The translations under genes and the position numbers were made by a program. From Candidatus Bathyarchaeota archaeon (GTDB taxonomy: Archaea > Thermoproteota > Bathyarchaeia > Bathyarchaeales > Bathycorpusculaceae): DNA of 64,000 nt. The notes beneath the pieces are model-generated. The model worked only from the letters and a program-made list of their open reading frames with translations. It had not been told where the DNA came from and did not search any database. The stretch lies in NCBI GenBank assembly GCA_963806535.1, contig CAWDYC010000003.1, positions 384,001-448,000 of the forward strand. The letters run 5' to 3'. Below, in pieces: positions 1 through 64,000 of the stretch (its first letter is position 1; every line of letters starts with the position of its first letter).

Positions 1-477
1 TCCGCATGGAAGATGTTTCGGCAGTATCACTATCTAAACGGTTCTCTACCTCTAACTGCCCGATGCTATGAAGCAATCTACAATGATCAACCAATAGCAT
101 TCATCGCCGTAGTTCACACTAAAATGAAAGCAAATTACTTTCGCGTAAGCCGTCTAGTTGTCTTGCCAGACTACCAAGGATTAGGCATTGGAAAGAGGCT
201 ACTGAACTTTATCGCAGAGCTCTATACTTCGCAGTTGAATTTGCCTTTTTTTCTGGTTACTAGTAATCCTCAACTAATTCGTGGAAATCTTACAAACTGG
301 AAAATCAAGCGAATTGGCCATGCAACTCATGGTGGAAGAGAAGACAATAGAATAAACCTGGGCCTGACAAAATCGAATAGCAGAAAACGACTAACAGTTT
401 CTCTTCAATATATTCCTCAGAAAACATGCTACTCCATTCATCAAATAGTAGATGAAAATGACGATAGGTCTTGTTAA
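1..477 (+). CDS. GNAT acetyltransferase domain, Mom-like; 5'-truncated by the window edge
   Basis: Frame is open from base 1 (SAWKMFRQYHYL). Contains HYL, SRLVVLPDYQGLGIG (acetyl-CoA binding QxxGxG) and TSNP. Confidence 0.75.
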   Translation, partial: SAWKMFRQYHYLNGSLPLTARCYEAIYNDQPIAFIAVVHTKMKANYFRVSRLVVLPDYQGLGIGKRLLNFIAELYTSQLNLPFFLVTSNPQLIRGNLTNWKIKRIGHATHGGREDNRINLGLTKSNSRKRLTVSLQYIPQKTCYSIHQIVDENDDRSC

Positions 478-489
478 AGGTGCCAAAAT

Positions 490-891
490 ATGAATGAAAG
501 AACCCTTGAGAGACGCTTGGAACTGTTGAAGCTTGAAGGAAACGGCTTGCAGACTTCAGAAATTGTGAATCAATTAAGTGCAAAGTATGGTGTTACTCCA
601 CGTGCAGTTTATGCTGATTTTGAAACAAGAAGCAGCTGGCAGCCCATACTTGAGAACACAAAAGAATCAATACTGAAGATTCTTAATAGACATGAGCAAC
701 TTTATCGAAAAACCTTAGTCGCCTACATGCAGGCTAAATCTGATCATGCCCGTGTAGCCGCTTTGAATCTTTTACGGCAAATAAACGTTGATGTAGCTGA
801 GCTAACAGGCGCCAAGTTGGAGAACTCAGCTCAATTGAATGAAATACACATAAAGTGGGAAGACCCAGAAGTTTGCAAAAAACAATACTAA
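490..891 (+). CDS. Putative terminase small subunit (N-terminal HTH)
   Basis: HTH-like N-terminus (SEIVNQLSAKYGVTPRAVYAD), helical body, short C-terminal strand (EIHIKWED); overlaps the start of TerL. Confidence 0.6.
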   Translation: MNERTLERRLELLKLEGNGLQTSEIVNQLSAKYGVTPRAVYADFETRSSWQPILENTKESILKILNRHEQLYRKTLVAYMQAKSDHARVAALNLLRQINVDVAELTGAKLENSAQLNEIHIKWEDPEVCKKQY

Positions 892-2159
892 TAAGATACA
901 AGCCTCACCCAGGGCAAATTGAATTTCACTATCACCCAGCGCGATTTCGAGTGCTTAACTGTGGACGCCGCTGGGGCAAAACCATTGCAGGAGCCAACGA
1001 GTTCATCCGCCAAATGTGGGAACAAGGTGAAGGAATGGAAAAAGAAGGAATAGTGGGCTTCGCTGTAGCGCCTACTTATTGGCATACACAGCGGCAATGG
1101 AGTGAATTCTTCAACTACTGTCCATCTTATCTTGTCGAAAAGGTGTTGCGCGCCGATCGACATGTTATTCTCAAGGGCGACCGAAACATTTGGTTTAAGA
1201 GCGCAGATAATCCAGATTCACTTCGAAGCCAAGGTGTAAAGGTTCTCTGGGTAGATGAAGGCGCTCAAATCAGTGAGGAAGCTTGGAATCTTGCATTGAG
1301 ACCATCGTTGATGGACCAGAAAGGAATCGCTTTCTTCACAGGCACACCGCGTGGACATAACTGGTATTTTCGACTATGGACTCGAGGACAAGATCCTTCA
1401 CAGAGTGACTATAAGAGTTGGAGTTTCCCAAGTGTCAACAACCCATATTTGGATCCGAAAGAAATTGCTTCCTTCGCAAGGGATATGCCTGAATTAGCTT
1501 ATCGACAAGAAGTTTTAGCCGAGTTTTTGGAAGATATCGGTTCAGTTTTCCGAGGAGTAGACCGCATAGTCAAAGGTAACCTTCAACCTTTCGAAAGCAA
1601 AATTCATTATGTTATGGGATGCGACCTAGCAAAACTTGAAGACTTCACAGTACTCGCTGTTTTGGACCAAAACGGGCACTTATGCGCTTTCGACAGGTTT
1701 AGCCAAATAGATTGGGTGTTTCAACGTAAACGCATTGTTCAACTTGCACAGCGATATAATGCCAGTTTGCTTATTGACAGCTCAGGCGTCGGAGACCCCG
1801 TCTGTGATGAACTTTACCGAGAAAACGTTCGAGTGGAAGGATACAAATTCACCAACGCCTCCAAGAAAGAGCTTATCGAGAACCTAAGCATGATGATTGA
1901 AAACGAACAAATTTCAATACCAAATATTCCAGAATTAATTAACGAACTTAAGCTATATGGTTACAAAACAACACCGAGTCGAAATGTGCAATATGGAGCA
2001 CCCGAAGGATACCATGACGATTGCGTAATCGCTCTAGCTCTGGCTGCTTGGAAATTAAAACACATTCCACCGTCAGGAAAAGCTGTCTTCTTTCTTGAAC
2101 ACAGCAAACCTCATGCAAGTCGCTATGACTTCAACAATTTCTCTGACGAGGAGTATTAA
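855..2159 (+). CDS. terL: Terminase large subunit (real start probably TTG at 873)
   Basis: PHPGQ adenine-binding motif, Walker A CGRRWGKT, Walker B LWVDE, coupling motif TGTP, RNase H-like nuclease residues GCDLA, DSSGVG, HDDCVIA. Confidence 0.93.
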   Translation: MGRPRSLQKTILIRYKPHPGQIEFHYHPARFRVLNCGRRWGKTIAGANEFIRQMWEQGEGMEKEGIVGFAVAPTYWHTQRQWSEFFNYCPSYLVEKVLRADRHVILKGDRNIWFKSADNPDSLRSQGVKVLWVDEGAQISEEAWNLALRPSLMDQKGIAFFTGTPRGHNWYFRLWTRGQDPSQSDYKSWSFPSVNNPYLDPKEIASFARDMPELAYRQEVLAEFLEDIGSVFRGVDRIVKGNLQPFESKIHYVMGCDLAKLEDFTVLAVLDQNGHLCAFDRFSQIDWVFQRKRIVQLAQRYNASLLIDSSGVGDPVCDELYRENVRVEGYKFTNASKKELIENLSMMIENEQISIPNIPELINELKLYGYKTTPSRNVQYGAPEGYHDDCVIALALAAWKLKHIPPSGKAVFFLEHSKPHASRYDFNNFSDEEY

Positions 2160-2288
2160 AGTCGATTGAAAAACATAGAGTTGTTCGCTTGAATTAATTG
2201 CGGGTCAGCTAAAATACGAGTTTTTCCGAACATATTAGCAATTAAAAACTCTAGTAGTCCATGTGATTTTGTCAGAGAGGAGCAAAAA

Positions 2289-2343
2289 GAGCCCCAGCCT
2301 CCTAAGTTGGGGGTCGAGGGTTCAAATCCCTCCCCGCCCGCCA
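2289..2343 (+). repeat. att copy 1: 3' 55 nt of tRNA-Arg(CCT) without the 5' acceptor strand
   Basis: GAGC C CCAGC CTCCTAA GTTGG GGGTC GAGGG TTCAAAT CCCTC CCCGCCC G CCA gives an anticodon arm (CCT), T arm, acceptor 3' strand and CCA; there is no GGGCGGG 5' strand upstream. Confidence 0.9.
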
Positions 2344-2642
2344 GAAGCCAATTTTAACAATTAAAACCAAAAAGAACATTATTTTTTGATTTTAACCCAC
2401 TATTGTCGTTATTATTCTATCGAGCGTTTGAACCCTCGCATTCTACAGCCGTTTTTAGGGTGCAAGCGAACAATTCAAACACCAGTCAATATATGAACGG
2501 TTTTTGTCGCAAGTGTCTGTGGGTTGATGAAATACTTGGTTACCAAATTCTCCATTTCGTCTCTCATTCGGCGGAATGCTTCAATAGCTCACACAATAAG
2601 TTTTAAGATCTCAGCTCAGAAGTAATAATCAGAATTCGCTGG

Positions 2643-3419
2643 ATGTGCAAGAAAATGGATAAGAATGCTCTTTACGAAGCAATCTTTAAAAGAAAATCAA
2701 TTAGGGATTATGACTCAACGCCGATTGACTCAAATCGTCTCGAAGAGATTTCAAGAAATTTGCAGTCCTTAAAGCCTTTGTTACCAGGGATAAAGACAGA
2801 GTTCAAGATTATTTCGCCCAATCAGGTAACCAGAAAACTTGGGAATAAAGCGCCTCACTTTATTGCAGCATTCTCCGAAGCCAAGGACGCCTACAAAGTC
2901 AACATCGGTTTTATGCTTCAGCAAATGGACCTTTATTTTTCAGCGACTGGATTAGGCAGTTGCTGGTTGGGCATTCCTCAACCAACCAAAGACTTAACAG
3001 ACTCTTCAAATCTGGAATTCATTATTTTGATGTCGTTCGGAAATTCAAAGGAAACACTATACAGGACCAGTGCTTCGGAGTTCAAAAGAAAATCTCTTAC
3101 GGAAATAACAAACATGGAGGGCGCCGATGAATTGTTAGAACCAGCGCGTCTTGCTCCATCAGCGGTAAACTTACAAAACTGGTATTTTACCGGTAACATA
3201 AATGCAATTCATGCCTATTCCTCCAAGCCTAACTTTCTTAGAACTATTGTAGGCGGGAGCTACTATCCGGTCAATATGGGTATTGCCCTTTGCCATTTGC
3301 AACTTGCTGCAGAACACAAGGATTGGAAAACTAAATTCGTCTTCGACAGTTCAAAAGATAAAAAGCCACCCAAGAATCTGGAGTATGTTGCGACTTTGGA
3401 TATCGAAAAGTCAAATTGA
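2643..3419 (+). CDS. Nitroreductase family protein (two nitroreductase-like domains)
   Basis: KRKSIRDY, GLGSCWLG, KRKSL, ARLAPSAVNLQNWYF, MGIALCHL. Confidence 0.88.
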   Translation: MCKKMDKNALYEAIFKRKSIRDYDSTPIDSNRLEEISRNLQSLKPLLPGIKTEFKIISPNQVTRKLGNKAPHFIAAFSEAKDAYKVNIGFMLQQMDLYFSATGLGSCWLGIPQPTKDLTDSSNLEFIILMSFGNSKETLYRTSASEFKRKSLTEITNMEGADELLEPARLAPSAVNLQNWYFTGNINAIHAYSSKPNFLRTIVGGSYYPVNMGIALCHLQLAAEHKDWKTKFVFDSSKDKKPPKNLEYVATLDIEKSN

Positions 3420-3488
3420 GAGTAACAGAAATCTATACTTGGCTTAAATATGCGGATCCAAGGGTCACCGCTATCCGTCCCGCTATGT

Positions 3489-3911
3489 TTATAGAAGCTC
3501 GATTGGGTAACCTTTTGGCTTGAGTTTTTTATATTGTGTTTCTTCATCCGCTGTAATGCAGATTGTTTTTTTGTTTTCTGCAATGGCAACTGGGAGAGCA
3601 TCATAAAACGTTATTTTTGTTTCGTATGCTATTTCGCCTGTTCTATTGGTGAGGTTTTCGTCCAGATGAATCACGTTCATGCTGAGGTTGAAAAGTTGAG
3701 CAAGGGCGATTTTCCATTTCGCAGTATCATAGTCTGGTTTGTATCTTAAAGCGTTACCAACTTCACAAATTAGAATTTCTGATATTACCAACTCTGCTGT
3801 ACCTTGGATGTATGAATCTAAGAGTTTTAGTGCTTCATCTGATTTTGTTTCTTTGCTAAACCATTTAACAACTACTGAAGAATCTAATACTATTTCGCGG
3901 CGTCTCGCCAT
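3489..3911 (-). CDS. vapC: VapC PIN-domain toxin (TA module 1)
   Basis: IVLDSSVVVKWF, EVGNAL, TFYDA, ITADE; start refined to MARRRE. Confidence 0.9.
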   Translation of the reverse strand: MARRREIVLDSSVVVKWFSKETKSDEALKLLDSYIQGTAELVISEILICEVGNALRYKPDYDTAKWKIALAQLFNLSMNVIHLDENLTNRTGEIAYETKITFYDALPVAIAENKKTICITADEETQYKKLKPKGYPIELL

Positions 3912-4111
3912 TTTCTTATCTCCTTGGCGCCATTCCAATCAGCTTTGCTTTCCAATCGAAGGTTTTTAATTGCCTCTACGGCGAATTGCATCTCTTCTCT
4001 GCGTGCGGCATCTTCAAACGCTTTTCTTGCAACATCGCTCCAGTTTACATTTTTGCAGCGCTTCATGCGCCCTTTTAGCTCTTCTGGAACTCTTACTGTA
4101 ATGTTACTCAT
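3890..4111 (-). CDS. vapB: RHH-type VapB antitoxin (TA module 1)
   Basis: MSNITVRVPEELKGRM...VNWSDVARKA, C-terminal EIRKWRD; overlaps the toxin start. Confidence 0.85.
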   Translation of the reverse strand: MSNITVRVPEELKGRMKRCKNVNWSDVARKAFEDAARREEMQFAVEAIKNLRLESKADWNGAKEIRKWRDAAK

Positions 4112-4205
4112 GCACATCGCACCACGCACATACTAAATGCACACTATAGAAGTAGGCACAGCGTAAAAACCTTTCCGCCCAAGACTAACCAAACTGCAGA
4201 AGCAA

Positions 4206-4254
4206 CAGCCTCCTAGGTTGGGGGTCGAGGGTTCAAATTCCTCCCCGTCCGCCA
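4206..4254 (+). repeat. att copy of the tRNA-Arg(CCT) 3' half
   Basis: 46/49 identical to 2295-2343. Confidence 0.92.
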
Positions 4255-4277
4255 TATGCATCTTCGCCATTTTTGAA

Positions 4278-4676
4278 TTATTCCATTTTGTCTATTGGAA
4301 TTGCGACCTTGCACTTCTTTAGCAAATCTGTGTCCTGTGTTACCAACTTCACTTTTTGTTTTTCAGCAATGTAGGCGTAGGAAGCATCGTAGAAAGTGAG
4401 GTTCCGTTCTATAGCAATTGCCAAAACATCTGCGAGGGAATCAATTGCCATCTTCTGTAGTGGGGCTATTGCTTCAGAAAAAATTGAGGCAACTCTTCTA
4501 GGATTCTTGAGCTTTCCTTGTTTGTTTTCCCGCCAAAGCACATTCCCAACTTCGTATTCGGTAAGTGAACTCACCGCGCATTCATCAACGTTGAAGGGAA
4601 TGGATGATATAAGCATCGGATAAAGTGCGGAGGTATCTATGAGATACTTACATCTCTTTCCTTGTCGTTCTGACAT
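4278..4676 (-). CDS. vapC: VapC PIN-domain toxin (TA module 2)
   Basis: YLIDTSAL, YEVGNVLWR, LTFYDASY, LVTQD; start refined to MSERQG. Confidence 0.9.
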   Translation of the reverse strand: MSERQGKRCKYLIDTSALYPMLISSIPFNVDECAVSSLTEYEVGNVLWRENKQGKLKNPRRVASIFSEAIAPLQKMAIDSLADVLAIAIERNLTFYDASYAYIAEKQKVKLVTQDTDLLKKCKVAIPIDKME

Positions 4677-4866
4677 CATCGATCCACTCTTCAGGTTTAA
4701 CGTCCATGAGGTCTCTGAGTTCTTTTGCGATTTTTTGTGCATTTGTTTTCTTTTCGGCTACGAGTTCCTCAAGGGTTTTCTCTACAGCCAGTTTTAAGTC
4801 GACTCCTAGCTTTTCAGCCTCAAGCTTCAAGCTTTTCTTGATCCTTACAGATAGCACTTCTGTCAC
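4648..4866 (-). CDS. vapB: RHH-type antitoxin (TA module 2)
   Basis: VTEVLSVRIKKSLKLEAEKLGVD...EEWIDDVRTTR; GTG start preceded by a GGGGTG Shine-Dalgarno. Confidence 0.85.
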   Translation of the reverse strand: MTEVLSVRIKKSLKLEAEKLGVDLKLAVEKTLEELVAEKKTNAQKIAKELRDLMDVKPEEWIDDVRTTRKEM

Positions 4867-4877
4867 AATTTCACCCC

Positions 4878-4903
4878 GTATACACAATGATTAAAATGTA
4901 TAC
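4878..4903. promoter_or_regulatory. Putative antitoxin operator: two GTATAC palindromes 20 bp apart, next to a TATA box
   Basis: GTATAC at 4878 and 4898; CTTATATA on the minus strand at about 4910-4917. Confidence 0.55.
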
Positions 4904-4925
4904 AAGCAATATATAAGAATGATGT

Positions 4926-4978
4926 GAGCACGAACCTCCTAAGTTGGTGGTCGAGGGTTCAAATCATTTCCCCCGCTA
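4926..4978 (+). repeat. att copy of the tRNA-Arg(CCT) 3' half, 3' end decayed
   Basis: 4935-4965 is 30/31 identical to 2298-2328. Confidence 0.88.
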
Positions 4979-5073
4979 ATAAAACAGTTATACATCTAAC
5001 AAATCTTGCGAATTTATTTTCATCAATTAGAGATATAATCTGAAGATTTGAAATCACATTGATTTGTTATGAT

Positions 5074-5226
5074 TTAGCTTTTAGATGTTTATAGTAACTG
5101 GTTTATGTATTGGTTGGCAGTTTTGTTCTGTTTTTTTGTTACTCATTTTATGGCATCGCTGATGCCTGTGGAGTATTGAACTGCTTTCGTGCGTTTGTCC
5201 ACAGGCACGCTTGGCAAGCTAACGTT
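5074..5226 (-). pseudogene. Diverged duplicate of the 3' end of the asparagine synthetase-like gene
   Basis: Aligns with 6410-6562: NVSLPSVPVDKRTKAVQYSTGISDAIK versus NVGLPSVLVDKPKKAVQYSTGINDAIK. Confidence 0.9.
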
Positions 5227-5372
5227 CACTGCATTGATAAAATAATGCTTGTCTGGCAAGCGCAAAATGAAAGTTAAACGGCGAGGTAAGATAAGTGTTT
5301 GAAGATCAGCAGAAACGGAAAGATGAAAGTGAATATTTCTAAATCGGGTGTTTTTAGCCAAAAGGCACTTAT

Positions 5373-5398
5373 GTATGCATTCGATATCTATTGTATAC
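5373..5398. promoter_or_regulatory. Putative antitoxin operator: GTATGC and GTATAC 20 bp apart
   Basis: Immediately upstream of the 5408 start; same spacing as 4878/4898. Confidence 0.5.
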
Positions 5399-5407
5399 GT
5401 GGTAGTG

Positions 5408-5728
5408 ATGACGCTTAAACCTTTAGCAGTAAGAGTACCTTCAGAAGTAGAACAAGAAATCAGCGAAATCGTTAAGGAAGAAAAAGTTGATAAAGCAACA
5501 GTTGTGAGGAACCTCCTCGAAATAGGTCTCGCCGAATGGCGCAAACAAACTGCTCTTGATCTTCTGCAGAAGGGAAAGATCACTTTTGCTAAGGCTGCAG
5601 AGATGACCAAGCTTTCGCTCTGGGAATTTGCTGACCTTATTAAGCAACGCAGTATTGAATGGGTCAGACTTGAACCTGAGGAAATAGAAAAAGAGTTTAG
5701 GGAAGCATCAGCGGCGAAGCGTAAGTGA
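5408..5728 (+). CDS. UPF0175-type antitoxin (RHH + HTH; TA module 3)
   Basis: LAVRVPSEV...DKATVVRNLL and GKITFAKAAEMTKLSLWEF; start refined to MTLKP. Confidence 0.85.
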   Translation: MTLKPLAVRVPSEVEQEISEIVKEEKVDKATVVRNLLEIGLAEWRKQTALDLLQKGKITFAKAAEMTKLSLWEFADLIKQRSIEWVRLEPEEIEKEFREASAAKRK

Positions 5729-6237
5729 AACCGTTAGTTTTCGATTCCACCCCTTTGATTTACCTAACAAAAGTTGGACTAGGCCGAATCTTCAAAGAAT
5801 TACAAGTTGAAAAGTTAACATCACCTTCGGTCAAAAGAGAAGTTGTTGATGAAGGCAAAAACAAAGGCATTCCTGACGCAATAGTTTTAGATAGATTATT
5901 TGCTAGTGGAGTTTTTAGAGTTTGCAACCCTACGAACAAGCTATTCCTAACCCGATTGTCAGAAACTCACGGTCTTCATTTAGCTGACGCAGAAGTTTTG
6001 GCGCTTGCCCATGAGCATACAGGAATTGCAGTGATGGATGATGAAGTAGGTAGGAAGACCGCGAAGGTTTACGGCATTGATTATGCGGGTTCCTCTTACA
6101 TTTTGATGCGAGCGGTTTGTGAAGAGATAATTTCAAAAGCGAAGGCTAAGCAAGCGGTTAACGATATGGTTTCTCTGGGTTGGCGATGTAATGTTGAGAG
6201 TTACAGGAAAATTTTGGAAACTTTAGAAAAACTCTAA
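5725..6237 (+). CDS. PIN-domain protein, DUF3368 type (TA module 3 toxin)
   Basis: VFDSTPLIYL, SVKREV, LHLADAEVLALA, MDDEVGRKTA; GTGA overlap with the antitoxin. Confidence 0.88.
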   Translation: MKPLVFDSTPLIYLTKVGLGRIFKELQVEKLTSPSVKREVVDEGKNKGIPDAIVLDRLFASGVFRVCNPTNKLFLTRLSETHGLHLADAEVLALAHEHTGIAVMDDEVGRKTAKVYGIDYAGSSYILMRAVCEEIISKAKAKQAVNDMVSLGWRCNVESYRKILETLEKL

Positions 6238-6295
6238 GAGCTACATACGGGTAAACAAAACGATTATTGGTTGAACCGGTGCAACGGTGCACGTC

Positions 6296-6324
6296 GTCGA
6301 AGCCAAATCCCTCCCCGCTCGTCT
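6296..6324 (+). repeat. Most decayed distal att remnant of tRNA-Arg(CCT)
   Basis: CAAATCCCTCCCCGCTCG (6304-6321) is 17/18 identical to 2323-2340 and is preceded by GTCGA. Confidence 0.7.
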
Positions 6325-6409
6325 ACTAACTGTTGGTCAAGTAGCAAATTTTACGATTTTATTCAATTAGACGAGATTGAAAAGAATTGAAGACAGCATT
6401 GGTAATGAT

Positions 6410-7857
6410 TTAGCTTTTGGATTTTTCAAGTAACTCGTTTATGTATTGGTTGACTGTTTTGTCTTGTTTTTTTGCTACCCGTTTTATGGCGTCGTTGATG
6501 CCTGTTGAGTACTGAACTGCTTTCTTGGGTTTATCCACCAGCACGCTTGGCAAGCCAACGTTTAATGCCACTTTTCTCAGCACCAGCTTCCTCAAGGTGT
6601 CTTCTTTTGGCTCCATTTTGCATTCAATCGGTAAAGTCAAAGCAAATTCGGCAAGCTCATAGGATGCAAAAGGCAAACGCAGCTCAACGTCATGGAAAAT
6701 TGTGATTTTGAGGTCCCGTTCAAGATTACTCTCAAAAATATTGGCTACATCACTAAACATTGTTTTTCGGACTTTTTCGGCGCCATCTTTGCAGTATTCT
6801 TTGACGTAGCGTTGGTATCCTCCGAACAATTCATCTGCACCTTGCCCAGCCAACATTACGTGGAAACGTGCTTCAGCCGCTTTTTCAGCAACCCAATAAA
6901 ACGGCAAACCAACGCTGGCTTTAATCGGGTCAGCCTCCTCGATGAGCGCTACGACTTGAGGTAAGGTATTTTCAAGTCAGAATCCTTGAATAAATCGACT
7001 TGAAGAGGCAAATTTAGTTTTTCTGATGCTTCAATTGCTTCTTCGGTTTCAGGCTGATTTTCCATACTCACGTGGAACAGGTGAACTTTTACTCCAAGTT
7101 TGCTTGCCAAAAAAGCGACTAAGCTGCTGTCTAATCCTCCTGAAAACGCAACGGCAACCTCTTTCCAGCCCACTTGTGCGCCGTCTGATTGATTCTTCAA
7201 GAAGAACCCCAAGCCTCTTTGCTGCCTCATCCAATGATATCGAAGCAGGCTCATTGTAAGTGAGTGTTTTAACGGGTTTAAACTGGAATCCTTCGCGATT
7301 TAAAAATCCGATGTTTCCTGGCGGAAAAGATTGCGGGTTTTCTATGCCCAGCAGCCATAGGGCTTTTCGGTTTGTGGCAACTGCGGCGATGGCTTTGGTT
7401 TTCGCCATAATAGAGCGGTTGAACTCCCACTGGGTCTCTTCCTGCCCCAATCCAACCTTCTTTAGCAATTAGAAAAGAGTAATCTCCATCTGCATTCGCC
7501 ATCAGCGTTTGCAGTAGGGCTTCGCAGTGAAGCGGTTTCTTGGCAACCTCTTCCATAACTGCATTTTTTGGTATAGGCGAATAGATTCTGCCTTCAAAAA
7601 GAAGTGCCGCATCTTCTAACTGCAAAAATTCATAGCCACTTGACACTAGCAGGTTTTGAGGAAACATAGCCGATGGCTGTTGAAGACTCGATGCCTTGTC
7701 TGCTAAGAATGCCGGGGCTTTTCTCGAGAACAGTTTTCTTTGGCGAAACCAACCCAAAATGTGAAGGCTGCCTTCCGCTAAGCGTGTTGAGAACATCAAG
7801 AAGGCGGTCAACGACATTATCGCCCTCTTTATCTAATACCGCAACAGTTGTTTTCAT
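6410..7857 (-). pseudogene. asnB: Asparagine synthetase B-like gene broken by four frameshifts
   Basis: Consecutive ORF pieces carry FEGRIY, DGDYSF, RDPVGVQPLYY, AFSGGLDSS, GQGADELFGGY, ELRLPF and KKAVQYSTG. Frame switches occur near 7645, 7400, 7170 and 6960. Confidence 0.85.
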
Positions 7858-7949
7858 AATTAAACCCTCAATACCAAATACAAAATGAAATAGTATTGGT
7901 AAAACATTAATCTTTAATCAGTATAACCTTCGCTTGAGGAAACAATAGC

Positions 7950-9284
7950 TTGCCAATCCTACCCATAGACACTGGCCGTTATGGAACGCCAGAAATGCTA
8001 AAAATATTTGAAGAAGAAACACGTCTTCAGAAGCTACTTGATGTTGAAGCTGCCTTAGCTTTAGCGCATGCTGAAGTAGGAAACATCCCAAACAAAGATG
8101 CCCAAAAAATCGCTTCGATGGCAAACACAAAACACGTTAAAGTTGATCGAGTAAAATCTATTGAAAAAGAAATAAAGCATGATATTGCATCTCTGGTTCG
8201 AGCACTTTCAGAAGTCAGCGGGTCAAGCGGTGCCTACGTACATTTGGGCGCAACAAGCTACGACATCGTCGATACCGCGAATGCGCTCCAGCTAAAAGAT
8301 GCCTCCGCACTTATTGAAAAAAGACTTGTAGAACTCAAAACCATTTTGCAGAAACAGGCTGACCAATACAAAGAAACCATTATGATTGGCAGAACTCACG
8401 GGCAACATGCCTTGCCGATCACTTTGGGCTTCAAGTTTGCTGTTTGGGGCTACGAAATAGAAAGGCAAATTGAACGGTTAAAGGAATGCAAAAAAAGAGT
8501 TTTGGTTGGCAAAATAAGCGGCGCAGTAGGTACGCAGGCAGGTTTAGGCGAAAACGCACCAATGATTCAAGAGTTTGTTATGAAAAAGCTTGGACTTAAA
8601 GCGGCTGAGATTTCAACACAAATCGTGCAAAGAGACCGCTACGCTGAACTCATATGTATATACGCAATGATTGCTTCTTCGCTTGAAAACTTTGCAACAG
8701 AAATACGCGAGCTGCAAAGGCCAGAAATAGCAGAAGTTTTCGAAGCCTTTGAAGCATCCAAGCAAGTTGGAAGCTCCACAATGCCTCATAAACAGAATCC
8801 GGAGACATGCGAGCGTGTTTGTGGCTTAGCTCGAATCGTTCGAAGTCTTAGCACGCCGGCATTAGAAGATATGATTACTTGGCACGAGAGAGATTTAACT
8901 CAGTCTTCGGCTGAACGATTTATTCTGCCAGAATCAAACATCTTGCTTGACTACATACTTAGCCTAATGTGCAATATTGTGCCAAATCTTCGAGTTGATA
9001 AAGAACGGATGATTCAGAACCTTAGCATAACTCAGGGACGGGCAATGTCAGAATCAGTAATGATGACCTTAGCAAAGAAAGGTGTGAACAGGCAAGAAGC
9101 TCATGAGTTGCTAAGGAAACTAACTATACAAAGCGCTTTGGAAAAGAAAGAATTCAAGCAGATTCTTCTAAAGGACAAACTTGTTAGCAGCAAATTAACT
9201 GAGAAGGAAATTGACGAAGCGTTGGACCCGAAGAATTATTTGGGCACCGCAATTAAACAAGCAGAAAAATTTGCTAAAAGCTAA
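7950..9284 (+). CDS. purB: Adenylosuccinate lyase
   Basis: HLGATSYD, GRTHGQHA, GSSTMPHKQNP. Confidence 0.97.
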   Translation: MPILPIDTGRYGTPEMLKIFEEETRLQKLLDVEAALALAHAEVGNIPNKDAQKIASMANTKHVKVDRVKSIEKEIKHDIASLVRALSEVSGSSGAYVHLGATSYDIVDTANALQLKDASALIEKRLVELKTILQKQADQYKETIMIGRTHGQHALPITLGFKFAVWGYEIERQIERLKECKKRVLVGKISGAVGTQAGLGENAPMIQEFVMKKLGLKAAEISTQIVQRDRYAELICIYAMIASSLENFATEIRELQRPEIAEVFEAFEASKQVGSSTMPHKQNPETCERVCGLARIVRSLSTPALEDMITWHERDLTQSSAERFILPESNILLDYILSLMCNIVPNLRVDKERMIQNLSITQGRAMSESVMMTLAKKGVNRQEAHELLRKLTIQSALEKKEFKQILLKDKLVSSKLTEKEIDEALDPKNYLGTAIKQAEKFAKS

Positions 9285-11527
9285 AAGTCTCCAAGGGCCT
9301 TCTGCTTAAATTCTTGCTCACTAGTCAGTTTGTCCCATTCGTCCTTTTTTACAAAGCCGCCAACTTGTTCCTTTATTTTCTTCGCCAACCTTGGGCCAAC
9401 TGTCGGCAAATTAGTTAATTCTTCGATTGATGCGTGTTTTATATCTTCGATAGTGTGATATCCTGCGTTGAAAATTATGCGGCCACGAACTCTTCCTACC
9501 CCTTCTAAATGTACAATGGGTAGAAGTTCTCGTTTTATCCCTTTAGATACTCGTTCAATTAACTCGTTAGTTAAGGGTAAGATTTCTTTTGCTTTGAAAA
9601 GCGGTGCAATCTCATCAGTTGCATGAAGCAGCCATTTTGCATTTTCAATAGTTCTGTACAAATCGCCTGGTTGAACATTATATTGTTCTATGAGTTTTTC
9701 TTCGCTAACTTCTTCAATCCAACTTTTCATTACCAATGAAGTTTTGATTTCTCCAAGAAACTGCTCATATGTTAAATGATCATCCCACTCGTTTGGAGCA
9801 TCAACAAATAGCTCGTCCCGATGCTGTTCCAATTGAACCGCCAGAACATCACATTCGCGCGCGTAAGGTCTCATTACTGGCCCCATGTCCGGCGTATGAG
9901 AGATCAAATGGAACACCCCGAAATCTGTCAGTTTAGCAGGCTTGTTTCTTAGGGCATCGCGTATTACGACCGCAGAAAGAGGATCAATATAGAGTTCACT
10001 TACCCTTTTCCCAAACTTTGTTGCAAAAATGTCGTCTCCATCAACATCAATCATTTCCTCTTCGTAAAGCCACTTAAGGATTTTAGCGATGATACCCTTG
10101 ATAGCTTTTACATCATATTGATAAGCATAGAAAGTCTTTCCGAAAAACTCATAAATGCCATTTTCCGAGTGCGCAAAATCTGAAGCCACTGTAGACAAGA
10201 CGTGTCCCCGGATGATTTTTTCGACACCCAGTCTAGACCAAATTCGCTCAGGCTTAGCCATAATATAGCCTTCCATTAGATAATCGGCTTCGTCTGAGGT
10301 TTTGGCGATTAGGATTGATTCGCCCACTTTGTCGTATTTTGGACGCCCTGCTCTACCAGCCATTTGCTTATACTCAAGTACGCTTATTGGATAATTGCCA
10401 TAACCTGGTTCAAAACGCCTGTAATCTTGAATAATAACCGTACGCGCGGGAAGATTTACTCCAAACGCCAATGTGGGAGTTGCAGTTAAGACCTTTATTT
10501 TTCCCTCTTTAAACGCGTCCTCGATTATTTTACGATGTGCTCCTGCTAAGCCCGCATGGTGAAAAGCCGCACCACATTGGACAAATTGGGCAAGGGTTTC
10601 GCTGATTTGGGTGCGCTCGCCTGCGGAAATGATTTTGGCTGCCTCATGCTCTAATGTTCTTTTCATAGGCTTGGATAAGGCATCGCCTGTGTGTTGCGCA
10701 ATGGTTTTAGCGGCTGAAACCGCGTTCTTCCGTGTTGAAGCAAAAACAAGTGCTTGTCCGCCGCCTTTAATTGTGTTTAAAACTAAATTAACTGTAGGAA
10801 TATGTGTTTTTTTCTCTATTTTCCTTGCGGAGCCATCTTTGTATTGTATTTCATCGTTTAAAACAACACCTTCCTTAAGGCTAACGGGGCGCCATTCTGT
10901 AACAATATATTTAGCGTTTATCCATCCAGCAATTTCGTCAACGTTACCAATAGTTGCGCTCAAAGCTAAAACTTGAAGGTGAGGATTCACCTGCAGAAGC
11001 CTAGCTAACACAACCTCAAGAGTTGGACCACGCCCTGCGTCATTTAAAAGATGAACCTCATCTGCCACTACAAGCGAGATTTCATCCATCCATTTGGCAC
11101 GGTGCCGAAGAAGCGAATCGGCTTTCTCGTTGGTGGTTACTATTATGTCGTAGCGTTCAAGCCAATTGTCGGCAGTGTCAAAGTCACCTGTGCTTACACC
11201 AACTGAAATTTTTCGACCATCCTTCTTTCGAATAGATGTGTATTTTCTAAAATCCTCGAATTTCTCGCTTGCTAAAGCGCGCAGTGGAGCAAGATAAAGC
11301 ACTTTGCCATTTTTTTCGAGCACATGTTTGAGACCGCAGAGTTCCGCAATCAACGTTTTACCCGACGCTGTTGGGCTCGCTAAAACTATGTTTTGACCTT
11401 CAAGCACTCCTGCCCGTATGGTGTCTTCCTGAGGAGGAAACAACTCAGCAATCCCCAAGTTAAGCAATACGTCCTTGACGGTTTCTGGAACAGGCAACTC
11501 TGCAATCTTCAAATTGAATCGCCACAA
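9281..11527 (-). CDS. hel308: Ski2-like DNA helicase Hel308/Hjm
   Basis: PTASGKT, DEVH, LSAT, AFHHAGL, GVNLPA, QMAGRAGRP, C-terminal HhH. Confidence 0.95.
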   Translation of the reverse strand: MWRFNLKIAELPVPETVKDVLLNLGIAELFPPQEDTIRAGVLEGQNIVLASPTASGKTLIAELCGLKHVLEKNGKVLYLAPLRALASEKFEDFRKYTSIRKKDGRKISVGVSTGDFDTADNWLERYDIIVTTNEKADSLLRHRAKWMDEISLVVADEVHLLNDAGRGPTLEVVLARLLQVNPHLQVLALSATIGNVDEIAGWINAKYIVTEWRPVSLKEGVVLNDEIQYKDGSARKIEKKTHIPTVNLVLNTIKGGGQALVFASTRKNAVSAAKTIAQHTGDALSKPMKRTLEHEAAKIISAGERTQISETLAQFVQCGAAFHHAGLAGAHRKIIEDAFKEGKIKVLTATPTLAFGVNLPARTVIIQDYRRFEPGYGNYPISVLEYKQMAGRAGRPKYDKVGESILIAKTSDEADYLMEGYIMAKPERIWSRLGVEKIIRGHVLSTVASDFAHSENGIYEFFGKTFYAYQYDVKAIKGIIAKILKWLYEEEMIDVDGDDIFATKFGKRVSELYIDPLSAVVIRDALRNKPAKLTDFGVFHLISHTPDMGPVMRPYARECDVLAVQLEQHRDELFVDAPNEWDDHLTYEQFLGEIKTSLVMKSWIEEVSEEKLIEQYNVQPGDLYRTIENAKWLLHATDEIAPLFKAKEILPLTNELIERVSKGIKRELLPIVHLEGVGRVRGRIIFNAGYHTIEDIKHASIEELTNLPTVGPRLAKKIKEQVGGFVKKDEWDKLTSEQEFKQKALGDF

Positions 11528-11669
11528 ACTGTTAATTTATGAGTTATTGAACAAGCTAATTAATAGAATTAGTCGTATCAAAAGTGTTTTTTCAGCTACA
11601 TTTTTCTACTTGATGTGATATTAGCAAAGTGACGAGTTATCTCATCCCTTTACATAGGTAGGATACTGT

Positions 11670-12893
11670 ATGGTTGAAAACGTAAAAGAACTTCTTAAAC
11701 TGCATGAAGGCATAATACACGAAGTTTACTTAGACAACGAAAACTCCAGCATAGTTCCCCAAGAAGTAGTTGACGAGATGCTGCCATATTTTAACAAAAA
11801 AGCTGTCGGCAACCCCACACTTACGCATAAACCAGGCTGGGAAGCCTTTGAAGTCATAATAAATTGCTTCCAAAAAATCAGCAAAACCCTAGGCGCAAAA
11901 ATCCTCGAAGAAATAACATTCACTCCAGGCGAAACAGAAGCCAACAACCTAGCAATAATGGGAACATGCTTTGCACAAAAAAGCAAAGGCAAAAAAATCG
12001 TAATATCCGAAATCGAACCCATCAACGTTTTGCAAGTTGCTGAGATGATGCAGAAATTCGGTTTTACAACGACTAAAATTCCAGTAAACCAAGAAGGCTT
12101 CATCAATCTTGAAAAACTTAAAGAAGCAGTCGACAACGAAACCATTCTTGTCAGTGTTTCTTCCGTGAACAATGAAATTGGAACAGTGCAACCGATTAAG
12201 GAAGCAGTTGACATTGTTAAAGCTAAAAACCCTCAAACACTTTTTCACACTGATGCTTCTGACGCTTATGGCAGAATCCCTCTAAATGTTCAAAACCTAA
12301 ACGTTGACTTAGCGACAATTAGCAGTTACAAGATTCAAGGTCCCCGCGGCATGGGAGCTATGTACATGCGAGACGGTATAAACATGGAACGTATTCTTGA
12401 AGGGCAAATTGGAACACAGAAACTTTGGCCAGGAGTCGAAAATACACCATTAATAGTTGGTTTCACAAAAGCATCAGAACTCGCATTCCAAAATTTCGAA
12501 GCAAACACCACCAAAATGCGGATGTTACGCGATAAACTTGTTGACGGTATATTTGGTGAGCTTGATGACTTGCGTTTTAACGGTCCAAAAGGTGACAAAC
12601 GTTCTCCTGACAACGCAAATGTTAGCATTCTGCGAGCTGAAGGAGAAGCATTAACCATTGAATTAAGCCTCAACGGCGTCTATATTTCTAGCGGAAGTGC
12701 ATGCAGCCGTAGACTACTCCAGCCAAGCCATGTTCTTATTGCAATCGGACGCATATTTGAGGAAGCACATGGCAGTATTCTTATGAAAACAACACGTTAC
12801 TTAACAGAAGAGGATATAGCTTACGTTCTCAAAGTCTTACCAACAGCTGTCAATCGTATTAGAGGGATAGTTGGCTCAACAGGAGTTCATTAG
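11670..12893 (+). CDS. iscS: Group I cysteine desulfurase-like protein (IscS/NifS), divergent active site
   Basis: YLDN, GETEANNLA, NNEIGTVQP, SSYKIQGP, SSGSACS. Confidence 0.85.
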   Translation: MVENVKELLKLHEGIIHEVYLDNENSSIVPQEVVDEMLPYFNKKAVGNPTLTHKPGWEAFEVIINCFQKISKTLGAKILEEITFTPGETEANNLAIMGTCFAQKSKGKKIVISEIEPINVLQVAEMMQKFGFTTTKIPVNQEGFINLEKLKEAVDNETILVSVSSVNNEIGTVQPIKEAVDIVKAKNPQTLFHTDASDAYGRIPLNVQNLNVDLATISSYKIQGPRGMGAMYMRDGINMERILEGQIGTQKLWPGVENTPLIVGFTKASELAFQNFEANTTKMRMLRDKLVDGIFGELDDLRFNGPKGDKRSPDNANVSILRAEGEALTIELSLNGVYISSGSACSRRLLQPSHVLIAIGRIFEEAHGSILMKTTRYLTEEDIAYVLKVLPTAVNRIRGIVGSTGVH

Positions 12894-12894
12894 T

Positions 12895-13413
12895 ATGTCA
12901 CGTATACCTTTGCCCTACAATCCAAAAGTCATGGATTTATTTAGAAACCCCAAGAACTTGGGAAAAATGGAAGATGCCACAGTCGTAGCAGTTGCTGGGA
13001 ACCCAGCTTGCGGAGACATGATAACTTTCTACCTGAAAATAAGCGACAAAGACATTATTGAAAAGGCAAGTTTTGAAAGTTATGGTTGCGCTGCTAACAT
13101 TGCCACCTCAAGTATAGTTACAGAAATGATTAAGTGCTTAAGTCTTGAGCAAGCATGGAATGACATAACTTGGAAAAGAGTAACTGAGGAAATTGGGGGT
13201 TTACCAAGCGTCAAATTTCACTGTGGAGTTCTTGCAGTCGGTGCCCTGAAACGAGCTATAAGACAATACTTCAAGGAGAAAGGCGCGGCAACACCTAGTT
13301 GGATGCCGGCAGAACATACTTTTGAAGAAAAGCAAGCGCTTGAAGAAGAAGAGTTGGCAAAGACCTTATCCAAAAGAATGAAAGTAGAGGCAGATAAAAA
13401 GGCAGAGAAGTAA
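12895..13413 (+). CDS. iscU: Fe-S scaffold IscU/NifU-N with a C-terminal extension
   Basis: NPKNLG, GNPACGD, GCAANIA, KFHC. Confidence 0.92.
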   Translation: MSRIPLPYNPKVMDLFRNPKNLGKMEDATVVAVAGNPACGDMITFYLKISDKDIIEKASFESYGCAANIATSSIVTEMIKCLSLEQAWNDITWKRVTEEIGGLPSVKFHCGVLAVGALKRAIRQYFKEKGAATPSWMPAEHTFEEKQALEEEELAKTLSKRMKVEADKKAEK

Positions 13414-13415
13414 TC

Positions 13416-14648
13416 GTGGATATTCAAGCGCTCCGCAACGATTTTCCAATATTAAAACGTAAAGTAAACGATAATCCTCTAATTTACTTTGATAACGCCG
13501 CAACCACCCAGAAGCCACAGCAGGTAATCGACGCTATCACCAGTTTTTACGAAAACAATAACGCCAACGTACATAGAGCAATCCACACACTATCATTAGA
13601 AGCAACAGACCTGTATGAGAACGCAAGAATAAAAATTGCAAAATTCGTGAACGCCAAAGAATGGGAAGAAGTTGTTTTTGTCCGCGGCACTACAGAAGCT
13701 ATCAACCTTGTCGCTTATTCTTGGGGACTAAACAATTTATGTAAGGGTGACGAGGTTCTTGTCTCACTGATGGAGCATCACAGCAACATAGTGCCTTGGG
13801 AAATCACCTCTAAAATAAAGGGTTTCAAAATTAAGTATGCGAAAGTAAACGCTGACGGAACATTAGATTACGACGATTTTGAAAAACAATTTTCCAACAA
13901 AACAAAAATCGCCTGCTTAAGCCATGTGTCAAATGTCACAGGCATAATCAATGATGTCAAACGAATCACAAAAGCTGCCCATGACAATGGCACTTTAATG
14001 CTTATAGATGGAGCGCAGTCTGTGCCACACATGAATGTGGATGTTCAAGATTTAGATGCAGATTTTCTTGCTTTTTCAGGCCACAAAATGCTTGGCCCCA
14101 CAGGAATCGGAGTACTTTACGGCAAAAAAGAGGTTCTTCAAAAGATGCCACCGTTCCAAGGAGGAGGAGAAATGATAAAAGAAGTCTCTTTCACCCCTAA
14201 CTCAGGCTGCAGCATAACGTGGAATGATTTACCATGGAAATTTGAGGCAGGCACACCAGACATTTGTGGAGCAGTTTGTTTAGCTGAAGCAGTGAAATAT
14301 CTTGAAGCAATTGGCATGGACCAAGTGCTAAGCCACGAGAAAGAATTAACTAAGTACGCGGTCGAACGCATGCAAGAATGCAGCAAAGTAACCATTTACG
14401 GCTCCGGTGACATTTCCAAGAAATGCGGCATCATACCCTTCAGCGTTAAAGGTTTGTCTTCGCATGATGTGGCGCTAATCTGCGATAACTATGGCATAAT
14501 GATTCGAAGTGGTTATCACTGTGCTCAGCCACTTCACGAGGAAGTTCTAAAGCTACAATCAACTGACAGAGCAAGCTTTTACATTTACAATACAAAAGAA
14601 GAAATTGACCGTTTTGTTGAAGTTCTAAATGAAATGGGGCAACTCTAA
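13416..14648 (+). CDS. sufS: Group II cysteine desulfurase SufS
   Basis: YFDNAATTQKP, MEHHSN, DGAQS, SGHKMLGPTG, RSGYHCA. Confidence 0.95.
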   Translation: MDIQALRNDFPILKRKVNDNPLIYFDNAATTQKPQQVIDAITSFYENNNANVHRAIHTLSLEATDLYENARIKIAKFVNAKEWEEVVFVRGTTEAINLVAYSWGLNNLCKGDEVLVSLMEHHSNIVPWEITSKIKGFKIKYAKVNADGTLDYDDFEKQFSNKTKIACLSHVSNVTGIINDVKRITKAAHDNGTLMLIDGAQSVPHMNVDVQDLDADFLAFSGHKMLGPTGIGVLYGKKEVLQKMPPFQGGGEMIKEVSFTPNSGCSITWNDLPWKFEAGTPDICGAVCLAEAVKYLEAIGMDQVLSHEKELTKYAVERMQECSKVTIYGSGDISKKCGIIPFSVKGLSSHDVALICDNYGIMIRSGYHCAQPLHEEVLKLQSTDRASFYIYNTKEEIDRFVEVLNEMGQL

Positions 14649-14917
14649 TGGCTACTTTAGACGATTATATAGCTCGAGTTGAGGGAACATGCGGCGCAGA
14701 AAAAGACGTCATAGTTGTCTTCAAATTTGACAAGAAGGATGAAGCCATTGCCAATATTATAAAAAAGGCGCAAGTTAAAAATAAAATAGCTGGAATAATT
14801 TTTGAATTGACATTTCAAGATACCTCTTTTAGGCTTTATTCAAGTGGAAAAGCTATTTTTCGGAGCATCAAAAATAGGGAAGAACTAAACCAGCTTTTAT
14901 CAGCCCTGCTGCTTTAG
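14648..14917 (+). CDS. Small hypothetical protein, possibly MoeB C-terminal/TBP-like domain
   Basis: Translationally coupled to sufS; TCG near the N-terminus and RLYSSGKAIFR followed by a terminal helix. Confidence 0.6.
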   Translation: MATLDDYIARVEGTCGAEKDVIVVFKFDKKDEAIANIIKKAQVKNKIAGIIFELTFQDTSFRLYSSGKAIFRSIKNREELNQLLSALLL

Positions 14918-15019
14918 ACAAAACCATCAATTTTGAGTTCTGTCTTATTTTCGTGAAAGCAAGTTAGATATATAAAGTACTGATTAAATAGGTTCAAGCT
15001 AATCTGGGCGCCTGTACCT

Positions 15020-16258
15020 ATGAAAATTGCATTAATTCACACACCTTTATGGGGGCGCGGGGGTGCTGAACGGCAAGTTTTGATGTTGGCTATTGAACTT
15101 CAAAAACTCGGAAACGAGGTTGAACTTTTCACACCAATGGTTAACAGAGAAGAGTGCTATCCAGAATTAATGCGACAAGTAAATATAAGAGAAACTGCCC
15201 AAAATCGCTTTATTCCTTTAAGAAGAAATAGCATTTCAACTTCTTCCACGAGCAAAATTGGCGAAATTTCAGATAACCGAAACCCTCTCCGTAGAATCGC
15301 AGTGAATCAGTTTTACGCGCTTGGTTTGCCGTCTATGCTTAGGCTTGGAAAGTCGATACCCAAAGGATTCGATATAATTAATAATCATAATGCCCCAACT
15401 GAATGGGCGGCTTTTGAAGCCAAGAAAAGCCTGAAAGCACCAATAGTTTGGATGTGCAACGAACCTCCATCTTGGTTTTACTTTGCTCCTGGAAGAGGAA
15501 TAAGAAAAAAGCTTACCTGGCCGCTTTTTGAGTTGTGGGACAAGACCTCTGTAAGATACATTGACGAGATAACCGTTCTGTCACATGTTGCTGAAAAACT
15601 TGTCAAAAACATCTATAACAGACCAGCAAAAGTGGTAAGAACAGGCGTTGATCTTGAGAAATTCAAAAATGTTTCCGGAAATGAAATAAGAAAAAAGTAT
15701 GGACTAGAAAATGATTTTGTTCTTCTTTCAGTTTGTAATTTAGCTCCTATAAAACGGCCAGGTGACTCTATAATGGCACTTCACTTTTTGTCTAAGCAGC
15801 ATGATAATGTGAAGCTTATTTTTGATGGTTCAGGTCCTCGAGAAAACTTGATCAAATTAATTGAAAAATTGGGTCTAAAAGAGAAAGTGTTTTTCTTGCA
15901 TTCAAAAAGCGACGAAGAACTATTGAAGGTGTATGCAGCTTGCGACGCTTTTGTTTTTCCTCCACAAATAACGTGGGGGCTAGCTGTCATAGAAGCAATG
16001 GCTGCTTCGAAACCAGTTATAGTCTCCAACGCATGCGGTGCTTCTGAAATCATAGAGGATAACGTAAACGGGATGATAGTAGAACACGCAAAACCCGAGC
16101 AGATGGCAAAAAAAGTGGAACTGCTAATAAACGATCCACAGCTGAGGCGCAGTATTGGAAGAAACGCGTTTGAATACGTGGCAACCAATCTCTCATGGAA
16201 AAACTACGCCAAGTCTATGGAAAACATTTTTCAGCAAACAATTTCGCGAATGAAGTAA
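15020..16258 (+). CDS. Glycosyltransferase family 4
   Basis: GGAERQ, WGLAVIEAMAASKPVI. Confidence 0.92.
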   Translation: MKIALIHTPLWGRGGAERQVLMLAIELQKLGNEVELFTPMVNREECYPELMRQVNIRETAQNRFIPLRRNSISTSSTSKIGEISDNRNPLRRIAVNQFYALGLPSMLRLGKSIPKGFDIINNHNAPTEWAAFEAKKSLKAPIVWMCNEPPSWFYFAPGRGIRKKLTWPLFELWDKTSVRYIDEITVLSHVAEKLVKNIYNRPAKVVRTGVDLEKFKNVSGNEIRKKYGLENDFVLLSVCNLAPIKRPGDSIMALHFLSKQHDNVKLIFDGSGPRENLIKLIEKLGLKEKVFFLHSKSDEELLKVYAACDAFVFPPQITWGLAVIEAMAASKPVIVSNACGASEIIEDNVNGMIVEHAKPEQMAKKVELLINDPQLRRSIGRNAFEYVATNLSWKNYAKSMENIFQQTISRMK

Positions 16259-16285
16259 AAAGCAGTTCTAGTCATGCTAAGTTAA

Positions 16286-17782
16286 TTAGGTTATTTTGCG
16301 AGGTTTCAATCGTGCTTTGTTCCTACTCGCCCAGTTAAGGAGAGGAATGAGGGAATACTTGAGAGGTTGGGGGATTGCATCTTTGAGGTCTTGATGCAAC
16401 CCTAATTTGATGGCTATTCGGCCTTTTCCAGTTATGGGTACATAATAGCGTGTTATTGGGAACTTGATGAAACCATTGCTGTCTTTAAATTTGTCAAGTG
16501 AAGGATGGTTTCCCACTCGTCCATACATGAGCCACCGCTCACCTTTGGAGGCACAGACTTCAACGGCTTTGGCTAGAAGAGCGTTGTTAACTGATTTGTC
16601 CCAGTGTTTCTGCAACGAAAGAATCTGCGCAACTACAGCTATGTTGTCTCCATAAAGAATTTGTATAAATCCAACAAGTTCTTCTTGCAGATATGCGCCG
16701 ACAAATGTTGATCTTTGAGCAGTGGTAATGTTTCGTATGACTGCTTCGAGTGGCTCTCCATAATGCGAAAAAGCTCTTTCTTGCCTGATCGGGGTTTCGT
16801 TGTAAATTTTTGAGACTCCTACGGCAAACTTCTCGGTCGGTTCAACAACAGTTGCGGTTATGGCAGATTTTTCTGCTCGACGAATCATATTGCGAGTTTT
16901 CTTTCCGATGTTACTCCACCAAGTCGCATAATCTTTTATCTCAAGTAGAGCAACATTATCATCTGTTTTTATCCAGGTGATAGGCGGATTAGGTATTTGG
17001 TAGCACCATTTTCTTTCCACAAAAGTAAAAATGTCTTTATCTCTTTCATGCAACTTTTCGATGAAAACGTCGGAGGGAGCAATATTTTTTTCGTACTCTT
17101 GAATGTCGTGAACTATTTTTACTGAAATCTTCTTTTTTGTCTGTAAAGTTTCAAGTTCGTGGTCTACATCTAAAATATATTTCAAGAGATCATAGTAGGG
17201 CCCTCTGGGGTTTATTGTTCCTTTGCTGAAGAGCCATTCGGGATGAATTTCTAAGACAACATTTTCTTTAATCAAATTTTCTGATTCAAGCTTCATGTGT
17301 TCTAAACCAAATTTGTAGCGTCCAGCATCTATACTGTAGGTTTTATAATCGTGGAATGATTTTAACGGAAAATCATTTGGAATTTTGGCTTGTTTTTGTC
17401 CTATCTTTCGGCCCCATAATAACTGGGCAATTATGCGTGACGTTCCGTGAATTGTGAAGTACTTTACTATTCGTTGGGTTTTATTTTCCAAAACTTTCCA
17501 TTCTCTGTAGGGTTCAGTTGCAACGTGCAAGGCAACCTCATGCCGGTCTAGGTGGAGCAAACCGAGAAGTTTTTTGTCTGGAATTGTGTAAGGAGTAAAA
17601 AACCAGTAAGCCATAACTTGCCTTTGAGATTCGTTAACCATTCGAGCAATGATTTTTGCGTTTTTAAGGTAATTTCGACTTTTTTTCTTGATTCTAAGAG
17701 CTAGGTACGCGAAACTTTTGGCCCGTGATGGATAAGGGTAATCCACATCCAACCTAATCCGTATACCTTGTTCAGTAGTCAA
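16286..17782 (-). CDS. Polysaccharide deacetylase-like domain fused to a FemAB/GNAT-like domain
   Basis: N-terminal RLDVD, HEVALH, TIHG, EIHPEW; C-terminal KKTRNMIRRAEK and SLDKFKDSNGF. Confidence 0.6.
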   Translation of the reverse strand: MTTEQGIRIRLDVDYPYPSRAKSFAYLALRIKKKSRNYLKNAKIIARMVNESQRQVMAYWFFTPYTIPDKKLLGLLHLDRHEVALHVATEPYREWKVLENKTQRIVKYFTIHGTSRIIAQLLWGRKIGQKQAKIPNDFPLKSFHDYKTYSIDAGRYKFGLEHMKLESENLIKENVVLEIHPEWLFSKGTINPRGPYYDLLKYILDVDHELETLQTKKKISVKIVHDIQEYEKNIAPSDVFIEKLHERDKDIFTFVERKWCYQIPNPPITWIKTDDNVALLEIKDYATWWSNIGKKTRNMIRRAEKSAITATVVEPTEKFAVGVSKIYNETPIRQERAFSHYGEPLEAVIRNITTAQRSTFVGAYLQEELVGFIQILYGDNIAVVAQILSLQKHWDKSVNNALLAKAVEVCASKGERWLMYGRVGNHPSLDKFKDSNGFIKFPITRYYVPITGKGRIAIKLGLHQDLKDAIPQPLKYSLIPLLNWASRNKARLKPRKIT

Positions 17783-17891
17783 TTATTGTGAAGCTCCACT
17801 TCTCATAGAGACGTTTGTCTTGCACTGTTAAAGTCTTTTGGAAATTTTGCATGTTCACAGCTTTAACTATAAAAATTTTCGTTTCAACCCT

Positions 17892-19064
17892 TTACAGTTT
17901 CTGAACGATGTCGAGAATGTTTTGCGCAACAGTTTTTCTATTAAGTCGGCTTCTCCAGAAACCCGCGATTTTTTGTGGTTCATAATAACCTCGTTCCCAC
18001 TTTGATTCATCTTGAATTAAAGCTGCCAAAAGTGAGTCTTTTCGGCAATTTGCTGAAAGACTTCCTGAAAATCCCTGCATAGTGAGATATCGAAAACTCT
18101 CAATCGGAGTTGCAACTACTGAACAGCCCATACAAAGAGATTCAGCTGCTGCGATACCGAAGCTTTCCCATCTTGAAGGAATAAAAATCATTTTGGCGGT
18201 CGACAATATTTGTTTAATTCTGTCCATTTCAATAAACCCAAGAACTTGCAATCTGTCATCAAATTCCTTGGGAATATTTTGAGTTAAATCATTAACTAAT
18301 TCTTTGCCATTTCCAAAAATTATTGAGACAAACTTTGGCCTTTTTTCTAAAAATTCGACGATAGAACTAACCATAGCAAAAGTATTTTTTTGTTTGAAAT
18401 CGTCCAACCTACCAAAAGATACCACAATATCTTTCTTGGCACCAATTTCAGCCTCGACAAATGTTGGTGACACAGTGTCCGGGACAAAAAATGTTTTTTT
18501 GATCAAGTCCTGCCTCCCCCAAAATGCAAGAAAATAGTTTAGATTGGAAAGTGCATCGGGACTTTCAATAATTACTGCATCACAAAGTTCTATTTGCCTA
18601 ATTCTTTCTTGAGCAATTCTTAAAGCCCGTCGATGCAGAAACTTGAATGGAAGTCGCTGCCAAACGTGTTCAACTGTATGTTCAAAAGTAAATTCCTCAG
18701 ATAAAGGTGTGCTCAGATGAGATGGAAGCCATGGATAACCAATTCTTCCATCACTATCCGCTTTGACAATAATTTTTTTGCCGGCGGATTTGATTTTTTC
18801 TATCATAGGATTGTAAGCTTCATGAAGCCAAGTGTAAGCCAAGACTACGTCTGAATTGTTCTCTAGCCAAAAATTTTCATTGTTAAGCTCATTTTGACTA
18901 ATTTGAATTATAGGAAAATTTGGGTGATAGCCGGATAATTCTTTTTTGGAGAGCGTTAAAAGTTGTGTTTCAATTCCTGCTTCGTTTAAGCCCAGAGTAA
19001 TTTGTCCATTGTCTTTGGTTTCGTGAAATGGAAGATAAGCATGAAAAAATACAGTCAGTTTCAT
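17892..19064 (-). CDS. Glycosyltransferase family 4
   Basis: PSRWESFGIAAAESLCMG. Confidence 0.85.
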   Translation of the reverse strand: MKLTVFFHAYLPFHETKDNGQITLGLNEAGIETQLLTLSKKELSGYHPNFPIIQISQNELNNENFWLENNSDVVLAYTWLHEAYNPMIEKIKSAGKKIIVKADSDGRIGYPWLPSHLSTPLSEEFTFEHTVEHVWQRLPFKFLHRRALRIAQERIRQIELCDAVIIESPDALSNLNYFLAFWGRQDLIKKTFFVPDTVSPTFVEAEIGAKKDIVVSFGRLDDFKQKNTFAMVSSIVEFLEKRPKFVSIIFGNGKELVNDLTQNIPKEFDDRLQVLGFIEMDRIKQILSTAKMIFIPSRWESFGIAAAESLCMGCSVVATPIESFRYLTMQGFSGSLSANCRKDSLLAALIQDESKWERGYYEPQKIAGFWRSRLNRKTVAQNILDIVQKL

Positions 19065-19152
19065 TGTGCAACCCTAATAGCTCGTCCATCTTGGGACTAT
19101 TCTAAGAAATCAGTTAAAAAATGCTTCTCTAGTCAGACAAAAATGAAAAGAA

Positions 19153-20076
19153 CTATGTTGTCGATTTTTGAACTTTAGTCGCCTGCAAGAGACCTTTCAT
19201 GTAATAAAACCGAATTAATGGATGCATGTATAGAACTGTAGGCTCACGAGTCTGGACTGCCATAAATAACCCTGTAAAAGGGGACAAAATAAATCGGCGG
19301 ATAACACCAAGTTTTGTTACAGGCGGGGGCTTATTTGTTTCTTCGCCTATTTTTCGCCATATTTCATACAGCTGTGTTCCATACCAATATTGATGATTCA
19401 GTTCTTGTTTCAAACTATTTCGCAAATGGACTGATTGCACATTATAATCAACGATCCATTTGTAGCCGGCACCATCAATTTTGTAGGCCAAAGTGGTTTC
19501 AACACCAGCGTTTACTCGCAGCTTCGGAAAACCGCCCAGCGCCCGGATTATTTTTGTTTTGTAAATCGTATTATCTAAGGTTTTGCCGAGAGTGAAAGCA
19601 GACATGTCTCTGGACTTTAGCCAAGAAGCTAAGTTTGCCTCTCCGCGATATTTTTTACCCACATACTCCTGCATTTTTTTAACGCCAAGGGGCTTATCTG
19701 CAAAACGCATCCCAGAAGCAGCGGTAACACTGGAGTTTTCAAGCAGTGAAGGAATTTTCTGCCACCAATCAGATGCTAACAACAGGTCTTGCTCGAAGCT
19801 TACAAAGAAATCCGATGAGACTTGTTCTAAAGCTGTATTTGCGCCATCGCTTATTCCGTGGCCTTTGTTTGGGATAACTGACCAGCCAAAAGACGACGCG
19901 ATTTTTGGTGTGCCATCATTGCTTGCGTCGTCGACTATTATTTTTTTATTTACGAATTCTTTAGGAATTACTTCATTTATTCTTTGTAGGACTATAGGTA
20001 GAGTTTTGGCACCGTTTTTAGTCCACATAACTAAATCTACTTTGCCAATCATTCCATTCCCAAGCGAGGATTTCAA
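19153..20076 (-). CDS. Glycosyltransferase family 2
   Basis: IIVDDASNDGT; EQD at the DxD position. Confidence 0.82.
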   Translation of the reverse strand: MKSSLGNGMIGKVDLVMWTKNGAKTLPIVLQRINEVIPKEFVNKKIIVDDASNDGTPKIASSFGWSVIPNKGHGISDGANTALEQVSSDFFVSFEQDLLLASDWWQKIPSLLENSSVTAASGMRFADKPLGVKKMQEYVGKKYRGEANLASWLKSRDMSAFTLGKTLDNTIYKTKIIRALGGFPKLRVNAGVETTLAYKIDGAGYKWIVDYNVQSVHLRNSLKQELNHQYWYGTQLYEIWRKIGEETNKPPPVTKLGVIRRFILSPFTGLFMAVQTREPTVLYMHPLIRFYYMKGLLQATKVQKSTT

Positions 20077-20156
20077 CTGCCTTATCTTAAGATGATTGGC
20101 TATTTATGCAATCAGGGCAAAAATAGAGGAAAAATACATTCTTTGAAAGGTTAACA

Positions 20157-21437
20157 CTATGATTGTCGATTATTCTGTTTGAAAGCCAAAACTGACTCTT
20201 CAAAGATCTTTTCCATTGTCCGGGCATATTTTTCCCATGACAAATTACTCTTGACGTATTCGTACGCGCGTTCTCCAAGTTTTTTTCGCAAATCTGCATT
20301 ATCCAATAACAGTTTTACTTTTTCAACTATTTCCTCCGGCTTTGATTGATCAAAAATTAAGCCGTTCTCATTGGATTGAATAATTTCTGACGCGCCACAT
20401 TTGTTTGAAACGATAACTGGTTTTTTTGCCGCCATTGCCTCTATAACGGCTAAACCCCAGGTTATCTGTTGGGGAAAAAGAAACACATCACAAGCAGCGT
20501 AAACCTCTGAAAGCTCTTCGTCATCATTACTATGGAGAAATAACACTTTGTTTCTAATACCAAGCTTTTCACTTAATTTTACTAACTGTTCTTTTGGACC
20601 GCCACCGTCAAGGATCAACTTGACTCGATCATACTTCTTAGAAAGTTGATAAAGCGCCTTTATAGAATCAGCCTGACCCTTACTAAGCTGGAAGTTGCCG
20701 ACCTGCAACAAAACAAAATCGTCGTCCAATCCATATTTCTCTCTGACGTCTTTTCCTGAAGCGTTATGAAAAAGCTCAACATCAACTCCACTTCTAACAA
20801 TCAGTGAAGATCTATGGTAAGCGATGTCAACATAACCTTGAGCAATTTTTGACAAAACTAAAAACTCATCAATGTAGTCTGAAGCAATCTTATCAAATAT
20901 TTCATAAATGGGCCCATTAATTCTACGTAAACCTTTTCTAGATTCGGAATTGAAAAACCAAATTGGCGGTTCATTGCACATCCACACAATGGGAACATTC
21001 AGTCTTTTTTTGGCGACAAAAGCTGCCCATTCAGAGGGAAAATTATGATTATTGATTAAGTCGAAGCCTTTCGGAATTTTTTTGCCAATGTTGATCATGG
21101 ACGGAAGCTCATATGGAATTGTATAGAATTGTCGACCCATCGCTCTACGCATCCAAGCTCGTAAAGAAGAAGAGCCAGCTGTTTCTCCGACGTTATCATC
21201 TTTTTGATATATTTCGGAAGGAATAAAAAATTTAGGTATTGTCTTTTCAAGTGGATGCGGAATCACGTTTACTGTAAGTTTTTCTATTATTTCACGATAA
21301 CATTTTTCTTGATTTACTGCACTTGTAAATATCTCCACTTCATGCCCGAACTTTTGAAGCTCAGAAGCTAACTTCAGTATTTGCCTTTGCCCACCACCGC
21401 GACCCACCAGTGGAGTGTTGATCATAGCGATCTTCAT
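20157..21437 (-). CDS. Glycosyltransferase family 4, close paralog of 15020-16258
   Basis: GGGQRQ, WMCNEPP, WGLAVIEAMAAKKPVI. Confidence 0.92.
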   Translation of the reverse strand: MKIAMINTPLVGRGGGQRQILKLASELQKFGHEVEIFTSAVNQEKCYREIIEKLTVNVIPHPLEKTIPKFFIPSEIYQKDDNVGETAGSSSLRAWMRRAMGRQFYTIPYELPSMINIGKKIPKGFDLINNHNFPSEWAAFVAKKRLNVPIVWMCNEPPIWFFNSESRKGLRRINGPIYEIFDKIASDYIDEFLVLSKIAQGYVDIAYHRSSLIVRSGVDVELFHNASGKDVREKYGLDDDFVLLQVGNFQLSKGQADSIKALYQLSKKYDRVKLILDGGGPKEQLVKLSEKLGIRNKVLFLHSNDDEELSEVYAACDVFLFPQQITWGLAVIEAMAAKKPVIVSNKCGASEIIQSNENGLIFDQSKPEEIVEKVKLLLDNADLRKKLGERAYEYVKSNLSWEKYARTMEKIFEESVLAFKQNNRQS

Positions 21438-21581
21438 AAGTTCTGCATTCCAATTACGCTAAGAGCGTTATTTAGCCCTTAAAAGTTTGCTTCTTCAAAT
21501 AAAAGGTGGAGTTAGAAGTAAAATAACTCCGTTGGAAGCTGAAAAAAGAATAAACTCCATTGTATTGGGTTTTTGAGCCGT

Positions 21582-22553
21582 CTATTTCTCTTGGCTTTTT
21601 TTGAAATAGGAAATTACTTTGTCAATTCCTTCAGCAATAGATACTGTGGGTTTCCAGCCGAGTTCTTTGCGAATTTTCGTTGCATCCATAACTATTGATG
21701 ATTGGTCGGAAATTAGCGGTCTATAGGGGTAGCCTGGTGGATATGAACCTAAGACAAGGTTCTTTTTGTCAAATCCAACCTTATCGGCGATCATAATGGC
21801 AAGTTCCTTGTTGCTTACCCCATCTCCTGTTCCGACATTGTAAACTTGACCATTAGCATTTTTGTTTTTCATTGATAATAAATAACCATTGACGTGGTCG
21901 TCAACGTACATGTAATCCCTTATTGAATCTGGAGAGCCAATGTACACTTTTTGCCCCTTTAACATTTGAGTTACTAGATACTCCACCATGAAGCTGGTGT
22001 CAAATTTCCGTCCATACGAGTTTGTTGGACGCAATATTGTCCCGTTTAAATTGAAAGAATTAAACATCATTTGTAAGTATAGATCACCTGCAGCCTTACT
22101 CACTGCATAGGGGCTGGAAGGATGCAAAGGAAGGGACTCTTTTAACGGTTCATTCGGCTGTATACCGTATACCTCAGCTGTCGATGCCGCTATTAGTTTT
22201 CTAGTTTGAGGATCTTGAAGCTCAAGCAGCGAATGCGCAATGTTCATTGTTCCGATGTAATTGGCTTGTTGGTATTCAAAAGGACGTTCGAATGAATCGC
22301 GCACTGGTGAAAGGGCTGCTAAATGAAAAATAACATCAGGATTAGCTGTCTTAACGGCGTTGCGAATAGAAACGTAATCCGAAATATCGCCTGAAATTAA
22401 TGTGATGTCGGGCAATAAATTGTGAATTACATCCATGTTTCGGCTAGCTACTCTTCTAACGACACCATAGACTTCAATTTTTTCATTGACGAGTTTCTGA
22501 GCTAAGTGACTGCCAATGAAACCCATAATTCCAGTTATTAACGCTCGGGTCAT
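21582..22553 (-). CDS. NDP-sugar 4,6-dehydratase/epimerase (extended SDR)
   Basis: TGIMGFIG, HLAA, STAEVYG, YAVSK, RDYMYVDD. Confidence 0.92.
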   Translation of the reverse strand: MTRALITGIMGFIGSHLAQKLVNEKIEVYGVVRRVASRNMDVIHNLLPDITLISGDISDYVSIRNAVKTANPDVIFHLAALSPVRDSFERPFEYQQANYIGTMNIAHSLLELQDPQTRKLIAASTAEVYGIQPNEPLKESLPLHPSSPYAVSKAAGDLYLQMMFNSFNLNGTILRPTNSYGRKFDTSFMVEYLVTQMLKGQKVYIGSPDSIRDYMYVDDHVNGYLLSMKNKNANGQVYNVGTGDGVSNKELAIMIADKVGFDKKNLVLGSYPPGYPYRPLISDQSSIVMDATKIRKELGWKPTVSIAEGIDKVISYFKKSQEK

Positions 22554-23263
22554 TCTTGGACTCTCCCTAGTTTGGCGAATTCTTTTTCTGCAACAGATAG
22601 GTCTTTAACGCTATTAATAGTTAACCATAACTCTTCTGGTTTGAGCCTGCATGCTTTCAAAGCCCTATTCTTTGCAAGTAATGGAAAGACCGTTTTTTCG
22701 ATGGATCCATTTTCGGGAATGTAACCGAGAATTTTTTGGTTGAAGACATACACACCGATACTGACAAACATATTTTCAACCAAAGGCTTCTCCTTGAAAG
22801 AAACAACGTCATCGTCTTCAAGTTCAAGTATACCGAAAGGTGAACGCAGAGGCGCAACAGATACTGTTGCCACAGGTTTATTTTTTAAATGTAACTCTTC
22901 TAGGCGTTCCAAGTTTAAACTGGTAACTTCATCGCCGTTCATGGCCAAAAAATCACTGTCTTTGACAAATCGGGTTATTGCTAGGCGGAATCCTTCCCCG
23001 GTTTCTCCTTCAACTGTGTGTTCGCTAAAATCTATTTTCAATCCCTGCGAGTTGTTTTTCAAATAATCTATGACCACTTCTTTGTGGTAAGCGACACCCA
23101 TTACTAAATGTTTGAGACCGTTGCTTTTAAGCCATGATACGGTCCAGTGGATTAACGGTTTTCCTTTAATTGGAACCATGCATTTGGGCATATCTTCGGT
23201 AAAAGGTCGCATCCTTAAACCTGCGCCCCCAACTAGTATGACGGCAGTCTCGATTTTCTTCAC
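22550..23263 (-). CDS. Sugar-1-phosphate nucleotidyltransferase
   Basis: ILVGGAGLRMRP, PKCM, MNGD, FKEKP. Confidence 0.9.
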   Translation of the reverse strand: MKKIETAVILVGGAGLRMRPFTEDMPKCMVPIKGKPLIHWTVSWLKSNGLKHLVMGVAYHKEVVIDYLKNNSQGLKIDFSEHTVEGETGEGFRLAITRFVKDSDFLAMNGDEVTSLNLERLEELHLKNKPVATVSVAPLRSPFGILELEDDDVVSFKEKPLVENMFVSIGVYVFNQKILGYIPENGSIEKTVFPLLAKNRALKACRLKPEELWLTINSVKDLSVAEKEFAKLGRVQE

Positions 23264-23338
23264 TTTGGAACCCTCGCAAAAACTGATTTTATACTAAAGT
23301 GCAAATATATAAACTTGAACGCCTTCATGAAATTAGGG

Positions 23339-24211
23339 CTACTCACATTCACCTGCTCTTTTGCTCTTTGTCAGGTCTTGCTCTAAGGCTACTGCTCGTG
23401 CTGCTACTTTTTCTGCTTCTGCCCTGATGGTTTTGTCTTTAATTTCTTCTTTACGTTTCTCATTAGATTTCAAAATTAACCGCAGAAACTCCGAATCATA
23501 ACAGTCCAGAAGTAATTCAGCATTCGGAATCAAACAGTGCCCGCCTATTACGCCTGGAAACATAACTGGTCGATCAAATCTTAATCTGTGGGTATCTTCG
23601 AGGAAATCAACGGTTTCGTTGAAGTCAGCGCCGAAAGCTTTAGAGATTCGATGCATTTCTTGGAAGCAGGCAATCATCCATGCACGGTAAGTTGTTTCGA
23701 AAAGTTTAGCGAGCTCTGTTTCGGTAGAACTCTTCAAAATCTTTACTTTCAAACCTAACTTTTCAAAATGCACACAAGAAGCTGCGCCAGCATCCGCAGT
23801 TGCGCCGCCTACATATTTTGTCCAGCGTTTCATTTCCCACTTCATATATTCAGCACTTTTATGTACACCTCGAAATGGCGAATGAGCAACTAGGCATTTG
23901 CACTTTTCCGCTACTTTTAATGTTGTGCCCGGTGGAACGGTGCTGTCAATAATTGTAAGTTTTGGCGTAAAATCATCTATGTAACCAACAATTATGCGTA
24001 CAAAGTTTTGTTGGCTACTGCATGGCAAACAAATATGCAAAGTATCAATTTGCTGTGGAAAATTTTGTCTGTTTTGGCCGAGCTCTTTCATCTTTGCTTG
24101 GTCTAGATCTAAACCATAAACATCGAAATTTTTTGCCTGGTCAATTAACAATGCAAAAAGAGTATGGCCAATCTCGCCTAAACCAATAATTAGAACTGAT
24201 TCTTTAGTCAA
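23339..24211 (-). CDS. UDP-glucose/GDP-mannose dehydrogenase family, short form
   Basis: GLGEIG, DSTVPPGT, HSP, ELAKLFETTYR, GGHCL. Confidence 0.85.
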   Translation of the reverse strand: MTKESVLIIGLGEIGHTLFALLIDQAKNFDVYGLDLDQAKMKELGQNRQNFPQQIDTLHICLPCSSQQNFVRIIVGYIDDFTPKLTIIDSTVPPGTTLKVAEKCKCLVAHSPFRGVHKSAEYMKWEMKRWTKYVGGATADAGAASCVHFEKLGLKVKILKSSTETELAKLFETTYRAWMIACFQEMHRISKAFGADFNETVDFLEDTHRLRFDRPVMFPGVIGGHCLIPNAELLLDCYDSEFLRLILKSNEKRKEEIKDKTIRAEAEKVAARAVALEQDLTKSKRAGECE

Positions 24212-24284
24212 GTTGCTTGCCTCTGCTATTGGAAAGTCAAGTTAATGTTAAACTATTTAAATCTGGAGCCCGAAATGAGACTTT

Positions 24285-24797
24285 ATGCTAAACTCAAAGA
24301 AAGGCACAGGTATTGTTACAGGAACAAATGTAGAAATAGGTGCAAATGTAGCCATTTGGAATTATGTTGTAATAGGTGACAACACAAAAATCGGCGATGG
24401 AACCCTCATAGGCAGCTTCTGCGATATCGGCAAAAATGTGGTTATTGGCAAAGACTGCAACATACAAGCACATGTAACTATTTCAAATGGCTGTGTACTC
24501 GGCGACAAGGTGTTTATCGCACCTAACACTTCACTTCTAAATGACAAGTACCCGAAAAGCATACTCTTGACACCGCCCGTCCTCAAATGTGGCGCCCAAA
24601 TCGGCGGGGGAGTCACCATTCTACCGGACGTGACTGTAGGTGAAGAAGCAGTTGTCGGGGGCGGAAGCGTGGTTACCAAAAATGTTGAACCCAGGACTGT
24701 TGTAGCTGGCGATCCTGCTAGATTGGTTATGACCATAAAGGAGTATGAAGCTAAACGTGAGGCCTTCATAAAGTCAAGATCCAAGGTGAAGAAATGA
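24285..24797 (+). CDS. Hexapeptide-repeat N-acetyltransferase
   Basis: Left-handed beta-helix repeats, NDKYP, VVAGDPAR. Confidence 0.9.
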   Translation: MLNSKKGTGIVTGTNVEIGANVAIWNYVVIGDNTKIGDGTLIGSFCDIGKNVVIGKDCNIQAHVTISNGCVLGDKVFIAPNTSLLNDKYPKSILLTPPVLKCGAQIGGGVTILPDVTVGEEAVVGGGSVVTKNVEPRTVVAGDPARLVMTIKEYEAKREAFIKSRSKVKK

Positions 24798-25783
24798 GAA
24801 TATGGTACGATGCCTGTACAGGTAAACATATCAGGTATGGCACCTCTATTGGGAAACAACTTAAAGAAGCCGGGCACGAATTTGTTTTTACAACACGCGA
24901 ACACCCAGACACCATTCCATTAGCCAAAGTTCTTGGGGAAAAACCGATTGTGGTGGGAAAGTACAATCCTGCAACGCTTTTCTCAAGACTAGAAGAGAGT
25001 GCCGAACGAGTTTTGCAGTTTTCTAAGCTCTTCGAAAAAAATCCTCCAGATATTGCTATAGCTCATCAGTCAGTTGAGCTTTGCAGAACTGCTTTCGGTT
25101 TGGGAATCCCGATAATTTTGACCGCAGATACCCCGTACGCGTACGCCGTTAACAGATTAACAATACCTTTTGCAAACACAGTTGTAGCCTCAGAAGCGTT
25201 ACCGCGCAGTTTTGTCAAAACCTATTGCCCCAAAAACGTAATTTATTTTAAGGGGGTTGACGAAGTTGCATGGATTAAGGATTTCAAGCCTTCGAAAATT
25301 ACAGACCTAAAGAAACCATTGATAGTCATCAGGCAACTAGAAACAAAAGCGGCTTATGCCGGCGACAAAAAAGACAGCGCACAACTTATGGTTGAGAAGC
25401 TTGCTGCGTTAGGGCACGTTCATTTTATTCAACGATATAACGCAGACAGCAAGACCTACGGAGTGAAGGAAGGCTTTGTGGATTCAGCAAATTTGGTTGC
25501 GAACGCTGATTTAGTCGTTAGTTACGGCGGAACGATTGCTAGAGAGGCCGCACTTCAAGGTGTGCCAAGCATAGCTATTTCGGATATGGCGAAAACTTAT
25601 GTTAACACTTATTTGACAAAGAAGGGCTTTCCATTATTTGCAATCTCAGAACGAAGAGTACTTGGTTATGCAAAGAAATATCTTGGCAAAAGATTTGATG
25701 TGCAAAATAAGCTTGCAGAATTAGAAAACCCTGTTGACGTGATTGAAAAAGTCGCCGCCAATATCAAGCATCCTTTACTTTGA
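24794..25783 (+). CDS. DUF354 family protein (GT-B-like)
   Basis: MRIWYDACTGKH, GGTIAREAALQGVP. Confidence 0.85.
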   Translation: MRIWYDACTGKHIRYGTSIGKQLKEAGHEFVFTTREHPDTIPLAKVLGEKPIVVGKYNPATLFSRLEESAERVLQFSKLFEKNPPDIAIAHQSVELCRTAFGLGIPIILTADTPYAYAVNRLTIPFANTVVASEALPRSFVKTYCPKNVIYFKGVDEVAWIKDFKPSKITDLKKPLIVIRQLETKAAYAGDKKDSAQLMVEKLAALGHVHFIQRYNADSKTYGVKEGFVDSANLVANADLVVSYGGTIAREAALQGVPSIAISDMAKTYVNTYLTKKGFPLFAISERRVLGYAKKYLGKRFDVQNKLAELENPVDVIEKVAANIKHPLL

Positions 25784-26537
25784 TTTTATCGCCTACTTTC
25801 GCCCCAAACTTTTTTGCTGCATTACCTTGATTTATTGCTATTTCCAAAAAGTCTAAGCTCCCGACCAAAACGATAGGCTCTCTGCGCTCGGCTTCGGCGT
25901 ATGACTTACAAAATTTGAGCTTCAAGGAAACCTCATTTAGTTCCAAGTTAATAATTTGAGAGCCGATTATGTCCTTCTCTTTTATATTAGTGATGATATT
26001 GCCAAATCCGTCGATATGCAAAACTTCCCCTATTAAGACGTTGTTGCTTCGCTTAATTGATGGAAAGCTTGGTAGAACTGGGTCTTTTATTTCACGCCCA
26101 AACTCGGTAAGTTTGGTGCCTTTGTCTATGTAGGCTGCTGCAGGCGCAAAAATGTCTCTCCCATGAAAAGTGTTGGAGGTCTTGGGAAGCATCAAATTGG
26201 AATTTAAAAGTTCATAAATGTGCTCTATTCCTTGACTTTGAGCCACCAACATTAAGATTCCGTTGTCAGGCCCAACAAGAAAACCGTGTTTAGTTTGTAC
26301 TATAATGGCGCGTCTTTCAGTGCCCACGCCAGGATCAACAACAGCTAAGTGGACTGTGCCGTTTGGAAAATAAGATGCCGCGGAAGCCAATGTGAAAGCA
26401 GCCATACCAATGTTGAATTTTTCAATGTCGTGTGTTATATCGATTATTATCGCATTTGAGTTAATTGTTAAAATTACCCCTTTCATTTCTGCTACGTAAG
26501 GGTCTTTTAGCCCAAAGTCGCTTGTCAAAGTAATCAT
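25764..26537 (-). CDS. SAM hydroxide adenosyltransferase (DUF62)
   Basis: LTSDFG, VVDPGVGT, GPDNG, TFHGRDIF, DGFGN. Confidence 0.93.
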   Translation of the reverse strand: MITLTSDFGLKDPYVAEMKGVILTINSNAIIIDITHDIEKFNIGMAAFTLASAASYFPNGTVHLAVVDPGVGTERRAIIVQTKHGFLVGPDNGILMLVAQSQGIEHIYELLNSNLMLPKTSNTFHGRDIFAPAAAYIDKGTKLTEFGREIKDPVLPSFPSIKRSNNVLIGEVLHIDGFGNIITNIKEKDIIGSQIINLELNEVSLKLKFCKSYAEAERREPIVLVGSLDFLEIAINQGNAAKKFGAKVGDKIKVKDA

Positions 26538-26542
26538 TCTGG

Positions 26543-26827
26543 TTAGCCGCCGTGGACAACTGGGACGAAAACTATTTCGTCGCCATCATTTAATCTTGTT
26601 TGTAAACCATTCAGAACGCTAATTTCTCTGCCGTTCACAAGTATTAGAGTATTTGATCTTGAATCGTTGAGTTGTTGATCGGTGAATGTTCTTTCTAATG
26701 ATGGAAGTTCTTGGCAAAGTTTTGATAATAATTCTTTTATCGATCCGATTTCTTGAAAGTTAATGATTAATTGTGCTTTGCCTGAGATATGGCGTAATGC
26801 GCCGATGAGTTTTATGTTTAGGGTCAT
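26543..26827 (-). CDS. MoaD/SAMP ubiquitin-like sulfur carrier
   Basis: ILVNG, LNDGDEI, C-terminal GG. Confidence 0.9.
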   Translation of the reverse strand: MTLNIKLIGALRHISGKAQLIINFQEIGSIKELLSKLCQELPSLERTFTDQQLNDSRSNTLILVNGREISVLNGLQTRLNDGDEIVFVPVVHGG

Positions 26828-26895
26828 TTATTCTCCTACAAATATGCTCTAGAAAAACTATTAAGTTTAATTATTTGTACAATTTCTAAGTGAGA

Positions 26896-27270
26896 TTAGA
26901 AGTTCTGGAATCTTTCTTCGGTTAAAGTTTCAACGATATCGGTTGCTATATTAACGATTGAATCTGCCTGCTTCATCATGGCATCGCCATTCACTTCTTC
27001 TAACTGTGAAATTTGCTGTATGATGGTTTCAATTTCAATTAGAAAACGTAGGATTGAGTCATTTGTATTTGGGTTTTTAGTAACTTCTTCGTGGATGAGT
27101 ATTTCTATGAAGGCGGGTTCCCCCAAGCTGTAGTATATGGCATTTCTTGCTTTCCTTATAGCTTCTAAAACTAAACCAGGCGCCATATAAGGTATCTTTC
27201 GTGCTGCTTCCAATTCGGCTTTTGCTTCACGAAGGTATCTAAGTGCCCATCCTTTTCGATAGTCATCCAT
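26896..27270 (-). CDS. Hypothetical helical protein (HEPN-like N-terminus)
   Basis: WALRYLREAKAELEAA; co-oriented with rps17e. Confidence 0.6.
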   Translation of the reverse strand: MDDYRKGWALRYLREAKAELEAARKIPYMAPGLVLEAIRKARNAIYYSLGEPAFIEILIHEEVTKNPNTNDSILRFLIEIETIIQQISQLEEVNGDAMMKQADSIVNIATDIVETLTEERFQNF

Positions 27271-27298
27271 CATGAGATTTCTTTTCCTGAAACTACCA

Positions 27299-27538
27299 CT
27301 ATTCAGATTCTTCTTCATCATCGCCCATGTCAGAGTCCATTTCAGAGTCTGCTTGAGCTAACGCTTTAGTGCGAGTTATGTAACCTGCAATTTGATTTCT
27401 TACTCGCGTACTTGTTCCTTTAGTTAAAGTGTTAACTAATAGCTTGTTCTCATCAAATTCAGTGGTGAATTTATCCGGAAATCGTTTAAGTAATTCTTTG
27501 CCTGCTCGTTTAACTTGATCGGTTTTTACTTTTCCCAA
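27299..27538 (-). CDS. rps17e: 30S ribosomal protein S17e
   Basis: GKVKT...FTTEFDENK...RVRNQIAGYITR; TTG start. Confidence 0.95.
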   Translation of the reverse strand: MGKVKTDQVKRAGKELLKRFPDKFTTEFDENKLLVNTLTKGTSTRVRNQIAGYITRTKALAQADSEMDSDMGDDEEESE

Positions 27539-27695
27539 ATCTCTATTCCTCATGTCAATAACGTTTTAATGTCCGACGCTTCACTGCGCAAGAGCAAATC
27601 CAAATAGATAATCGGCTTAATTTAAGTTTGCGCCTTACGATACAAATTACCTGACCGAGAAAACACATGAAAAGTTGATGAAATTGAAACTCGAG

Positions 27696-28490
27696 CTAAT
27701 TTAGTTTGATGTTAAAAAAAGCCTCAAAGTTTTTACCAATTTGCTCTGCAACCTCTTCAACCTGCATTTTCTTTATTTCAGCTACTGCTTCAACAACATT
27801 TCGGATGAATGAAGGCTTTGTTAATTGTCCATTGTAAGGACGTTTCCAATATTTTACTGGCCCATCAGTTTCTGTTAAAAAGTTTGTCAACGGTACATTC
27901 TCCACAACCTCCCGGATACCGTTCGAGTAAGTTACTGGTGGACCTTCAGTGATAAAGTATCCATTATCCATTGCTTTATGTAAGGCAGCCATTGGGTGAC
28001 TAAACCAATGAAGAAGCACATGTTTAAGCCGATATGAAGGAAGCATTTCGACGACTTTGTCCGTGGTTCCACGTGAATGAATAATCACTGGAAGTTCAAG
28101 CTCCTCGGCAAGATGAAGCATTCTGTCAAAAACCAAGATCTGTTTTTCCCAGATGGTTTCGTATTTGTAATCTAAGCCAATTTCACCAATTGCTTTAACT
28201 ATGTTTTTTTGTTTTTGGATAAAAGTAATCGTTTCTTCCAACTCATTTTCTTTAATAACATTCACATTCCAAGGATGAATACCTAAAGCAGGATAAACTA
28301 AGTTCGGGTATTTCTCAGCAAGGGCAACATCGTTTTGGCATGTTTTAAAATCCATTGAATTTGTCACCAAAGCTGTTACTCCAGCATTTTTCGCATCCGC
28401 TATTAATTCATCTATATGACCAATGTATTCAGTATCTGAGAGGTGGACATGCGCATCTATTAGCTTCATTTTTCTCAGCGCTATTATCAT
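27696..28490 (-). CDS. tatD: TatD family hydrolase
   Basis: DAHVH, GIHP, GEIGLD, IHSR, LTETDGP. Confidence 0.93.
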   Translation of the reverse strand: MIIALRKMKLIDAHVHLSDTEYIGHIDELIADAKNAGVTALVTNSMDFKTCQNDVALAEKYPNLVYPALGIHPWNVNVIKENELEETITFIQKQKNIVKAIGEIGLDYKYETIWEKQILVFDRMLHLAEELELPVIIHSRGTTDKVVEMLPSYRLKHVLLHWFSHPMAALHKAMDNGYFITEGPPVTYSNGIREVVENVPLTNFLTETDGPVKYWKRPYNGQLTKPSFIRNVVEAVAEIKKMQVEEVAEQIGKNFEAFFNIKLN

Positions 28491-28614
28491 TCTATCGTTT
28501 TTATAATTTTCTTTGTTAAATGTCAGTTTTATGTTAACGGTTATTTAAAGGAAAAAGCGACAACAAAGGTTAAATATTGCTTCAAAATGAAAAAGAGCCA
28601 ACGGAGTTGTCGAT

Positions 28615-28836
28615 ATGACCGATTTAGAAATAGCTGTAGCGCCCATGCACAGATTATGTAAAAAAGCTGGCGCTGACAGAGTAAGTGAAGCAGCAGCAAA
28701 AGAACTTGCAAAGGCACTTGAAGACATAGGCGTTAAAATTGCTAAAGAAGCACTTGATTACGCGATGCATGCAGGGAGAAAAACCATCAAATCCGAAGAC
28801 ATAGAAATAGCTGCAAGAAAAGTCATGGGAAAATAG
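28615..28836 (+). CDS. Archaeal histone
   Basis: APMHRL, GADRVS, HAGRKTIKSEDI. Confidence 0.95.
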   Translation: MTDLEIAVAPMHRLCKKAGADRVSEAAAKELAKALEDIGVKIAKEALDYAMHAGRKTIKSEDIEIAARKVMGK

Positions 28837-28978
28837 TAACTTCATAACTCAAATTATTTCCTTCCTTTCTTTTTTGTTAGATTTCTCGCCCATTTTTGAA
28901 TAGCGTAAGCTTTGTCTCTAAAATCCCAACTGAATACTTTGCTTACCTTCTACAAAGATGTGTAGCAAATGACTTATG

Positions 28979-29731
28979 CTAAGCAGACGACGAAGAATCC
29001 CATAGGAACTGGAAGTACTCCCGTGCAAACCCAACTAGACCCACATGGTTACTCCATATAACCAAAGTTGGTTTGTCTTCTCCTAGGAAAAGCATGGCTT
29101 CTTTGCCGTCAGCGATTATGCCGCCGCCGAACATGTGGTCGCGAATTCGCAGATCATTTGATCCAGAATATTTTTTGATGAAAAGCCAATCTTCTTTTTT
29201 TCCAGCAGCCATCAGTTTCACGCTAACACTCTTTTTCAAGCCGCTTCCCAACATAGGTTCAGCCAACGATATTACGGGTTTCGCAAATTCAGGGGCAGCT
29301 ATCACTATTTCTTTTGTTGCTTTTTTGAGGACCTCTTCAATTTTGCTCAATACGGCTTGTTGACCCCGTAAAATAAGCATGTCCGGTCGTTCCACAAGTT
29401 CGCGTTTTTCATATAGAGGTTGCAGTGTTTGGGTTACAGTGTTTTCCCAGACCAAGTATTTGTCTTCCAGCCTTAGCTTCGTTGATCTTGTCGCCTCAAG
29501 TGGAGGCACAGGATAATACTTGAATGGACGCGTTTCGCTGCTTTTTATCCATCCCTTCTCTTTTAGCGAGTTGAGGACCTCATACATTTTACTGTAGGGA
29601 ACTTTTGCTTCTTGACTAATATCCATAGCTGTCATTTGACCAACTTCAAGGAGCGTAATATAAGCGTCAATTTCGTAAGCGTTTAAGCCCATTTCTCGCA
29701 GAGCATTTCGAGTGTCTTCGTTAATTGCCAT
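28979..29731 (-). CDS. TrmB family transcriptional regulator
   Basis: GLNAYEIDAY, VPYSKMYEVLNSLKEKGWI, IIADGKE. Confidence 0.9.
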   Translation of the reverse strand: MAINEDTRNALREMGLNAYEIDAYITLLEVGQMTAMDISQEAKVPYSKMYEVLNSLKEKGWIKSSETRPFKYYPVPPLEATRSTKLRLEDKYLVWENTVTQTLQPLYEKRELVERPDMLILRGQQAVLSKIEEVLKKATKEIVIAAPEFAKPVISLAEPMLGSGLKKSVSVKLMAAGKKEDWLFIKKYSGSNDLRIRDHMFGGGIIADGKEAMLFLGEDKPTLVIWSNHVGLVGFAREYFQFLWDSSSSA

Positions 29732-29814
29732 CGTTTACCCCTCAATCACCGTAGGAAACGTTTGGAAACCTTATTACATCACATATGCTCTTAAGCCCTT
29801 CGAAAATCGCTTAG

Positions 29815-31323
29815 ATGTTAGAAGGCAAAAAAATGAAAGATATCAAACTCACAAGAAGCATATGTCCTGAATGCCTGAAAGCTATAGATGCAACAATTTA
29901 CGAAGACGACGGCAAAGTCTTCATTAAAAAAGAGTGCCCTGAACATGGACCTTTCCAAGAACTTTACTGGTCAGACTATGACCAATACATACGCGCAGAA
30001 AAATTCCGCTTCGACGGCGACGGAATGGAAAACCCCCGAACTGAAAAAAAGAACGGATGCCCATACGACTGCGGCATATGCCCAGAACACAAATCGCATA
30101 CCGCACTTGCAATAATTGATGTCACAAATAGATGCAACCTTACGTGCCCAGTTTGTTTTGCTAACGCAGCTGCCGCAGGATACGTTTACGAGCCTACAAA
30201 AGAGCAAATAGTAGGCATGTTAGAAAACCTTCGTGCAAACAAGCCCGTTGCAGCTACAGCGCTCCAATTTTCTGGCGGAGAACCAACCATTCGTAAAGAC
30301 CTATTCGACTTCGTTCGAAAAGCAAAAGAACTTGGTTTCAGCCACGTAGAGGTTAATACGAATGGGCTTCGACTTGCTCAAAGCGTAGAATACTGCAAAC
30401 AACTCAAAGAAGCCGGCGTGAGCACCATCTATTTACAATTTGATGGCTTAACCTCAGACGTTTTCAAATTTATTCGAGGCGTAGACCTTCTTGATATTAA
30501 AATGAAGGCACTCGAAAACCTTCGAGCCGCAGGATGGAACAGCATTGTCCTCGTCGTCACACTTGTAAAGGGAGTAAATGATCACCAACTTGGCGACATA
30601 ATTAATTTTGCAGCCAAAAACTTCGATCTAATCAGATGCATCAATGTTCAACCAGTCAGTCTCTGTGGCAGATTGCCACCGAAAGACCGCGAAAAAATGC
30701 GCATCACAATACCTGATTTCATGAAAAAAGTAGAAGAACAAACAAATGGAACAATAAAAATGTCTGATTTCTACCCTGTACCTACAGTCGTACCAGTTTC
30801 AAAAGCTGTCGGCGCACTAAAAGACAGACGATACTTAGAATTCACTGCCCATCCACACTGCGGTATGGCAACTTATCTTCTCATTGAAAACGGTAAAATC
30901 GTTCCAATCACACGTTACGGAAATATAGAAAAATTCATCAACGTAATGAACAAAGTATATGAAACTGCTTCAAAAGGAAACAAAACTAAAGCGAAACTGC
31001 AACTTGTCAGTTCAATGCGCCATGTTAACTTCGGCTTTCTGAGAAAATACGTTCTCGGAGTAGTTACAAAAGGCGACTACCATTCCCTTGGCGAACTGCA
31101 AAGAAAAGCAATTCTTCTTTCATCTATGCATTTCATGGATCCGTATAACTTCGACCTTGAAAGAGTACAACGATGCTTAATCCACTATGCGGTGCCGGAT
31201 GGACGAATAATTCCATTCTGCACTATGAACTCCATCCACAGAGCTGAAGTTGAAAAGAAACTTGGTGTTCCAATCAAAGAATGGAAGGCCCAACATAAAG
31301 TTGAAATAAGCCAACCATTCTAG
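29815..31323 (+). CDS. tes: Tetraether lipid synthase (radical SAM, MJ0619 family)
   Basis: SICPEC, CPEHG, CPYDCGICPEH, CNLTCPVC, QFSGGEPT, HFMDPYNFD, GRIIPFC. Confidence 0.88.
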   Translation: MLEGKKMKDIKLTRSICPECLKAIDATIYEDDGKVFIKKECPEHGPFQELYWSDYDQYIRAEKFRFDGDGMENPRTEKKNGCPYDCGICPEHKSHTALAIIDVTNRCNLTCPVCFANAAAAGYVYEPTKEQIVGMLENLRANKPVAATALQFSGGEPTIRKDLFDFVRKAKELGFSHVEVNTNGLRLAQSVEYCKQLKEAGVSTIYLQFDGLTSDVFKFIRGVDLLDIKMKALENLRAAGWNSIVLVVTLVKGVNDHQLGDIINFAAKNFDLIRCINVQPVSLCGRLPPKDREKMRITIPDFMKKVEEQTNGTIKMSDFYPVPTVVPVSKAVGALKDRRYLEFTAHPHCGMATYLLIENGKIVPITRYGNIEKFINVMNKVYETASKGNKTKAKLQLVSSMRHVNFGFLRKYVLGVVTKGDYHSLGELQRKAILLSSMHFMDPYNFDLERVQRCLIHYAVPDGRIIPFCTMNSIHRAEVEKKLGVPIKEWKAQHKVEISQPF

Positions 31324-31357
31324 ATGTTGAGAATAAAAGATTAGCAAAGTGAAATTT

Positions 31358-31690
31358 ATGGGTGGAAAAAAGAAGCTCGGCATAAAGCAGATGGAAAAGC
31401 AGCAGGTCAGTCAAGACGAAGAAAAAGCTAAGCAAGACAAAAAGAAAGAGAAAGCTGGACCGCCAAAAGAAAGAAAGACTGTCGGAATCATGGCTCCAGA
31501 CGCAAAGGACGCCAAAATTGTCGCAGAAGTCAAAAAAATGGGTGTTCTAACGCCTTATGCTGTTTCAACAAGATATGGTGTACGAATAAGCGCAGCCAAA
31601 GACTTCCTTGAACAATTGGAAGCTGAAGGTGCAGTTCAGCTTGTTTCCGGAAGCCACAACATAAAAATCTACAAGGCTAAAGCAAGCTAA
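31358..31690 (+). CDS. rps25e: 30S ribosomal protein S25e
   Basis: MGGKKK, LTPYAVS, ISAAKDFL. Confidence 0.88.
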   Translation: MGGKKKLGIKQMEKQQVSQDEEKAKQDKKKEKAGPPKERKTVGIMAPDAKDAKIVAEVKKMGVLTPYAVSTRYGVRISAAKDFLEQLEAEGAVQLVSGSHNIKIYKAKAS

Positions 31691-31748
31691 TTTGCTCAAG
31701 CTTAATTCCTTATTTTAAAAAGTTAGTTATATCGAGGTCTTGTTTTAA

Positions 31749-32231
31749 TTGAAAGAGTTTCCCGAAAGAGTTTACACTGCTGAAGAGGTAAATACGGCAA
31801 AAGAACTAGTTGACGGAGGCTATAAGCACAAACTCACCGTTGAGGGGGCATCGGATTTTATAGAAAAAGTGAACCGCGCCCTTGAACTAATCAAAACCGC
31901 AGAATTCTCAGACTTTTTGCAGTCACACATAAGAAAAATATTAGAAATCGATGGAATAACACAATTGCGTGAAACAGAAGCATCCATCTGGGCAAACAAG
32001 TTCGCCGTGGAAAACCCTGTTGACGCAGCTAGCCTTTTCATACAAAAAGCTTACCACATGAAAGAATACTTAGAAGGCGAACTCTATTATGGTGGCAAAG
32101 CAGAAAAACGTTCAGTTGCAAAGCGCATCGAGTTTTTGCAAGTCCTCAGGGATAAAAGCGAAGACAAAAATGTAAAAGCAGAATGCGAACGGCTATTACA
32201 AATGTGGAAAGAGAGCTCATTAGCCTTTTAA
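31749..32231 (+). CDS. Hypothetical protein
   Basis: 160-aa ORF with typical composition and no overlap conflict. Confidence 0.7.
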   Translation: MKEFPERVYTAEEVNTAKELVDGGYKHKLTVEGASDFIEKVNRALELIKTAEFSDFLQSHIRKILEIDGITQLRETEASIWANKFAVENPVDAASLFIQKAYHMKEYLEGELYYGGKAEKRSVAKRIEFLQVLRDKSEDKNVKAECERLLQMWKESSLAF

Positions 32232-32638
32232 GCCGTTAAAAGCTCAACTTTAATTGCGGTTCCACTTTTGATTTGTTTGAAAATTTCTAAATTATTTGTA
32301 ATTTTGCCAAGTATGCTAACTGGACTATACGGTTGTGATTTGCCATAGAATACGCATAAAGCGCCGCCCATAGGCCAAAAAGCAATTGTGCCTGTTTCAA
32401 CGGTGGGTTTTGCTTTTTCTTCTCCCATTTTTATTGGAATTTCGAAGTAAACTTCTTCTTTCCATAATGCAGCTCTGCCTTCTACTGGAAGCTTTCGAAC
32501 GATATAGTCAATGGTCCTTGGTGCTAAAAAACGGACTAATTCACCTTCAGCTTCTCCTAAACCTTCGATGATGAACTTGACTTTTATGTGGGAAACATCT
32601 GATTGAACGTCTGGTTGAATGTCTGGTTCATTACTCAA
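32228..32638 (-). CDS. Cyclophilin-like fold protein (DUF369 type)
   Basis: APRT, WKEEVYF, IAFWPMG, CVFYG. Confidence 0.85.
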   Translation of the reverse strand: MSNEPDIQPDVQSDVSHIKVKFIIEGLGEAEGELVRFLAPRTIDYIVRKLPVEGRAALWKEEVYFEIPIKMGEEKAKPTVETGTIAFWPMGGALCVFYGKSQPYSPVSILGKITNNLEIFKQIKSGTAIKVELLTA

Positions 32639-32761
32639 TTATTCCATTCTCCTTTAAAGAAAACCCAATAAATCTCTGGGAATAGGCTATTCAATGGACG
32701 AAGATAAATTTAACTCTTACAGTCAACTATAGGCGACAACTCGGAACGTGCTTTGACACAA

Positions 32762-33898
32762 TTATTCGATAGCCATTTCCTGACTAAGTTTATAATCAAT
32801 TACAACTCTAATTCCACGAGATTTAAGATCTTTATCCAACGCCAAGTCGCCAGTATCAACTCTTAAACTTCTAAGTTTATCCAGTTTGCTTTTTGTCGCA
32901 ACTACAACAATATTTTCCAAGCCTGCTTGGCGAATAACTTTGGAGCTTATCTGTTGGTTGCCTCTGCCAAAAATGAAACCTTGCCCACCGATTGGTGTTA
33001 CAAATATTTTCGTCGCTTTTTCCTTTGTTGCTGCCAGTATCTGTTTTTCGTTTACGTCACTTGCAATTACTTTCTTGCCTAGAAAGAGGTCTACTCCAAG
33101 CAGAGTTTTTTTCTGATCTAAAAGGTCGCCAATGGTTCGAGTGGTTGTTCCAGGACCCATAACGTAAATGATGTCGGGTTTCATTTCTTCAATAATATAG
33201 ATTGCAATTGCCGCTTGATTACGCACTTCATTCTCAGTCATCGGACTCTCAAGCTTGTTGCCTTGAATTAAATGCGGCTCAAAGGGACTAAGCAAGTAAC
33301 CGTAAAGTTCAGCAGATAAGCGACCTTCTCTAAATGCCTGCTCATCTACATCCATCACCTCGGCTTCTCGCAAAGGCAAATTAGCCCAAAGAAAGTTAAT
33401 AGCGACTCTTGCGGCCGCTTGAGGGTTAACCGCGAATATAGAGCTATGCATTTTGACACCCGTTGGAACACCAAGAACAGGAACTTTCAAGTCAACGGCT
33501 TTCAATAAGTCACGGGTTGTTCCATCACCGCCGCAGAAAACAAGCAAATCAACACCTGACTTAACCATTGCTTTTGCTGTACTTTGAGTGTCTTCCGAAT
33601 TAGTTTCTTTTTTGTCATCACCTTTAATATCAAATTCGAAGCCAAGTTTTTTGGCTTCAGCTTCGCCCATATTGCCAGAGCCCACAAATAATCTAAGGCT
33701 TTTTTTGAAAGGGTACAATTCAGCTAAGAAGGTCTCTGCTCTTTGTGATGCTATGGGTTTAGCTCCGAGAGATATTGCTTTGTGCAGAATGTTTTTGCCA
33801 TCTGTGCCTTTTAACCCCACAGCGCCGCCCATCCCTGCCACTGGGTTAACGATGAATCCAATGTTTTTTGTTGGAAGAGCTTTTTCAATAGAGTCCAA
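32762..33898 (-). CDS. ATP-NAD kinase family protein
   Basis: NPVAGMGG, GGDGT, GVKMHS, GQGFIFGRGNQQ. Confidence 0.88.
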   Translation of the reverse strand: MDSIEKALPTKNIGFIVNPVAGMGGAVGLKGTDGKNILHKAISLGAKPIASQRAETFLAELYPFKKSLRLFVGSGNMGEAEAKKLGFEFDIKGDDKKETNSEDTQSTAKAMVKSGVDLLVFCGGDGTTRDLLKAVDLKVPVLGVPTGVKMHSSIFAVNPQAAARVAINFLWANLPLREAEVMDVDEQAFREGRLSAELYGYLLSPFEPHLIQGNKLESPMTENEVRNQAAIAIYIIEEMKPDIIYVMGPGTTTRTIGDLLDQKKTLLGVDLFLGKKVIASDVNEKQILAATKEKATKIFVTPIGGQGFIFGRGNQQISSKVIRQAGLENIVVVATKSKLDKLRSLRVDTGDLALDKDLKSRGIRVVIDYKLSQEMAIE

Positions 33899-33973
33899 TG
33901 AAATAGCCTAGTTTAGTATTATTGGTCGATAAATAAAAAGAAAAATAAATGAGGACAGCGAGTTTTTGTTGTT

Positions 33974-35396
33974 TTAGTATGTTTCGCAGCCTATGTATTG
34001 CTTGCTAACTTCGTTTAGCCACGGGTAGAGTTTGCGCAGTTTCGCCATGGATTCGGCGACTTTCTCTGTTGGGTACTCATATGGCTGCAGTCTGCCGTTG
34101 AAGTATTCGTCGTAGGCTGACATGTCAAAGAATCCGTGTCCTGTTAACGCAAACAGAATCGTTTTGGGTTCGTTGGTTTTTGTGCATGCTCTTGCGTCGT
34201 CGACGACGGCTTTGATGGCGTGTGCTGATTCTGGAGCTGGAATTATGCCTTCGCTGCGGATGAAGATTTTTGCAGCGTCAAACGCGTCCACTTGGTTAAC
34301 TGCTAAGGTGCTGATTTTCTTTTCTTGGGCGAGTACGCTGATGGTTGGTGCGATGCCGTGGTAGCGTAGTCCGCCTGCGTGGATGGGGGCTGGCATGAAG
34401 TCATGTCCCAACGTGTGCATGGGAACTAGCGGTGTGAGTTTAGCGGTGTCGCCGTGGTCGTAGGTGTAGTATCCCCGTGTGACTTTTGGGCATGCTGTGG
34501 GTTCAACTGCGACAAATTTGGTTTCTTTGGGTGCTTTCTTTGCAGACTTTGTCGTAGTAGAAGGGCCAGAACAAACCGCTGAAGCTGCTTCCTCCTCCGA
34601 TGCAGCCGTAAACCACATCAGGGTAGTCGTCAACCATCGCGAATTGCTTTTGGGCTTCCAGTCCAGCTACGGTTTGGTGCATGCAAACGTGGTTGAAGAC
34701 GCTGCCGATGGTGTAGTTGGCTTTTTTGCCTGTTTTCTCGCTTTCCAAACTGTCCTCGACGGCTTCGCCGATGGCTATGCCGAGGCTACCCTGGTTGTCT
34801 GGGTCTTCAGCGAGGATTTTTCTTCCCGCCTCTGTTTTGTTGCTTGGGCTGGCGACGCATTCTGCGCCGAAAGCGTTCATCATGGCTTTGCGGTAGGGCT
34901 TCTGGTCGAAGCTTGCACGTACCATGTACACGGTTGCTTGCAATCCGAAAATGCCTGCTGCAAACGACAGCGCACTGCCCCATTGGCCTGCGCCGGTTTC
35001 GGTGGTGACGCGGGTTATGCCTTCTTTCATGTTGTAGTAGGCTTGTGGGACGGCACTGTTGGTTTTGTGGCTGCCTGCGGGGCTAACGCCTTCGTATTTG
35101 TAGTAGATTTTTGCTGGAGTTTTCAAGGCTTTTTCTAAGCCGAATGCTCGGAAAAGCGGGCTTGGTCTCCAGATCTTGTAGATTTCTCGTACTTCATCTG
35201 GGATGTTTATCCAGCTTTCTTGGCTGATTTCTTGGCCGATGATTGCTTTGGGGAAAATTTTTGGGACTATGCCGACTCCTGGTTTCCCTGTTTCCGCATC
35301 TATGAAGGGTGGGAGCGGGTGTGGCAGGTCGGGCACTATGTTATACCATTGTTTGGGTATGTCTGATTCTTTTAGTAGGATTTTTTTGTCGGGCAT
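33974..35396 (-). pseudogene. trpB2: Tryptophan synthase beta chain type 2, one frameshift near 34545
   Basis: [14 protein letters not shown] and GGGS in the 5' ORF; VEPTACP, HAGGLRYHG, APESAHA and GHG in the 3' ORF. Confidence 0.9.
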
Positions 35397-35439
35397 TTTT
35401 TCGCCTTCTATTTCAGAGTTATAAATCGTTCTTTAAAGT

Positions 35440-35472
35440 TTTATTTAAGGCTTTTGTGTACACTTTTGTGCA
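35440..35472. promoter_or_regulatory. Paired TRP boxes (TGTACA-N4-TGTGCA) abutting the trpB2 BRE/TATA
   Basis: TGTACA at 35457-35462, TGTGCA at 35467-35472; the minus strand reads AAAAGCCTTAAATA directly after. Confidence 0.7.
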
Positions 35473-35552
35473 TAGCAAACAAGGAAACACCTAAACATCT
35501 AAACAACACATTTATACCCAAACGCACAAAACATAGCATAAGCGAACAGAAC

Positions 35553-36057
35553 ATGTGGAACAAAATCAAAATCCAACTCGAAGCATACCCCGAACGCCTC
35601 AAAGTCGCACGTGTCCTAATAGAAAACGGCTTATCCGCCAAAGACGACAAAATCTACCTTAACCAAATCGAAATCCCACCTGTGCGCATCGCAAGAGTCG
35701 CAGGCGTCGACCGACGAACAGTAAACGAAACCCTCTGCATCAATCCACGACAACCCCGAACTCCGCCTGATCTTCGAAGAAATCCGCCCCGCAGGACACA
35801 GCCTAAAAGAAATCGCCAAACACCTAAACTTCGGCGTTTTAGAAATAACTGTTGTGAACGCAAAATCGCCAGGAATCTTAGCCAACGCAGCCATGATTCT
35901 CAACAGGGCAGGCCTGAGCATCAGACAAGCAATCGTAGATGACCCAGAACTCTCGCCAGAACCCAAACTTACCTTAATAGTTGAGAAAAAAATCCCCGGA
36001 GAACTCATCCCAGAAATACTAAAGATCCCAGGAATTGCAAAGGTTTCAGTTTATTAA
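35553..36057 (+). pseudogene. trpY: TrpY tryptophan-responsive repressor (HTH + ACT), one frameshift near 35740
   Basis: MWNKIK...YPERLKVAR...ARVAGVDRRTV, then in the next frame NFGVLEI...PGILA...SIRQA..DPEL..PKLTLI..KVSVY; divergent from trpB2. Confidence 0.85.
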
Positions 36058-36210
36058 ACCGTGGCAATAATGAAACGAAGACAACCGCAAAAGCGGGTTA
36101 AATGATTCAAAAATCACTCGACTAGGCTTTATTAATCATTCCCTGCCTAGAAAAACTTATATTGCTAGGGACATTTTGTTGTTGTTCGCTATTAAAGGAG
36201 ATTACTTGAT

Positions 36211-37890
36211 TTGTCATCATTCCCAACACAAGCGGGCGGCATACCCATTATGGTTTTGAAAGAAGGTTCAAACAGGTCCCGTGGAAAAGAAGCCCTACAC
36301 GGAAACATCACCGCTGCTAAAGTTGTCTCGGAAAGTGTCCGAAGCTCTTTAGGACCAAAAGGCATGGATAAGATGCTTGTGGATAATTTCGGAGACGTCA
36401 CAATAACGAGCGATGGCCGAACCATTTTAGATGAAATGGATATTCAACATCCAGCAGCCAAGATGATGGTTGAAGTTGCCAAGACACAAGACAATGAAGC
36501 TGGAGACGGTACAACAACTGCAGTTATCATAGCTGGCGAACTTTTAGCCAAAGCTGAAGAATTGCTAGATAAAAATATTCATCCGACAATAATAATTGAT
36601 GGCTATCGAATAGCAGCTGAAAAAGCGCTGGAAACCCTTGAGAAAATAGCTATACCCATAGACCCTAAATCCTCAGACTATCTCAAAAAAGCAGCCACAA
36701 CCTCAATGGGAAGCAAAATCGTTGCCGAACACAAGGAATACTTAGCGGATATAGCAGTTAAGGCAATGCTTGCAGTAGCTGAAAAACAAAACGGCGGCTA
36801 TAAGGCTGACGTTGACGATGTTAAAGTTGAAAAGAAAACAGGCGAGTCTCTCAATGACACCACCCTGATAAACGGCATTGTTTTAGACAAAGAAATTGTT
36901 CACTCAGGAATGCCTAAACGAGTAGAAAGAGCAAAGATTGCTTTGATTGATGCCTCCTTAGAGATTGAGAAAACAGAGTTAGACGCTAAAATAAGCATTG
37001 AAAGCCCTGACCAAATTGAAGCATTCCTGAAAGAGGAAGAAACAATCCTGCAAGAAATGGCCAACAAAATATCAGCTTCGGGGGCAAACGTTGTTGTCTG
37101 CCAAAAAGGCATAGATGATATGGAACAGCATTTTCTTTCTAAAAAAGGAATAATCGCGATTAGAAGAGCTAAAAAATCAGACGTGGAAAAACTCGCAAAA
37201 GCCACGGGCGGAAAAATCGTAAGCAACATTGACAGTATTTCATCATCAGACCTTGGATGGGCAGCTTTAGTTGAGGAACGCAAAATCGGCGACGACAAGA
37301 TGACTTTTATTGAAGGCTGCAAGAATCCTAAAGCCGTCACCATTTTAATTAGAGCTGGAACTCAACGTATGACTGCTGAGGCAGAACGTTCACTACATGA
37401 TGCGCTCTGTGTGATAAGAGACCTAATCCAAGAACCAAAAATTGTTGCTGGAGGAAGTGCTCCAGAACTTGAAATGGCAAGTGCGCTAAGAAAATATGCC
37501 GAAACCATGTCGGGAAGAGAGCAACTTGCAGTCAGAGTATTCGCAGAAGCCCTCGAATCGATAACTGTTACGCTTGCCGAGAATGCAGGTGTAGATCCAG
37601 TTGATATACTTGTAGATTTACGTTCAAGGCATGATAAGGGAGAAAAATGGGCTGGCATTGAAGTCCTAGAAGGAAAAATTAAAGATATGTCAAAAGTAAA
37701 CATTTTTGAACCCCTTTCAGTCAAAAAACAAATAATCAAATCCGCAAACGAAGCAGCATCCATGATCCTCAAAATTGACGACATAATTTCGGCCACCAAA
37801 ATGAAAGCACCACCAATGCCTCCAGGAGGAATGGGCGGCGGCATGGGAGGAATGGGTGGCATGGGCGGATATCCGGGCATGGGAGAGTAA
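36211..37890 (+). CDS. ths: Thermosome (group II chaperonin) subunit
   Basis: [23 protein letters not shown]-rich tail. Confidence 0.97.
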
Positions 37891-37896
37891 TAAAAT

Positions 37897-38139
37897 ACGT
37901 CAGAACAAAAAATAATCGTTGGACCACCAAAAATCACTCGATTTGAGAAAGCAAGAATAGTTGGAGCTAGAGCACTTCAAATCTCAATGGGAGCACCAAT
38001 TTTGGTGGATGCAGCTGAAAATACAAACCCTATTGATATCGCTCTGAGTGAACTCGAAGCTGGGATTCTTCCGATAACTATCAGAAGAACCTTGCCGGAT
38101 GGAACTTTCCAAGATATTCCGCTTAAATGGTTAACCTAA
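37897..38139 (+). CDS. rpoK: RNA polymerase subunit K (Rpo6); not in the ORF track; apparent ACG start
   Basis: Manual translation: [33 protein letters not shown]...[24 protein letters not shown]... Confidence 0.95.
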
Positions 38140-38629
38140 GCCTTTCTTTTCTTCTATTTTCAGCTAGTTTTTCTTTAGCTTCATTAAGCGTATTTATTAT
38201 TTGTTTCCAGTGTGCGCCTTGCCAGTAAATTTGCCCGCAATTGGGACACTTCCAGAACTGATCATAATAAGTCAAAGTGTTTTTTTCTAGTTCACTTGTA
38301 AGTTGCTCTTTGGGTGTGGCTTTTAGTTTTGTGTTGCATATTGGGCAATAGGATTTTTCCATATCCACCGCCAACGTTAAAGCATAACGCTGGGCAAGTT
38401 TTGCTAGCCGACCAGATTCTGTTTCACCCTCAACATAGAAAGCCTCTATCCCCCTAGCAATGGCTCGTTTATAGAGTTCCAAATCTTTGGTCAATAAGAC
38501 ACGGTTTTCTTTTTTTGCCTGTTCAAGAAGCTCAGAGTCACTTAACTCAGTGGAGTATGAAACGTCTTGTCCTAACATACGCAGCCAACGCGCAAACTTT
38601 CCCAGCATACTATCCGCTAGGAACTGCAC
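38123..38629 (-). CDS. Mut7-C RNase domain protein (PIN-like + Zn ribbon)
   Basis: [41 protein letters not shown]. Confidence 0.9.
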
Positions 38630-39972
38630 TCATTGCCTCTCCGAACAATTGAGCCACTACCTGCTTTAGCAACAATTTCGCCTTCATCAAAAACTAACAA
38701 GCCGTTTACGAAGGTTTTTGCAGGTTTACCTGAAACTTCCCAACCGTTGTAGGGTGAATATTTGGCTTTGGATTTGAATTTTGAAGCATCAATTTTGAAT
38801 TTTTGATTAAAATCCACGATTGTTAAATCTCCATTTTTTCCTTGTTCCAAGCGACCGCAGTCATTCAAAGCGTAAATTTCGGCTGGTTTCTCAGCTAAAA
38901 GTTTAACAACTTGGGATAAGGATAGCCTGTTCTTTCTTACCTGAGTCAACATAAGTGGCAAAGTAGTTTCTAATCCTGGAACACCGACTTTAACATCCCA
39001 AACGCTGCTTGCCGACTTCTCACCTAAAGCATGCGGAGCATGATCTGAACCTAAAGCATCAACCGAACCTGCCCCCAAGCCCTTCCATAAAGCTTCAATT
39101 TGGTACTTGTTTCTTATCGGCGGAGCCATAACTAGCATTTGACCATAATACTCCAATTCAGCGGTTGATAGCAGTAAGTGGTTAGGGGTTACTTCGCATG
39201 TTACTTTTCTGCCTAGTTTTTTAGCATCTGCTATAGCATTTAAGCTCTTTTCAGTTGAGATGTGACAAAAATGCAAGCGAACATCGGTTGAAGCACTTAT
39301 TTTCAATAGATGCTCAACTGCTTTCAGCTCAACATCTTCTGAATGTGCCGCCTGAAAAGCTGCAGGACTTGTTTTTTTGGCTTGCTGCAGTTTCTCCTCA
39401 TTTTTTGTTAGCAAAGCCTTGTCTTCGGCATGCGCTGCCACGGGCAGACCAAACTTTGCAACTTCTGTAAAACCATCGACTAACGCTTCATCATTATCAA
39501 TATTTAACCCACCGATTTGACAACCCATAAAAATCTTAAACCCAATTGCTCCTTCCGCAACTATATCTTTAATTTCTGAAGTTTTTTTTGGAAATTCGGA
39601 GTAAAACCCTACGTTAACAAGAACCTTTCTTGAGGCAGTCCACATGCGGTTTCTCAGAGTTTCAGAACTCATCGTGATAGGTTCGTTATTTGGCATATCT
39701 AAAACAGTAGTAAAACCCCCAGCGGCGGCGGCAGCGGTTCCTGTTTCAAAATCTTCTTTGTAAGCTTTACCTTCATCACGAAGGTGAACATGCTCATCTA
39801 TTAAACCTGGAAGAACTAAAAGATTCTTCAAGTTAGTTTTTTGGTCAGCACTTGGCATCTGGGTTTCTTTGCCGATTTTGAAGATTTTGCCCTCTTCAAT
39901 TGCCAGGCTGCAGTCGACGATTTGCCCGTTAAGGTAAGCTTTCGCATTTGTCAGGACAGAATCGACAATCAA
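38617..39972 (-). CDS. pyrC: Dihydroorotase
   Basis: PGLIDEHVH, DMPN, HAED, CEVTPNHL, SDHAPH. Confidence 0.9.
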   Translation of the reverse strand: MIVDSVLTNAKAYLNGQIVDCSLAIEEGKIFKIGKETQMPSADQKTNLKNLLVLPGLIDEHVHLRDEGKAYKEDFETGTAAAAAGGFTTVLDMPNNEPITMSSETLRNRMWTASRKVLVNVGFYSEFPKKTSEIKDIVAEGAIGFKIFMGCQIGGLNIDNDEALVDGFTEVAKFGLPVAAHAEDKALLTKNEEKLQQAKKTSPAAFQAAHSEDVELKAVEHLLKISASTDVRLHFCHISTEKSLNAIADAKKLGRKVTCEVTPNHLLLSTAELEYYGQMLVMAPPIRNKYQIEALWKGLGAGSVDALGSDHAPHALGEKSASSVWDVKVGVPGLETTLPLMLTQVRKNRLSLSQVVKLLAEKPAEIYALNDCGRLEQGKNGDLTIVDFNQKFKIDASKFKSKAKYSPYNGWEVSGKPAKTFVNGLLVFDEGEIVAKAGSGSIVRRGNECSS

Positions 39973-40170
39973 ATTGTTTCACAGTCATATTGATAGCGAG
40001 TTGATTGGTAATTAAGTTATTTATGGTGGAATATTGACTTAAATTTTGGAAGCGTTTTTTGTTGGCAACGCACATTTTAGTAAGCCATGGTCAGGTTGCA
40101 GTGACCTTTGATAAAAGGGCAAGAATTAGAGATCTTTATTTCCAGTTTGTTGGGCTAGAGAATCAAAGAA

Positions 40171-40770
40171 CTATTTTTCTTGATCAAGTTCTATTCTGCA
40201 TTCATCGCAAATATTTTGTCCATTTCGTTCTTTGAGACTTTCAGAATAAACGTTGCAGCGGTCGCAGTATCCAGAGAGCGGTACTTCTTCAGTTTCTTCC
40301 GTTCTCGCTTCGCCTTCGATGCGTGATCTTTCAAGAATTGTCTCTATTAATTCAGGCATTACACCTAAAACGTCTTTACTTGAGATTATGCCAACAAGGT
40401 TGCCTTTATAAATTACACCTAAACGTCTGATATCTAGCCGATTCATTCTTCGCGCGGCTTCAGTAATTGTCGCTTCAGGCTCAATCGTAACAAGGGGGGT
40501 TGTCATAATTTCTTTAGTTTTAATAGTATCTGGCTTTAGGTTTTTGGCTAAAACTCTGATGACTAAATCGCGTTCTGTGATTATGCCAATTGATTTTCCA
40601 GCTTCGTTTGTAACTATGATCGCACCTAAGTCTCCGCGGTCCATAGCAATTGCAACTTTGTTTGAACATTCGTTCTCATTAATAGTGACAACTGGACTAC
40701 TCATAACGTCTCTCACCAGCATTTTTGTTCTTAACCCGAGTTCAGACATTGCAAATTTCACTTCCGTCAC
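40171..40770 (-). CDS. CBS-pair protein with a C-terminal Zn ribbon
   Basis: VRDVMSSPV, GIITERD, CDRC...CDEC. Confidence 0.88.
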   Translation of the reverse strand: MTEVKFAMSELGLRTKMLVRDVMSSPVVTINENECSNKVAIAMDRGDLGAIIVTNEAGKSIGIITERDLVIRVLAKNLKPDTIKTKEIMTTPLVTIEPEATITEAARRMNRLDIRRLGVIYKGNLVGIISSKDVLGVMPELIETILERSRIEGEARTEETEEVPLSGYCDRCNVYSESLKERNGQNICDECRIELDQEK

Positions 40771-40900
40771 AATTTAGACAAACTTAACTTCATTCAACAA
40801 TAAAGAGCCGCATAATTTAAGATTTGCTTAACGGAAGGTTAGCCTGTGAAGTCTTATTAGATGGCTTACAGATAGGACACAATGCTGATGAGGAACTTTT

Positions 40901-41788
40901 ATGCTTAAAACAAACGTTGATAAACTCGTAAAAATGTCGGTTATTGGAGAAATAGCTAGCCCGACAATAAGATCAGTCTACAATGTTTCAGCGACGGGAA
41001 AACCGATGGTGTTACCTGGAGTAGGGGGTATAACCTACAATCTTAGAATCGGCGACTTAGCATGCGGTTGGGAAGCTGATCATGTAGAGCCAGGTGTAAG
41101 CGTGGAAAACAAAGAAAACGATTCTCGGTCAGGACAAGCAGCCAATATTGCTTTCAACGTGCTCTCATGCATTGGAAACAAAGCAATCGTTGTTAGCGGT
41201 GACGCAAAAAGCGCCGAAGGAGTTGTGACAGGTAAACACGGTGGAATAGAACATGTGTTAATCGATTTTCCAAAGGAGATTTTGGAAAAGCTTGTGCCCG
41301 GAGATAGAATTCTTGTAAAATCGTTCGGTATAGGCTTGAAATTTTTAGATTTTCCAGAAATTAAAGTTTTGAATATAGACCCAGCTTTGCTTGAAGCATG
41401 GAATCCTAAGCCCAATGGTGACAAGCTTGAGGTAGCAGTTACACATGTTGTTCCAGCGGCCATAATGGGTTCAGGTTTAGGAGCTAACCAAGTAAACTCA
41501 GGCGACTATGATATCCAATTGTTCGATGAAAAAATAGTTGAGCAATTTGGGCTAGAAAGTTTAAGACTTGGTGATTTGGTTGCAATTATTGACGCTGATA
41601 ACTCGTTCGGCAGAATTTATCGTCAGGGAGCTATTTCGATTGGGATAGTTATTCACACAAATTGTGTTACTGCGGGTCATGGTCCAGGAGTGACAACCTT
41701 AATGACTTCGACTGACGGGAAAATTATTCCTCAAATAAACGCGAAAGCTAATATTGCTTCTCTCCTAAACTTAAGAGCATATATATAA
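40901..41788 (+). CDS. DUF4438 family protein
   Basis: PGVGGITYN, DHVEPGVS, GKHGG, GDYDI, GHGPG. Confidence 0.8.
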   Translation: MLKTNVDKLVKMSVIGEIASPTIRSVYNVSATGKPMVLPGVGGITYNLRIGDLACGWEADHVEPGVSVENKENDSRSGQAANIAFNVLSCIGNKAIVVSGDAKSAEGVVTGKHGGIEHVLIDFPKEILEKLVPGDRILVKSFGIGLKFLDFPEIKVLNIDPALLEAWNPKPNGDKLEVAVTHVVPAAIMGSGLGANQVNSGDYDIQLFDEKIVEQFGLESLRLGDLVAIIDADNSFGRIYRQGAISIGIVIHTNCVTAGHGPGVTTLMTSTDGKIIPQINAKANIASLLNLRAYI

Positions 41789-41840
41789 GATAGTCTAATG
41801 AATAATTGGAAAAATAGAGAGGATAAGAGGTTAAAAATAA

Positions 41841-42131
41841 TTGCCATCTAAGCGTAAAAGCCGAGGAAGATCGAAAGGTAGCAAAGGAAGCGGCAGTCTT
41901 GTTCAATGCGCAAATTGTGGAGCACAAGTACCGCGGGATAAGGCAAAGAGGAACACTCGTCGTGTGTCGTTTGTTGAGCCTCAGTTAGCTAAAGAACTCA
42001 GGCAAAAAGGCACATATCTAGCTTCATGGGTGGATACAAAATATTATTGCATATCTTGTGCTGTTCACCGTGGAATTGTTAACGTTAGAGCTGAAGCTGA
42101 ACGTCACTCACGGGCTAAAAGAAGATATTAA
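41841..42131 (+). CDS. rps26e: 30S ribosomal protein S26e
   Basis: PSKRKSRGR, CANCG..VPRDKA, YCISCAVH. Confidence 0.95.
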   Translation: MPSKRKSRGRSKGSKGSGSLVQCANCGAQVPRDKAKRNTRRVSFVEPQLAKELRQKGTYLASWVDTKYYCISCAVHRGIVNVRAEAERHSRAKRRY

Positions 42132-42760
42132 ACAACTACGGCTTTTTTCTTTAATTCCTTGTAAACGTGAAAAGCTCTTTGTACCACTGTAAAGTTTGAA
42201 AGCACCGCCAACAAAAATATTCCAATACCTAAAGCAGGCAACCATAAAAACCCGATTATACTAACAGCGGCCAAAATAAGCATGCGTTCTGCACGTTCAG
42301 CCAGGCCTACCGACTCCATTTTTATTCCTGCTGCTTCAGCTCTTGCACGTGTGTAGCTTACCAGTAAAGAGCCGGATAATGCTGCTAAACCCCATACGGC
42401 ACCCCAAGTTGATCCCCAAAATGAACTGCTTAATCCAGCAATTATAATGGCTGTAAAAACAGCTGCATCAGCGTACCTGTCAAGAACCGAATCAAAAAAG
42501 CCGCCAAACACTGTGGTTTGATTGAAAGTTCTTGCTATGATACCGTCAAGTGTATCGCAGAATCCAGAGGCTAAAAGCAGAACTGTTGCCAATAGGAGAA
42601 GCCACTGGAAATTTTGGGCCATGAAATAAGCTACGGCGGATGCTAAAGCAAAAATGAACCCTATTATGCTTACTTTATTTGGAGTTAAGCCTATTTTATG
42701 GGCGGCTGCTGCTTGCGAAGTCAGCATTTGTTGGACTTTTTTCTTCAATTTAGTAAGCAA
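42128..42760 (-). CDS. CDP-alcohol phosphatidyltransferase (archaetidylinositol phosphate synthase-like)
   Basis: DTLDGIIAR...GGFFDSVLDRYAD, SYTRARAE, ERAER. Confidence 0.9.
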   Translation of the reverse strand: MLTKLKKKVQQMLTSQAAAAHKIGLTPNKVSIIGFIFALASAVAYFMAQNFQWLLLLATVLLLASGFCDTLDGIIARTFNQTTVFGGFFDSVLDRYADAAVFTAIIIAGLSSSFWGSTWGAVWGLAALSGSLLVSYTRARAEAAGIKMESVGLAERAERMLILAAVSIIGFLWLPALGIGIFLLAVLSNFTVVQRAFHVYKELKKKAVVV

Positions 42761-42977
42761 GTTAACTCGACTTGTTTTACGTGTTAAAGCTCAATATAGA
42801 GTGGCTGTAGAAAAGGCTTTCCAGTTAACGTGTTGACCGCTTTCTATTAAGCAACGACTTTTCAATGGGCTTATAAGGAAGTAATATTATTATTTTGAAT
42901 TAACGTTTCCGTTACAAATCAAAAGCATGTAACTGAAAACGTCAGACGAAGCACACAACTAAAAGGAGAAAAAGAAA

Positions 42978-43265
42978 ATGACTGAAAATGCAGATGTTAT
43001 CTTCGTGGGAAATAAACCTCCAATGAGTTATGTTCTGGCAATCATAACAAGCCTCTCAGCAAGCAACTTGAAAGAAATTACTTTGAAAGCTCGAGGACAA
43101 GCAATAACCACCGCTGTTGACGTAGCTGAGATCACAAGAAACCGTTTCGTTAAAGACCTTAAAGTTGCAAAGATTGTTATCGGAACAGCCGAGATGCCAC
43201 CTCGTGAGGGAGAAAGCAAGTCCAGAATGGTTTCCACAATGGAGATAACCTTAAGCAAAAAGTAA
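42978..43265 (+). CDS. albA: DNA/RNA-binding protein Alba
   Basis: VGNKPPMSYVLA, KARGQAITTAVDVAE. Confidence 0.95.
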   Translation: MTENADVIFVGNKPPMSYVLAIITSLSASNLKEITLKARGQAITTAVDVAEITRNRFVKDLKVAKIVIGTAEMPPREGESKSRMVSTMEITLSKK

Positions 43266-43445
43266 GACTGGACAATCAAACAAGAAATTAAAAAAAATCC
43301 AAACTTACTTCTTCTTATTTTTTAGTACTCTAGGAAAAAGGCTTTCGTTGGTTTATTTATCTCGACGCACACATGACCATGATTGTTGAATCGTAAGGTT
43401 AAATAGCTGATTTTGTTAGTAAAAGAATTACTCAGTGTGAGGGCA

Positions 43446-44735
43446 ATGTTGGACATCAAGCTAATCCGTGAAAATCCTGATCTTATCAAAACCAATTTAG
43501 CAAAACGCGGCAATCCAGAATGCCTCCAAAAGCTAGAGGATTTAGTCGCCGTTGACAAGGAATGGCGAATAAACCTAACAAAATTAAACGAACTACGCCA
43601 CCAACGCAAGCAAATAACCATAGAAATCGCTAAACTCAAAAAAGCCGGCAAAGAAGCTGACAACGAAGTCCACAGCGCCCAGGACATAGACTTAAAAATA
43701 AGAGATGTTGAGAGGCAAGTAAGCCAGGAAGAAGAAAAGACTCATTCTTACCTTATGCAGCTCCCAAACCTACTCGACGACACTGTTCCTCTTGGAAAAG
43801 ATTCAAACGATAATGTTCAGGTAAAGACTTGGGGAACAATTCCAACGTTTAATTTTCCGATAAAAAATCATATAGACCTGGCTTTGGAATTGGATCAAAT
43901 TGACATGGAAAGAGCCGGTAAAATCTCCGGCGCCCGATTCTTCTATCTCAAAAACCAGGTTGCTCGACTAGACATGGCGTTGATGAGCTTGGCCATTGAA
44001 TTGTTAACAAAAAAAGGTTACACTCCAATTATTCCACCCTTATTGATGACGAGGAAAGCCTACGAAGGAGTAACAGCGCTGGGCGACTTTGCAGATGTCC
44101 TTTACAAAGTGGAAAACGAAGACCTATACCTCATCGCCACTTCCGAGCATCCTATGGCTGCAATGTACATGGATGAGGTGTTGAAAGAGCAGGATATGCC
44201 GTTGAAACTTGCTGGCATAAGCACTTGTTTTAGAAAAGAAGCAGGAGCTCACGGCAAAGATACAAGAGGAATATTCCGCACACACCAATTCAACAAGATA
44301 GAACAATTTATCTTTTGCAAACCCGAAGACTCAGCTAAGCTACATGAGGAACTGCTACTGAACGCAGAAGAGTTCCTTCAGAAACTTGAATTGCCGTATC
44401 GTGTCGTCAACGTTTGCACAGGCGACATAGGTACTGTTGCCGCCAAAAAATACGACATTGAAGCTTGGATGCCAGCACAAAATGGTTACCGCGAAGTCGT
44501 ATCCTGCAGCAACTGCACCGACTATCAAGGAAGACGTTTAGGTATCCGGTACAGGGAAAAAGAAGGTGCACCAACCAAAGGATTTGTTAACACTTTAAAC
44601 TCTACCGCCGTAGCAACTGGCAGAACCATAGTTGCCATTTTGGAGAATAATCAGCTAGAAGACAGCTCAGTAAACATACCTGAGGCTTTAAGAAAATATA
44701 TGGGCAATACAGATAAAATTGAAAGAAAACGCTAA
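43446..44735 (+). CDS. serS: Seryl-tRNA synthetase
   Basis: MLDIKLIR, LIATSEH, FRKEAG, SCSNCTDYQ, LNSTAVA. Confidence 0.97.
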   Translation: MLDIKLIRENPDLIKTNLAKRGNPECLQKLEDLVAVDKEWRINLTKLNELRHQRKQITIEIAKLKKAGKEADNEVHSAQDIDLKIRDVERQVSQEEEKTHSYLMQLPNLLDDTVPLGKDSNDNVQVKTWGTIPTFNFPIKNHIDLALELDQIDMERAGKISGARFFYLKNQVARLDMALMSLAIELLTKKGYTPIIPPLLMTRKAYEGVTALGDFADVLYKVENEDLYLIATSEHPMAAMYMDEVLKEQDMPLKLAGISTCFRKEAGAHGKDTRGIFRTHQFNKIEQFIFCKPEDSAKLHEELLLNAEEFLQKLELPYRVVNVCTGDIGTVAAKKYDIEAWMPAQNGYREVVSCSNCTDYQGRRLGIRYREKEGAPTKGFVNTLNSTAVATGRTIVAILENNQLEDSSVNIPEALRKYMGNTDKIERKR

Positions 44736-44785
44736 ACCTTTTAATATTTCTATGAGTATGTTGATGCGCGTTTGGAGAAATTAAT

Positions 44786-45415
44786 TTGTCTTCAAAAACT
44801 AAACATATTAGAGATAAATGGCGTGGAAAAGGATGGTATATGGTTGTTGCACCGTCCTTCTTTGGCAACATTGAGTTAGGCTCCATTCCAGCTCAAGAAC
44901 CAGAGCAACTCATCGGCAGAGTTGTAGAAGCAACTCTATACGATATTACAGCTGACTTTTCACATCACTATTTGAAAATGTTCTTCCAAGTTAACGAGAT
45001 TGACCAAAAAACCGCAAAGACCCTGTTTAAAGGACACGAATACTCAAGGGATTATCTTCGAAGCTTGGTCAGAAGAAGAACAACAAAAGTTGATTCACTA
45101 ATTAACCTAACCACAAAAGACGGCTACAAACTCAGGATTGCAGTTTCAGCGTTGACACTTTCTAGAATAAAGACTTCACAAGAAAAAATAATTCGCAAAT
45201 TAATGGACACAACAATACATCAAAAAGCCGCGGCATTATCGCTTGACCAATTCGTTCAAGAAATGGTTCTTGGAAAAATCGCTTCAGACATCTACAATCA
45301 AGCAAAGGAAGTTGCTCCACTAAGACATGTTGGCATAAGAAAATCTAAACTATTAGCAGCGCCGGCAGCGATACCTCAAGCAGCACCAAAAGAAGAAGCG
45401 CCAGTTCAAGCATAA
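44786..45415 (+). CDS. rps3Ae: 30S ribosomal protein S3Ae (eS1)
   Basis: RDKWRGKGWY..APSFF, GRVVEATLYD, RDYLRSLVRR. Confidence 0.95.
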   Translation: MSSKTKHIRDKWRGKGWYMVVAPSFFGNIELGSIPAQEPEQLIGRVVEATLYDITADFSHHYLKMFFQVNEIDQKTAKTLFKGHEYSRDYLRSLVRRRTTKVDSLINLTTKDGYKLRIAVSALTLSRIKTSQEKIIRKLMDTTIHQKAAALSLDQFVQEMVLGKIASDIYNQAKEVAPLRHVGIRKSKLLAAPAAIPQAAPKEEAPVQA

Positions 45416-45511
45416 CCAAACTTTTTTTATTTCATATTCTTTTATTTGGCGAAATACTTTAAACCACAGTTTAAGCTACAATTCTTCCCGTTAACAGAAG
45501 GAAGTATTTAG

Positions 45512-45970
45512 TTGTCAACGAACGCGGGAGTACATGAAAAAGGAACCTTTTCAGCTCAAGATACCATAAATAATATCAAAAAAGACCCCAACTACCACAA
45601 AGCTGGTGCAATAGGACTTTTTATCGGAGTGGTAAGAGGCGAGACTCTGGAAGGAGAAAAAGTCGAGAAACTAGAACTTGAAGCCTATGAAGAAAAAGCA
45701 AACCAAGTTCTCGTCAAAATCTGCGATGATCTAACTCAGAAACCTGGAATAGTCAACGTTCAAATCCATCATTTACTCGGCGAATTTAATGTTGGAGACG
45801 ACTTGGTTTATGTTGCAGTTGCAGGATCCCATCGAACAGATATTTTCCCAGTCCTAAGAGAAGCCGTTGAGAGATACAAGAGTGAAGCACCAGTATTCAA
45901 AAAAGAACAAATAGTCAACGAAAAAGGCGCTTCTTCTCAATATTGGGTTTCAGAAAAACACAAACATTAA
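45512..45970 (+). CDS. moaE: Molybdopterin synthase catalytic subunit
   Basis: GAIGLFIGVVR, LEAYEE, HR, APVFKKE. Confidence 0.9.
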   Translation: MSTNAGVHEKGTFSAQDTINNIKKDPNYHKAGAIGLFIGVVRGETLEGEKVEKLELEAYEEKANQVLVKICDDLTQKPGIVNVQIHHLLGEFNVGDDLVYVAVAGSHRTDIFPVLREAVERYKSEAPVFKKEQIVNEKGASSQYWVSEKHKH

Positions 45971-45997
45971 ACTTCTAAAAAACGCAGATGGAAAGCT

Positions 45998-46918
45998 ATG
46001 ATTACAGCTTTAGCAGGCGGCGTTGGCGCAGCCAGATTTTTAACAGGCCTATTGAAGATTGTTAAAGAAGAAAACCTCTCAGTTATCGTGAATACTGGCG
46101 ATGACATCGAAATGTTCGGGTTGCATATTTCGCCAGATGTAGATATTGTATCATACACTTTAGCGGGTATTGTTGACGAAGAAAAAGGTTGGGGAATAAA
46201 GGGTGATACTTTTCAAGCATTGGGAATGTTGAAAAAACTTGGCTTAGAAACATGGTTTGCGTTAGGTGACAGAGATTTCGCTACGCATATTTTTCGAACA
46301 GATTTGCTGAAAAGGGGTTTTACACTTTCTCAAGCAACCAACGAAATCTGCAAGGGTTTGGGTCTTAAAGTTAAGCTTCTGCCGATGACCAATGATAAGT
46401 TTCAAACGTGGATAAAAATTGATGAAGGTTCAATCCATTTTGAGGAATATTTTGTAAAAAGAAGATCCAGCGAAAAGGTTTTGGGAATTGAATTTGCTGG
46501 CGCCGAGTCCGCTAAACCTTCACCTAAAGTGATAGATTCAATTTTGGAAGCAGAGGTGATTATTATTTGCCCTAGCAATCCGATTGTAAGCATTGGCACT
46601 ATACTATCGGTAAATGGAATAAGGGACGCGTTGAGAAAAACAGAAGCAAGAGTTGTTGGAGTTAGCCCTATCGTTGCAGGTGCTCCAATTAAGGGTCCTG
46701 CAGACAAAATAATGCGAGGTTTAGGTTTTGAGGTTTCAGCTTTTGGTGTCGCTAAGCTATACAGTGATTTTCTAGACGCATTTGTAATTGATAATTTGGA
46801 TGCTGCAGAGAAGGATCGCATTGAGAAACTCGGAATTCAAGTGAAGACAACCAACACTGTTATGAAGAAGTTAGAAGATAAAGTTCAGTTAGCTAAAGTT
46901 GTTTTAGAAAAATCATAA
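45998..46918 (+). CDS. cofD: 2-phospho-L-lactate transferase (F420 biosynthesis)
   Basis: GGVGAARF, NTGDD, SPDVD, LGDRD, PSNPIVSI, GPAD. Confidence 0.93.
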   Translation: MITALAGGVGAARFLTGLLKIVKEENLSVIVNTGDDIEMFGLHISPDVDIVSYTLAGIVDEEKGWGIKGDTFQALGMLKKLGLETWFALGDRDFATHIFRTDLLKRGFTLSQATNEICKGLGLKVKLLPMTNDKFQTWIKIDEGSIHFEEYFVKRRSSEKVLGIEFAGAESAKPSPKVIDSILEAEVIIICPSNPIVSIGTILSVNGIRDALRKTEARVVGVSPIVAGAPIKGPADKIMRGLGFEVSAFGVAKLYSDFLDAFVIDNLDAAEKDRIEKLGIQVKTTNTVMKKLEDKVQLAKVVLEKS

Positions 46919-46963
46919 ACTGAAAATATATAGACTAAATAAGAGTCTATATACTATTAGGAC

Positions 46964-47095
46964 ATGTTAAATAAGCCAGAAAAGAGCCTTTTTACTCAAG
47001 AGAGCCATGCAAAAGAAGAAATTAAAAAAGAAGTATCGGGAACTCGAAGTTCCATGTTATTTCAATCACATCTGATGAGTGGATACACAGTTTAG
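46964..47095 (+). CDS. Putative 43-aa small protein
   Basis: ATG...TAG, MLNKPEKSLFTQESHAKEEIKKEVSGTRSSMLFQSHLMSGYTV, downstream of TATA-like AAAATATATAG. Confidence 0.4.
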   Translation: MLNKPEKSLFTQESHAKEEIKKEVSGTRSSMLFQSHLMSGYTV

Positions 47096-47107
47096 AGGGG
47101 AGAAATT

Positions 47108-47200
47108 GTGAAGGGAGATAATATAGAAGAAAACAAAGCAGAGGCTAAAAAGGCTGATCTTTTAGATTGGCTTTTGGCAATTGATGCATCTGTGCCATGA
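47108..47200 (+). CDS. Putative 30-aa small protein
   Basis: GTG start after a strong AGGGGAG Shine-Dalgarno; MKGDNIEENKAEAKKADLLDWLLAIDASVP. Confidence 0.45.
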   Translation: MKGDNIEENKAEAKKADLLDWLLAIDASVP

Positions 47201-47304
47201 CATATTCAAGAAAAAAAATTTGGGGAAAATATGTCTGTAAACAAAATAGGGGTTACTACCTATTTTAGAAGAAGGGTTATATTTCAAGCCCATTAAATAA
47301 TTAC

Positions 47305-47985
47305 ATGGTGATAATAGTGGAGAGAAAAAGCTACGATTGGTTTGAGCAACGGCGCAAAACAAGAGGATTAGAGCTTGCCCACGACCAAATAACCAAAGCT
47401 TTTGACACAGTAACTTGGCTACATAAAGCTACTAAAAGCTTTTCCGAAAAGAATTTCGTTGAAACCCAAAAATACATTGATAACTTGTATAAGACAGAGG
47501 AAGGCGTTGATTCACTTCGAACTGATGTCTTTATGGAGCTATCGAAAGGTGCAGCTCTTGTCGCAGACTACCGAGAAGACCTTTTACACCTTGTTAAACG
47601 TTTAGATACATTAGCAGACCACACGAAAGATGCTGCGAGATGTCTTGAAATGCTTTCTGGAGCAGACATTCCTCAGGAATTAACTGACAAAACGGTTTTT
47701 ATGACTGGAAAACTTGTCGACACCGCTCAGACACTAAGAAGCAGCATAGAAAAAATCTCATCTGACCCTAACGAAGCCATAAAAGAAGCAAAACAAGTTG
47801 GCGACATCGAACACGCAATTGACATTGAATATCTAAAAACTAAAAGCTTATTCGTAAAGTACGGTGCAAGCATAAACTGCGGAGCCATGGTAATATTTGA
47901 TGACCTAATCGAATTCATAGAGCAAGCAGCAGACATGTGTGCGGATACAGCAGACTACATCTTGATACTTTCAAGCAGAGAATAA
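47305..47985 (+). CDS. DUF47 / PhoU-like phosphate transport regulator
   Basis: EEGVDSLR, REDLLHLVKRLD.LAD, IEHAID, EQAADMCAD. Confidence 0.88.
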   Translation: MVIIVERKSYDWFEQRRKTRGLELAHDQITKAFDTVTWLHKATKSFSEKNFVETQKYIDNLYKTEEGVDSLRTDVFMELSKGAALVADYREDLLHLVKRLDTLADHTKDAARCLEMLSGADIPQELTDKTVFMTGKLVDTAQTLRSSIEKISSDPNEAIKEAKQVGDIEHAIDIEYLKTKSLFVKYGASINCGAMVIFDDLIEFIEQAADMCADTADYILILSSRE

Positions 47986-48059
47986 AATCCCTTTATTATT
48001 TTATTTTTAATCTTAAATTGCCAAAAAAATTGAACTGATAAGAACAGTTTTTTTGGTAG

Positions 48060-48077
48060 TGGCGGGCCCGCTGGGAT
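48060..48077 (-). repeat. att duplication of the 3' 18 nt of tRNA-Arg(GCG)
   Basis: Identical to 52175-52192. Confidence 0.9.
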
Positions 48078-48101
48078 GCGCTTAATTATTTAAGCGAATC
48101 C
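48070..48101. repeat. 32-bp palindromic site, inverted copy of 52104-52135
   Basis: Reverse complement GGATTCGCTTAAATAATTAAGCGCATCCCAGC versus GGATTCGCTTAAACTATTAAGCAAATCCCAGC (28/32). Confidence 0.85.
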
Positions 48102-48214
48102 TTCACAAACGAGCCAGATTTGACTAAACGGGTATGATTCCTCACGCTAAAACTTAATTATTAAAGAAAATTTTCATGAATTTTGACCTATCGCCGGCTC
48201 ACTTGTAGGTCCAT

Positions 48215-50443
48215 TTACCGTTTAACTCTTTGGGGGGGTAAACGGACTATGAAAGTTGTGCCTTTTCCTTCGATGCTTTCAAAGGTTACTGTTCCGCCTA
48301 ATCCTTCAGTCATGCGTTTAACGACTGCTAAGCCAAATCCTTGACCCTTAGATTTTGTTGTCATCATAGGCGTGAAAAGCTTCGGTTTGACATCTTCGGG
48401 AATCCCAATTCCTGTATCTTTCACAGTTATCAAAATGTCATTAGTTTTCTTGTCAGTAAACGCGCGAATAGTAAGTTTTCCGCCATTAGGCATAGCTTGG
48501 ACTGCATTCAAAGTTAAATTGGAGAAAATACGCTTGAGATAGTCAGAGTCAGCCATAATTTTGTTTGCATTATCTTCAACTTTGACTTCCACTTTAATTT
48601 CTTTGGGAACCCCGTTTTTAGCCAGTATTTCATCGATTATCGATTTTACTTCTGTTTCTTGTGCCCGTGGGTTGAGAGGTCTAGCATAGTCTTGAAGATC
48701 GGCCACAATCTTGTTGATATACTCAATGTTTTTCTCAATCTCCGTCAAACTTTCAAGCGCATTCGTCTTGCATTCCGAATCTCGAACAGAAGCCAACTCA
48801 ACCTTGGCTAGATAAACGTCGCTTGTAATTGCCTGCAGAGGATTGCGAATATCATGCCCAACCATGCCAGCAGTAGCACCGATAGCAGCTAAACGCTCAG
48901 AATCCTGCAACTGTTTTTCCAGTTTTTTGCGTTCTGTTATATCATTAAAAAGAGAGCCAATTCTGCCTTTAGCGTATGAAAATTGATAAACATCAAACCA
49001 GCGCTTTAGGCTTTGGTTATAGTTAACCATATGCATAGGTATGCTTGTCTTGTCAACCTGTTCGTACGCATCAAACCAGTATTGCTCCAGGTCAGGCGCA
49101 AATTCTTTAGCTCTCTTACCAACTACAAAGTCTGCTTTAAGACCAGTTTGACGCTCGTATGCAGAGTTGACATTAAGAAATTTGAAATCCACCACTTTGT
49201 CATTGTCATATATTAGTTCAACTAGTTGAAATCCATCTTGACTGTTATCAAATATTTGGCGGTGAAGATGCTCGCTTTCCTCTAAGGCTTTTTCAGCTTT
49301 CTTTCGCTCATTGATGTCTCGGAATATTAGCACTACACCCGTGGTATTGCCTTCTTGGTCTTTTATTGGGGCTCCGCTGTCATCAATTGGAATCTCGGTG
49401 CCGTCTTTTCGAATCAGTACTGTGTGGTTAGCCAACCCTACAACAATGCCTTCTTTAAGGACTCGATCAACTGGGCTTTCAACATCAGCATGAGTCTGTT
49501 CGTTGACTATTTTGAATACGTCTTTCAACCCTTTTATCGAAGCCTCATTTAGTGTCCAACCGGTTAATTCTTCAGCGACTCCATTCATGAAAACAACGTT
49601 ACCTGACGTATCGGTAGCGATGACTGCATCACCTATACTTGAAAGAGTGGTCGCCCAGCGTTGCTCGCTTTCTCTAAGCGAAGCTTGAACCCGTTCCAGT
49701 TCAGTTTTAGAGGCAGTTACAGCTTTCAAGTCAGAGGTCATCTTGTTAAAAGCATGGGAGAGTTCGGTTATTTCGTTCTGTCCCTGTATTTCTATTTTGT
49801 AATCCAGATTTCCCAAGCCAATCGTACTAATTCCTTTCTGCAGTCCTGCAACCGAGTTTAGTGTCCTACGAAAAACCAAAAGATAAATTGTTAACAAGAA
49901 AGCTCCAAATGTTCCGACAAGCGATAAAATGAGCAGAGTGCTTGTAAAATTAGTTTGGTGAACTTGGTCGCTTATAGATTGTGATAGCTGAGAGGCGTCC
50001 GAAGTAAGTGTTTGACTTTGAAGAGCCATATTACTCCATCTGAATTGAAATGCAGGATCAATTCGAACACTCACATTTCTGGGAGAGTTGTGCAAGTAGG
50101 TAGTTACATCTTCAAACTGTGCGTTGAGGTTTTGGAAATCTTCTGCCACGTTGCCGACAAGCGTTTGCTGCTGATCGCCTTTGACATCTAAGCTCTGCAA
50201 ATCGCTCGAAAGCGAAGAAAGAATGGAATTCCATTTGGAAAGCTGCAGATCTTCCTGATAGAGAAAATAATCGATCGATACGCTGTTTAGGCTACTTGCT
50301 CCCCGTTCGATATTGCCTGAAATTACTTGCTGATTAGCCAGGTAAGCCGTTTGCTGTTCTGTATTTACAATTGAGGCGGCAATCATAATTAACACGATTG
50401 TGAAAGCGATTATGCAAATTATGAATTGAGTTTTTATTCGCAT
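48215..50443 (-). CDS. Membrane sensor histidine kinase (2 TM, HAMP, 2 PAS, HisKA, HATPase)
   Basis: GHDIRNPL H box, NLTLNAVQA, DTGIGI, GQGFGL; PAS motifs SIGDAVIATD and VNSAYE. Confidence 0.93.
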   Translation of the reverse strand: MRIKTQFIICIIAFTIVLIMIAASIVNTEQQTAYLANQQVISGNIERGASSLNSVSIDYFLYQEDLQLSKWNSILSSLSSDLQSLDVKGDQQQTLVGNVAEDFQNLNAQFEDVTTYLHNSPRNVSVRIDPAFQFRWSNMALQSQTLTSDASQLSQSISDQVHQTNFTSTLLILSLVGTFGAFLLTIYLLVFRRTLNSVAGLQKGISTIGLGNLDYKIEIQGQNEITELSHAFNKMTSDLKAVTASKTELERVQASLRESEQRWATTLSSIGDAVIATDTSGNVVFMNGVAEELTGWTLNEASIKGLKDVFKIVNEQTHADVESPVDRVLKEGIVVGLANHTVLIRKDGTEIPIDDSGAPIKDQEGNTTGVVLIFRDINERKKAEKALEESEHLHRQIFDNSQDGFQLVELIYDNDKVVDFKFLNVNSAYERQTGLKADFVVGKRAKEFAPDLEQYWFDAYEQVDKTSIPMHMVNYNQSLKRWFDVYQFSYAKGRIGSLFNDITERKKLEKQLQDSERLAAIGATAGMVGHDIRNPLQAITSDVYLAKVELASVRDSECKTNALESLTEIEKNIEYINKIVADLQDYARPLNPRAQETEVKSIIDEILAKNGVPKEIKVEVKVEDNANKIMADSDYLKRIFSNLTLNAVQAMPNGGKLTIRAFTDKKTNDILITVKDTGIGIPEDVKPKLFTPMMTTKSKGQGFGLAVVKRMTEGLGGTVTFESIEGKGTTFIVRLPPQRVKR

Positions 50444-50452
50444 CTTGCTACC

Positions 50453-51476
50453 TCAAGGAGTTATGGTGACTGACTCAGGTTTCACTGAAGCCAAGCCATT
50501 TATGTATACGTAGTTGGTGAAGTCAGGAATCACAGTTTGGTTAGTAAGATTGTTGCTTATTAGCCATCTTGCTTCGCTCTCCATGGCTTGGATAAGCGCT
50601 GGGTCAAGGGAGAGAGCGTACTGGTTCTGAGCCCAGACAGTCTCCATGTATGTATCGGTAAAATTCATCTGTTGCTTGACAATAATCTTAGCTTCAGCTG
50701 GATGATTGACCGTAAACGTTTCAGCTTGGGATAGCGCCCTAAGAAAACTGATGCAAAGTTTAGGGTGCCCTTCAATCCATGCGTTTGTCGCGATAACTTG
50801 CGTAAACTGCGGTTGGTTACTGTTTATTGACCAAACGACTGCATTAGCGCCTAGAACCATCCTTTGCTGAATTTGCATATGGTTGAGCTGTAGCAACCGC
50901 ATCAATAGATCCGTTTACAACGGCGTTAACCCAATCTGTTGGTGTTCTCAGATTAACAATCGTAACATCTTCAGTTTTCAATCCGTTCAAAACCAAAAAT
51001 CTACCCAAATAATATTGAGCTATTGTTCCAAAAGTGGTTCCAATTGTCTTTCCCTTTAAGTCCAAAACATTGTTGATTCCTCTATCTTCCCTTGCAACAA
51101 GATAGACAAAATTACTCTTTGAAATAGTTGCCATTGTTTGCACGGTTTCTTGATTTAATGCCCTTACGACAAGAGGAAACTCAGATGGACCGACAGCAAT
51201 GTCTGCTTCGCCATTAATTACTCCATTAAGTGCACCTGCACCGGAATCATATTTGTGAGTAGTTATGTTAAGGCCATTCTGAGTGAAGAATCCCTGATCT
51301 TGAGCAACCCAAAAAAGAGCTAGAGATTCAAATGGCGAGTACGCGACATTAATTGACTCCAATTTACCATTGTTGGGTGTTTGGGAATTGAGGTAGACAA
51401 ACGAACTAAGGATAATAACTACAATTAAGACGCCCACAACTATTGCTATGATATTTCGCTTTTTGTGTAATGCCAT
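50453..51476 (-). pseudogene. SsuA/NMT1-like solute-binding protein, one frameshift near 50855
   Basis: N-terminal TM, VAQDQGFFTQNGL, DLKGKTIG, GSIDA; continues in the next frame as LGANAVVW...FLRAL. Confidence 0.85.
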
Positions 51477-51547
51477 CTAAGATGCCTACAGACTGCAAAC
51501 TTACCTCTATCTAGCACGGCAAAGGTATTTATTATTATTCAAAAAAG

Positions 51548-52030
51548 TTAGAAATCAATCTTATCAGGACTTGAGCAGTCACTCTCAGTTTTACCCCATG
51601 AATCCACAGCGAAACTGGTAAGAGCCCAATGCCATCCTCGCTTCTCGACAATTTGTTCTCCAAATTCATTCTGTAATCGCTTGTTCATTCGTAGAATTCT
51701 CCGACTAATTTGATGGCGGGTAACTAAAACATTCTATTTTAATCTGCAAATCTTTAGGCAACAAACCCGGAGAACCAACTTCATAGAGTTGCTGAAGGAT
51801 TTCTTTATAGAAACTCATCTTTGCAAGCTATGCGCTCGATTAGGGGTTTTTCGAAATTGAAAGAATCCTTCATTCCAGCAAAAATTGTTCACAGCATGAG
51901 TTTAACCTCTTCTATCTCTGGACGACGCTTGTTTGAGTAGTTGTTGATTGTATTTCAAACGACCTATCTTGTCGCTTTGGTTGTGCTTCTTTTTGATGTC
52001 TTGATCGTTATTTTGAAACAAAAATGTAAT
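51548..52030 (-). pseudogene. Fragmented winged-HTH gene of the integrated element
   Basis: Pieces across frames: SDKIGRLKYNQQLLKQ / EIEEVKLML*TIFAGMKDSFNFEKPLIERIACKDE / KEILQQLYEVGSPGLLPKDL / VTRHQISRRILRMNKRL...IVEKRGWHWALTSF. Confidence 0.65.
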
Positions 52031-52103
52031 AGGTTCATGTGGAGTCTACTCAAGAATGGTTTTTCAAAGACATCAATTCGTTTTCTTAATAACAGGTCTT
52101 ATG

Positions 52104-52135
52104 GGATTCGCTTAAACTATTAAGCAAATCCCAGC
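52104..52135. repeat. 32-bp palindromic site, inverted copy of 48070-48101
   Basis: GGGATTCGCTTAA-ACTA-TTAAGCAAATCCC, about 40 bp downstream of the tRNA. Confidence 0.85.
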
Positions 52136-52174
52136 CAAAAAGTGAACAGAAACACAACTTTAACATATTAAGGA

Positions 52175-52252
52175 TGGCGGGCCCGCTGGGATTTGAACCC
52201 AGGATTCCCGGCTCCGCAGGCCGATGCCTTGTCCGTACTAGACTACGAGCCC
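52175..52252 (-). tRNA. tRNA-Arg(GCG), intronless, CCA encoded
   Basis: GGGCTCG TA GTCT AGTACGGACA AGGC A TCGGC CTGCGGA GCCGG GAATC CTGGG TTCAAAT CCCAG CGGGCCC G CCA folds as a full cloverleaf. Confidence 0.97.
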
Positions 52253-52424
52253 ATATAGATTTACCCAGAAACAAAAAGGGCAGAATAGTAAATACTTTGC
52301 TTAAACTTAAAAATAGTGGTACTATCTTTCTTCAAAAAATTGTTTTTGAATTAAGTGCTTTATCTTAAGTTTAACAAAAAGATAAATAGCTTAAAGAAAA
52401 AATAAAATCATTTGTTGACGAGTA

Positions 52425-53741
52425 ATGCAGAAATTTTTCAGGCAAATAATTGCTATCGCAATCCTCTTTTGCCTTCTTATTTGCTCGCCTTTACTTTCTA
52501 ATGGTTTTTCCAAAGGATTAACGCAAGATTCTTGGGCAATGTTTCGGCACGATGTGCAACATACGGGTTTTTCAACTTCCGCTGGACCAACTTCAAACCA
52601 AACACTTTGGAAACATTCAACTGGAGGGCAAGTTTGGTCTTCTCCTTCGGTTGCCGATGGAGTAGTGTATGTTGGTTCGTTTGACCATAAAATTTATGCT
52701 TTGAACTCGTCAACGGGCGATGTTATTTGGATTTTTAAAACAGGGGGTGAAGTCTATTCTTCGCCTGCAGTTTTCAATGGTGTTGTCTATGTAGGCTCAT
52801 TTGACCACGACATTTATGCAATTAATGCATCTACAGGAATTAAATTGTGGAACTTTACAACTGGAGGAGCAGTATTTTCTTCTCCCGCTGTTGTCGATGG
52901 ATCCTTGTTTTTCGGTTCAGACGACAGCTATATATACGCTTTAAATGCTCACTCAGGCCAGCTTCTTTGGAGTTATAAAACAGGAGACAAAGTGCAGTCT
53001 TCAGCAGCATTTTCAAACGGCTTGGTCTATATTGGTTCAAACGATACACGCATTTACGCCTTAAATGCCACCAATGGCAAGCAAATATGGCATTTTACAA
53101 CAGGAAGCTATGTGGCTTCTTCCCCAGCAGTCGCCGAAGGCGTGATTTATGTGGGCTGCTTTGATAACAGAACCTACGCTTTGAACGCTAGTACCGGAGC
53201 TCTGTTATGGAATCGTACAACTGGTTACGACATATGTGTGCAGTCTTCTCCCGCAGTTAACGGCAACTTAATTTACACAGGCACCTCAGGATTGCTCTCA
53301 TTAAGTATGTCACCATCTGCTAATCCATCTGATACTTCAAATGGCGACAAAATATATGCATTAAACAAAACAACAGGAACGGTTGTCTGGAGTTTTGCTA
53401 CAGGCGGAGGAGTTTGGTCTTCCCCAGCTGTTTCAATTAACTCGGTCTACGTGGGCTCGGGCGATGGTAAACTGTACGCTCTAAACGCTATCACAGGCGT
53501 TGTTCAATGGAGGTATCAAACAAACGGAGCTATTTACTCTTCTCCAGCCATTTTTGGTGGCATCGCCTATGTGGGTTCTAGTGACGACACTGTCTATGCA
53601 ATTGGTTTACCTTCCCAAGCAACTAGCTCTAACACGAGTCCGAGCGTTTGGATAATTATTGTTGGATCCGTTATTGCAACGTTTTTAGCGGCAACGACTT
53701 TGTTGTTAATACTAAGAAAGCGACGGAAGACGGAAGCTTGA
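52425..53741 (+). CDS. Secreted PQQ-type beta-propeller protein with a C-terminal membrane anchor
   Basis: Signal peptide, WAMFRHD, eight W.F.TG..V.SSPAV..G.VY.GS.D..YALNA.TG repeats, TM helix followed by RKRRK. Confidence 0.92.
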   Translation: MQKFFRQIIAIAILFCLLICSPLLSNGFSKGLTQDSWAMFRHDVQHTGFSTSAGPTSNQTLWKHSTGGQVWSSPSVADGVVYVGSFDHKIYALNSSTGDVIWIFKTGGEVYSSPAVFNGVVYVGSFDHDIYAINASTGIKLWNFTTGGAVFSSPAVVDGSLFFGSDDSYIYALNAHSGQLLWSYKTGDKVQSSAAFSNGLVYIGSNDTRIYALNATNGKQIWHFTTGSYVASSPAVAEGVIYVGCFDNRTYALNASTGALLWNRTTGYDICVQSSPAVNGNLIYTGTSGLLSLSMSPSANPSDTSNGDKIYALNKTTGTVVWSFATGGGVWSSPAVSINSVYVGSGDGKLYALNAITGVVQWRYQTNGAIYSSPAIFGGIAYVGSSDDTVYAIGLPSQATSSNTSPSVWIIIVGSVIATFLAATTLLLILRKRRKTEA

Positions 53742-53761
53742 GTAGCTAAAACGCTAAATTG

Positions 53762-55363
53762 CTAACTTTTGTCTATCACCCTCTTTAAAGCCGCAATCAC
53801 GTTTTGTTTACCCATTGCAAGTACATAGGGACCTAAACGTGGACCTTGCGGTGCCCCCATCAAAATCTTATAGAGTGTTTTGAAGAAACCACTAGGGGAT
53901 ATGCCGTTAGTTTTTGCGGAATTAAAGATGGCGTTCTGTATTTTGTCAGGTTCAGTCTCGTTTTCCAATTGCGGGATTAACTCAGTTATGGCTTTTTTCT
54001 CTTCGCTTGAGAGATTAACATCTGTTTCTTTGATTTCTTCAAAGTCCCTTATCCAGTTTAATGCGTATTCAATTCTTTGGTTCAAATTCTCATCCAAGAC
54101 TTGGGCGTTTTGGAGGTAGCCGTAGCTTTGTAGTTTCTCAGTAACGTAGTTTTCTAGGCATTCTTTGGGCGCCATTTTAATTAGAAACGCCATCAAGTTA
54201 TAGGGAACGTGAATGCTGGGTTTCGCTGGCGGTTTCATGACATAGCAGTACTCAAATAAACCTCGAAGTTTGGCCGCTTCTTTTTCGGCGGCTTGTTTCT
54301 TGCCAAAATAGAGGTCTTCAAGATAGTCAAGTTCATTCATGTAAGCAGGAATATCGGATACGTCTATTGTTCGGGTGCCGACAAATCTTTTCAGCATTAA
54401 CAAAAGCAGCGATTGGGGAGAACCATATTGGAACCAAACTTGTGGAGTGAAAACGTTACCTGCGGATTTAGAAATTTTTTTTCCGCCTTTGTCAAGAAAC
54501 ATTTCGTATTGGGCATGCGAAGGAGGTTCAAAACATAGAACTTCGCGGCAAATACGGTCATTGATGCGTACGGAGTCGGCGATGTCTTTGCCAAAAGCTT
54601 CAAATCTTATATCTAATGCTTTCCAGCGGGCTGCAAATTCGCTTTTCCAAGTGAGTTTGCCTTCGCCGCTTTTTATGTCCACTTCGCCTTCGTGACCGCA
54701 GCCTGCAAGTAGTCTCCCCCGGATTTCAAGGCCTTCGCATTTATATGAGACCTTGTCGGTTTTTGGATCAAACTTATAGGCTCTGGTAGTGTAGAGACGC
54801 CCACATTGCTCACAAACAGCGAAAAACGGCAAAACCTCAGTATAAGTTTCTTGACCCACCTCTTCCTTCACGATTTCGCCGACCTTTTTGGCGTTAATAA
54901 GAATGGTTCGAATTTCGTCCAAAAGCAATCCTTGTTCATATACCTCTTTTGCTGAGTAATACTTGTATTCTATTCCGCATTTGTCAAGGGCGTCCAGGAG
55001 CAGAGAGCTCATGTGTTTGCCATAGCTTTCATGACAACCGAACGGGTCGGGTATAGAGGAGACTGAATATCCCAGGTATTTTTCCAAGTCCTTAGAGAGG
55101 CCTGCGGGAACCTTGCGTAAACCATCTTTATCGTCGCAGAAAGCAACAAGTTCAGAATTACACGCTAAGTTTTTCAACGCCAATGTAACTGTGTAGCTCC
55201 TGGACGCATCACCTAAACTGCCGATATGAGGGAACCCTGAAGCGCCTAGCCCCATCTCTGTTCGCAGTTTACTCATGTCTCTGTTTAGCGATTGTTCTCT
55301 GTAGATGACTTTTTTCGCCATCATGTCGTACCATGTGCCGCGTCCAATAGTTTCTTCACTCAT
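53762..55363 (-). CDS. lysS: Class I lysyl-tRNA synthetase
   Basis: ASGFPHIGS, DDKDGLRKVP, KISKSAGN, GPRLG. Confidence 0.95.
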   Translation of the reverse strand: MSEETIGRGTWYDMMAKKVIYREQSLNRDMSKLRTEMGLGASGFPHIGSLGDASRSYTVTLALKNLACNSELVAFCDDKDGLRKVPAGLSKDLEKYLGYSVSSIPDPFGCHESYGKHMSSLLLDALDKCGIEYKYYSAKEVYEQGLLLDEIRTILINAKKVGEIVKEEVGQETYTEVLPFFAVCEQCGRLYTTRAYKFDPKTDKVSYKCEGLEIRGRLLAGCGHEGEVDIKSGEGKLTWKSEFAARWKALDIRFEAFGKDIADSVRINDRICREVLCFEPPSHAQYEMFLDKGGKKISKSAGNVFTPQVWFQYGSPQSLLLLMLKRFVGTRTIDVSDIPAYMNELDYLEDLYFGKKQAAEKEAAKLRGLFEYCYVMKPPAKPSIHVPYNLMAFLIKMAPKECLENYVTEKLQSYGYLQNAQVLDENLNQRIEYALNWIRDFEEIKETDVNLSSEEKKAITELIPQLENETEPDKIQNAIFNSAKTNGISPSGFFKTLYKILMGAPQGPRLGPYVLAMGKQNVIAALKRVIDKS

Positions 55364-55439
55364 AACTTTGAACCTTCAGAAACATGACTGTACATTGGAA
55401 TAGAAAAATGTTTAGAGCCCAAAAAAGGCTCACATTGGT

Positions 55440-55781
55440 TTATTTCTTTCTTCTCAGCGCAGACGCAATTGCTATGCCGCCAAACGCGAGCAATATCAAC
55501 GCCAACGAATACAACCAGTCGTATGAGAATAGGAACCAAGCGCCGCCAAGGACGATCAAGCCTAAACCCATTGCCATAGTGCTAAATGAACTACGTTCAT
55601 ATTTCTGTGGGCTGGCTCCTCGCAAAGCTCCCAACGCCAAGATCCAGATGCCGAAAAGAGCAAGAACCAGCGGTGGGAATAGTGACCACTTAATGACGTT
55701 TGTAGCTACAAGTAATATGGCTGCCACAAGGATTATGCAGAAAACGCCTATGGTCAGCATTTGGCGTCTACTTTCAGACAT
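55440..55781 (-). CDS. Small four-TM membrane protein
   Basis: Four hydrophobic segments; last gene before lysS in a tightly packed minus-strand run. Confidence 0.75.
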   Translation of the reverse strand: MSESRRQMLTIGVFCIILVAAILLVATNVIKWSLFPPLVLALFGIWILALGALRGASPQKYERSSFSTMAMGLGLIVLGGAWFLFSYDWLYSLALILLAFGGIAIASALRRKK

Positions 55782-55793
55782 TCATAGGCCTTC

Positions 55794-56780
55794 TTACGAT
55801 ATTGTTGCACCGCACTCTGGGCAGAACTTCGAGCTTGCAGGGATTGAATGACCGCATTTGGGGCAGTTAATTGTTGCTTGCGATGGAGGTGTAAGATTGG
55901 TTCCGCATTCTGGACAGAACTTGGATGTTGCTGGAACGTGTGCGCCGCATTTGGGGCAAATCACGAGGGCTGCTGTAGGAGCTTGCGCCTGTACTTGACC
56001 GGCTGAATTCATAATTTGTGGAATAAGCACCATGCCTGTGCCTAAACCGGCGCCGCCACCGCCGCCTGATGCGCCTAGCGATGCGGCTGCGCTCTTTACT
56101 GTTTCCATTCTCAGTACAGTGTCTGCTGGGGTGCTTCCAGTTTTAAGCCAGAATAGCCTCTCTCGGTATTCAGGTGTGGTGTCGATGCCTTCAAAACGTA
56201 GGTCAGTTAATTCGATGCCTAAACGTTTGAAGTAGTCCAAGACCGAGTTCTTAACAATGATTGACGTTTCTTGGAGCCTGGTGAAGACTGTAACCAGGTC
56301 GTAGTGCGAGAGTTCAGAGATTATCTTTTCGTTTAGAAAACCCCTCAAGAAGTTGTTAACGTCTTCTGTTGTGAAAGCGTTTTGTCCACCTACAACCTCG
56401 TTAACGAACAGTGTAGCATCTTCAATTTTGAATAAGAATTGCCCGAATACTTTGAGTGGAGCCAATTCAGTGGTTTGTGCACTTGTTCCCCATTTGCCGT
56501 TGAAAACTTTTGTGCTAATGTAGAGGACCATCGCCTTAAACGGTTTATTGCCGCCGAAGCCTGCGATTCGAGTTAGCAAACTTGTTAGCAGAGGCAGATT
56601 CAACGTTGTTAGTGTGTGTCTTCCGGCGCCGAAAACATCATAGGCTTTGCCATCCCTGAAGAACACTGCCATTTCGTATTCATGTACGATTAGTTGCGCG
56701 CCCCATGTAATGTCTTCAACTGGGTATTTGTAGATTATAGCATCAGGGGCTGCATTTGTCCATTCAATTACTTGTGGCAT
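55794..56780 (-). CDS. SPFH (band 7)-domain protein with a double zinc ribbon (YdjI-like)
   Basis: GAQLIVHEYEMAVFFRDGK...GRHTLTTLNLP, KWGT, Gly-rich linker, four CxxC pairs. Confidence 0.88.
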   Translation of the reverse strand: MPQVIEWTNAAPDAIIYKYPVEDITWGAQLIVHEYEMAVFFRDGKAYDVFGAGRHTLTTLNLPLLTSLLTRIAGFGGNKPFKAMVLYISTKVFNGKWGTSAQTTELAPLKVFGQFLFKIEDATLFVNEVVGGQNAFTTEDVNNFLRGFLNEKIISELSHYDLVTVFTRLQETSIIVKNSVLDYFKRLGIELTDLRFEGIDTTPEYRERLFWLKTGSTPADTVLRMETVKSAAASLGASGGGGGAGLGTGMVLIPQIMNSAGQVQAQAPTAALVICPKCGAHVPATSKFCPECGTNLTPPSQATINCPKCGHSIPASSKFCPECGATIS

Positions 56781-56781
56781 T

Positions 56782-57324
56782 TTAACTCGCTCCCATAATT
56801 ACTTCATTACGTTGATCAAATGTGTTTTCTAAACTTTCCAGTTTATCAGTTACACTTTGAACTCTGACCTTAAGGTTTGAAGTGTTGCCGCTGGCTAAAT
56901 CTACTTTAAAAGCATCGATTTCTGTAACCAACGCATTTATGTTGTCCATAAGTTTGTTATCAAAGTCTATCATCCTGTCAAGGCTATCTTCTTTAACTTT
57001 GACGGCGTCATAGAAACCGCTGTACCCTTCAGAAGCATGATTTATTTTTTCAACCACGCGATCCATTTTTGCTAACAAACGATCCATGTCAGTTAGAACA
57101 TCGAAGTATCTTCGATCAGCCAGCTTTTGTGAAATTTCCCTTAAATCATTCTTTTCAGTAGACAGTTTCAGGTAAAGATGATTCCTGACTAACCTGTCGC
57201 TTTCACGACGAATTTCTTTTTCTTTGTAGCCGCGAAAACCTGGAACAAAAGCGGCTATGCGCTCAGAGAGGCGCATTTGACCTTTTACGTCTGAATATAC
57301 ATCGTTTTTCTCACTCATTGTCAT
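56782..57324 (-). CDS. Conserved helical hypothetical protein
   Basis: PGFRGYKEKEIRRESDRLVR, GYSGFYD, amphipathic helices. Confidence 0.75.
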   Translation of the reverse strand: MTMSEKNDVYSDVKGQMRLSERIAAFVPGFRGYKEKEIRRESDRLVRNHLYLKLSTEKNDLREISQKLADRRYFDVLTDMDRLLAKMDRVVEKINHASEGYSGFYDAVKVKEDSLDRMIDFDNKLMDNINALVTEIDAFKVDLASGNTSNLKVRVQSVTDKLESLENTFDQRNEVIMGAS

Positions 57325-57393
57325 ATCTCCGTCTTTTTTAGTATTCGTTGATATTAAAGGCTCGCTTTTAAAGTTTGTTAGAGTAAATGGAGC

Positions 57394-58140
57394 TTAGAAT
57401 CTTGAAGGTGGTATGTCCCCTTTTAAAGGGGTTCCAGCGGTGCCTTCCATTATCAACTGGTACACTTTACCTTTGTATTCGTATTTTATAAACCAAATGG
57501 GGGCATGCAAATAGACTATTTGTTTGGATGTTACTTCGGTGCTTATCTCAACTATTTTATCTACATCCTGTTGAAGAAGGAAACGATGATGGTCCTCAAT
57601 TTGTTGCTTAGCTATTTCCAACGCGGCTTCGCGGTCTATTTCACTATTGAGGAGTTTGGCGAAACCTTCAATTTTGCGAAAGTCAAAGGGAATTTTGCCT
57701 TCTAGTGGAACTTCATATTCGTGTGTGGGAAATTCTGAAGCTTCACGCGCTAAAACCAGCCAGTCATATTCCTTGGAGATTGTGCCCTCTTTAACAATGG
57801 CTGGAGCTATCCTTTCGAATATTCCCTTGTAAGTGCTCTTAGCTTCAACTGAAACCAGCCAAAACGGCAAATACACTAATTCTTTTGAAGTAAGTTTTGA
57901 TTTCTTTGCAAGGTCGCCTGGTTTTAAGAAACCCCCGCTCATCCAAGCTTGAATCGGATCGTCAATACTTTTTGGGTCAAATCTGTTTAGAATAAGTGAG
58001 TGTTCAAAAGTGAAGGTTTGCCCAGTTTCAATAACTGTGGTAAATCCACAGTATTTGCAGGTTGCAATGATTTCGCCTGGTTTAAACTCAACTGGGGCAC
58101 CGCAGTGACTGCACTTGATTTCTTGGGCTACAGCATCCAT
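57394..58140 (-). CDS. Zn-ribbon protein (YdjG-like)
   Basis: CSHCGA...CKYCG, VYLPFW, HAPIW..YEYKGK.Y. Confidence 0.78.
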   Translation of the reverse strand: MDAVAQEIKCSHCGAPVEFKPGEIIATCKYCGFTTVIETGQTFTFEHSLILNRFDPKSIDDPIQAWMSGGFLKPGDLAKKSKLTSKELVYLPFWLVSVEAKSTYKGIFERIAPAIVKEGTISKEYDWLVLAREASEFPTHEYEVPLEGKIPFDFRKIEGFAKLLNSEIDREAALEIAKQQIEDHHRFLLQQDVDKIVEISTEVTSKQIVYLHAPIWFIKYEYKGKVYQLIMEGTAGTPLKGDIPPSRF

Positions 58141-58142
58141 TG

Positions 58143-59525
58143 TTACGCCTTCAGATGTTCACGTTTCAATATTTCTCTTGCAACTATTACGCCTGAAGCT
58201 GAAGCTTGAATTAAACCGCGTGTGACTCCTGCTCCGTCGCCTATAGTGAACATGTTTTGGATTTTGGTTTCAAGGGCATTATTTAGTTGCAGGTGTGAAG
58301 AGTAAAATTTGACTTCTATGCCGTAGAGTAATGTGTCTCTGGAGTGGATTCCTGGCGCTATCACATCTAAGGCTTGAAGCATCTCACGTATGTCTGATAA
58401 GTAACGGTATGGTAAAACGAAACTCAGATCTCCTGGAGTAGCATTCTTCAATGTTGGAACAACTACGCTTCTTGCTAAGCGTTCAGGTGTTGAGCGTCGC
58501 CCAGAAACCAAATCACCTAATCGCTGAACCATCACTCCTCCACTTAAGAGGTTTGAAAGCCTCGCAACATATTTGCCGTAGGCAATCGGCTCTTTGAAAG
58601 GTTCTGTAAAAGACGTGCTGACGAGAATTGCGAAGTTTGTGTTATCTGTTCTTGTTTCAGCGTGGCTTCCGCCGTTAACTGTTAAAACTCCGTCATATGA
58701 TTCTGTTGTTACTTCACCGTAAGGTGATACACAGAAAGTGCGAACCTGGTCATCAAAAAGACGCGAGAAATAAACCAGTTTTGGCTCGTAAAGCACTTTG
58801 GTGAGATTTTCCATCACTGACGCCAAAACTTCAACCCGCACGCCAATATCAACTGGGTTGTTTATGGTTTTTAATCCTCGAACTTGAGCTTCTGTTTGAA
58901 GCCATTCTGCTCCACTTCTACCAGGAGCAATTATAACGTATTTGCCAAGGAATTTTTCGCCATTAACGGTCTCAATGCCTTGAACTGTGTGGTTTTCAGT
59001 GATTAGCCCTTTTACGTCTGTTTTCGGCATAAAAGTGATTTTGCCGTTAAGTGCTTTGCGCATTCTTTGCAGAGTTTCCAGGCATTTGTCGGTGCCCATG
59101 TGGCGAACTTCTTGTTTGATTAGTTTTAATCCGGCAAGTGAAGCTTTGCGTTCAATTTCATCTACTTTTTCGTTGTCGCCGCCATAAACTGTTTCGCTGG
59201 CACCGAATTTTATGTAGATACTATCTACATATTTTACTAAATCTTGAAGTTCTTTGGTGGAGATATATTGGTTCAGCCAACCACCAACTTCGGTTGAAAG
59301 GGTAAGTTTTCCATCACTGTAAGCACCAGCTCCGCCCCAGCCTGAAAGAACTGAGCATGGTTCACAATGGACGCATTCGAACCCTCGGCTGGATGGACAC
59401 TTTCGCTTGTCAATGTCTAGTCCTCTGTCCACTATTAGGACATTGAGATTTGTTTTCTCAGTTAATTCTAGCGCTGAAAAGATGCCTGCTGGTCCTGCAC
59501 CCACGATTATTACATCATATTTCAT
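58143..59525 (-). CDS. FAD-dependent oxidoreductase
   Basis: VGAGPAG, GWGGAGAYSDGK, GDGAGVTRGL. Confidence 0.88.
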   Translation of the reverse strand: MKYDVIIVGAGPAGIFSALELTEKTNLNVLIVDRGLDIDKRKCPSSRGFECVHCEPCSVLSGWGGAGAYSDGKLTLSTEVGGWLNQYISTKELQDLVKYVDSIYIKFGASETVYGGDNEKVDEIERKASLAGLKLIKQEVRHMGTDKCLETLQRMRKALNGKITFMPKTDVKGLITENHTVQGIETVNGEKFLGKYVIIAPGRSGAEWLQTEAQVRGLKTINNPVDIGVRVEVLASVMENLTKVLYEPKLVYFSRLFDDQVRTFCVSPYGEVTTESYDGVLTVNGGSHAETRTDNTNFAILVSTSFTEPFKEPIAYGKYVARLSNLLSGGVMVQRLGDLVSGRRSTPERLARSVVVPTLKNATPGDLSFVLPYRYLSDIREMLQALDVIAPGIHSRDTLLYGIEVKFYSSHLQLNNALETKIQNMFTIGDGAGVTRGLIQASASGVIVAREILKREHLKA

Positions 59526-59692
59526 ATGTAGTGCCTTCTTTGGAGCCCAGAATTAGATGCAATAGGTAGGATATATTTGTTGGTGCAAAAAAATTTTTAA
59601 CAGTTTGGGCTTCTTGCATCGATATTTTCAAGATATATCTAAATAACATTTATAATCAATAAAACGGCAATTAAAATACGAAGAAAAACACC

Positions 59693-60178
59693 ATGCCAAA
59701 AGCAGAACCCGAGAATATCGATGAATTAATCTCTGACTTCTCACGCTTCTACATACTCACCATACTCTATGAAGGACCAGCATATGGTTACAGCATAATA
59801 AGCAGATTCAAAAAACGAGTAAAAAAAGAAGTAAGCCCAAGCCTAGTATATCCCTTCCTCCAACAACTAGAGCAAAAAGGATTAGTTACGCACACAATAA
59901 AACCTGTAGGTGAAAAAGAGAAAAAAGTTTTTGAACTGACAGAGCCAGGAAGAGAATTGTGCACTGAGCTGTTCAAACGCTTCGCTAAACTAGTATCAAT
60001 CGCTATTGAACCAAGCCTCTACATTTGCGCTCACTGCGGATGCAAAGTTTACGAAGGTGCCTACCGAGAAATTATTGATGGTAACGAAACAGCGTTTTGC
60101 TGCATACATTGCGCTCGCTCCTACAAGGAAACAAAAAAGTTGGCTAAACAAAATAGTAGCGTTAACAAACAAGCATAA
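59693..60178 (+). CDS. PadR family regulator with a C-terminal Cys-rich (TRASH-like) domain
   Basis: YGYSII, SLVYPFLQQLEQKGL, FELTEPG; CAHC...FCCIHC. Confidence 0.85.
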   Translation: MPKAEPENIDELISDFSRFYILTILYEGPAYGYSIISRFKKRVKKEVSPSLVYPFLQQLEQKGLVTHTIKPVGEKEKKVFELTEPGRELCTELFKRFAKLVSIAIEPSLYICAHCGCKVYEGAYREIIDGNETAFCCIHCARSYKETKKLAKQNSSVNKQA

Positions 60179-60234
60179 TATTATCTAAAACTTTTGAGTA
60201 GAAATTAGAAATAAAAAAAATCTGTTGAGTGTAA

Positions 60235-60513
60235 TCAGTCTTTAATAGCTTCAATAAAACTCATAACATTCCAAAGTTTTACCCGTGTGTAAGCAGGCAT
60301 ATTTGGGTCTTGAAGAATTTCATCTAGGAGCGAAACAGCGTTGGAAGCGCGCACAGCCACCGTAAATTCACCACTTTGGAGGGTATTCATAGCGTCTTTT
60401 GCTGAGCGCCTAATGTTTCTGGGTGTTGTGCTGTCCTCTGAAACCTCTGTGAGAACCGTTAACGCTTGCTGAATTTTTGCTTCGTATTCTTCAGCTTTTT
60501 TCTTTCGAACCAT
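60235..60513 (-). CDS. UPF0147 family protein
   Basis: DSTTPRNIRR, DPNMPAYTR. Confidence 0.9.
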   Translation of the reverse strand: MVRKKKAEEYEAKIQQALTVLTEVSEDSTTPRNIRRSAKDAMNTLQSGEFTVAVRASNAVSLLDEILQDPNMPAYTRVKLWNVMSFIEAIKD

Positions 60514-60578
60514 AAAGACACTACCTAACTTCCATTCACGCAGTAACCCAGTTATATAAGTATTGATACGTATTTACT

Positions 60579-60956
60579 TTGGGGTTCTGCATGGAAGAAA
60601 AAAAAGAAATCACACCTATCAAACGCATGGCTGATTTACTAATGAAAGGCGCCACTTTAACCGACTTATCGTGTCCAGTATGTGGTTCGCCGCTTTTCAG
60701 ATTACAAGATGGCACTTTGTGGTGTGAAAAAGATGAAAAGAAAGTGGTGGTAATTAAAGAAGGTGAAGAACCAGCTAAACCTTCCGGTTCTGGCTCGACA
60801 TATGATAAACTCGAAGCTTCATTGTTAAGCAAAATTCAGGAGTTACAAGGCAAAATCGAAAAAACAGAAGATATTGATGAACTCCAAAAACTTGCCAATG
60901 CATTATCAGAATTGCTGTCTAGCCTCGAGAAAGTTCAAAAAATGAAGAAAACTTGA
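60579..60956 (+). CDS. UPF0148 / SSSCA1-like Zn-finger protein
   Basis: MADLLMKGATL...CPVCGSPLF. Confidence 0.85.
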   Translation: MGFCMEEKKEITPIKRMADLLMKGATLTDLSCPVCGSPLFRLQDGTLWCEKDEKKVVVIKEGEEPAKPSGSGSTYDKLEASLLSKIQELQGKIEKTEDIDELQKLANALSELLSSLEKVQKMKKT

Positions 60957-61480
60957 GCAGAAACGATTTGACCTTTGGATTTTACAAAGATTTCCCATCG
61001 CAAATTCACTGGATTGAAAGTTTTTCCTCAAGTCTGCCCAGCAAACAACTTCAACAAAAATTAGTGCAAGCTTTTCGCGAAATAAATAAACAAGAATTAA
61101 GCTTTGAAGAAGTTACAAACCCAACAATTCCAGATTGCAGAGTAATTTTTGAGTTCGGTTTGGCTGATTCTGAAAGCTTTTATTACATTGACGATGAAGA
61201 AGAAAAAAAAGCAATTGATCTATTAGAAAAAGAGAATCTTCATACAATTGATTTCTTCTGTGGAATACGCTATTATAAGAGCAAAACAGAGAAAAAGGTG
61301 CCATTAAAGTTTGATTATTACCTTCTCCGCTCGATTTATTACAAAGGCATTGTTGAAATTCATGTTCATCACGATAAAGGTCCTAGATACATTTCTCCTC
61401 AAGATCTAACGCAATTAATTTTTAATAAAATAAATGATGACTCAAGGAAAAAACTTTTGAAAAAGCTAAAGACCGAATAA
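60953..61480 (+). CDS. Hypothetical protein
   Basis: 175-aa ORF coupled to the upstream gene. Confidence 0.7.
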   Translation: MSRNDLTFGFYKDFPSQIHWIESFSSSLPSKQLQQKLVQAFREINKQELSFEEVTNPTIPDCRVIFEFGLADSESFYYIDDEEEKKAIDLLEKENLHTIDFFCGIRYYKSKTEKKVPLKFDYYLLRSIYYKGIVEIHVHHDKGPRYISPQDLTQLIFNKINDDSRKKLLKKLKTE

Positions 61481-61622
61481 TTCAAAAAGGCAGTTTAGAA
61501 AATAAATATATGAGCATTGTTCTATAGCCGAAAGTTATATTTCTAACAATAGAGATAATGCGTAAAAGTGGAGATAATTTACGGCAGATTCCCAAAACAG
61601 GCAGAAATAGGAGCTAATATAA

Positions 61623-62579
61623 TTGATCCCGATTGAAGTTACGAACCTTAAAAAGTGCTATGGCAGCTTGAAAGCTGTAGATGGAACCTCATTCCAGGTT
61701 AACAACGGAGAAGTCTTTGGTCTTTTAGGTCCAAACGGCGCAGGCAAAACCACAACCATCGAAATTTTGGAAGGTTTGCGAGAAAGGGATGGAGGAGACG
61801 TTAAAGTTCTCGGTTTTGATCCTTGGAAAAACGGCTATGACCTTCACAAAAAAATCGGCGTAATCCCACAAGAATTTACTTTCTTTGAAAAAACAACCCC
61901 AAGAGAAGCCATTATCTATTATGCCGACCTTTTCAACATTAAAGTTAACCCTGATGAAATCTTAAAAGAAGTATTGCTTGAAGAATCTGCTAAAGTCAAT
62001 TTTGACAGTCTCTCTGGCGGACAGAAACAGAAAACTGGCCTTGCACTCTCACTTGTCAATTCGCCAGAACTTCTATTTCTTGACGAACCAACCACTGGAC
62101 TAGACCCCAACGCCCGAAGAGCAATCTGGGAAGTCATACGAGGATTAAAAGCCAAGGGCAAAACAATCATTTTAACCACTCATTACTTAGATGAAGCCCA
62201 ACAATTATGCGACAGAGTAGCCATTATGGACCATGGACACATTGTTGCTATGGGTACTTCTGAGGACATTATTAGAGAACACGGTTCAGGCGAAAGACTG
62301 GAAATTCATGGAAGCCAAAAGCTTGCTGACTACATTAAAGCAAATACCGATTTACAAGTTGATTACGATTCATCAAAAGGAGAAATTTTCATACCACTAA
62401 AAAAGAAAATCGATGCCTTAGCGGCTTTGGCGGCTGCTGAACAATCAGGAATGGATTGGGGAGAAATCCAAACACGACAAGACAGCTTAGACGACGTTTT
62501 TATCAAACTAGTTAATGAAACCGGAGAAATCGAATCACAAGAAGATATTAAACCGACGAAAAAGAAGCGGAGGGCTTAA
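61623..62579 (+). CDS. ABC-2 type exporter ATP-binding protein
   Basis: GPNGAGKT, LSGGQ, LFLDEP, TTH. Confidence 0.93.
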   Translation: MIPIEVTNLKKCYGSLKAVDGTSFQVNNGEVFGLLGPNGAGKTTTIEILEGLRERDGGDVKVLGFDPWKNGYDLHKKIGVIPQEFTFFEKTTPREAIIYYADLFNIKVNPDEILKEVLLEESAKVNFDSLSGGQKQKTGLALSLVNSPELLFLDEPTTGLDPNARRAIWEVIRGLKAKGKTIILTTHYLDEAQQLCDRVAIMDHGHIVAMGTSEDIIREHGSGERLEIHGSQKLADYIKANTDLQVDYDSSKGEIFIPLKKKIDALAALAAAEQSGMDWGEIQTRQDSLDDVFIKLVNETGEIESQEDIKPTKKKRRA

Positions 62580-62581
62580 AA

Positions 62582-63697
62582 ATGGTTAGTGGAAAAAGAA
62601 TCGCTTCAGACTTCAAAGTCTTCAGTCGAGGCTACTTAAGAAATAAGTTTGGATTATTCTTCGGGTTAATTTTCCCAGTTATTTTGATCTTGATTTTCGG
62701 CGCTATTTTTTCAGGAGGAAGCTCTGGAACAATCAATGTTTATGTGCAAAATCAAGATACTAGTGCTCCGCCTCAAGCAGATATTGCTTCACAATTTCTA
62801 ACAGCGCTCAACAGTTCGACCACAATAAGAGTGATAACAGTAAATGCCACTACTGACTTTTCAAAATATCTAGCCGATCACTCAGTGTCTGACGGCATCA
62901 TTATTCCAGAAAACTTTTCAGCCGATTATTTAGCAGGCCACCAAGTAAATGTAACAGTTTATGGTAATCCATCCTCAGCCTCAAGCGGCATCGTAAGTGG
63001 AACAGTAAATGGATATGCAAACTATTTTAATCTTAATTATTATAAACAAAACGCCACTCCCATTATAGGCATAAAATCAGCAACTGTAAATACCCAACAA
63101 ACTAAATACATTGACTTCTTAATTCCAGGCTTAATCGGTTTTTCAATACTTACCAGCCCAATGTTCTCATTAGTTAACATTTCTTCAGAATACAAAAAAA
63201 CAAAACTCTTCAAACAACTATCGCTTACACCGCTAACAAAGATGGAGTGGCTTACCTCTAAGGTGCTATGGTACATTGTTTTAACAATCGCTGGCTTCCT
63301 ACTAATGGTTGGAGTTGGAGTCTTCGCTTTCGGCGCACACGTTACATTAACAGTTGGGTTAATACCCTTCCTCGTATTGGGTCCAATGCTTTTCGCAGCG
63401 CTCGGTATGCTTGTTGGCACAGTAACAAAAAGCCCTGAAACAGCAGGCGTAATAGGCAACATCGTTACGTTCCCAATGATGTTCCTTTCAGGCACATTCT
63501 TCCCAATCAGCACCATGCCACAATATTTACAGACTACAGCTCACGTACTGCCACTGTTTTATGTGATTGAAGGCTTAAACAACGTCATGGTCTACGGAAA
63601 CATTACTGGAGCATTGATTGACTTTGCAGTCCTCGTTGTTATAACAGCTGTAATCTTTGGGTTGGCAGTTAAACTGTTCAAATGGAGAGAAGATTAA
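62582..63697 (+). CDS. ABC-2 type exporter permease
   Basis: YIDFLIPG, FLSGTFFP, six TM segments. Confidence 0.92.
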   Translation: MVSGKRIASDFKVFSRGYLRNKFGLFFGLIFPVILILIFGAIFSGGSSGTINVYVQNQDTSAPPQADIASQFLTALNSSTTIRVITVNATTDFSKYLADHSVSDGIIIPENFSADYLAGHQVNVTVYGNPSSASSGIVSGTVNGYANYFNLNYYKQNATPIIGIKSATVNTQQTKYIDFLIPGLIGFSILTSPMFSLVNISSEYKKTKLFKQLSLTPLTKMEWLTSKVLWYIVLTIAGFLLMVGVGVFAFGAHVTLTVGLIPFLVLGPMLFAALGMLVGTVTKSPETAGVIGNIVTFPMMFLSGTFFPISTMPQYLQTTAHVLPLFYVIEGLNNVMVYGNITGALIDFAVLVVITAVIFGLAVKLFKWRED

Positions 63698-63723
63698 GCC
63701 ACTCTCTCATTTCTCTTTCAATT

Positions 63724-64000
63724 TTACTTAACGATTTTGAGTAAACTCAAAACTTTCGAGTATAACTCATCAGCCACTATATCCTTTGGTTTATCTCCAT
63801 TGATCAAAATGAGCTCGCCCTTCTCAACAAACTTCATGTAGATTTCTCGCACTTTCTGCTGAGTTTCCAGTGTTTCCATAACAGACTTCTTTCTCTGCAA
63901 ACGTTCCAGCACCCGCTCTGCAGGAACATCGATAAAGATACTGAAGTCTGGCTCCAAAGCGCGAGCATTAATAGTTTTGATCCAATCCAAGCTTAGACCT
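63724..64000 (-). CDS. tmk: Thymidylate kinase, C-terminal part (5' end outside the window)
   Basis: LDWIKTIN..ALEPDFSIFIDVP, ETLETQQKVREIY. Confidence 0.75.
   Translation of the reverse strand, partial: GLSLDWIKTINARALEPDFSIFIDVPAERVLERLQRKKSVMETLETQQKVREIYMKFVEKGELILINGDKPKDIVADELYSKVLSLLKIVK

Follow-up and report, generated by a model that had tools for sequence, protein, structure and literature searches.

Between the AspRS and asnB genes of a peat Bathyarchaeia genome (G000), partial copies of tRNA-Arg(CCT) separate a row of small gene modules, which raises the question of whether these repeats are the joints of an integron-like cassette array or the residue of repeated integrations. 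Both readings had been offered in the original prediction, and we examined them in a 64,000-nt stretch of DNA, called the window here. Measured against the genome's own tRNA-Arg(CCT), the repeats (att copies) represent its 3' two-thirds, tRNA positions 23 to 78, and were confirmed at 2289-2343, 4201-4254, and 4926-4978, all on the + strand and in the same orientation. Copy 1 (2289-2343, aligned from 2288) was identical to positions 23-78 at 55 of 56 nucleotides, and copy 2 (4201-4254) showed 93% identity to positions 25-78 over 54 nt, with a junction that also was present in G002, G012, G014, G104, and G127. In copy 3 (4926-4978), nucleotides 4926-4965 matched positions 24-63 with 92% identity over 40 nt, and the last ~15 nt had diverged. 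Two relic sites were located on the same strand at 6296-6324 and 3456-3485. A profile built from the att copies of relatives (nhmmer) gave E values of 5.9e-20, 1.5e-15, 1.4e-12, and 0.066 for copies 1, 2, and 3 and the relic at 6296-6324, respectively, and a 17-nt core with at most 3 mismatches occurred three times versus 0.09 times expected, a number reached in 0 of 100 shuffles. The relic at 6296-6324, whose core (6304-6318) was identical to tRNA-Arg(CCT) at 15 of 15 positions, had a weak score, but its position confirms it: the site aligned with an orthologous pseudo-tRNA-Arg in G013 and an att copy in G127, both beside asnB. The heavily decayed relic at 3456-3485, previously listed as a possibility, had no match by BLAST or nhmmer and was borne out by positional homology only; in an alignment with relatives, the same site was the 3' end of the live tRNA in G002, G014, and G104 and a decayed att copy in G020 and G004. 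This relic directly precedes the VapC-1 stop codon and forms the left boundary of the VapBC-1 unit. The sites have decayed to differing degrees (three of five are decayed), but not steadily with distance from the terminase gene, as had been suggested, since the most decayed one lies between copies 1 and 2.

The att copies bound four modules of 0.7 to 1.3 kb, each consisting of one gene or one toxin-antitoxin (TA) pair, and Pfam matches agreed with the contents that had been proposed. Behind copy 1, a non-coding leader (2344..2642, + strand) precedes a TM1586-type nitroreductase gene (2643..3419, + strand; PF14512, E 1.5e-47). The leader is kept along with the gene, at 89% in G107 (from within an att onward) and at 92% in G075. 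In G107 the gene follows an att copy, and in G075 it is found 1.5 kb downstream of the live tRNA. The VapBC-1 unit encodes the PIN toxin VapC-1 (3489..3938, - strand; PF01850, E 1.7e-15), with 64 to 88% amino acid identity in relatives, and the antitoxin VapB-1 (3890..4129, - strand; NF050799, Sulfolobus-type VapB, E 8e-9, below the cut-off), the 3' end of vapB-1 overlapping the start of vapC-1. VapBC-2 comprises a second PIN toxin, VapC-2 (4278..4742, - strand; PF01850, E 7.5e-8), whose true start may be an internal ATG, and VapB-2 (4648..4887, - strand; NF050799, E 7.6e-5, also below the cut-off). The fourth module contains a UPF0175 protein as the putative antitoxin (5348..5728, + strand; PF03683, E 3.4e-11) and a DUF3368 protein as the putative PIN-like toxin (5725..6237, + strand; PF11848, E 3.8e-5, below the Pfam cut-off). 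No recombinase is carried by the array modules.

The array occupies the right-hand portion of a variable island of ~20 kb that separates the convergent AspRS and asnB genes; in 10 of 22 relatives these two are direct neighbours, 70 to 350 nt apart. Differing inserts occupy this site in G000, G013, G049, G101, and G127, and comparison of G000, G049, and G127 shows the island to be mosaic. At its right border, asnB (6410..7857, - strand; Pfam Asn_synthase fragments) is read in several frames, with at least three frame changes relative to the intact 481-amino-acid protein of G013. On the other side, the window begins with the 3' part of a GNAT-domain open reading frame (ORF) that starts upstream (1..477, + strand; Pfam GNAT, E 5e-9; phrog_11143, E 1e-24), followed by a small ORF (490..891, + strand) and the terminase large subunit gene, TerL (855..2159, + strand; Terminase_6N and Terminase_6C; phrog_2, E 2.8e-41). 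The small ORF had no family match in Pfam and PHROG searches and is kept beside TerL in relatives; it is assigned to the small terminase subunit by its position before TerL only. The GNAT ORF belongs to a 4.2-kb ParB-like/GNAT/TerS/TerL module that is common to G049, G101, G013:C36, G071, and G078. No portal or capsid genes were detected beside TerL, whose homology to copies elsewhere in relatives stops at window positions 2064-2101. Neither the intact tRNA-Arg(CCT) nor the integrase expected to the left was found when we extended the locus along contig C3, where the 16 kb scanned left of the window contained no 5' tRNA exon or further att copy. A different contig carries the live tRNA-Arg(CCT), amid ordinary genes (C5 c[48190-48267]).

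Comparison with relatives, as originally proposed, showed that cassette content and order vary, with the same units found elsewhere and in different arrangements. In this Bathyarchaeia genus, VapBC-1 and VapBC-2 recur as units with the same att junctions: att-VapBC-1-att aligned across G000, G002, G012, G014, G020, and G004, and VapBC-2 with both junctions aligned across G000, G127, G049, G112, G105, and G022. Directly behind the live tRNA, VapBC-1 stands alone in G002, G104, and G014 and VapBC-2 in G112 and G105. The order V1-att-V2-att-asnB is common to G000 and G127, and the reversed order tRNA-V2-att-V1 was found in G049 (on one contig of one MAG with 9% contamination). Among 26 VapC-1 loci drawn from a species-level genome collection, 15 had an att copy on one or both sides within ~150 nt, 6 of these on both, the other 11 having none at E <= 0.01 within that distance. 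The VapBC-1 DNA of G002, G012, G020, G104, and G113 was 84 to 87% identical to that of G000, versus 74 to 78% for their AspRS DNA. Additionally, the VapBC-1 tree is incongruent with that of AspRS, which alone served as the species tree, and AU tests on groups named after the trees had been seen rejected shared clades (p = 0.003, 0.033, 0.024, and 0.0005). In the reading favoured below, at least VapBC-1 and VapBC-2 are separate units, bounded by att, that were transferred among species and loci, and the nitroreductase module probably is another. Homologues of VapBC-2, the nitroreductase, and the UPF0175/DUF3368 pair also were found away from any att and therefore are ordinary chromosomal genes as well. 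The junctions at 3419-3489 and 5239-6296 were not seen in any other genome. Since the source is a MAG, an assembler might have joined unrelated pieces at the repeated att copies; this is hardly credible. Several of the junctions were found independently elsewhere, G127 having V1-att-V2-att-asnB, G049 TerL-att, and G107 att-nitroreductase; the 505-kb contig belongs to a 12-contig assembly; and the repeats, at ~55 nt, are short and mutually different.

The same comparison bears on the idea that full-size elements or proviruses repeatedly integrated at tRNA-Arg(CCT) and decayed in place, the survivors being addictive TA pairs and a few cargo genes that never moved as small modules. Integrase C-terminal stubs directly after att copies in G022, G012, and G110, a truncated integrase beside the G013 pseudo-tRNA, a stub in the G049 island, the unequal decay of the att copies in the window, and a TerL module without capsid and portal genes all point in this direction. 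However, independent decay would explain neither why six genomes have identical junctions, in which att is followed after a few nucleotides by the stop codon of VapC, nor why V1 and V2 occur in either order, nor why the VapBC-1 and AspRS trees conflict, and the window's modules contain no integrase stub. We therefore regard decay in place as an unlikely account of the whole array. The stubs and decaying att sites agree with the residue of repeated integrations that had been predicted, but V1 and V2 are more likely exchangeable units than survivors that stayed in place.

The reading we favour, and consider reasonably probable, is an accretion of CIME-like, trans-mobilised cassettes that is now frozen in this genome. 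The ~56-nt att copies would be the footprint of tyrosine-recombinase integration into the 3' part of the tRNA, and the modules most likely were inserted singly, in succession, with the leftmost att as the entry point and a crossover close to the anticodon loop. Copy 1 would be a re-used site: its 3' part (positions 34-78) was pristine in both G000 and G049, positions 23-33 and the left flank had diverged (~83% identity), the DNA to its right was unrelated between the two genomes, and the TerL-att junction was present in both. The recombinase may have been supplied in trans by integrase-bearing elements like those at tRNA-Arg(CCT) in relatives, where intact tyrosine integrases abut the 3' end of the tRNA in G007 and in G016, the latter having a distal att at a distance of 5.4 kb. 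The sole complete integrase-bearing element seen, that of G016, duplicates only positions ~46-78, and no recombinase was tied to att copies of the long class (starting at position 22/23).

Host homologous recombination between the 56-nt repeats, or gene conversion from the live tRNA, could mimic part of these patterns with no integrase involved. Carried further, the att copies, identical to a tRNA segment conserved across the genus, would be mere homology patches by which cassettes are inserted, deleted, reordered, and imported. The locus has no integrase and G000 no intact close homologue, the island is mosaic, and homologous recombination between tandemly integrated elements is noted in a review (PMC8371274). 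The fourth module also is flanked by ordinary homology: its spacer is bounded by a ~310-nt direct repeat (4926-5238 and about 6262-6577; 85% identity over 171 nt) composed of att, intergenic DNA, and the 3' end of asnB. The left arm carries, with att copy 3, an intergenic copy (A) and a ~180-nt asnB 3' fragment (4979..5239), identified by a tblastn match to the asnB C terminus. In a tree, copy A grouped with G000-B, G013, and G127 (100/100 support, on a long branch), and the UPF0175/DUF3368 pair was absent from the same locus in G127. In the favoured reading, this module probably entered by a different route, on DNA of a related genome carrying att, the intergenic region, and the asnB 3' fragment, and such an arrival would have left the ~310-nt repeat. 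For the array in general, a recombinase-free origin is improbable. The abrupt transition near the anticodon loop of copy 1, where in two lineages the diverged 5' part gives way to a pristine 3' part, fits a fixed crossover better than random ones, and the att copies themselves appear to have arisen by integrase action, because integrases and stubs sit at att sites.

Under the cassette accretion that we prefer, the array probably is frozen in G000, since it lacks both a live tRNA and an integrase and its att sites are decaying. Ongoing shuffling, with the att beside TerL as a dedicated capture site served by a recombinase encoded elsewhere in the genome, would account for a TerL-att junction kept in G000 and G049 but followed on the right by differing cassettes, and for the refreshed 3' part of this att. 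Every unit is gene(s) plus one att, 6 of the 41 other genomes from which loci were retrieved have arrays of three to four att copies, and G000 holds several distant tyrosine-recombinase ORFs (e.g., C6:86980-87867). However, no IntI or attC-type sites were found, the scores of the relatives' integrases fall well short of the integron-integrase cut-off, the cassettes lie in both orientations, and decay has affected three of the five att copies. As intact close homologues of the tRNA-Arg(CCT)-adjacent integrases are lacking in G000, where the only close relatives are a pseudogene and a 39-amino-acid stub, we consider an active platform very improbable. The predicted integron-like array thus holds with regard to discrete VapBC cassettes that recur and reorder, with a VapBC-1 tree at odds with that of AspRS, but not with regard to membership in the integrons.

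Because related species have the same modules at other locations and in other arrangements, we regard the array as the archaeal counterpart of a known phenomenon, the stacking of mobile islands at tRNA sites, rather than as a novel type of system. Integrons and integrase-less attC clusters resemble it in that a cassette is gene(s) plus one recombination site, and in their one-directional, TA-rich arrays with insertion apparently at one end; Vibrio superintegrons are such toxin-antitoxin-rich arrays. In contrast, the array here has no IntI, attI, or folded attC, its sites are tRNA-derived direct repeats, and its cassettes, which face both ways, need their own promoters. Integrons are known in archaea (bioRxiv 10.1101/2022.02.06.479319). 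Closer are the streptococcal CIMEs, which undergo site-specific accretion with ICEs and IMEs and are described in a review (PMC5704250) as keeping attL/attR direct repeats after loss of integration and transfer genes and as forming tandem stacks at the 3' end of a target gene, where a newcomer enters the att of a resident. The present case differs in its archaeal host, its units of just 0.7 to 1.3 kb, its detachment from the live tRNA gene, and its putative mobilisation, with no conjugative partner seen. The ssrA arrays of Dehalococcoides, as reported (PMC3146451), likewise consist of many tandem islands with direct repeats of a small-RNA-gene 3' end and strain-variable content, and 15 islands without an integration module were suggested to be CIMEs; however, they have 20-bp repeats, a serine recombinase (DsiB, related to CcrB), several-kilobase islands with rdhA cargo, and arrays still attached to ssrA. 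In Prochlorococcus tycheposons, successive integrations at one tRNA are described as pushing older elements inward, leaving islands with scattered partial tRNAs and fragmented integrases (bioRxiv 10.1101/2020.12.28.424599), but these elements encode a tyrosine recombinase and replication functions of their own, and the units here have neither. Finally, accounts of integrated elements in Thaumarchaeota and of archaeal tandem integration (PMC6563490, PMC8371274) describe tyrosine-recombinase elements that re-use one site and form arrays. One of them, NitKor-E1, is presented with TerS-TerL, VapBC, and an integrase and no other virus genes and resembles the TerL module here (PMC6563490). The elements in these accounts are multi-gene, whereas the locus studied here has TA units of 0.7 kb in a row, which lack an integrase and probably were exchanged among species.

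The tandem tRNA half-site copies of the original prediction were recovered on the plus strand by identity to the live tRNA-Arg(CCT), by profile search and against shuffled sequence. In the genome under study (G000), ARAGORN placed the live gene, 78 nt long, at c[48190-48267] of contig C5, a different contig from the array on C3. Copies of its 3' part (att) were found in the window (C3:384001-448000), to which all coordinates without a contig or locus refer: copy 1 at 2288-2343 matched tRNA positions 23-78 (55/56 identical), copy 2 at 4201-4254 matched positions 25-78 (93% over 54 nt), copy 3 at 4926-4965 matched positions 24-63 (92% over 40 nt, the remainder having diverged), and relic 4 at 6304-6318 was identical at 15/15 nucleotides. 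A profile built from the att copies of relatives gave these E values of 5.9e-20, 1.5e-15, 1.4e-12 and 0.066, respectively, and a 17-nt att core with no more than 3 mismatches was observed 3 times against 0.09 expected (0/100 shuffles gave 3). The weak fourth copy was backed by its position, which aligned with a pseudo-tRNA adjoining asnB in one relative (G013) and with an att adjoining asnB in another (G127). Another relic, at 3456-3485, had no match by BLAST or nhmmer; in the alignment it occupied the same spot, immediately before the VapC-1 stop codon, as a tRNA 3' end or att in other genomes. Rfam returned a single sub-threshold tRNA match over 1-9000 (2281-2332, 25.8 bits versus a cut-off of 29). 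By their starts, att copies fell into length classes beginning at about position 22/23, at 28-39 and at 46-51, with the window's copies in the long class. We discarded a reading of the half-sites as the 3' halves of a split tRNA, since C5 has an intact tRNA-Arg(CCT) without an intron and no 5' half lies near the array; by BLAST, the 5' 30 nt of the gene had matches on C5 only, with no 5' exon by the array. The spacer genes were also found as predicted: a TM1586-type nitroreductase, two PIN/VapB pairs (VapBC-1 and VapBC-2) and a UPF0175/DUF3368 pair. Judged by sequence, the VapBC pairs are predicted type II toxin-antitoxin (TA) systems, with PIN toxins (PF01850, E of 1.7e-15 and 7.5e-8), each having just ahead of it a small antitoxin gene that overlaps the toxin gene; the VapB model NF050799 matched at E of 8e-9 and 7.6e-5, each below the cut-off.

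Extension to the left, where an intact tRNA-Arg(CCT) and an integrase had been anticipated, yielded neither. ARAGORN, run with and without introns, found the stretch of C3 from 341924 to 436175 free of tRNA genes, and the att profile over C3:368001-394000 detected nothing besides the window's own copies, C3:368001-386000 being without further att. The 20 kb upstream contained housekeeping genes as far as AspRS, then ORFs of unknown function, a PIN/MazE pair, beta-helix and PQQ-repeat proteins and the module encoding a large terminase (TerL), with no integrase, portal or capsid gene by Pfam or PHROGs. The intact target tRNA that stands at the proximal end of a classical tRNA-gene island was thereby missing from this locus in G000. 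The live tRNA on C5 was located among ordinary genes, adjoining an Fe-ADH-family gene and an FKBP gene, and this neighborhood was kept in G013, G003, G016 and G019 and also in G049, G075, G112, G079 and G101. In 10 of the 22 relatives with the AspRS region fetched, AspRS and asnB were convergent direct neighbors separated by 70-350 nt. Five genomes (G000, G013, G049, G101 and G127) carried differing DNA between them. The insert was about 20 kb in G000. In G013 it was 3.1 kb, and at its end were a truncated integrase of the tyrosine type and a decayed copy of tRNA-Arg (5' exon, intron and 3' exon). The G127 insert held a peptidase, an FMN reductase, PadR and a GH100-like gene, followed in order by VapBC-1, att, VapBC-2, att and asnB; in that of G049, an integrase stub and the TerL module also seen in G000 preceded an att (98%, positions 32-78), after which came unrelated genes, including an ABC ATPase, and then asnB; and that of G101 held the TerL module and then 10 kb of other genes without att. 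The adjacency of AspRS and asnB in so many relatives, together with the differing inserts, indicates that the tRNA-derived sites came with the inserted DNA. Thus, the array locus is an island and not a tRNA locus.

Several other features of this region were observed. The asnB gene (6410-7857, minus strand) was broken into at least three reading frames in G000, versus an intact 481-aa gene in G013 (L021:9906-11351), and is either a pseudogene or affected by indel errors in the assembly; a catalase-peroxidase gene on C5 was likewise split in two (L003:14542-16166). The 4.2-kb TerL module (C3:381950-386100, window about -2050 to 2100) comprised a 244-aa ORF and ParB-like, GNAT, TerS-like and TerL genes and was found in 20 other genomes of the genus, with 69-90% amino acid identity in TerL. 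In G000 it had no capsid or portal gene beside it; it is possibly a remnant or an element of satellite-like type. A repeat of about 55-69 nt, containing an inverted repeat (TTGACT...AGTCAA) and then a T-rich box, occurred three times in the G000 island upstream of the window (C3:371478-371530, 372401-372468 and 375189-375242) and once in G013 (L021), and it resembles a promoter or operator used in common. The further PIN/MazE-type TA pair in the upstream part of the island was at L002:10283-10914 (C3:374283-374914), and a related pair adjoined an att relic in G101 (L113/L114). Among 24 listed sequencing runs, the best contained 9% of the words sampled from the array-bearing stretch, and two array junctions were found in G000 alone among the genomes compared.

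Cassette content and order were compared among relatives: units occurred in other orders and at other loci, and the trees conflicted. VapC-1 relatives were found at loci in Bathyarchaeota/Bathyarchaeia metagenome-assembled genomes. VapBC-1 and both of its flanking att sites aligned across G000, G002, G012, G014, G020 and G004, and in G002, G104 and G014 the pair was directly behind the live tRNA. Among 26 VapC-1 loci in a species-level genome collection, with att called at E of 0.01 or below, 15 were flanked by an att within about 150 nt, 6 of them on both sides, and the remaining 11 had none at that distance. VapBC-2 and both of its junctions aligned across G000, G127, G049, G112, G105 and G022, with the pair directly behind the live tRNA in G112 and G105. 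The order of units at the canonical tRNA locus of G049 was tRNA, VapBC-2, att and VapBC-1, opposite to that beside asnB in G000 and G127. The nitroreductase module was found behind an att in G107, including a 300-nt leader at 89% identity, and 1.5 kb behind the live tRNA in G075. Homologues without att also existed for VapBC-2, the nitroreductase and the UPF0175/DUF3368 pair. At least two same-strand att copies in one fetched locus were present in 21 of 41 other genomes, and three or four copies were present in 6, counts that do not express prevalence since these loci were picked for having matches; one of the 21 had its array at tRNA-Arg(TCT).

Other units in relatives were noted as well. A GH100-like glycoside hydrolase gene was directly tRNA-proximal of VapBC-1 both in the canonical tRNA locus of G020 (L020:10370-11464) and in the asnB island of G127 (L036:8112-9206); their occurrence together at two kinds of locus suggests that multi-unit blocks are able to move jointly. 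Other small att-bounded units at tRNA-Arg(CCT) (L032:7159-8389, L033:1314-2320 and L023:9030-11712) included a single Fic/DOC gene (G008), another PIN-containing pair (G020:C84), and a DNA-alkylation-repair and radical-SAM pair and a DUF7669 pair (G024).

Horizontal spread was examined for VapBC-1. Its DNA was 84-87% identical to that of G000 in G002, G012, G020, G104 and G113, whereas AspRS DNA in the same genomes was 74-78% identical. The VapBC-1 tree paired G002 with G104 and G059 with G084 at high support, and in the AspRS tree the members of each pair fell into different well-supported clades. AU tests rejected the clades of the other gene in 4/4 comparisons (p = 0.003, 0.033, 0.024 and 0.0005), with AspRS as the sole species marker and the groups chosen after the trees were seen.

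The UPF0175/DUF3368 module was flanked by a direct repeat of about 310 nt, composed of att and intergenic DNA plus some 180 nt from the end of asnB, with arms at 4926-5238 and about 6262-6577 (85% identity over 171 nt). In a tree, the asnB fragment clustered with asnB of G000, G013 and G127 (support of 100/100) on a long branch. The G127 array was that of G000 minus this module and the asnB duplication, and the module was gained after the G000 and G127 lineages split. The repeat would be explained if a circle from a related genome, bearing an asnB fragment as well as att and intergenic DNA, had come in and recombined at an att.

At att copy 1, the junction with the TerL module was common to G000 and G049, with left flanks about 83% identical, and the DNA to the right was unrelated between the two genomes. 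Within the att, positions 34-78 were pristine in both; over positions 23-33, G000 had 1 mismatch and G049 had 3. Read most simply, the orphan att by the TerL module would have been re-used after the G000/G049 split, with a crossover near the anticodon loop, such that the incoming site would have supplied a new 3' part. The live tRNA could also have restored a pristine 3' part through gene conversion, and because this could mimic the pattern, we infer rather than observe the re-use of this att. The tRNA-Arg(CCT) gene of the genus was seen in three forms: intron-less as in G000, with an insert of 29-66 nt between linear positions 22 and 23 that differed in every species, and with an insert of 27-30 nt after position 9. 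The loci of these forms made up a first set (L018:9890-9997, L020:11672-11815, L021:11442-11577, L022:9860-10004, L023:11580-11712, L027:9924-10030 and L031:9852-9990) and a second set (L016:9736-9840, L024:10001-10108 and L029:9932-10039). The 22/23 insertion point coincides with the 5' boundary of long-class att copies, and the L022 insert holds a piece of positions 43-58 of its own tRNA.

Pfam, PHROGs and tblastn with three integrases from relatives detected no integrase between 2289 and 6324, and the same tblastn queries at E of 10 or below gave only noise in a search for integrase stubs in the array. SSV-type integration, which splits the integrase gene, was rejected, as no N- or C-terminal integrase fragments lay at any att of the window. 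The only close relatives of the tRNA-adjacent integrases in G000 were a stub of 39 aa on C5 and a pseudogene with 36% identity (C3:472426-473646); ORFs for more distantly related tyrosine recombinases were present too, for example on C6. Elsewhere in the group, the tRNA-Arg(CCT) 3' end of G016 was adjoined by an intact 295-aa tyrosine integrase, the distal att being 5.4 kb off, and that of G007 by an intact 430-aa integrase, after which the contig stops. Short C-terminal integrase stubs immediately behind att copies in G022, G012 and G110 show that larger elements do decay within arrays. Against the integron-integrase model TIGR02249, the integrases of relatives scored 25-77 bits, far from the cut-off of 265. 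In viral contigs, the nearest relative of the G007-type integrase (46% identity) adjoined tRNA-Ser(GCT) rather than tRNA-Arg, and VapC-1 had no real relative, with one match at 40% identity over about 40 residues. Elements of a second class, which duplicate positions 1-22 or 1-35, were observed on the 5' side of tRNA-Arg(CCT) (L041:10333-11753 and 19191-19225; L027:7674-7760 and 9924-10030; L021:11982-12530). One of these, in G007, encodes an OLD-family ATPase/nuclease, and a distinct type of integrase, 62% identical between the two genomes, adjoined the tRNA 5' end in G105 and G013.

We regard as conceivable, though improbable, a broader picture in which peat Bathyarchaeia run an integron-like exchange built from other parts. 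Self-promoted units of 0.7-1.3 kb, often TA pairs and each with one site of about 56 nt derived from tRNA-Arg(CCT), would circulate between species and be captured, by a tyrosine recombinase acting in trans, at the live tRNA or at the orphan att by the terminase module; the non-canonical introns at 22/23, exactly at the att 5' edge, would be scars of the same recombination. If units do move in trans, tRNA-specific integrases of uncultured archaea can carry very small parcels of DNA, att copies no longer joined to their tRNA can remain landing pads, and TA pairs disseminate by this route. The loci also offer a concrete test set for an old idea, that mobile-element integration shapes the structure of archaeal tRNA genes (PMC3293823).

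Taken as membership of the integrons, the integron-like part of the original prediction failed on integrase, site type and cassette orientation. No IntI-type integrase was adjacent, either in the array or in the 20 kb upstream; the joints, by their sequence, are direct repeats of tRNA-Arg(CCT) positions 23-78 rather than attC-type sites; and the cassettes do not share one orientation, both VapBC pairs being on the minus strand and the nitroreductase and UPF0175/DUF3368 modules on the plus strand. The evidence for gain, loss and reordering of units is comparative throughout. The array did have the direct att repeats of an integration target around each unit that characterize accretion arrays of cis-mobilisable elements (CIMEs, att-flanked units without integration genes), and searches of 2289-6324 (Pfam, PHROGs and tblastn) found no integrase or transfer genes in the units. 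Intact integrases adjoin tRNA-Arg(CCT) in the group (G016 and G007), although the distal repeat in G016 is of the short class, covering only positions ~46-78 versus 23-78 in the array. In the parts of the literature covered, we found no account of rows of sub-kilobase, integrase-less TA units exchanged between archaeal species. Tyrosine-recombinase elements in archaea are noted to use one site in tandem (PMC6563490, PMC8371274), a thaumarchaeal element joins TerS-TerL, VapBC and an integrase (PMC6563490), and integrase-less islands stacked at tRNA or tmRNA sites are already documented in bacteria. The closest matches to the array in this literature are bacterial CIMEs and accretion arrays (PMC5704250), the ssrA islands of Dehalococcoides, 15 of which are without an integration module (PMC3146451), and tycheposon islands (bioRxiv 10.1101/2020.12.28.424599). 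New here are an array in an archaeon that has come away from its tRNA, units that are very small and dominated by TA pairs, and evidence that single units are exchanged between species.
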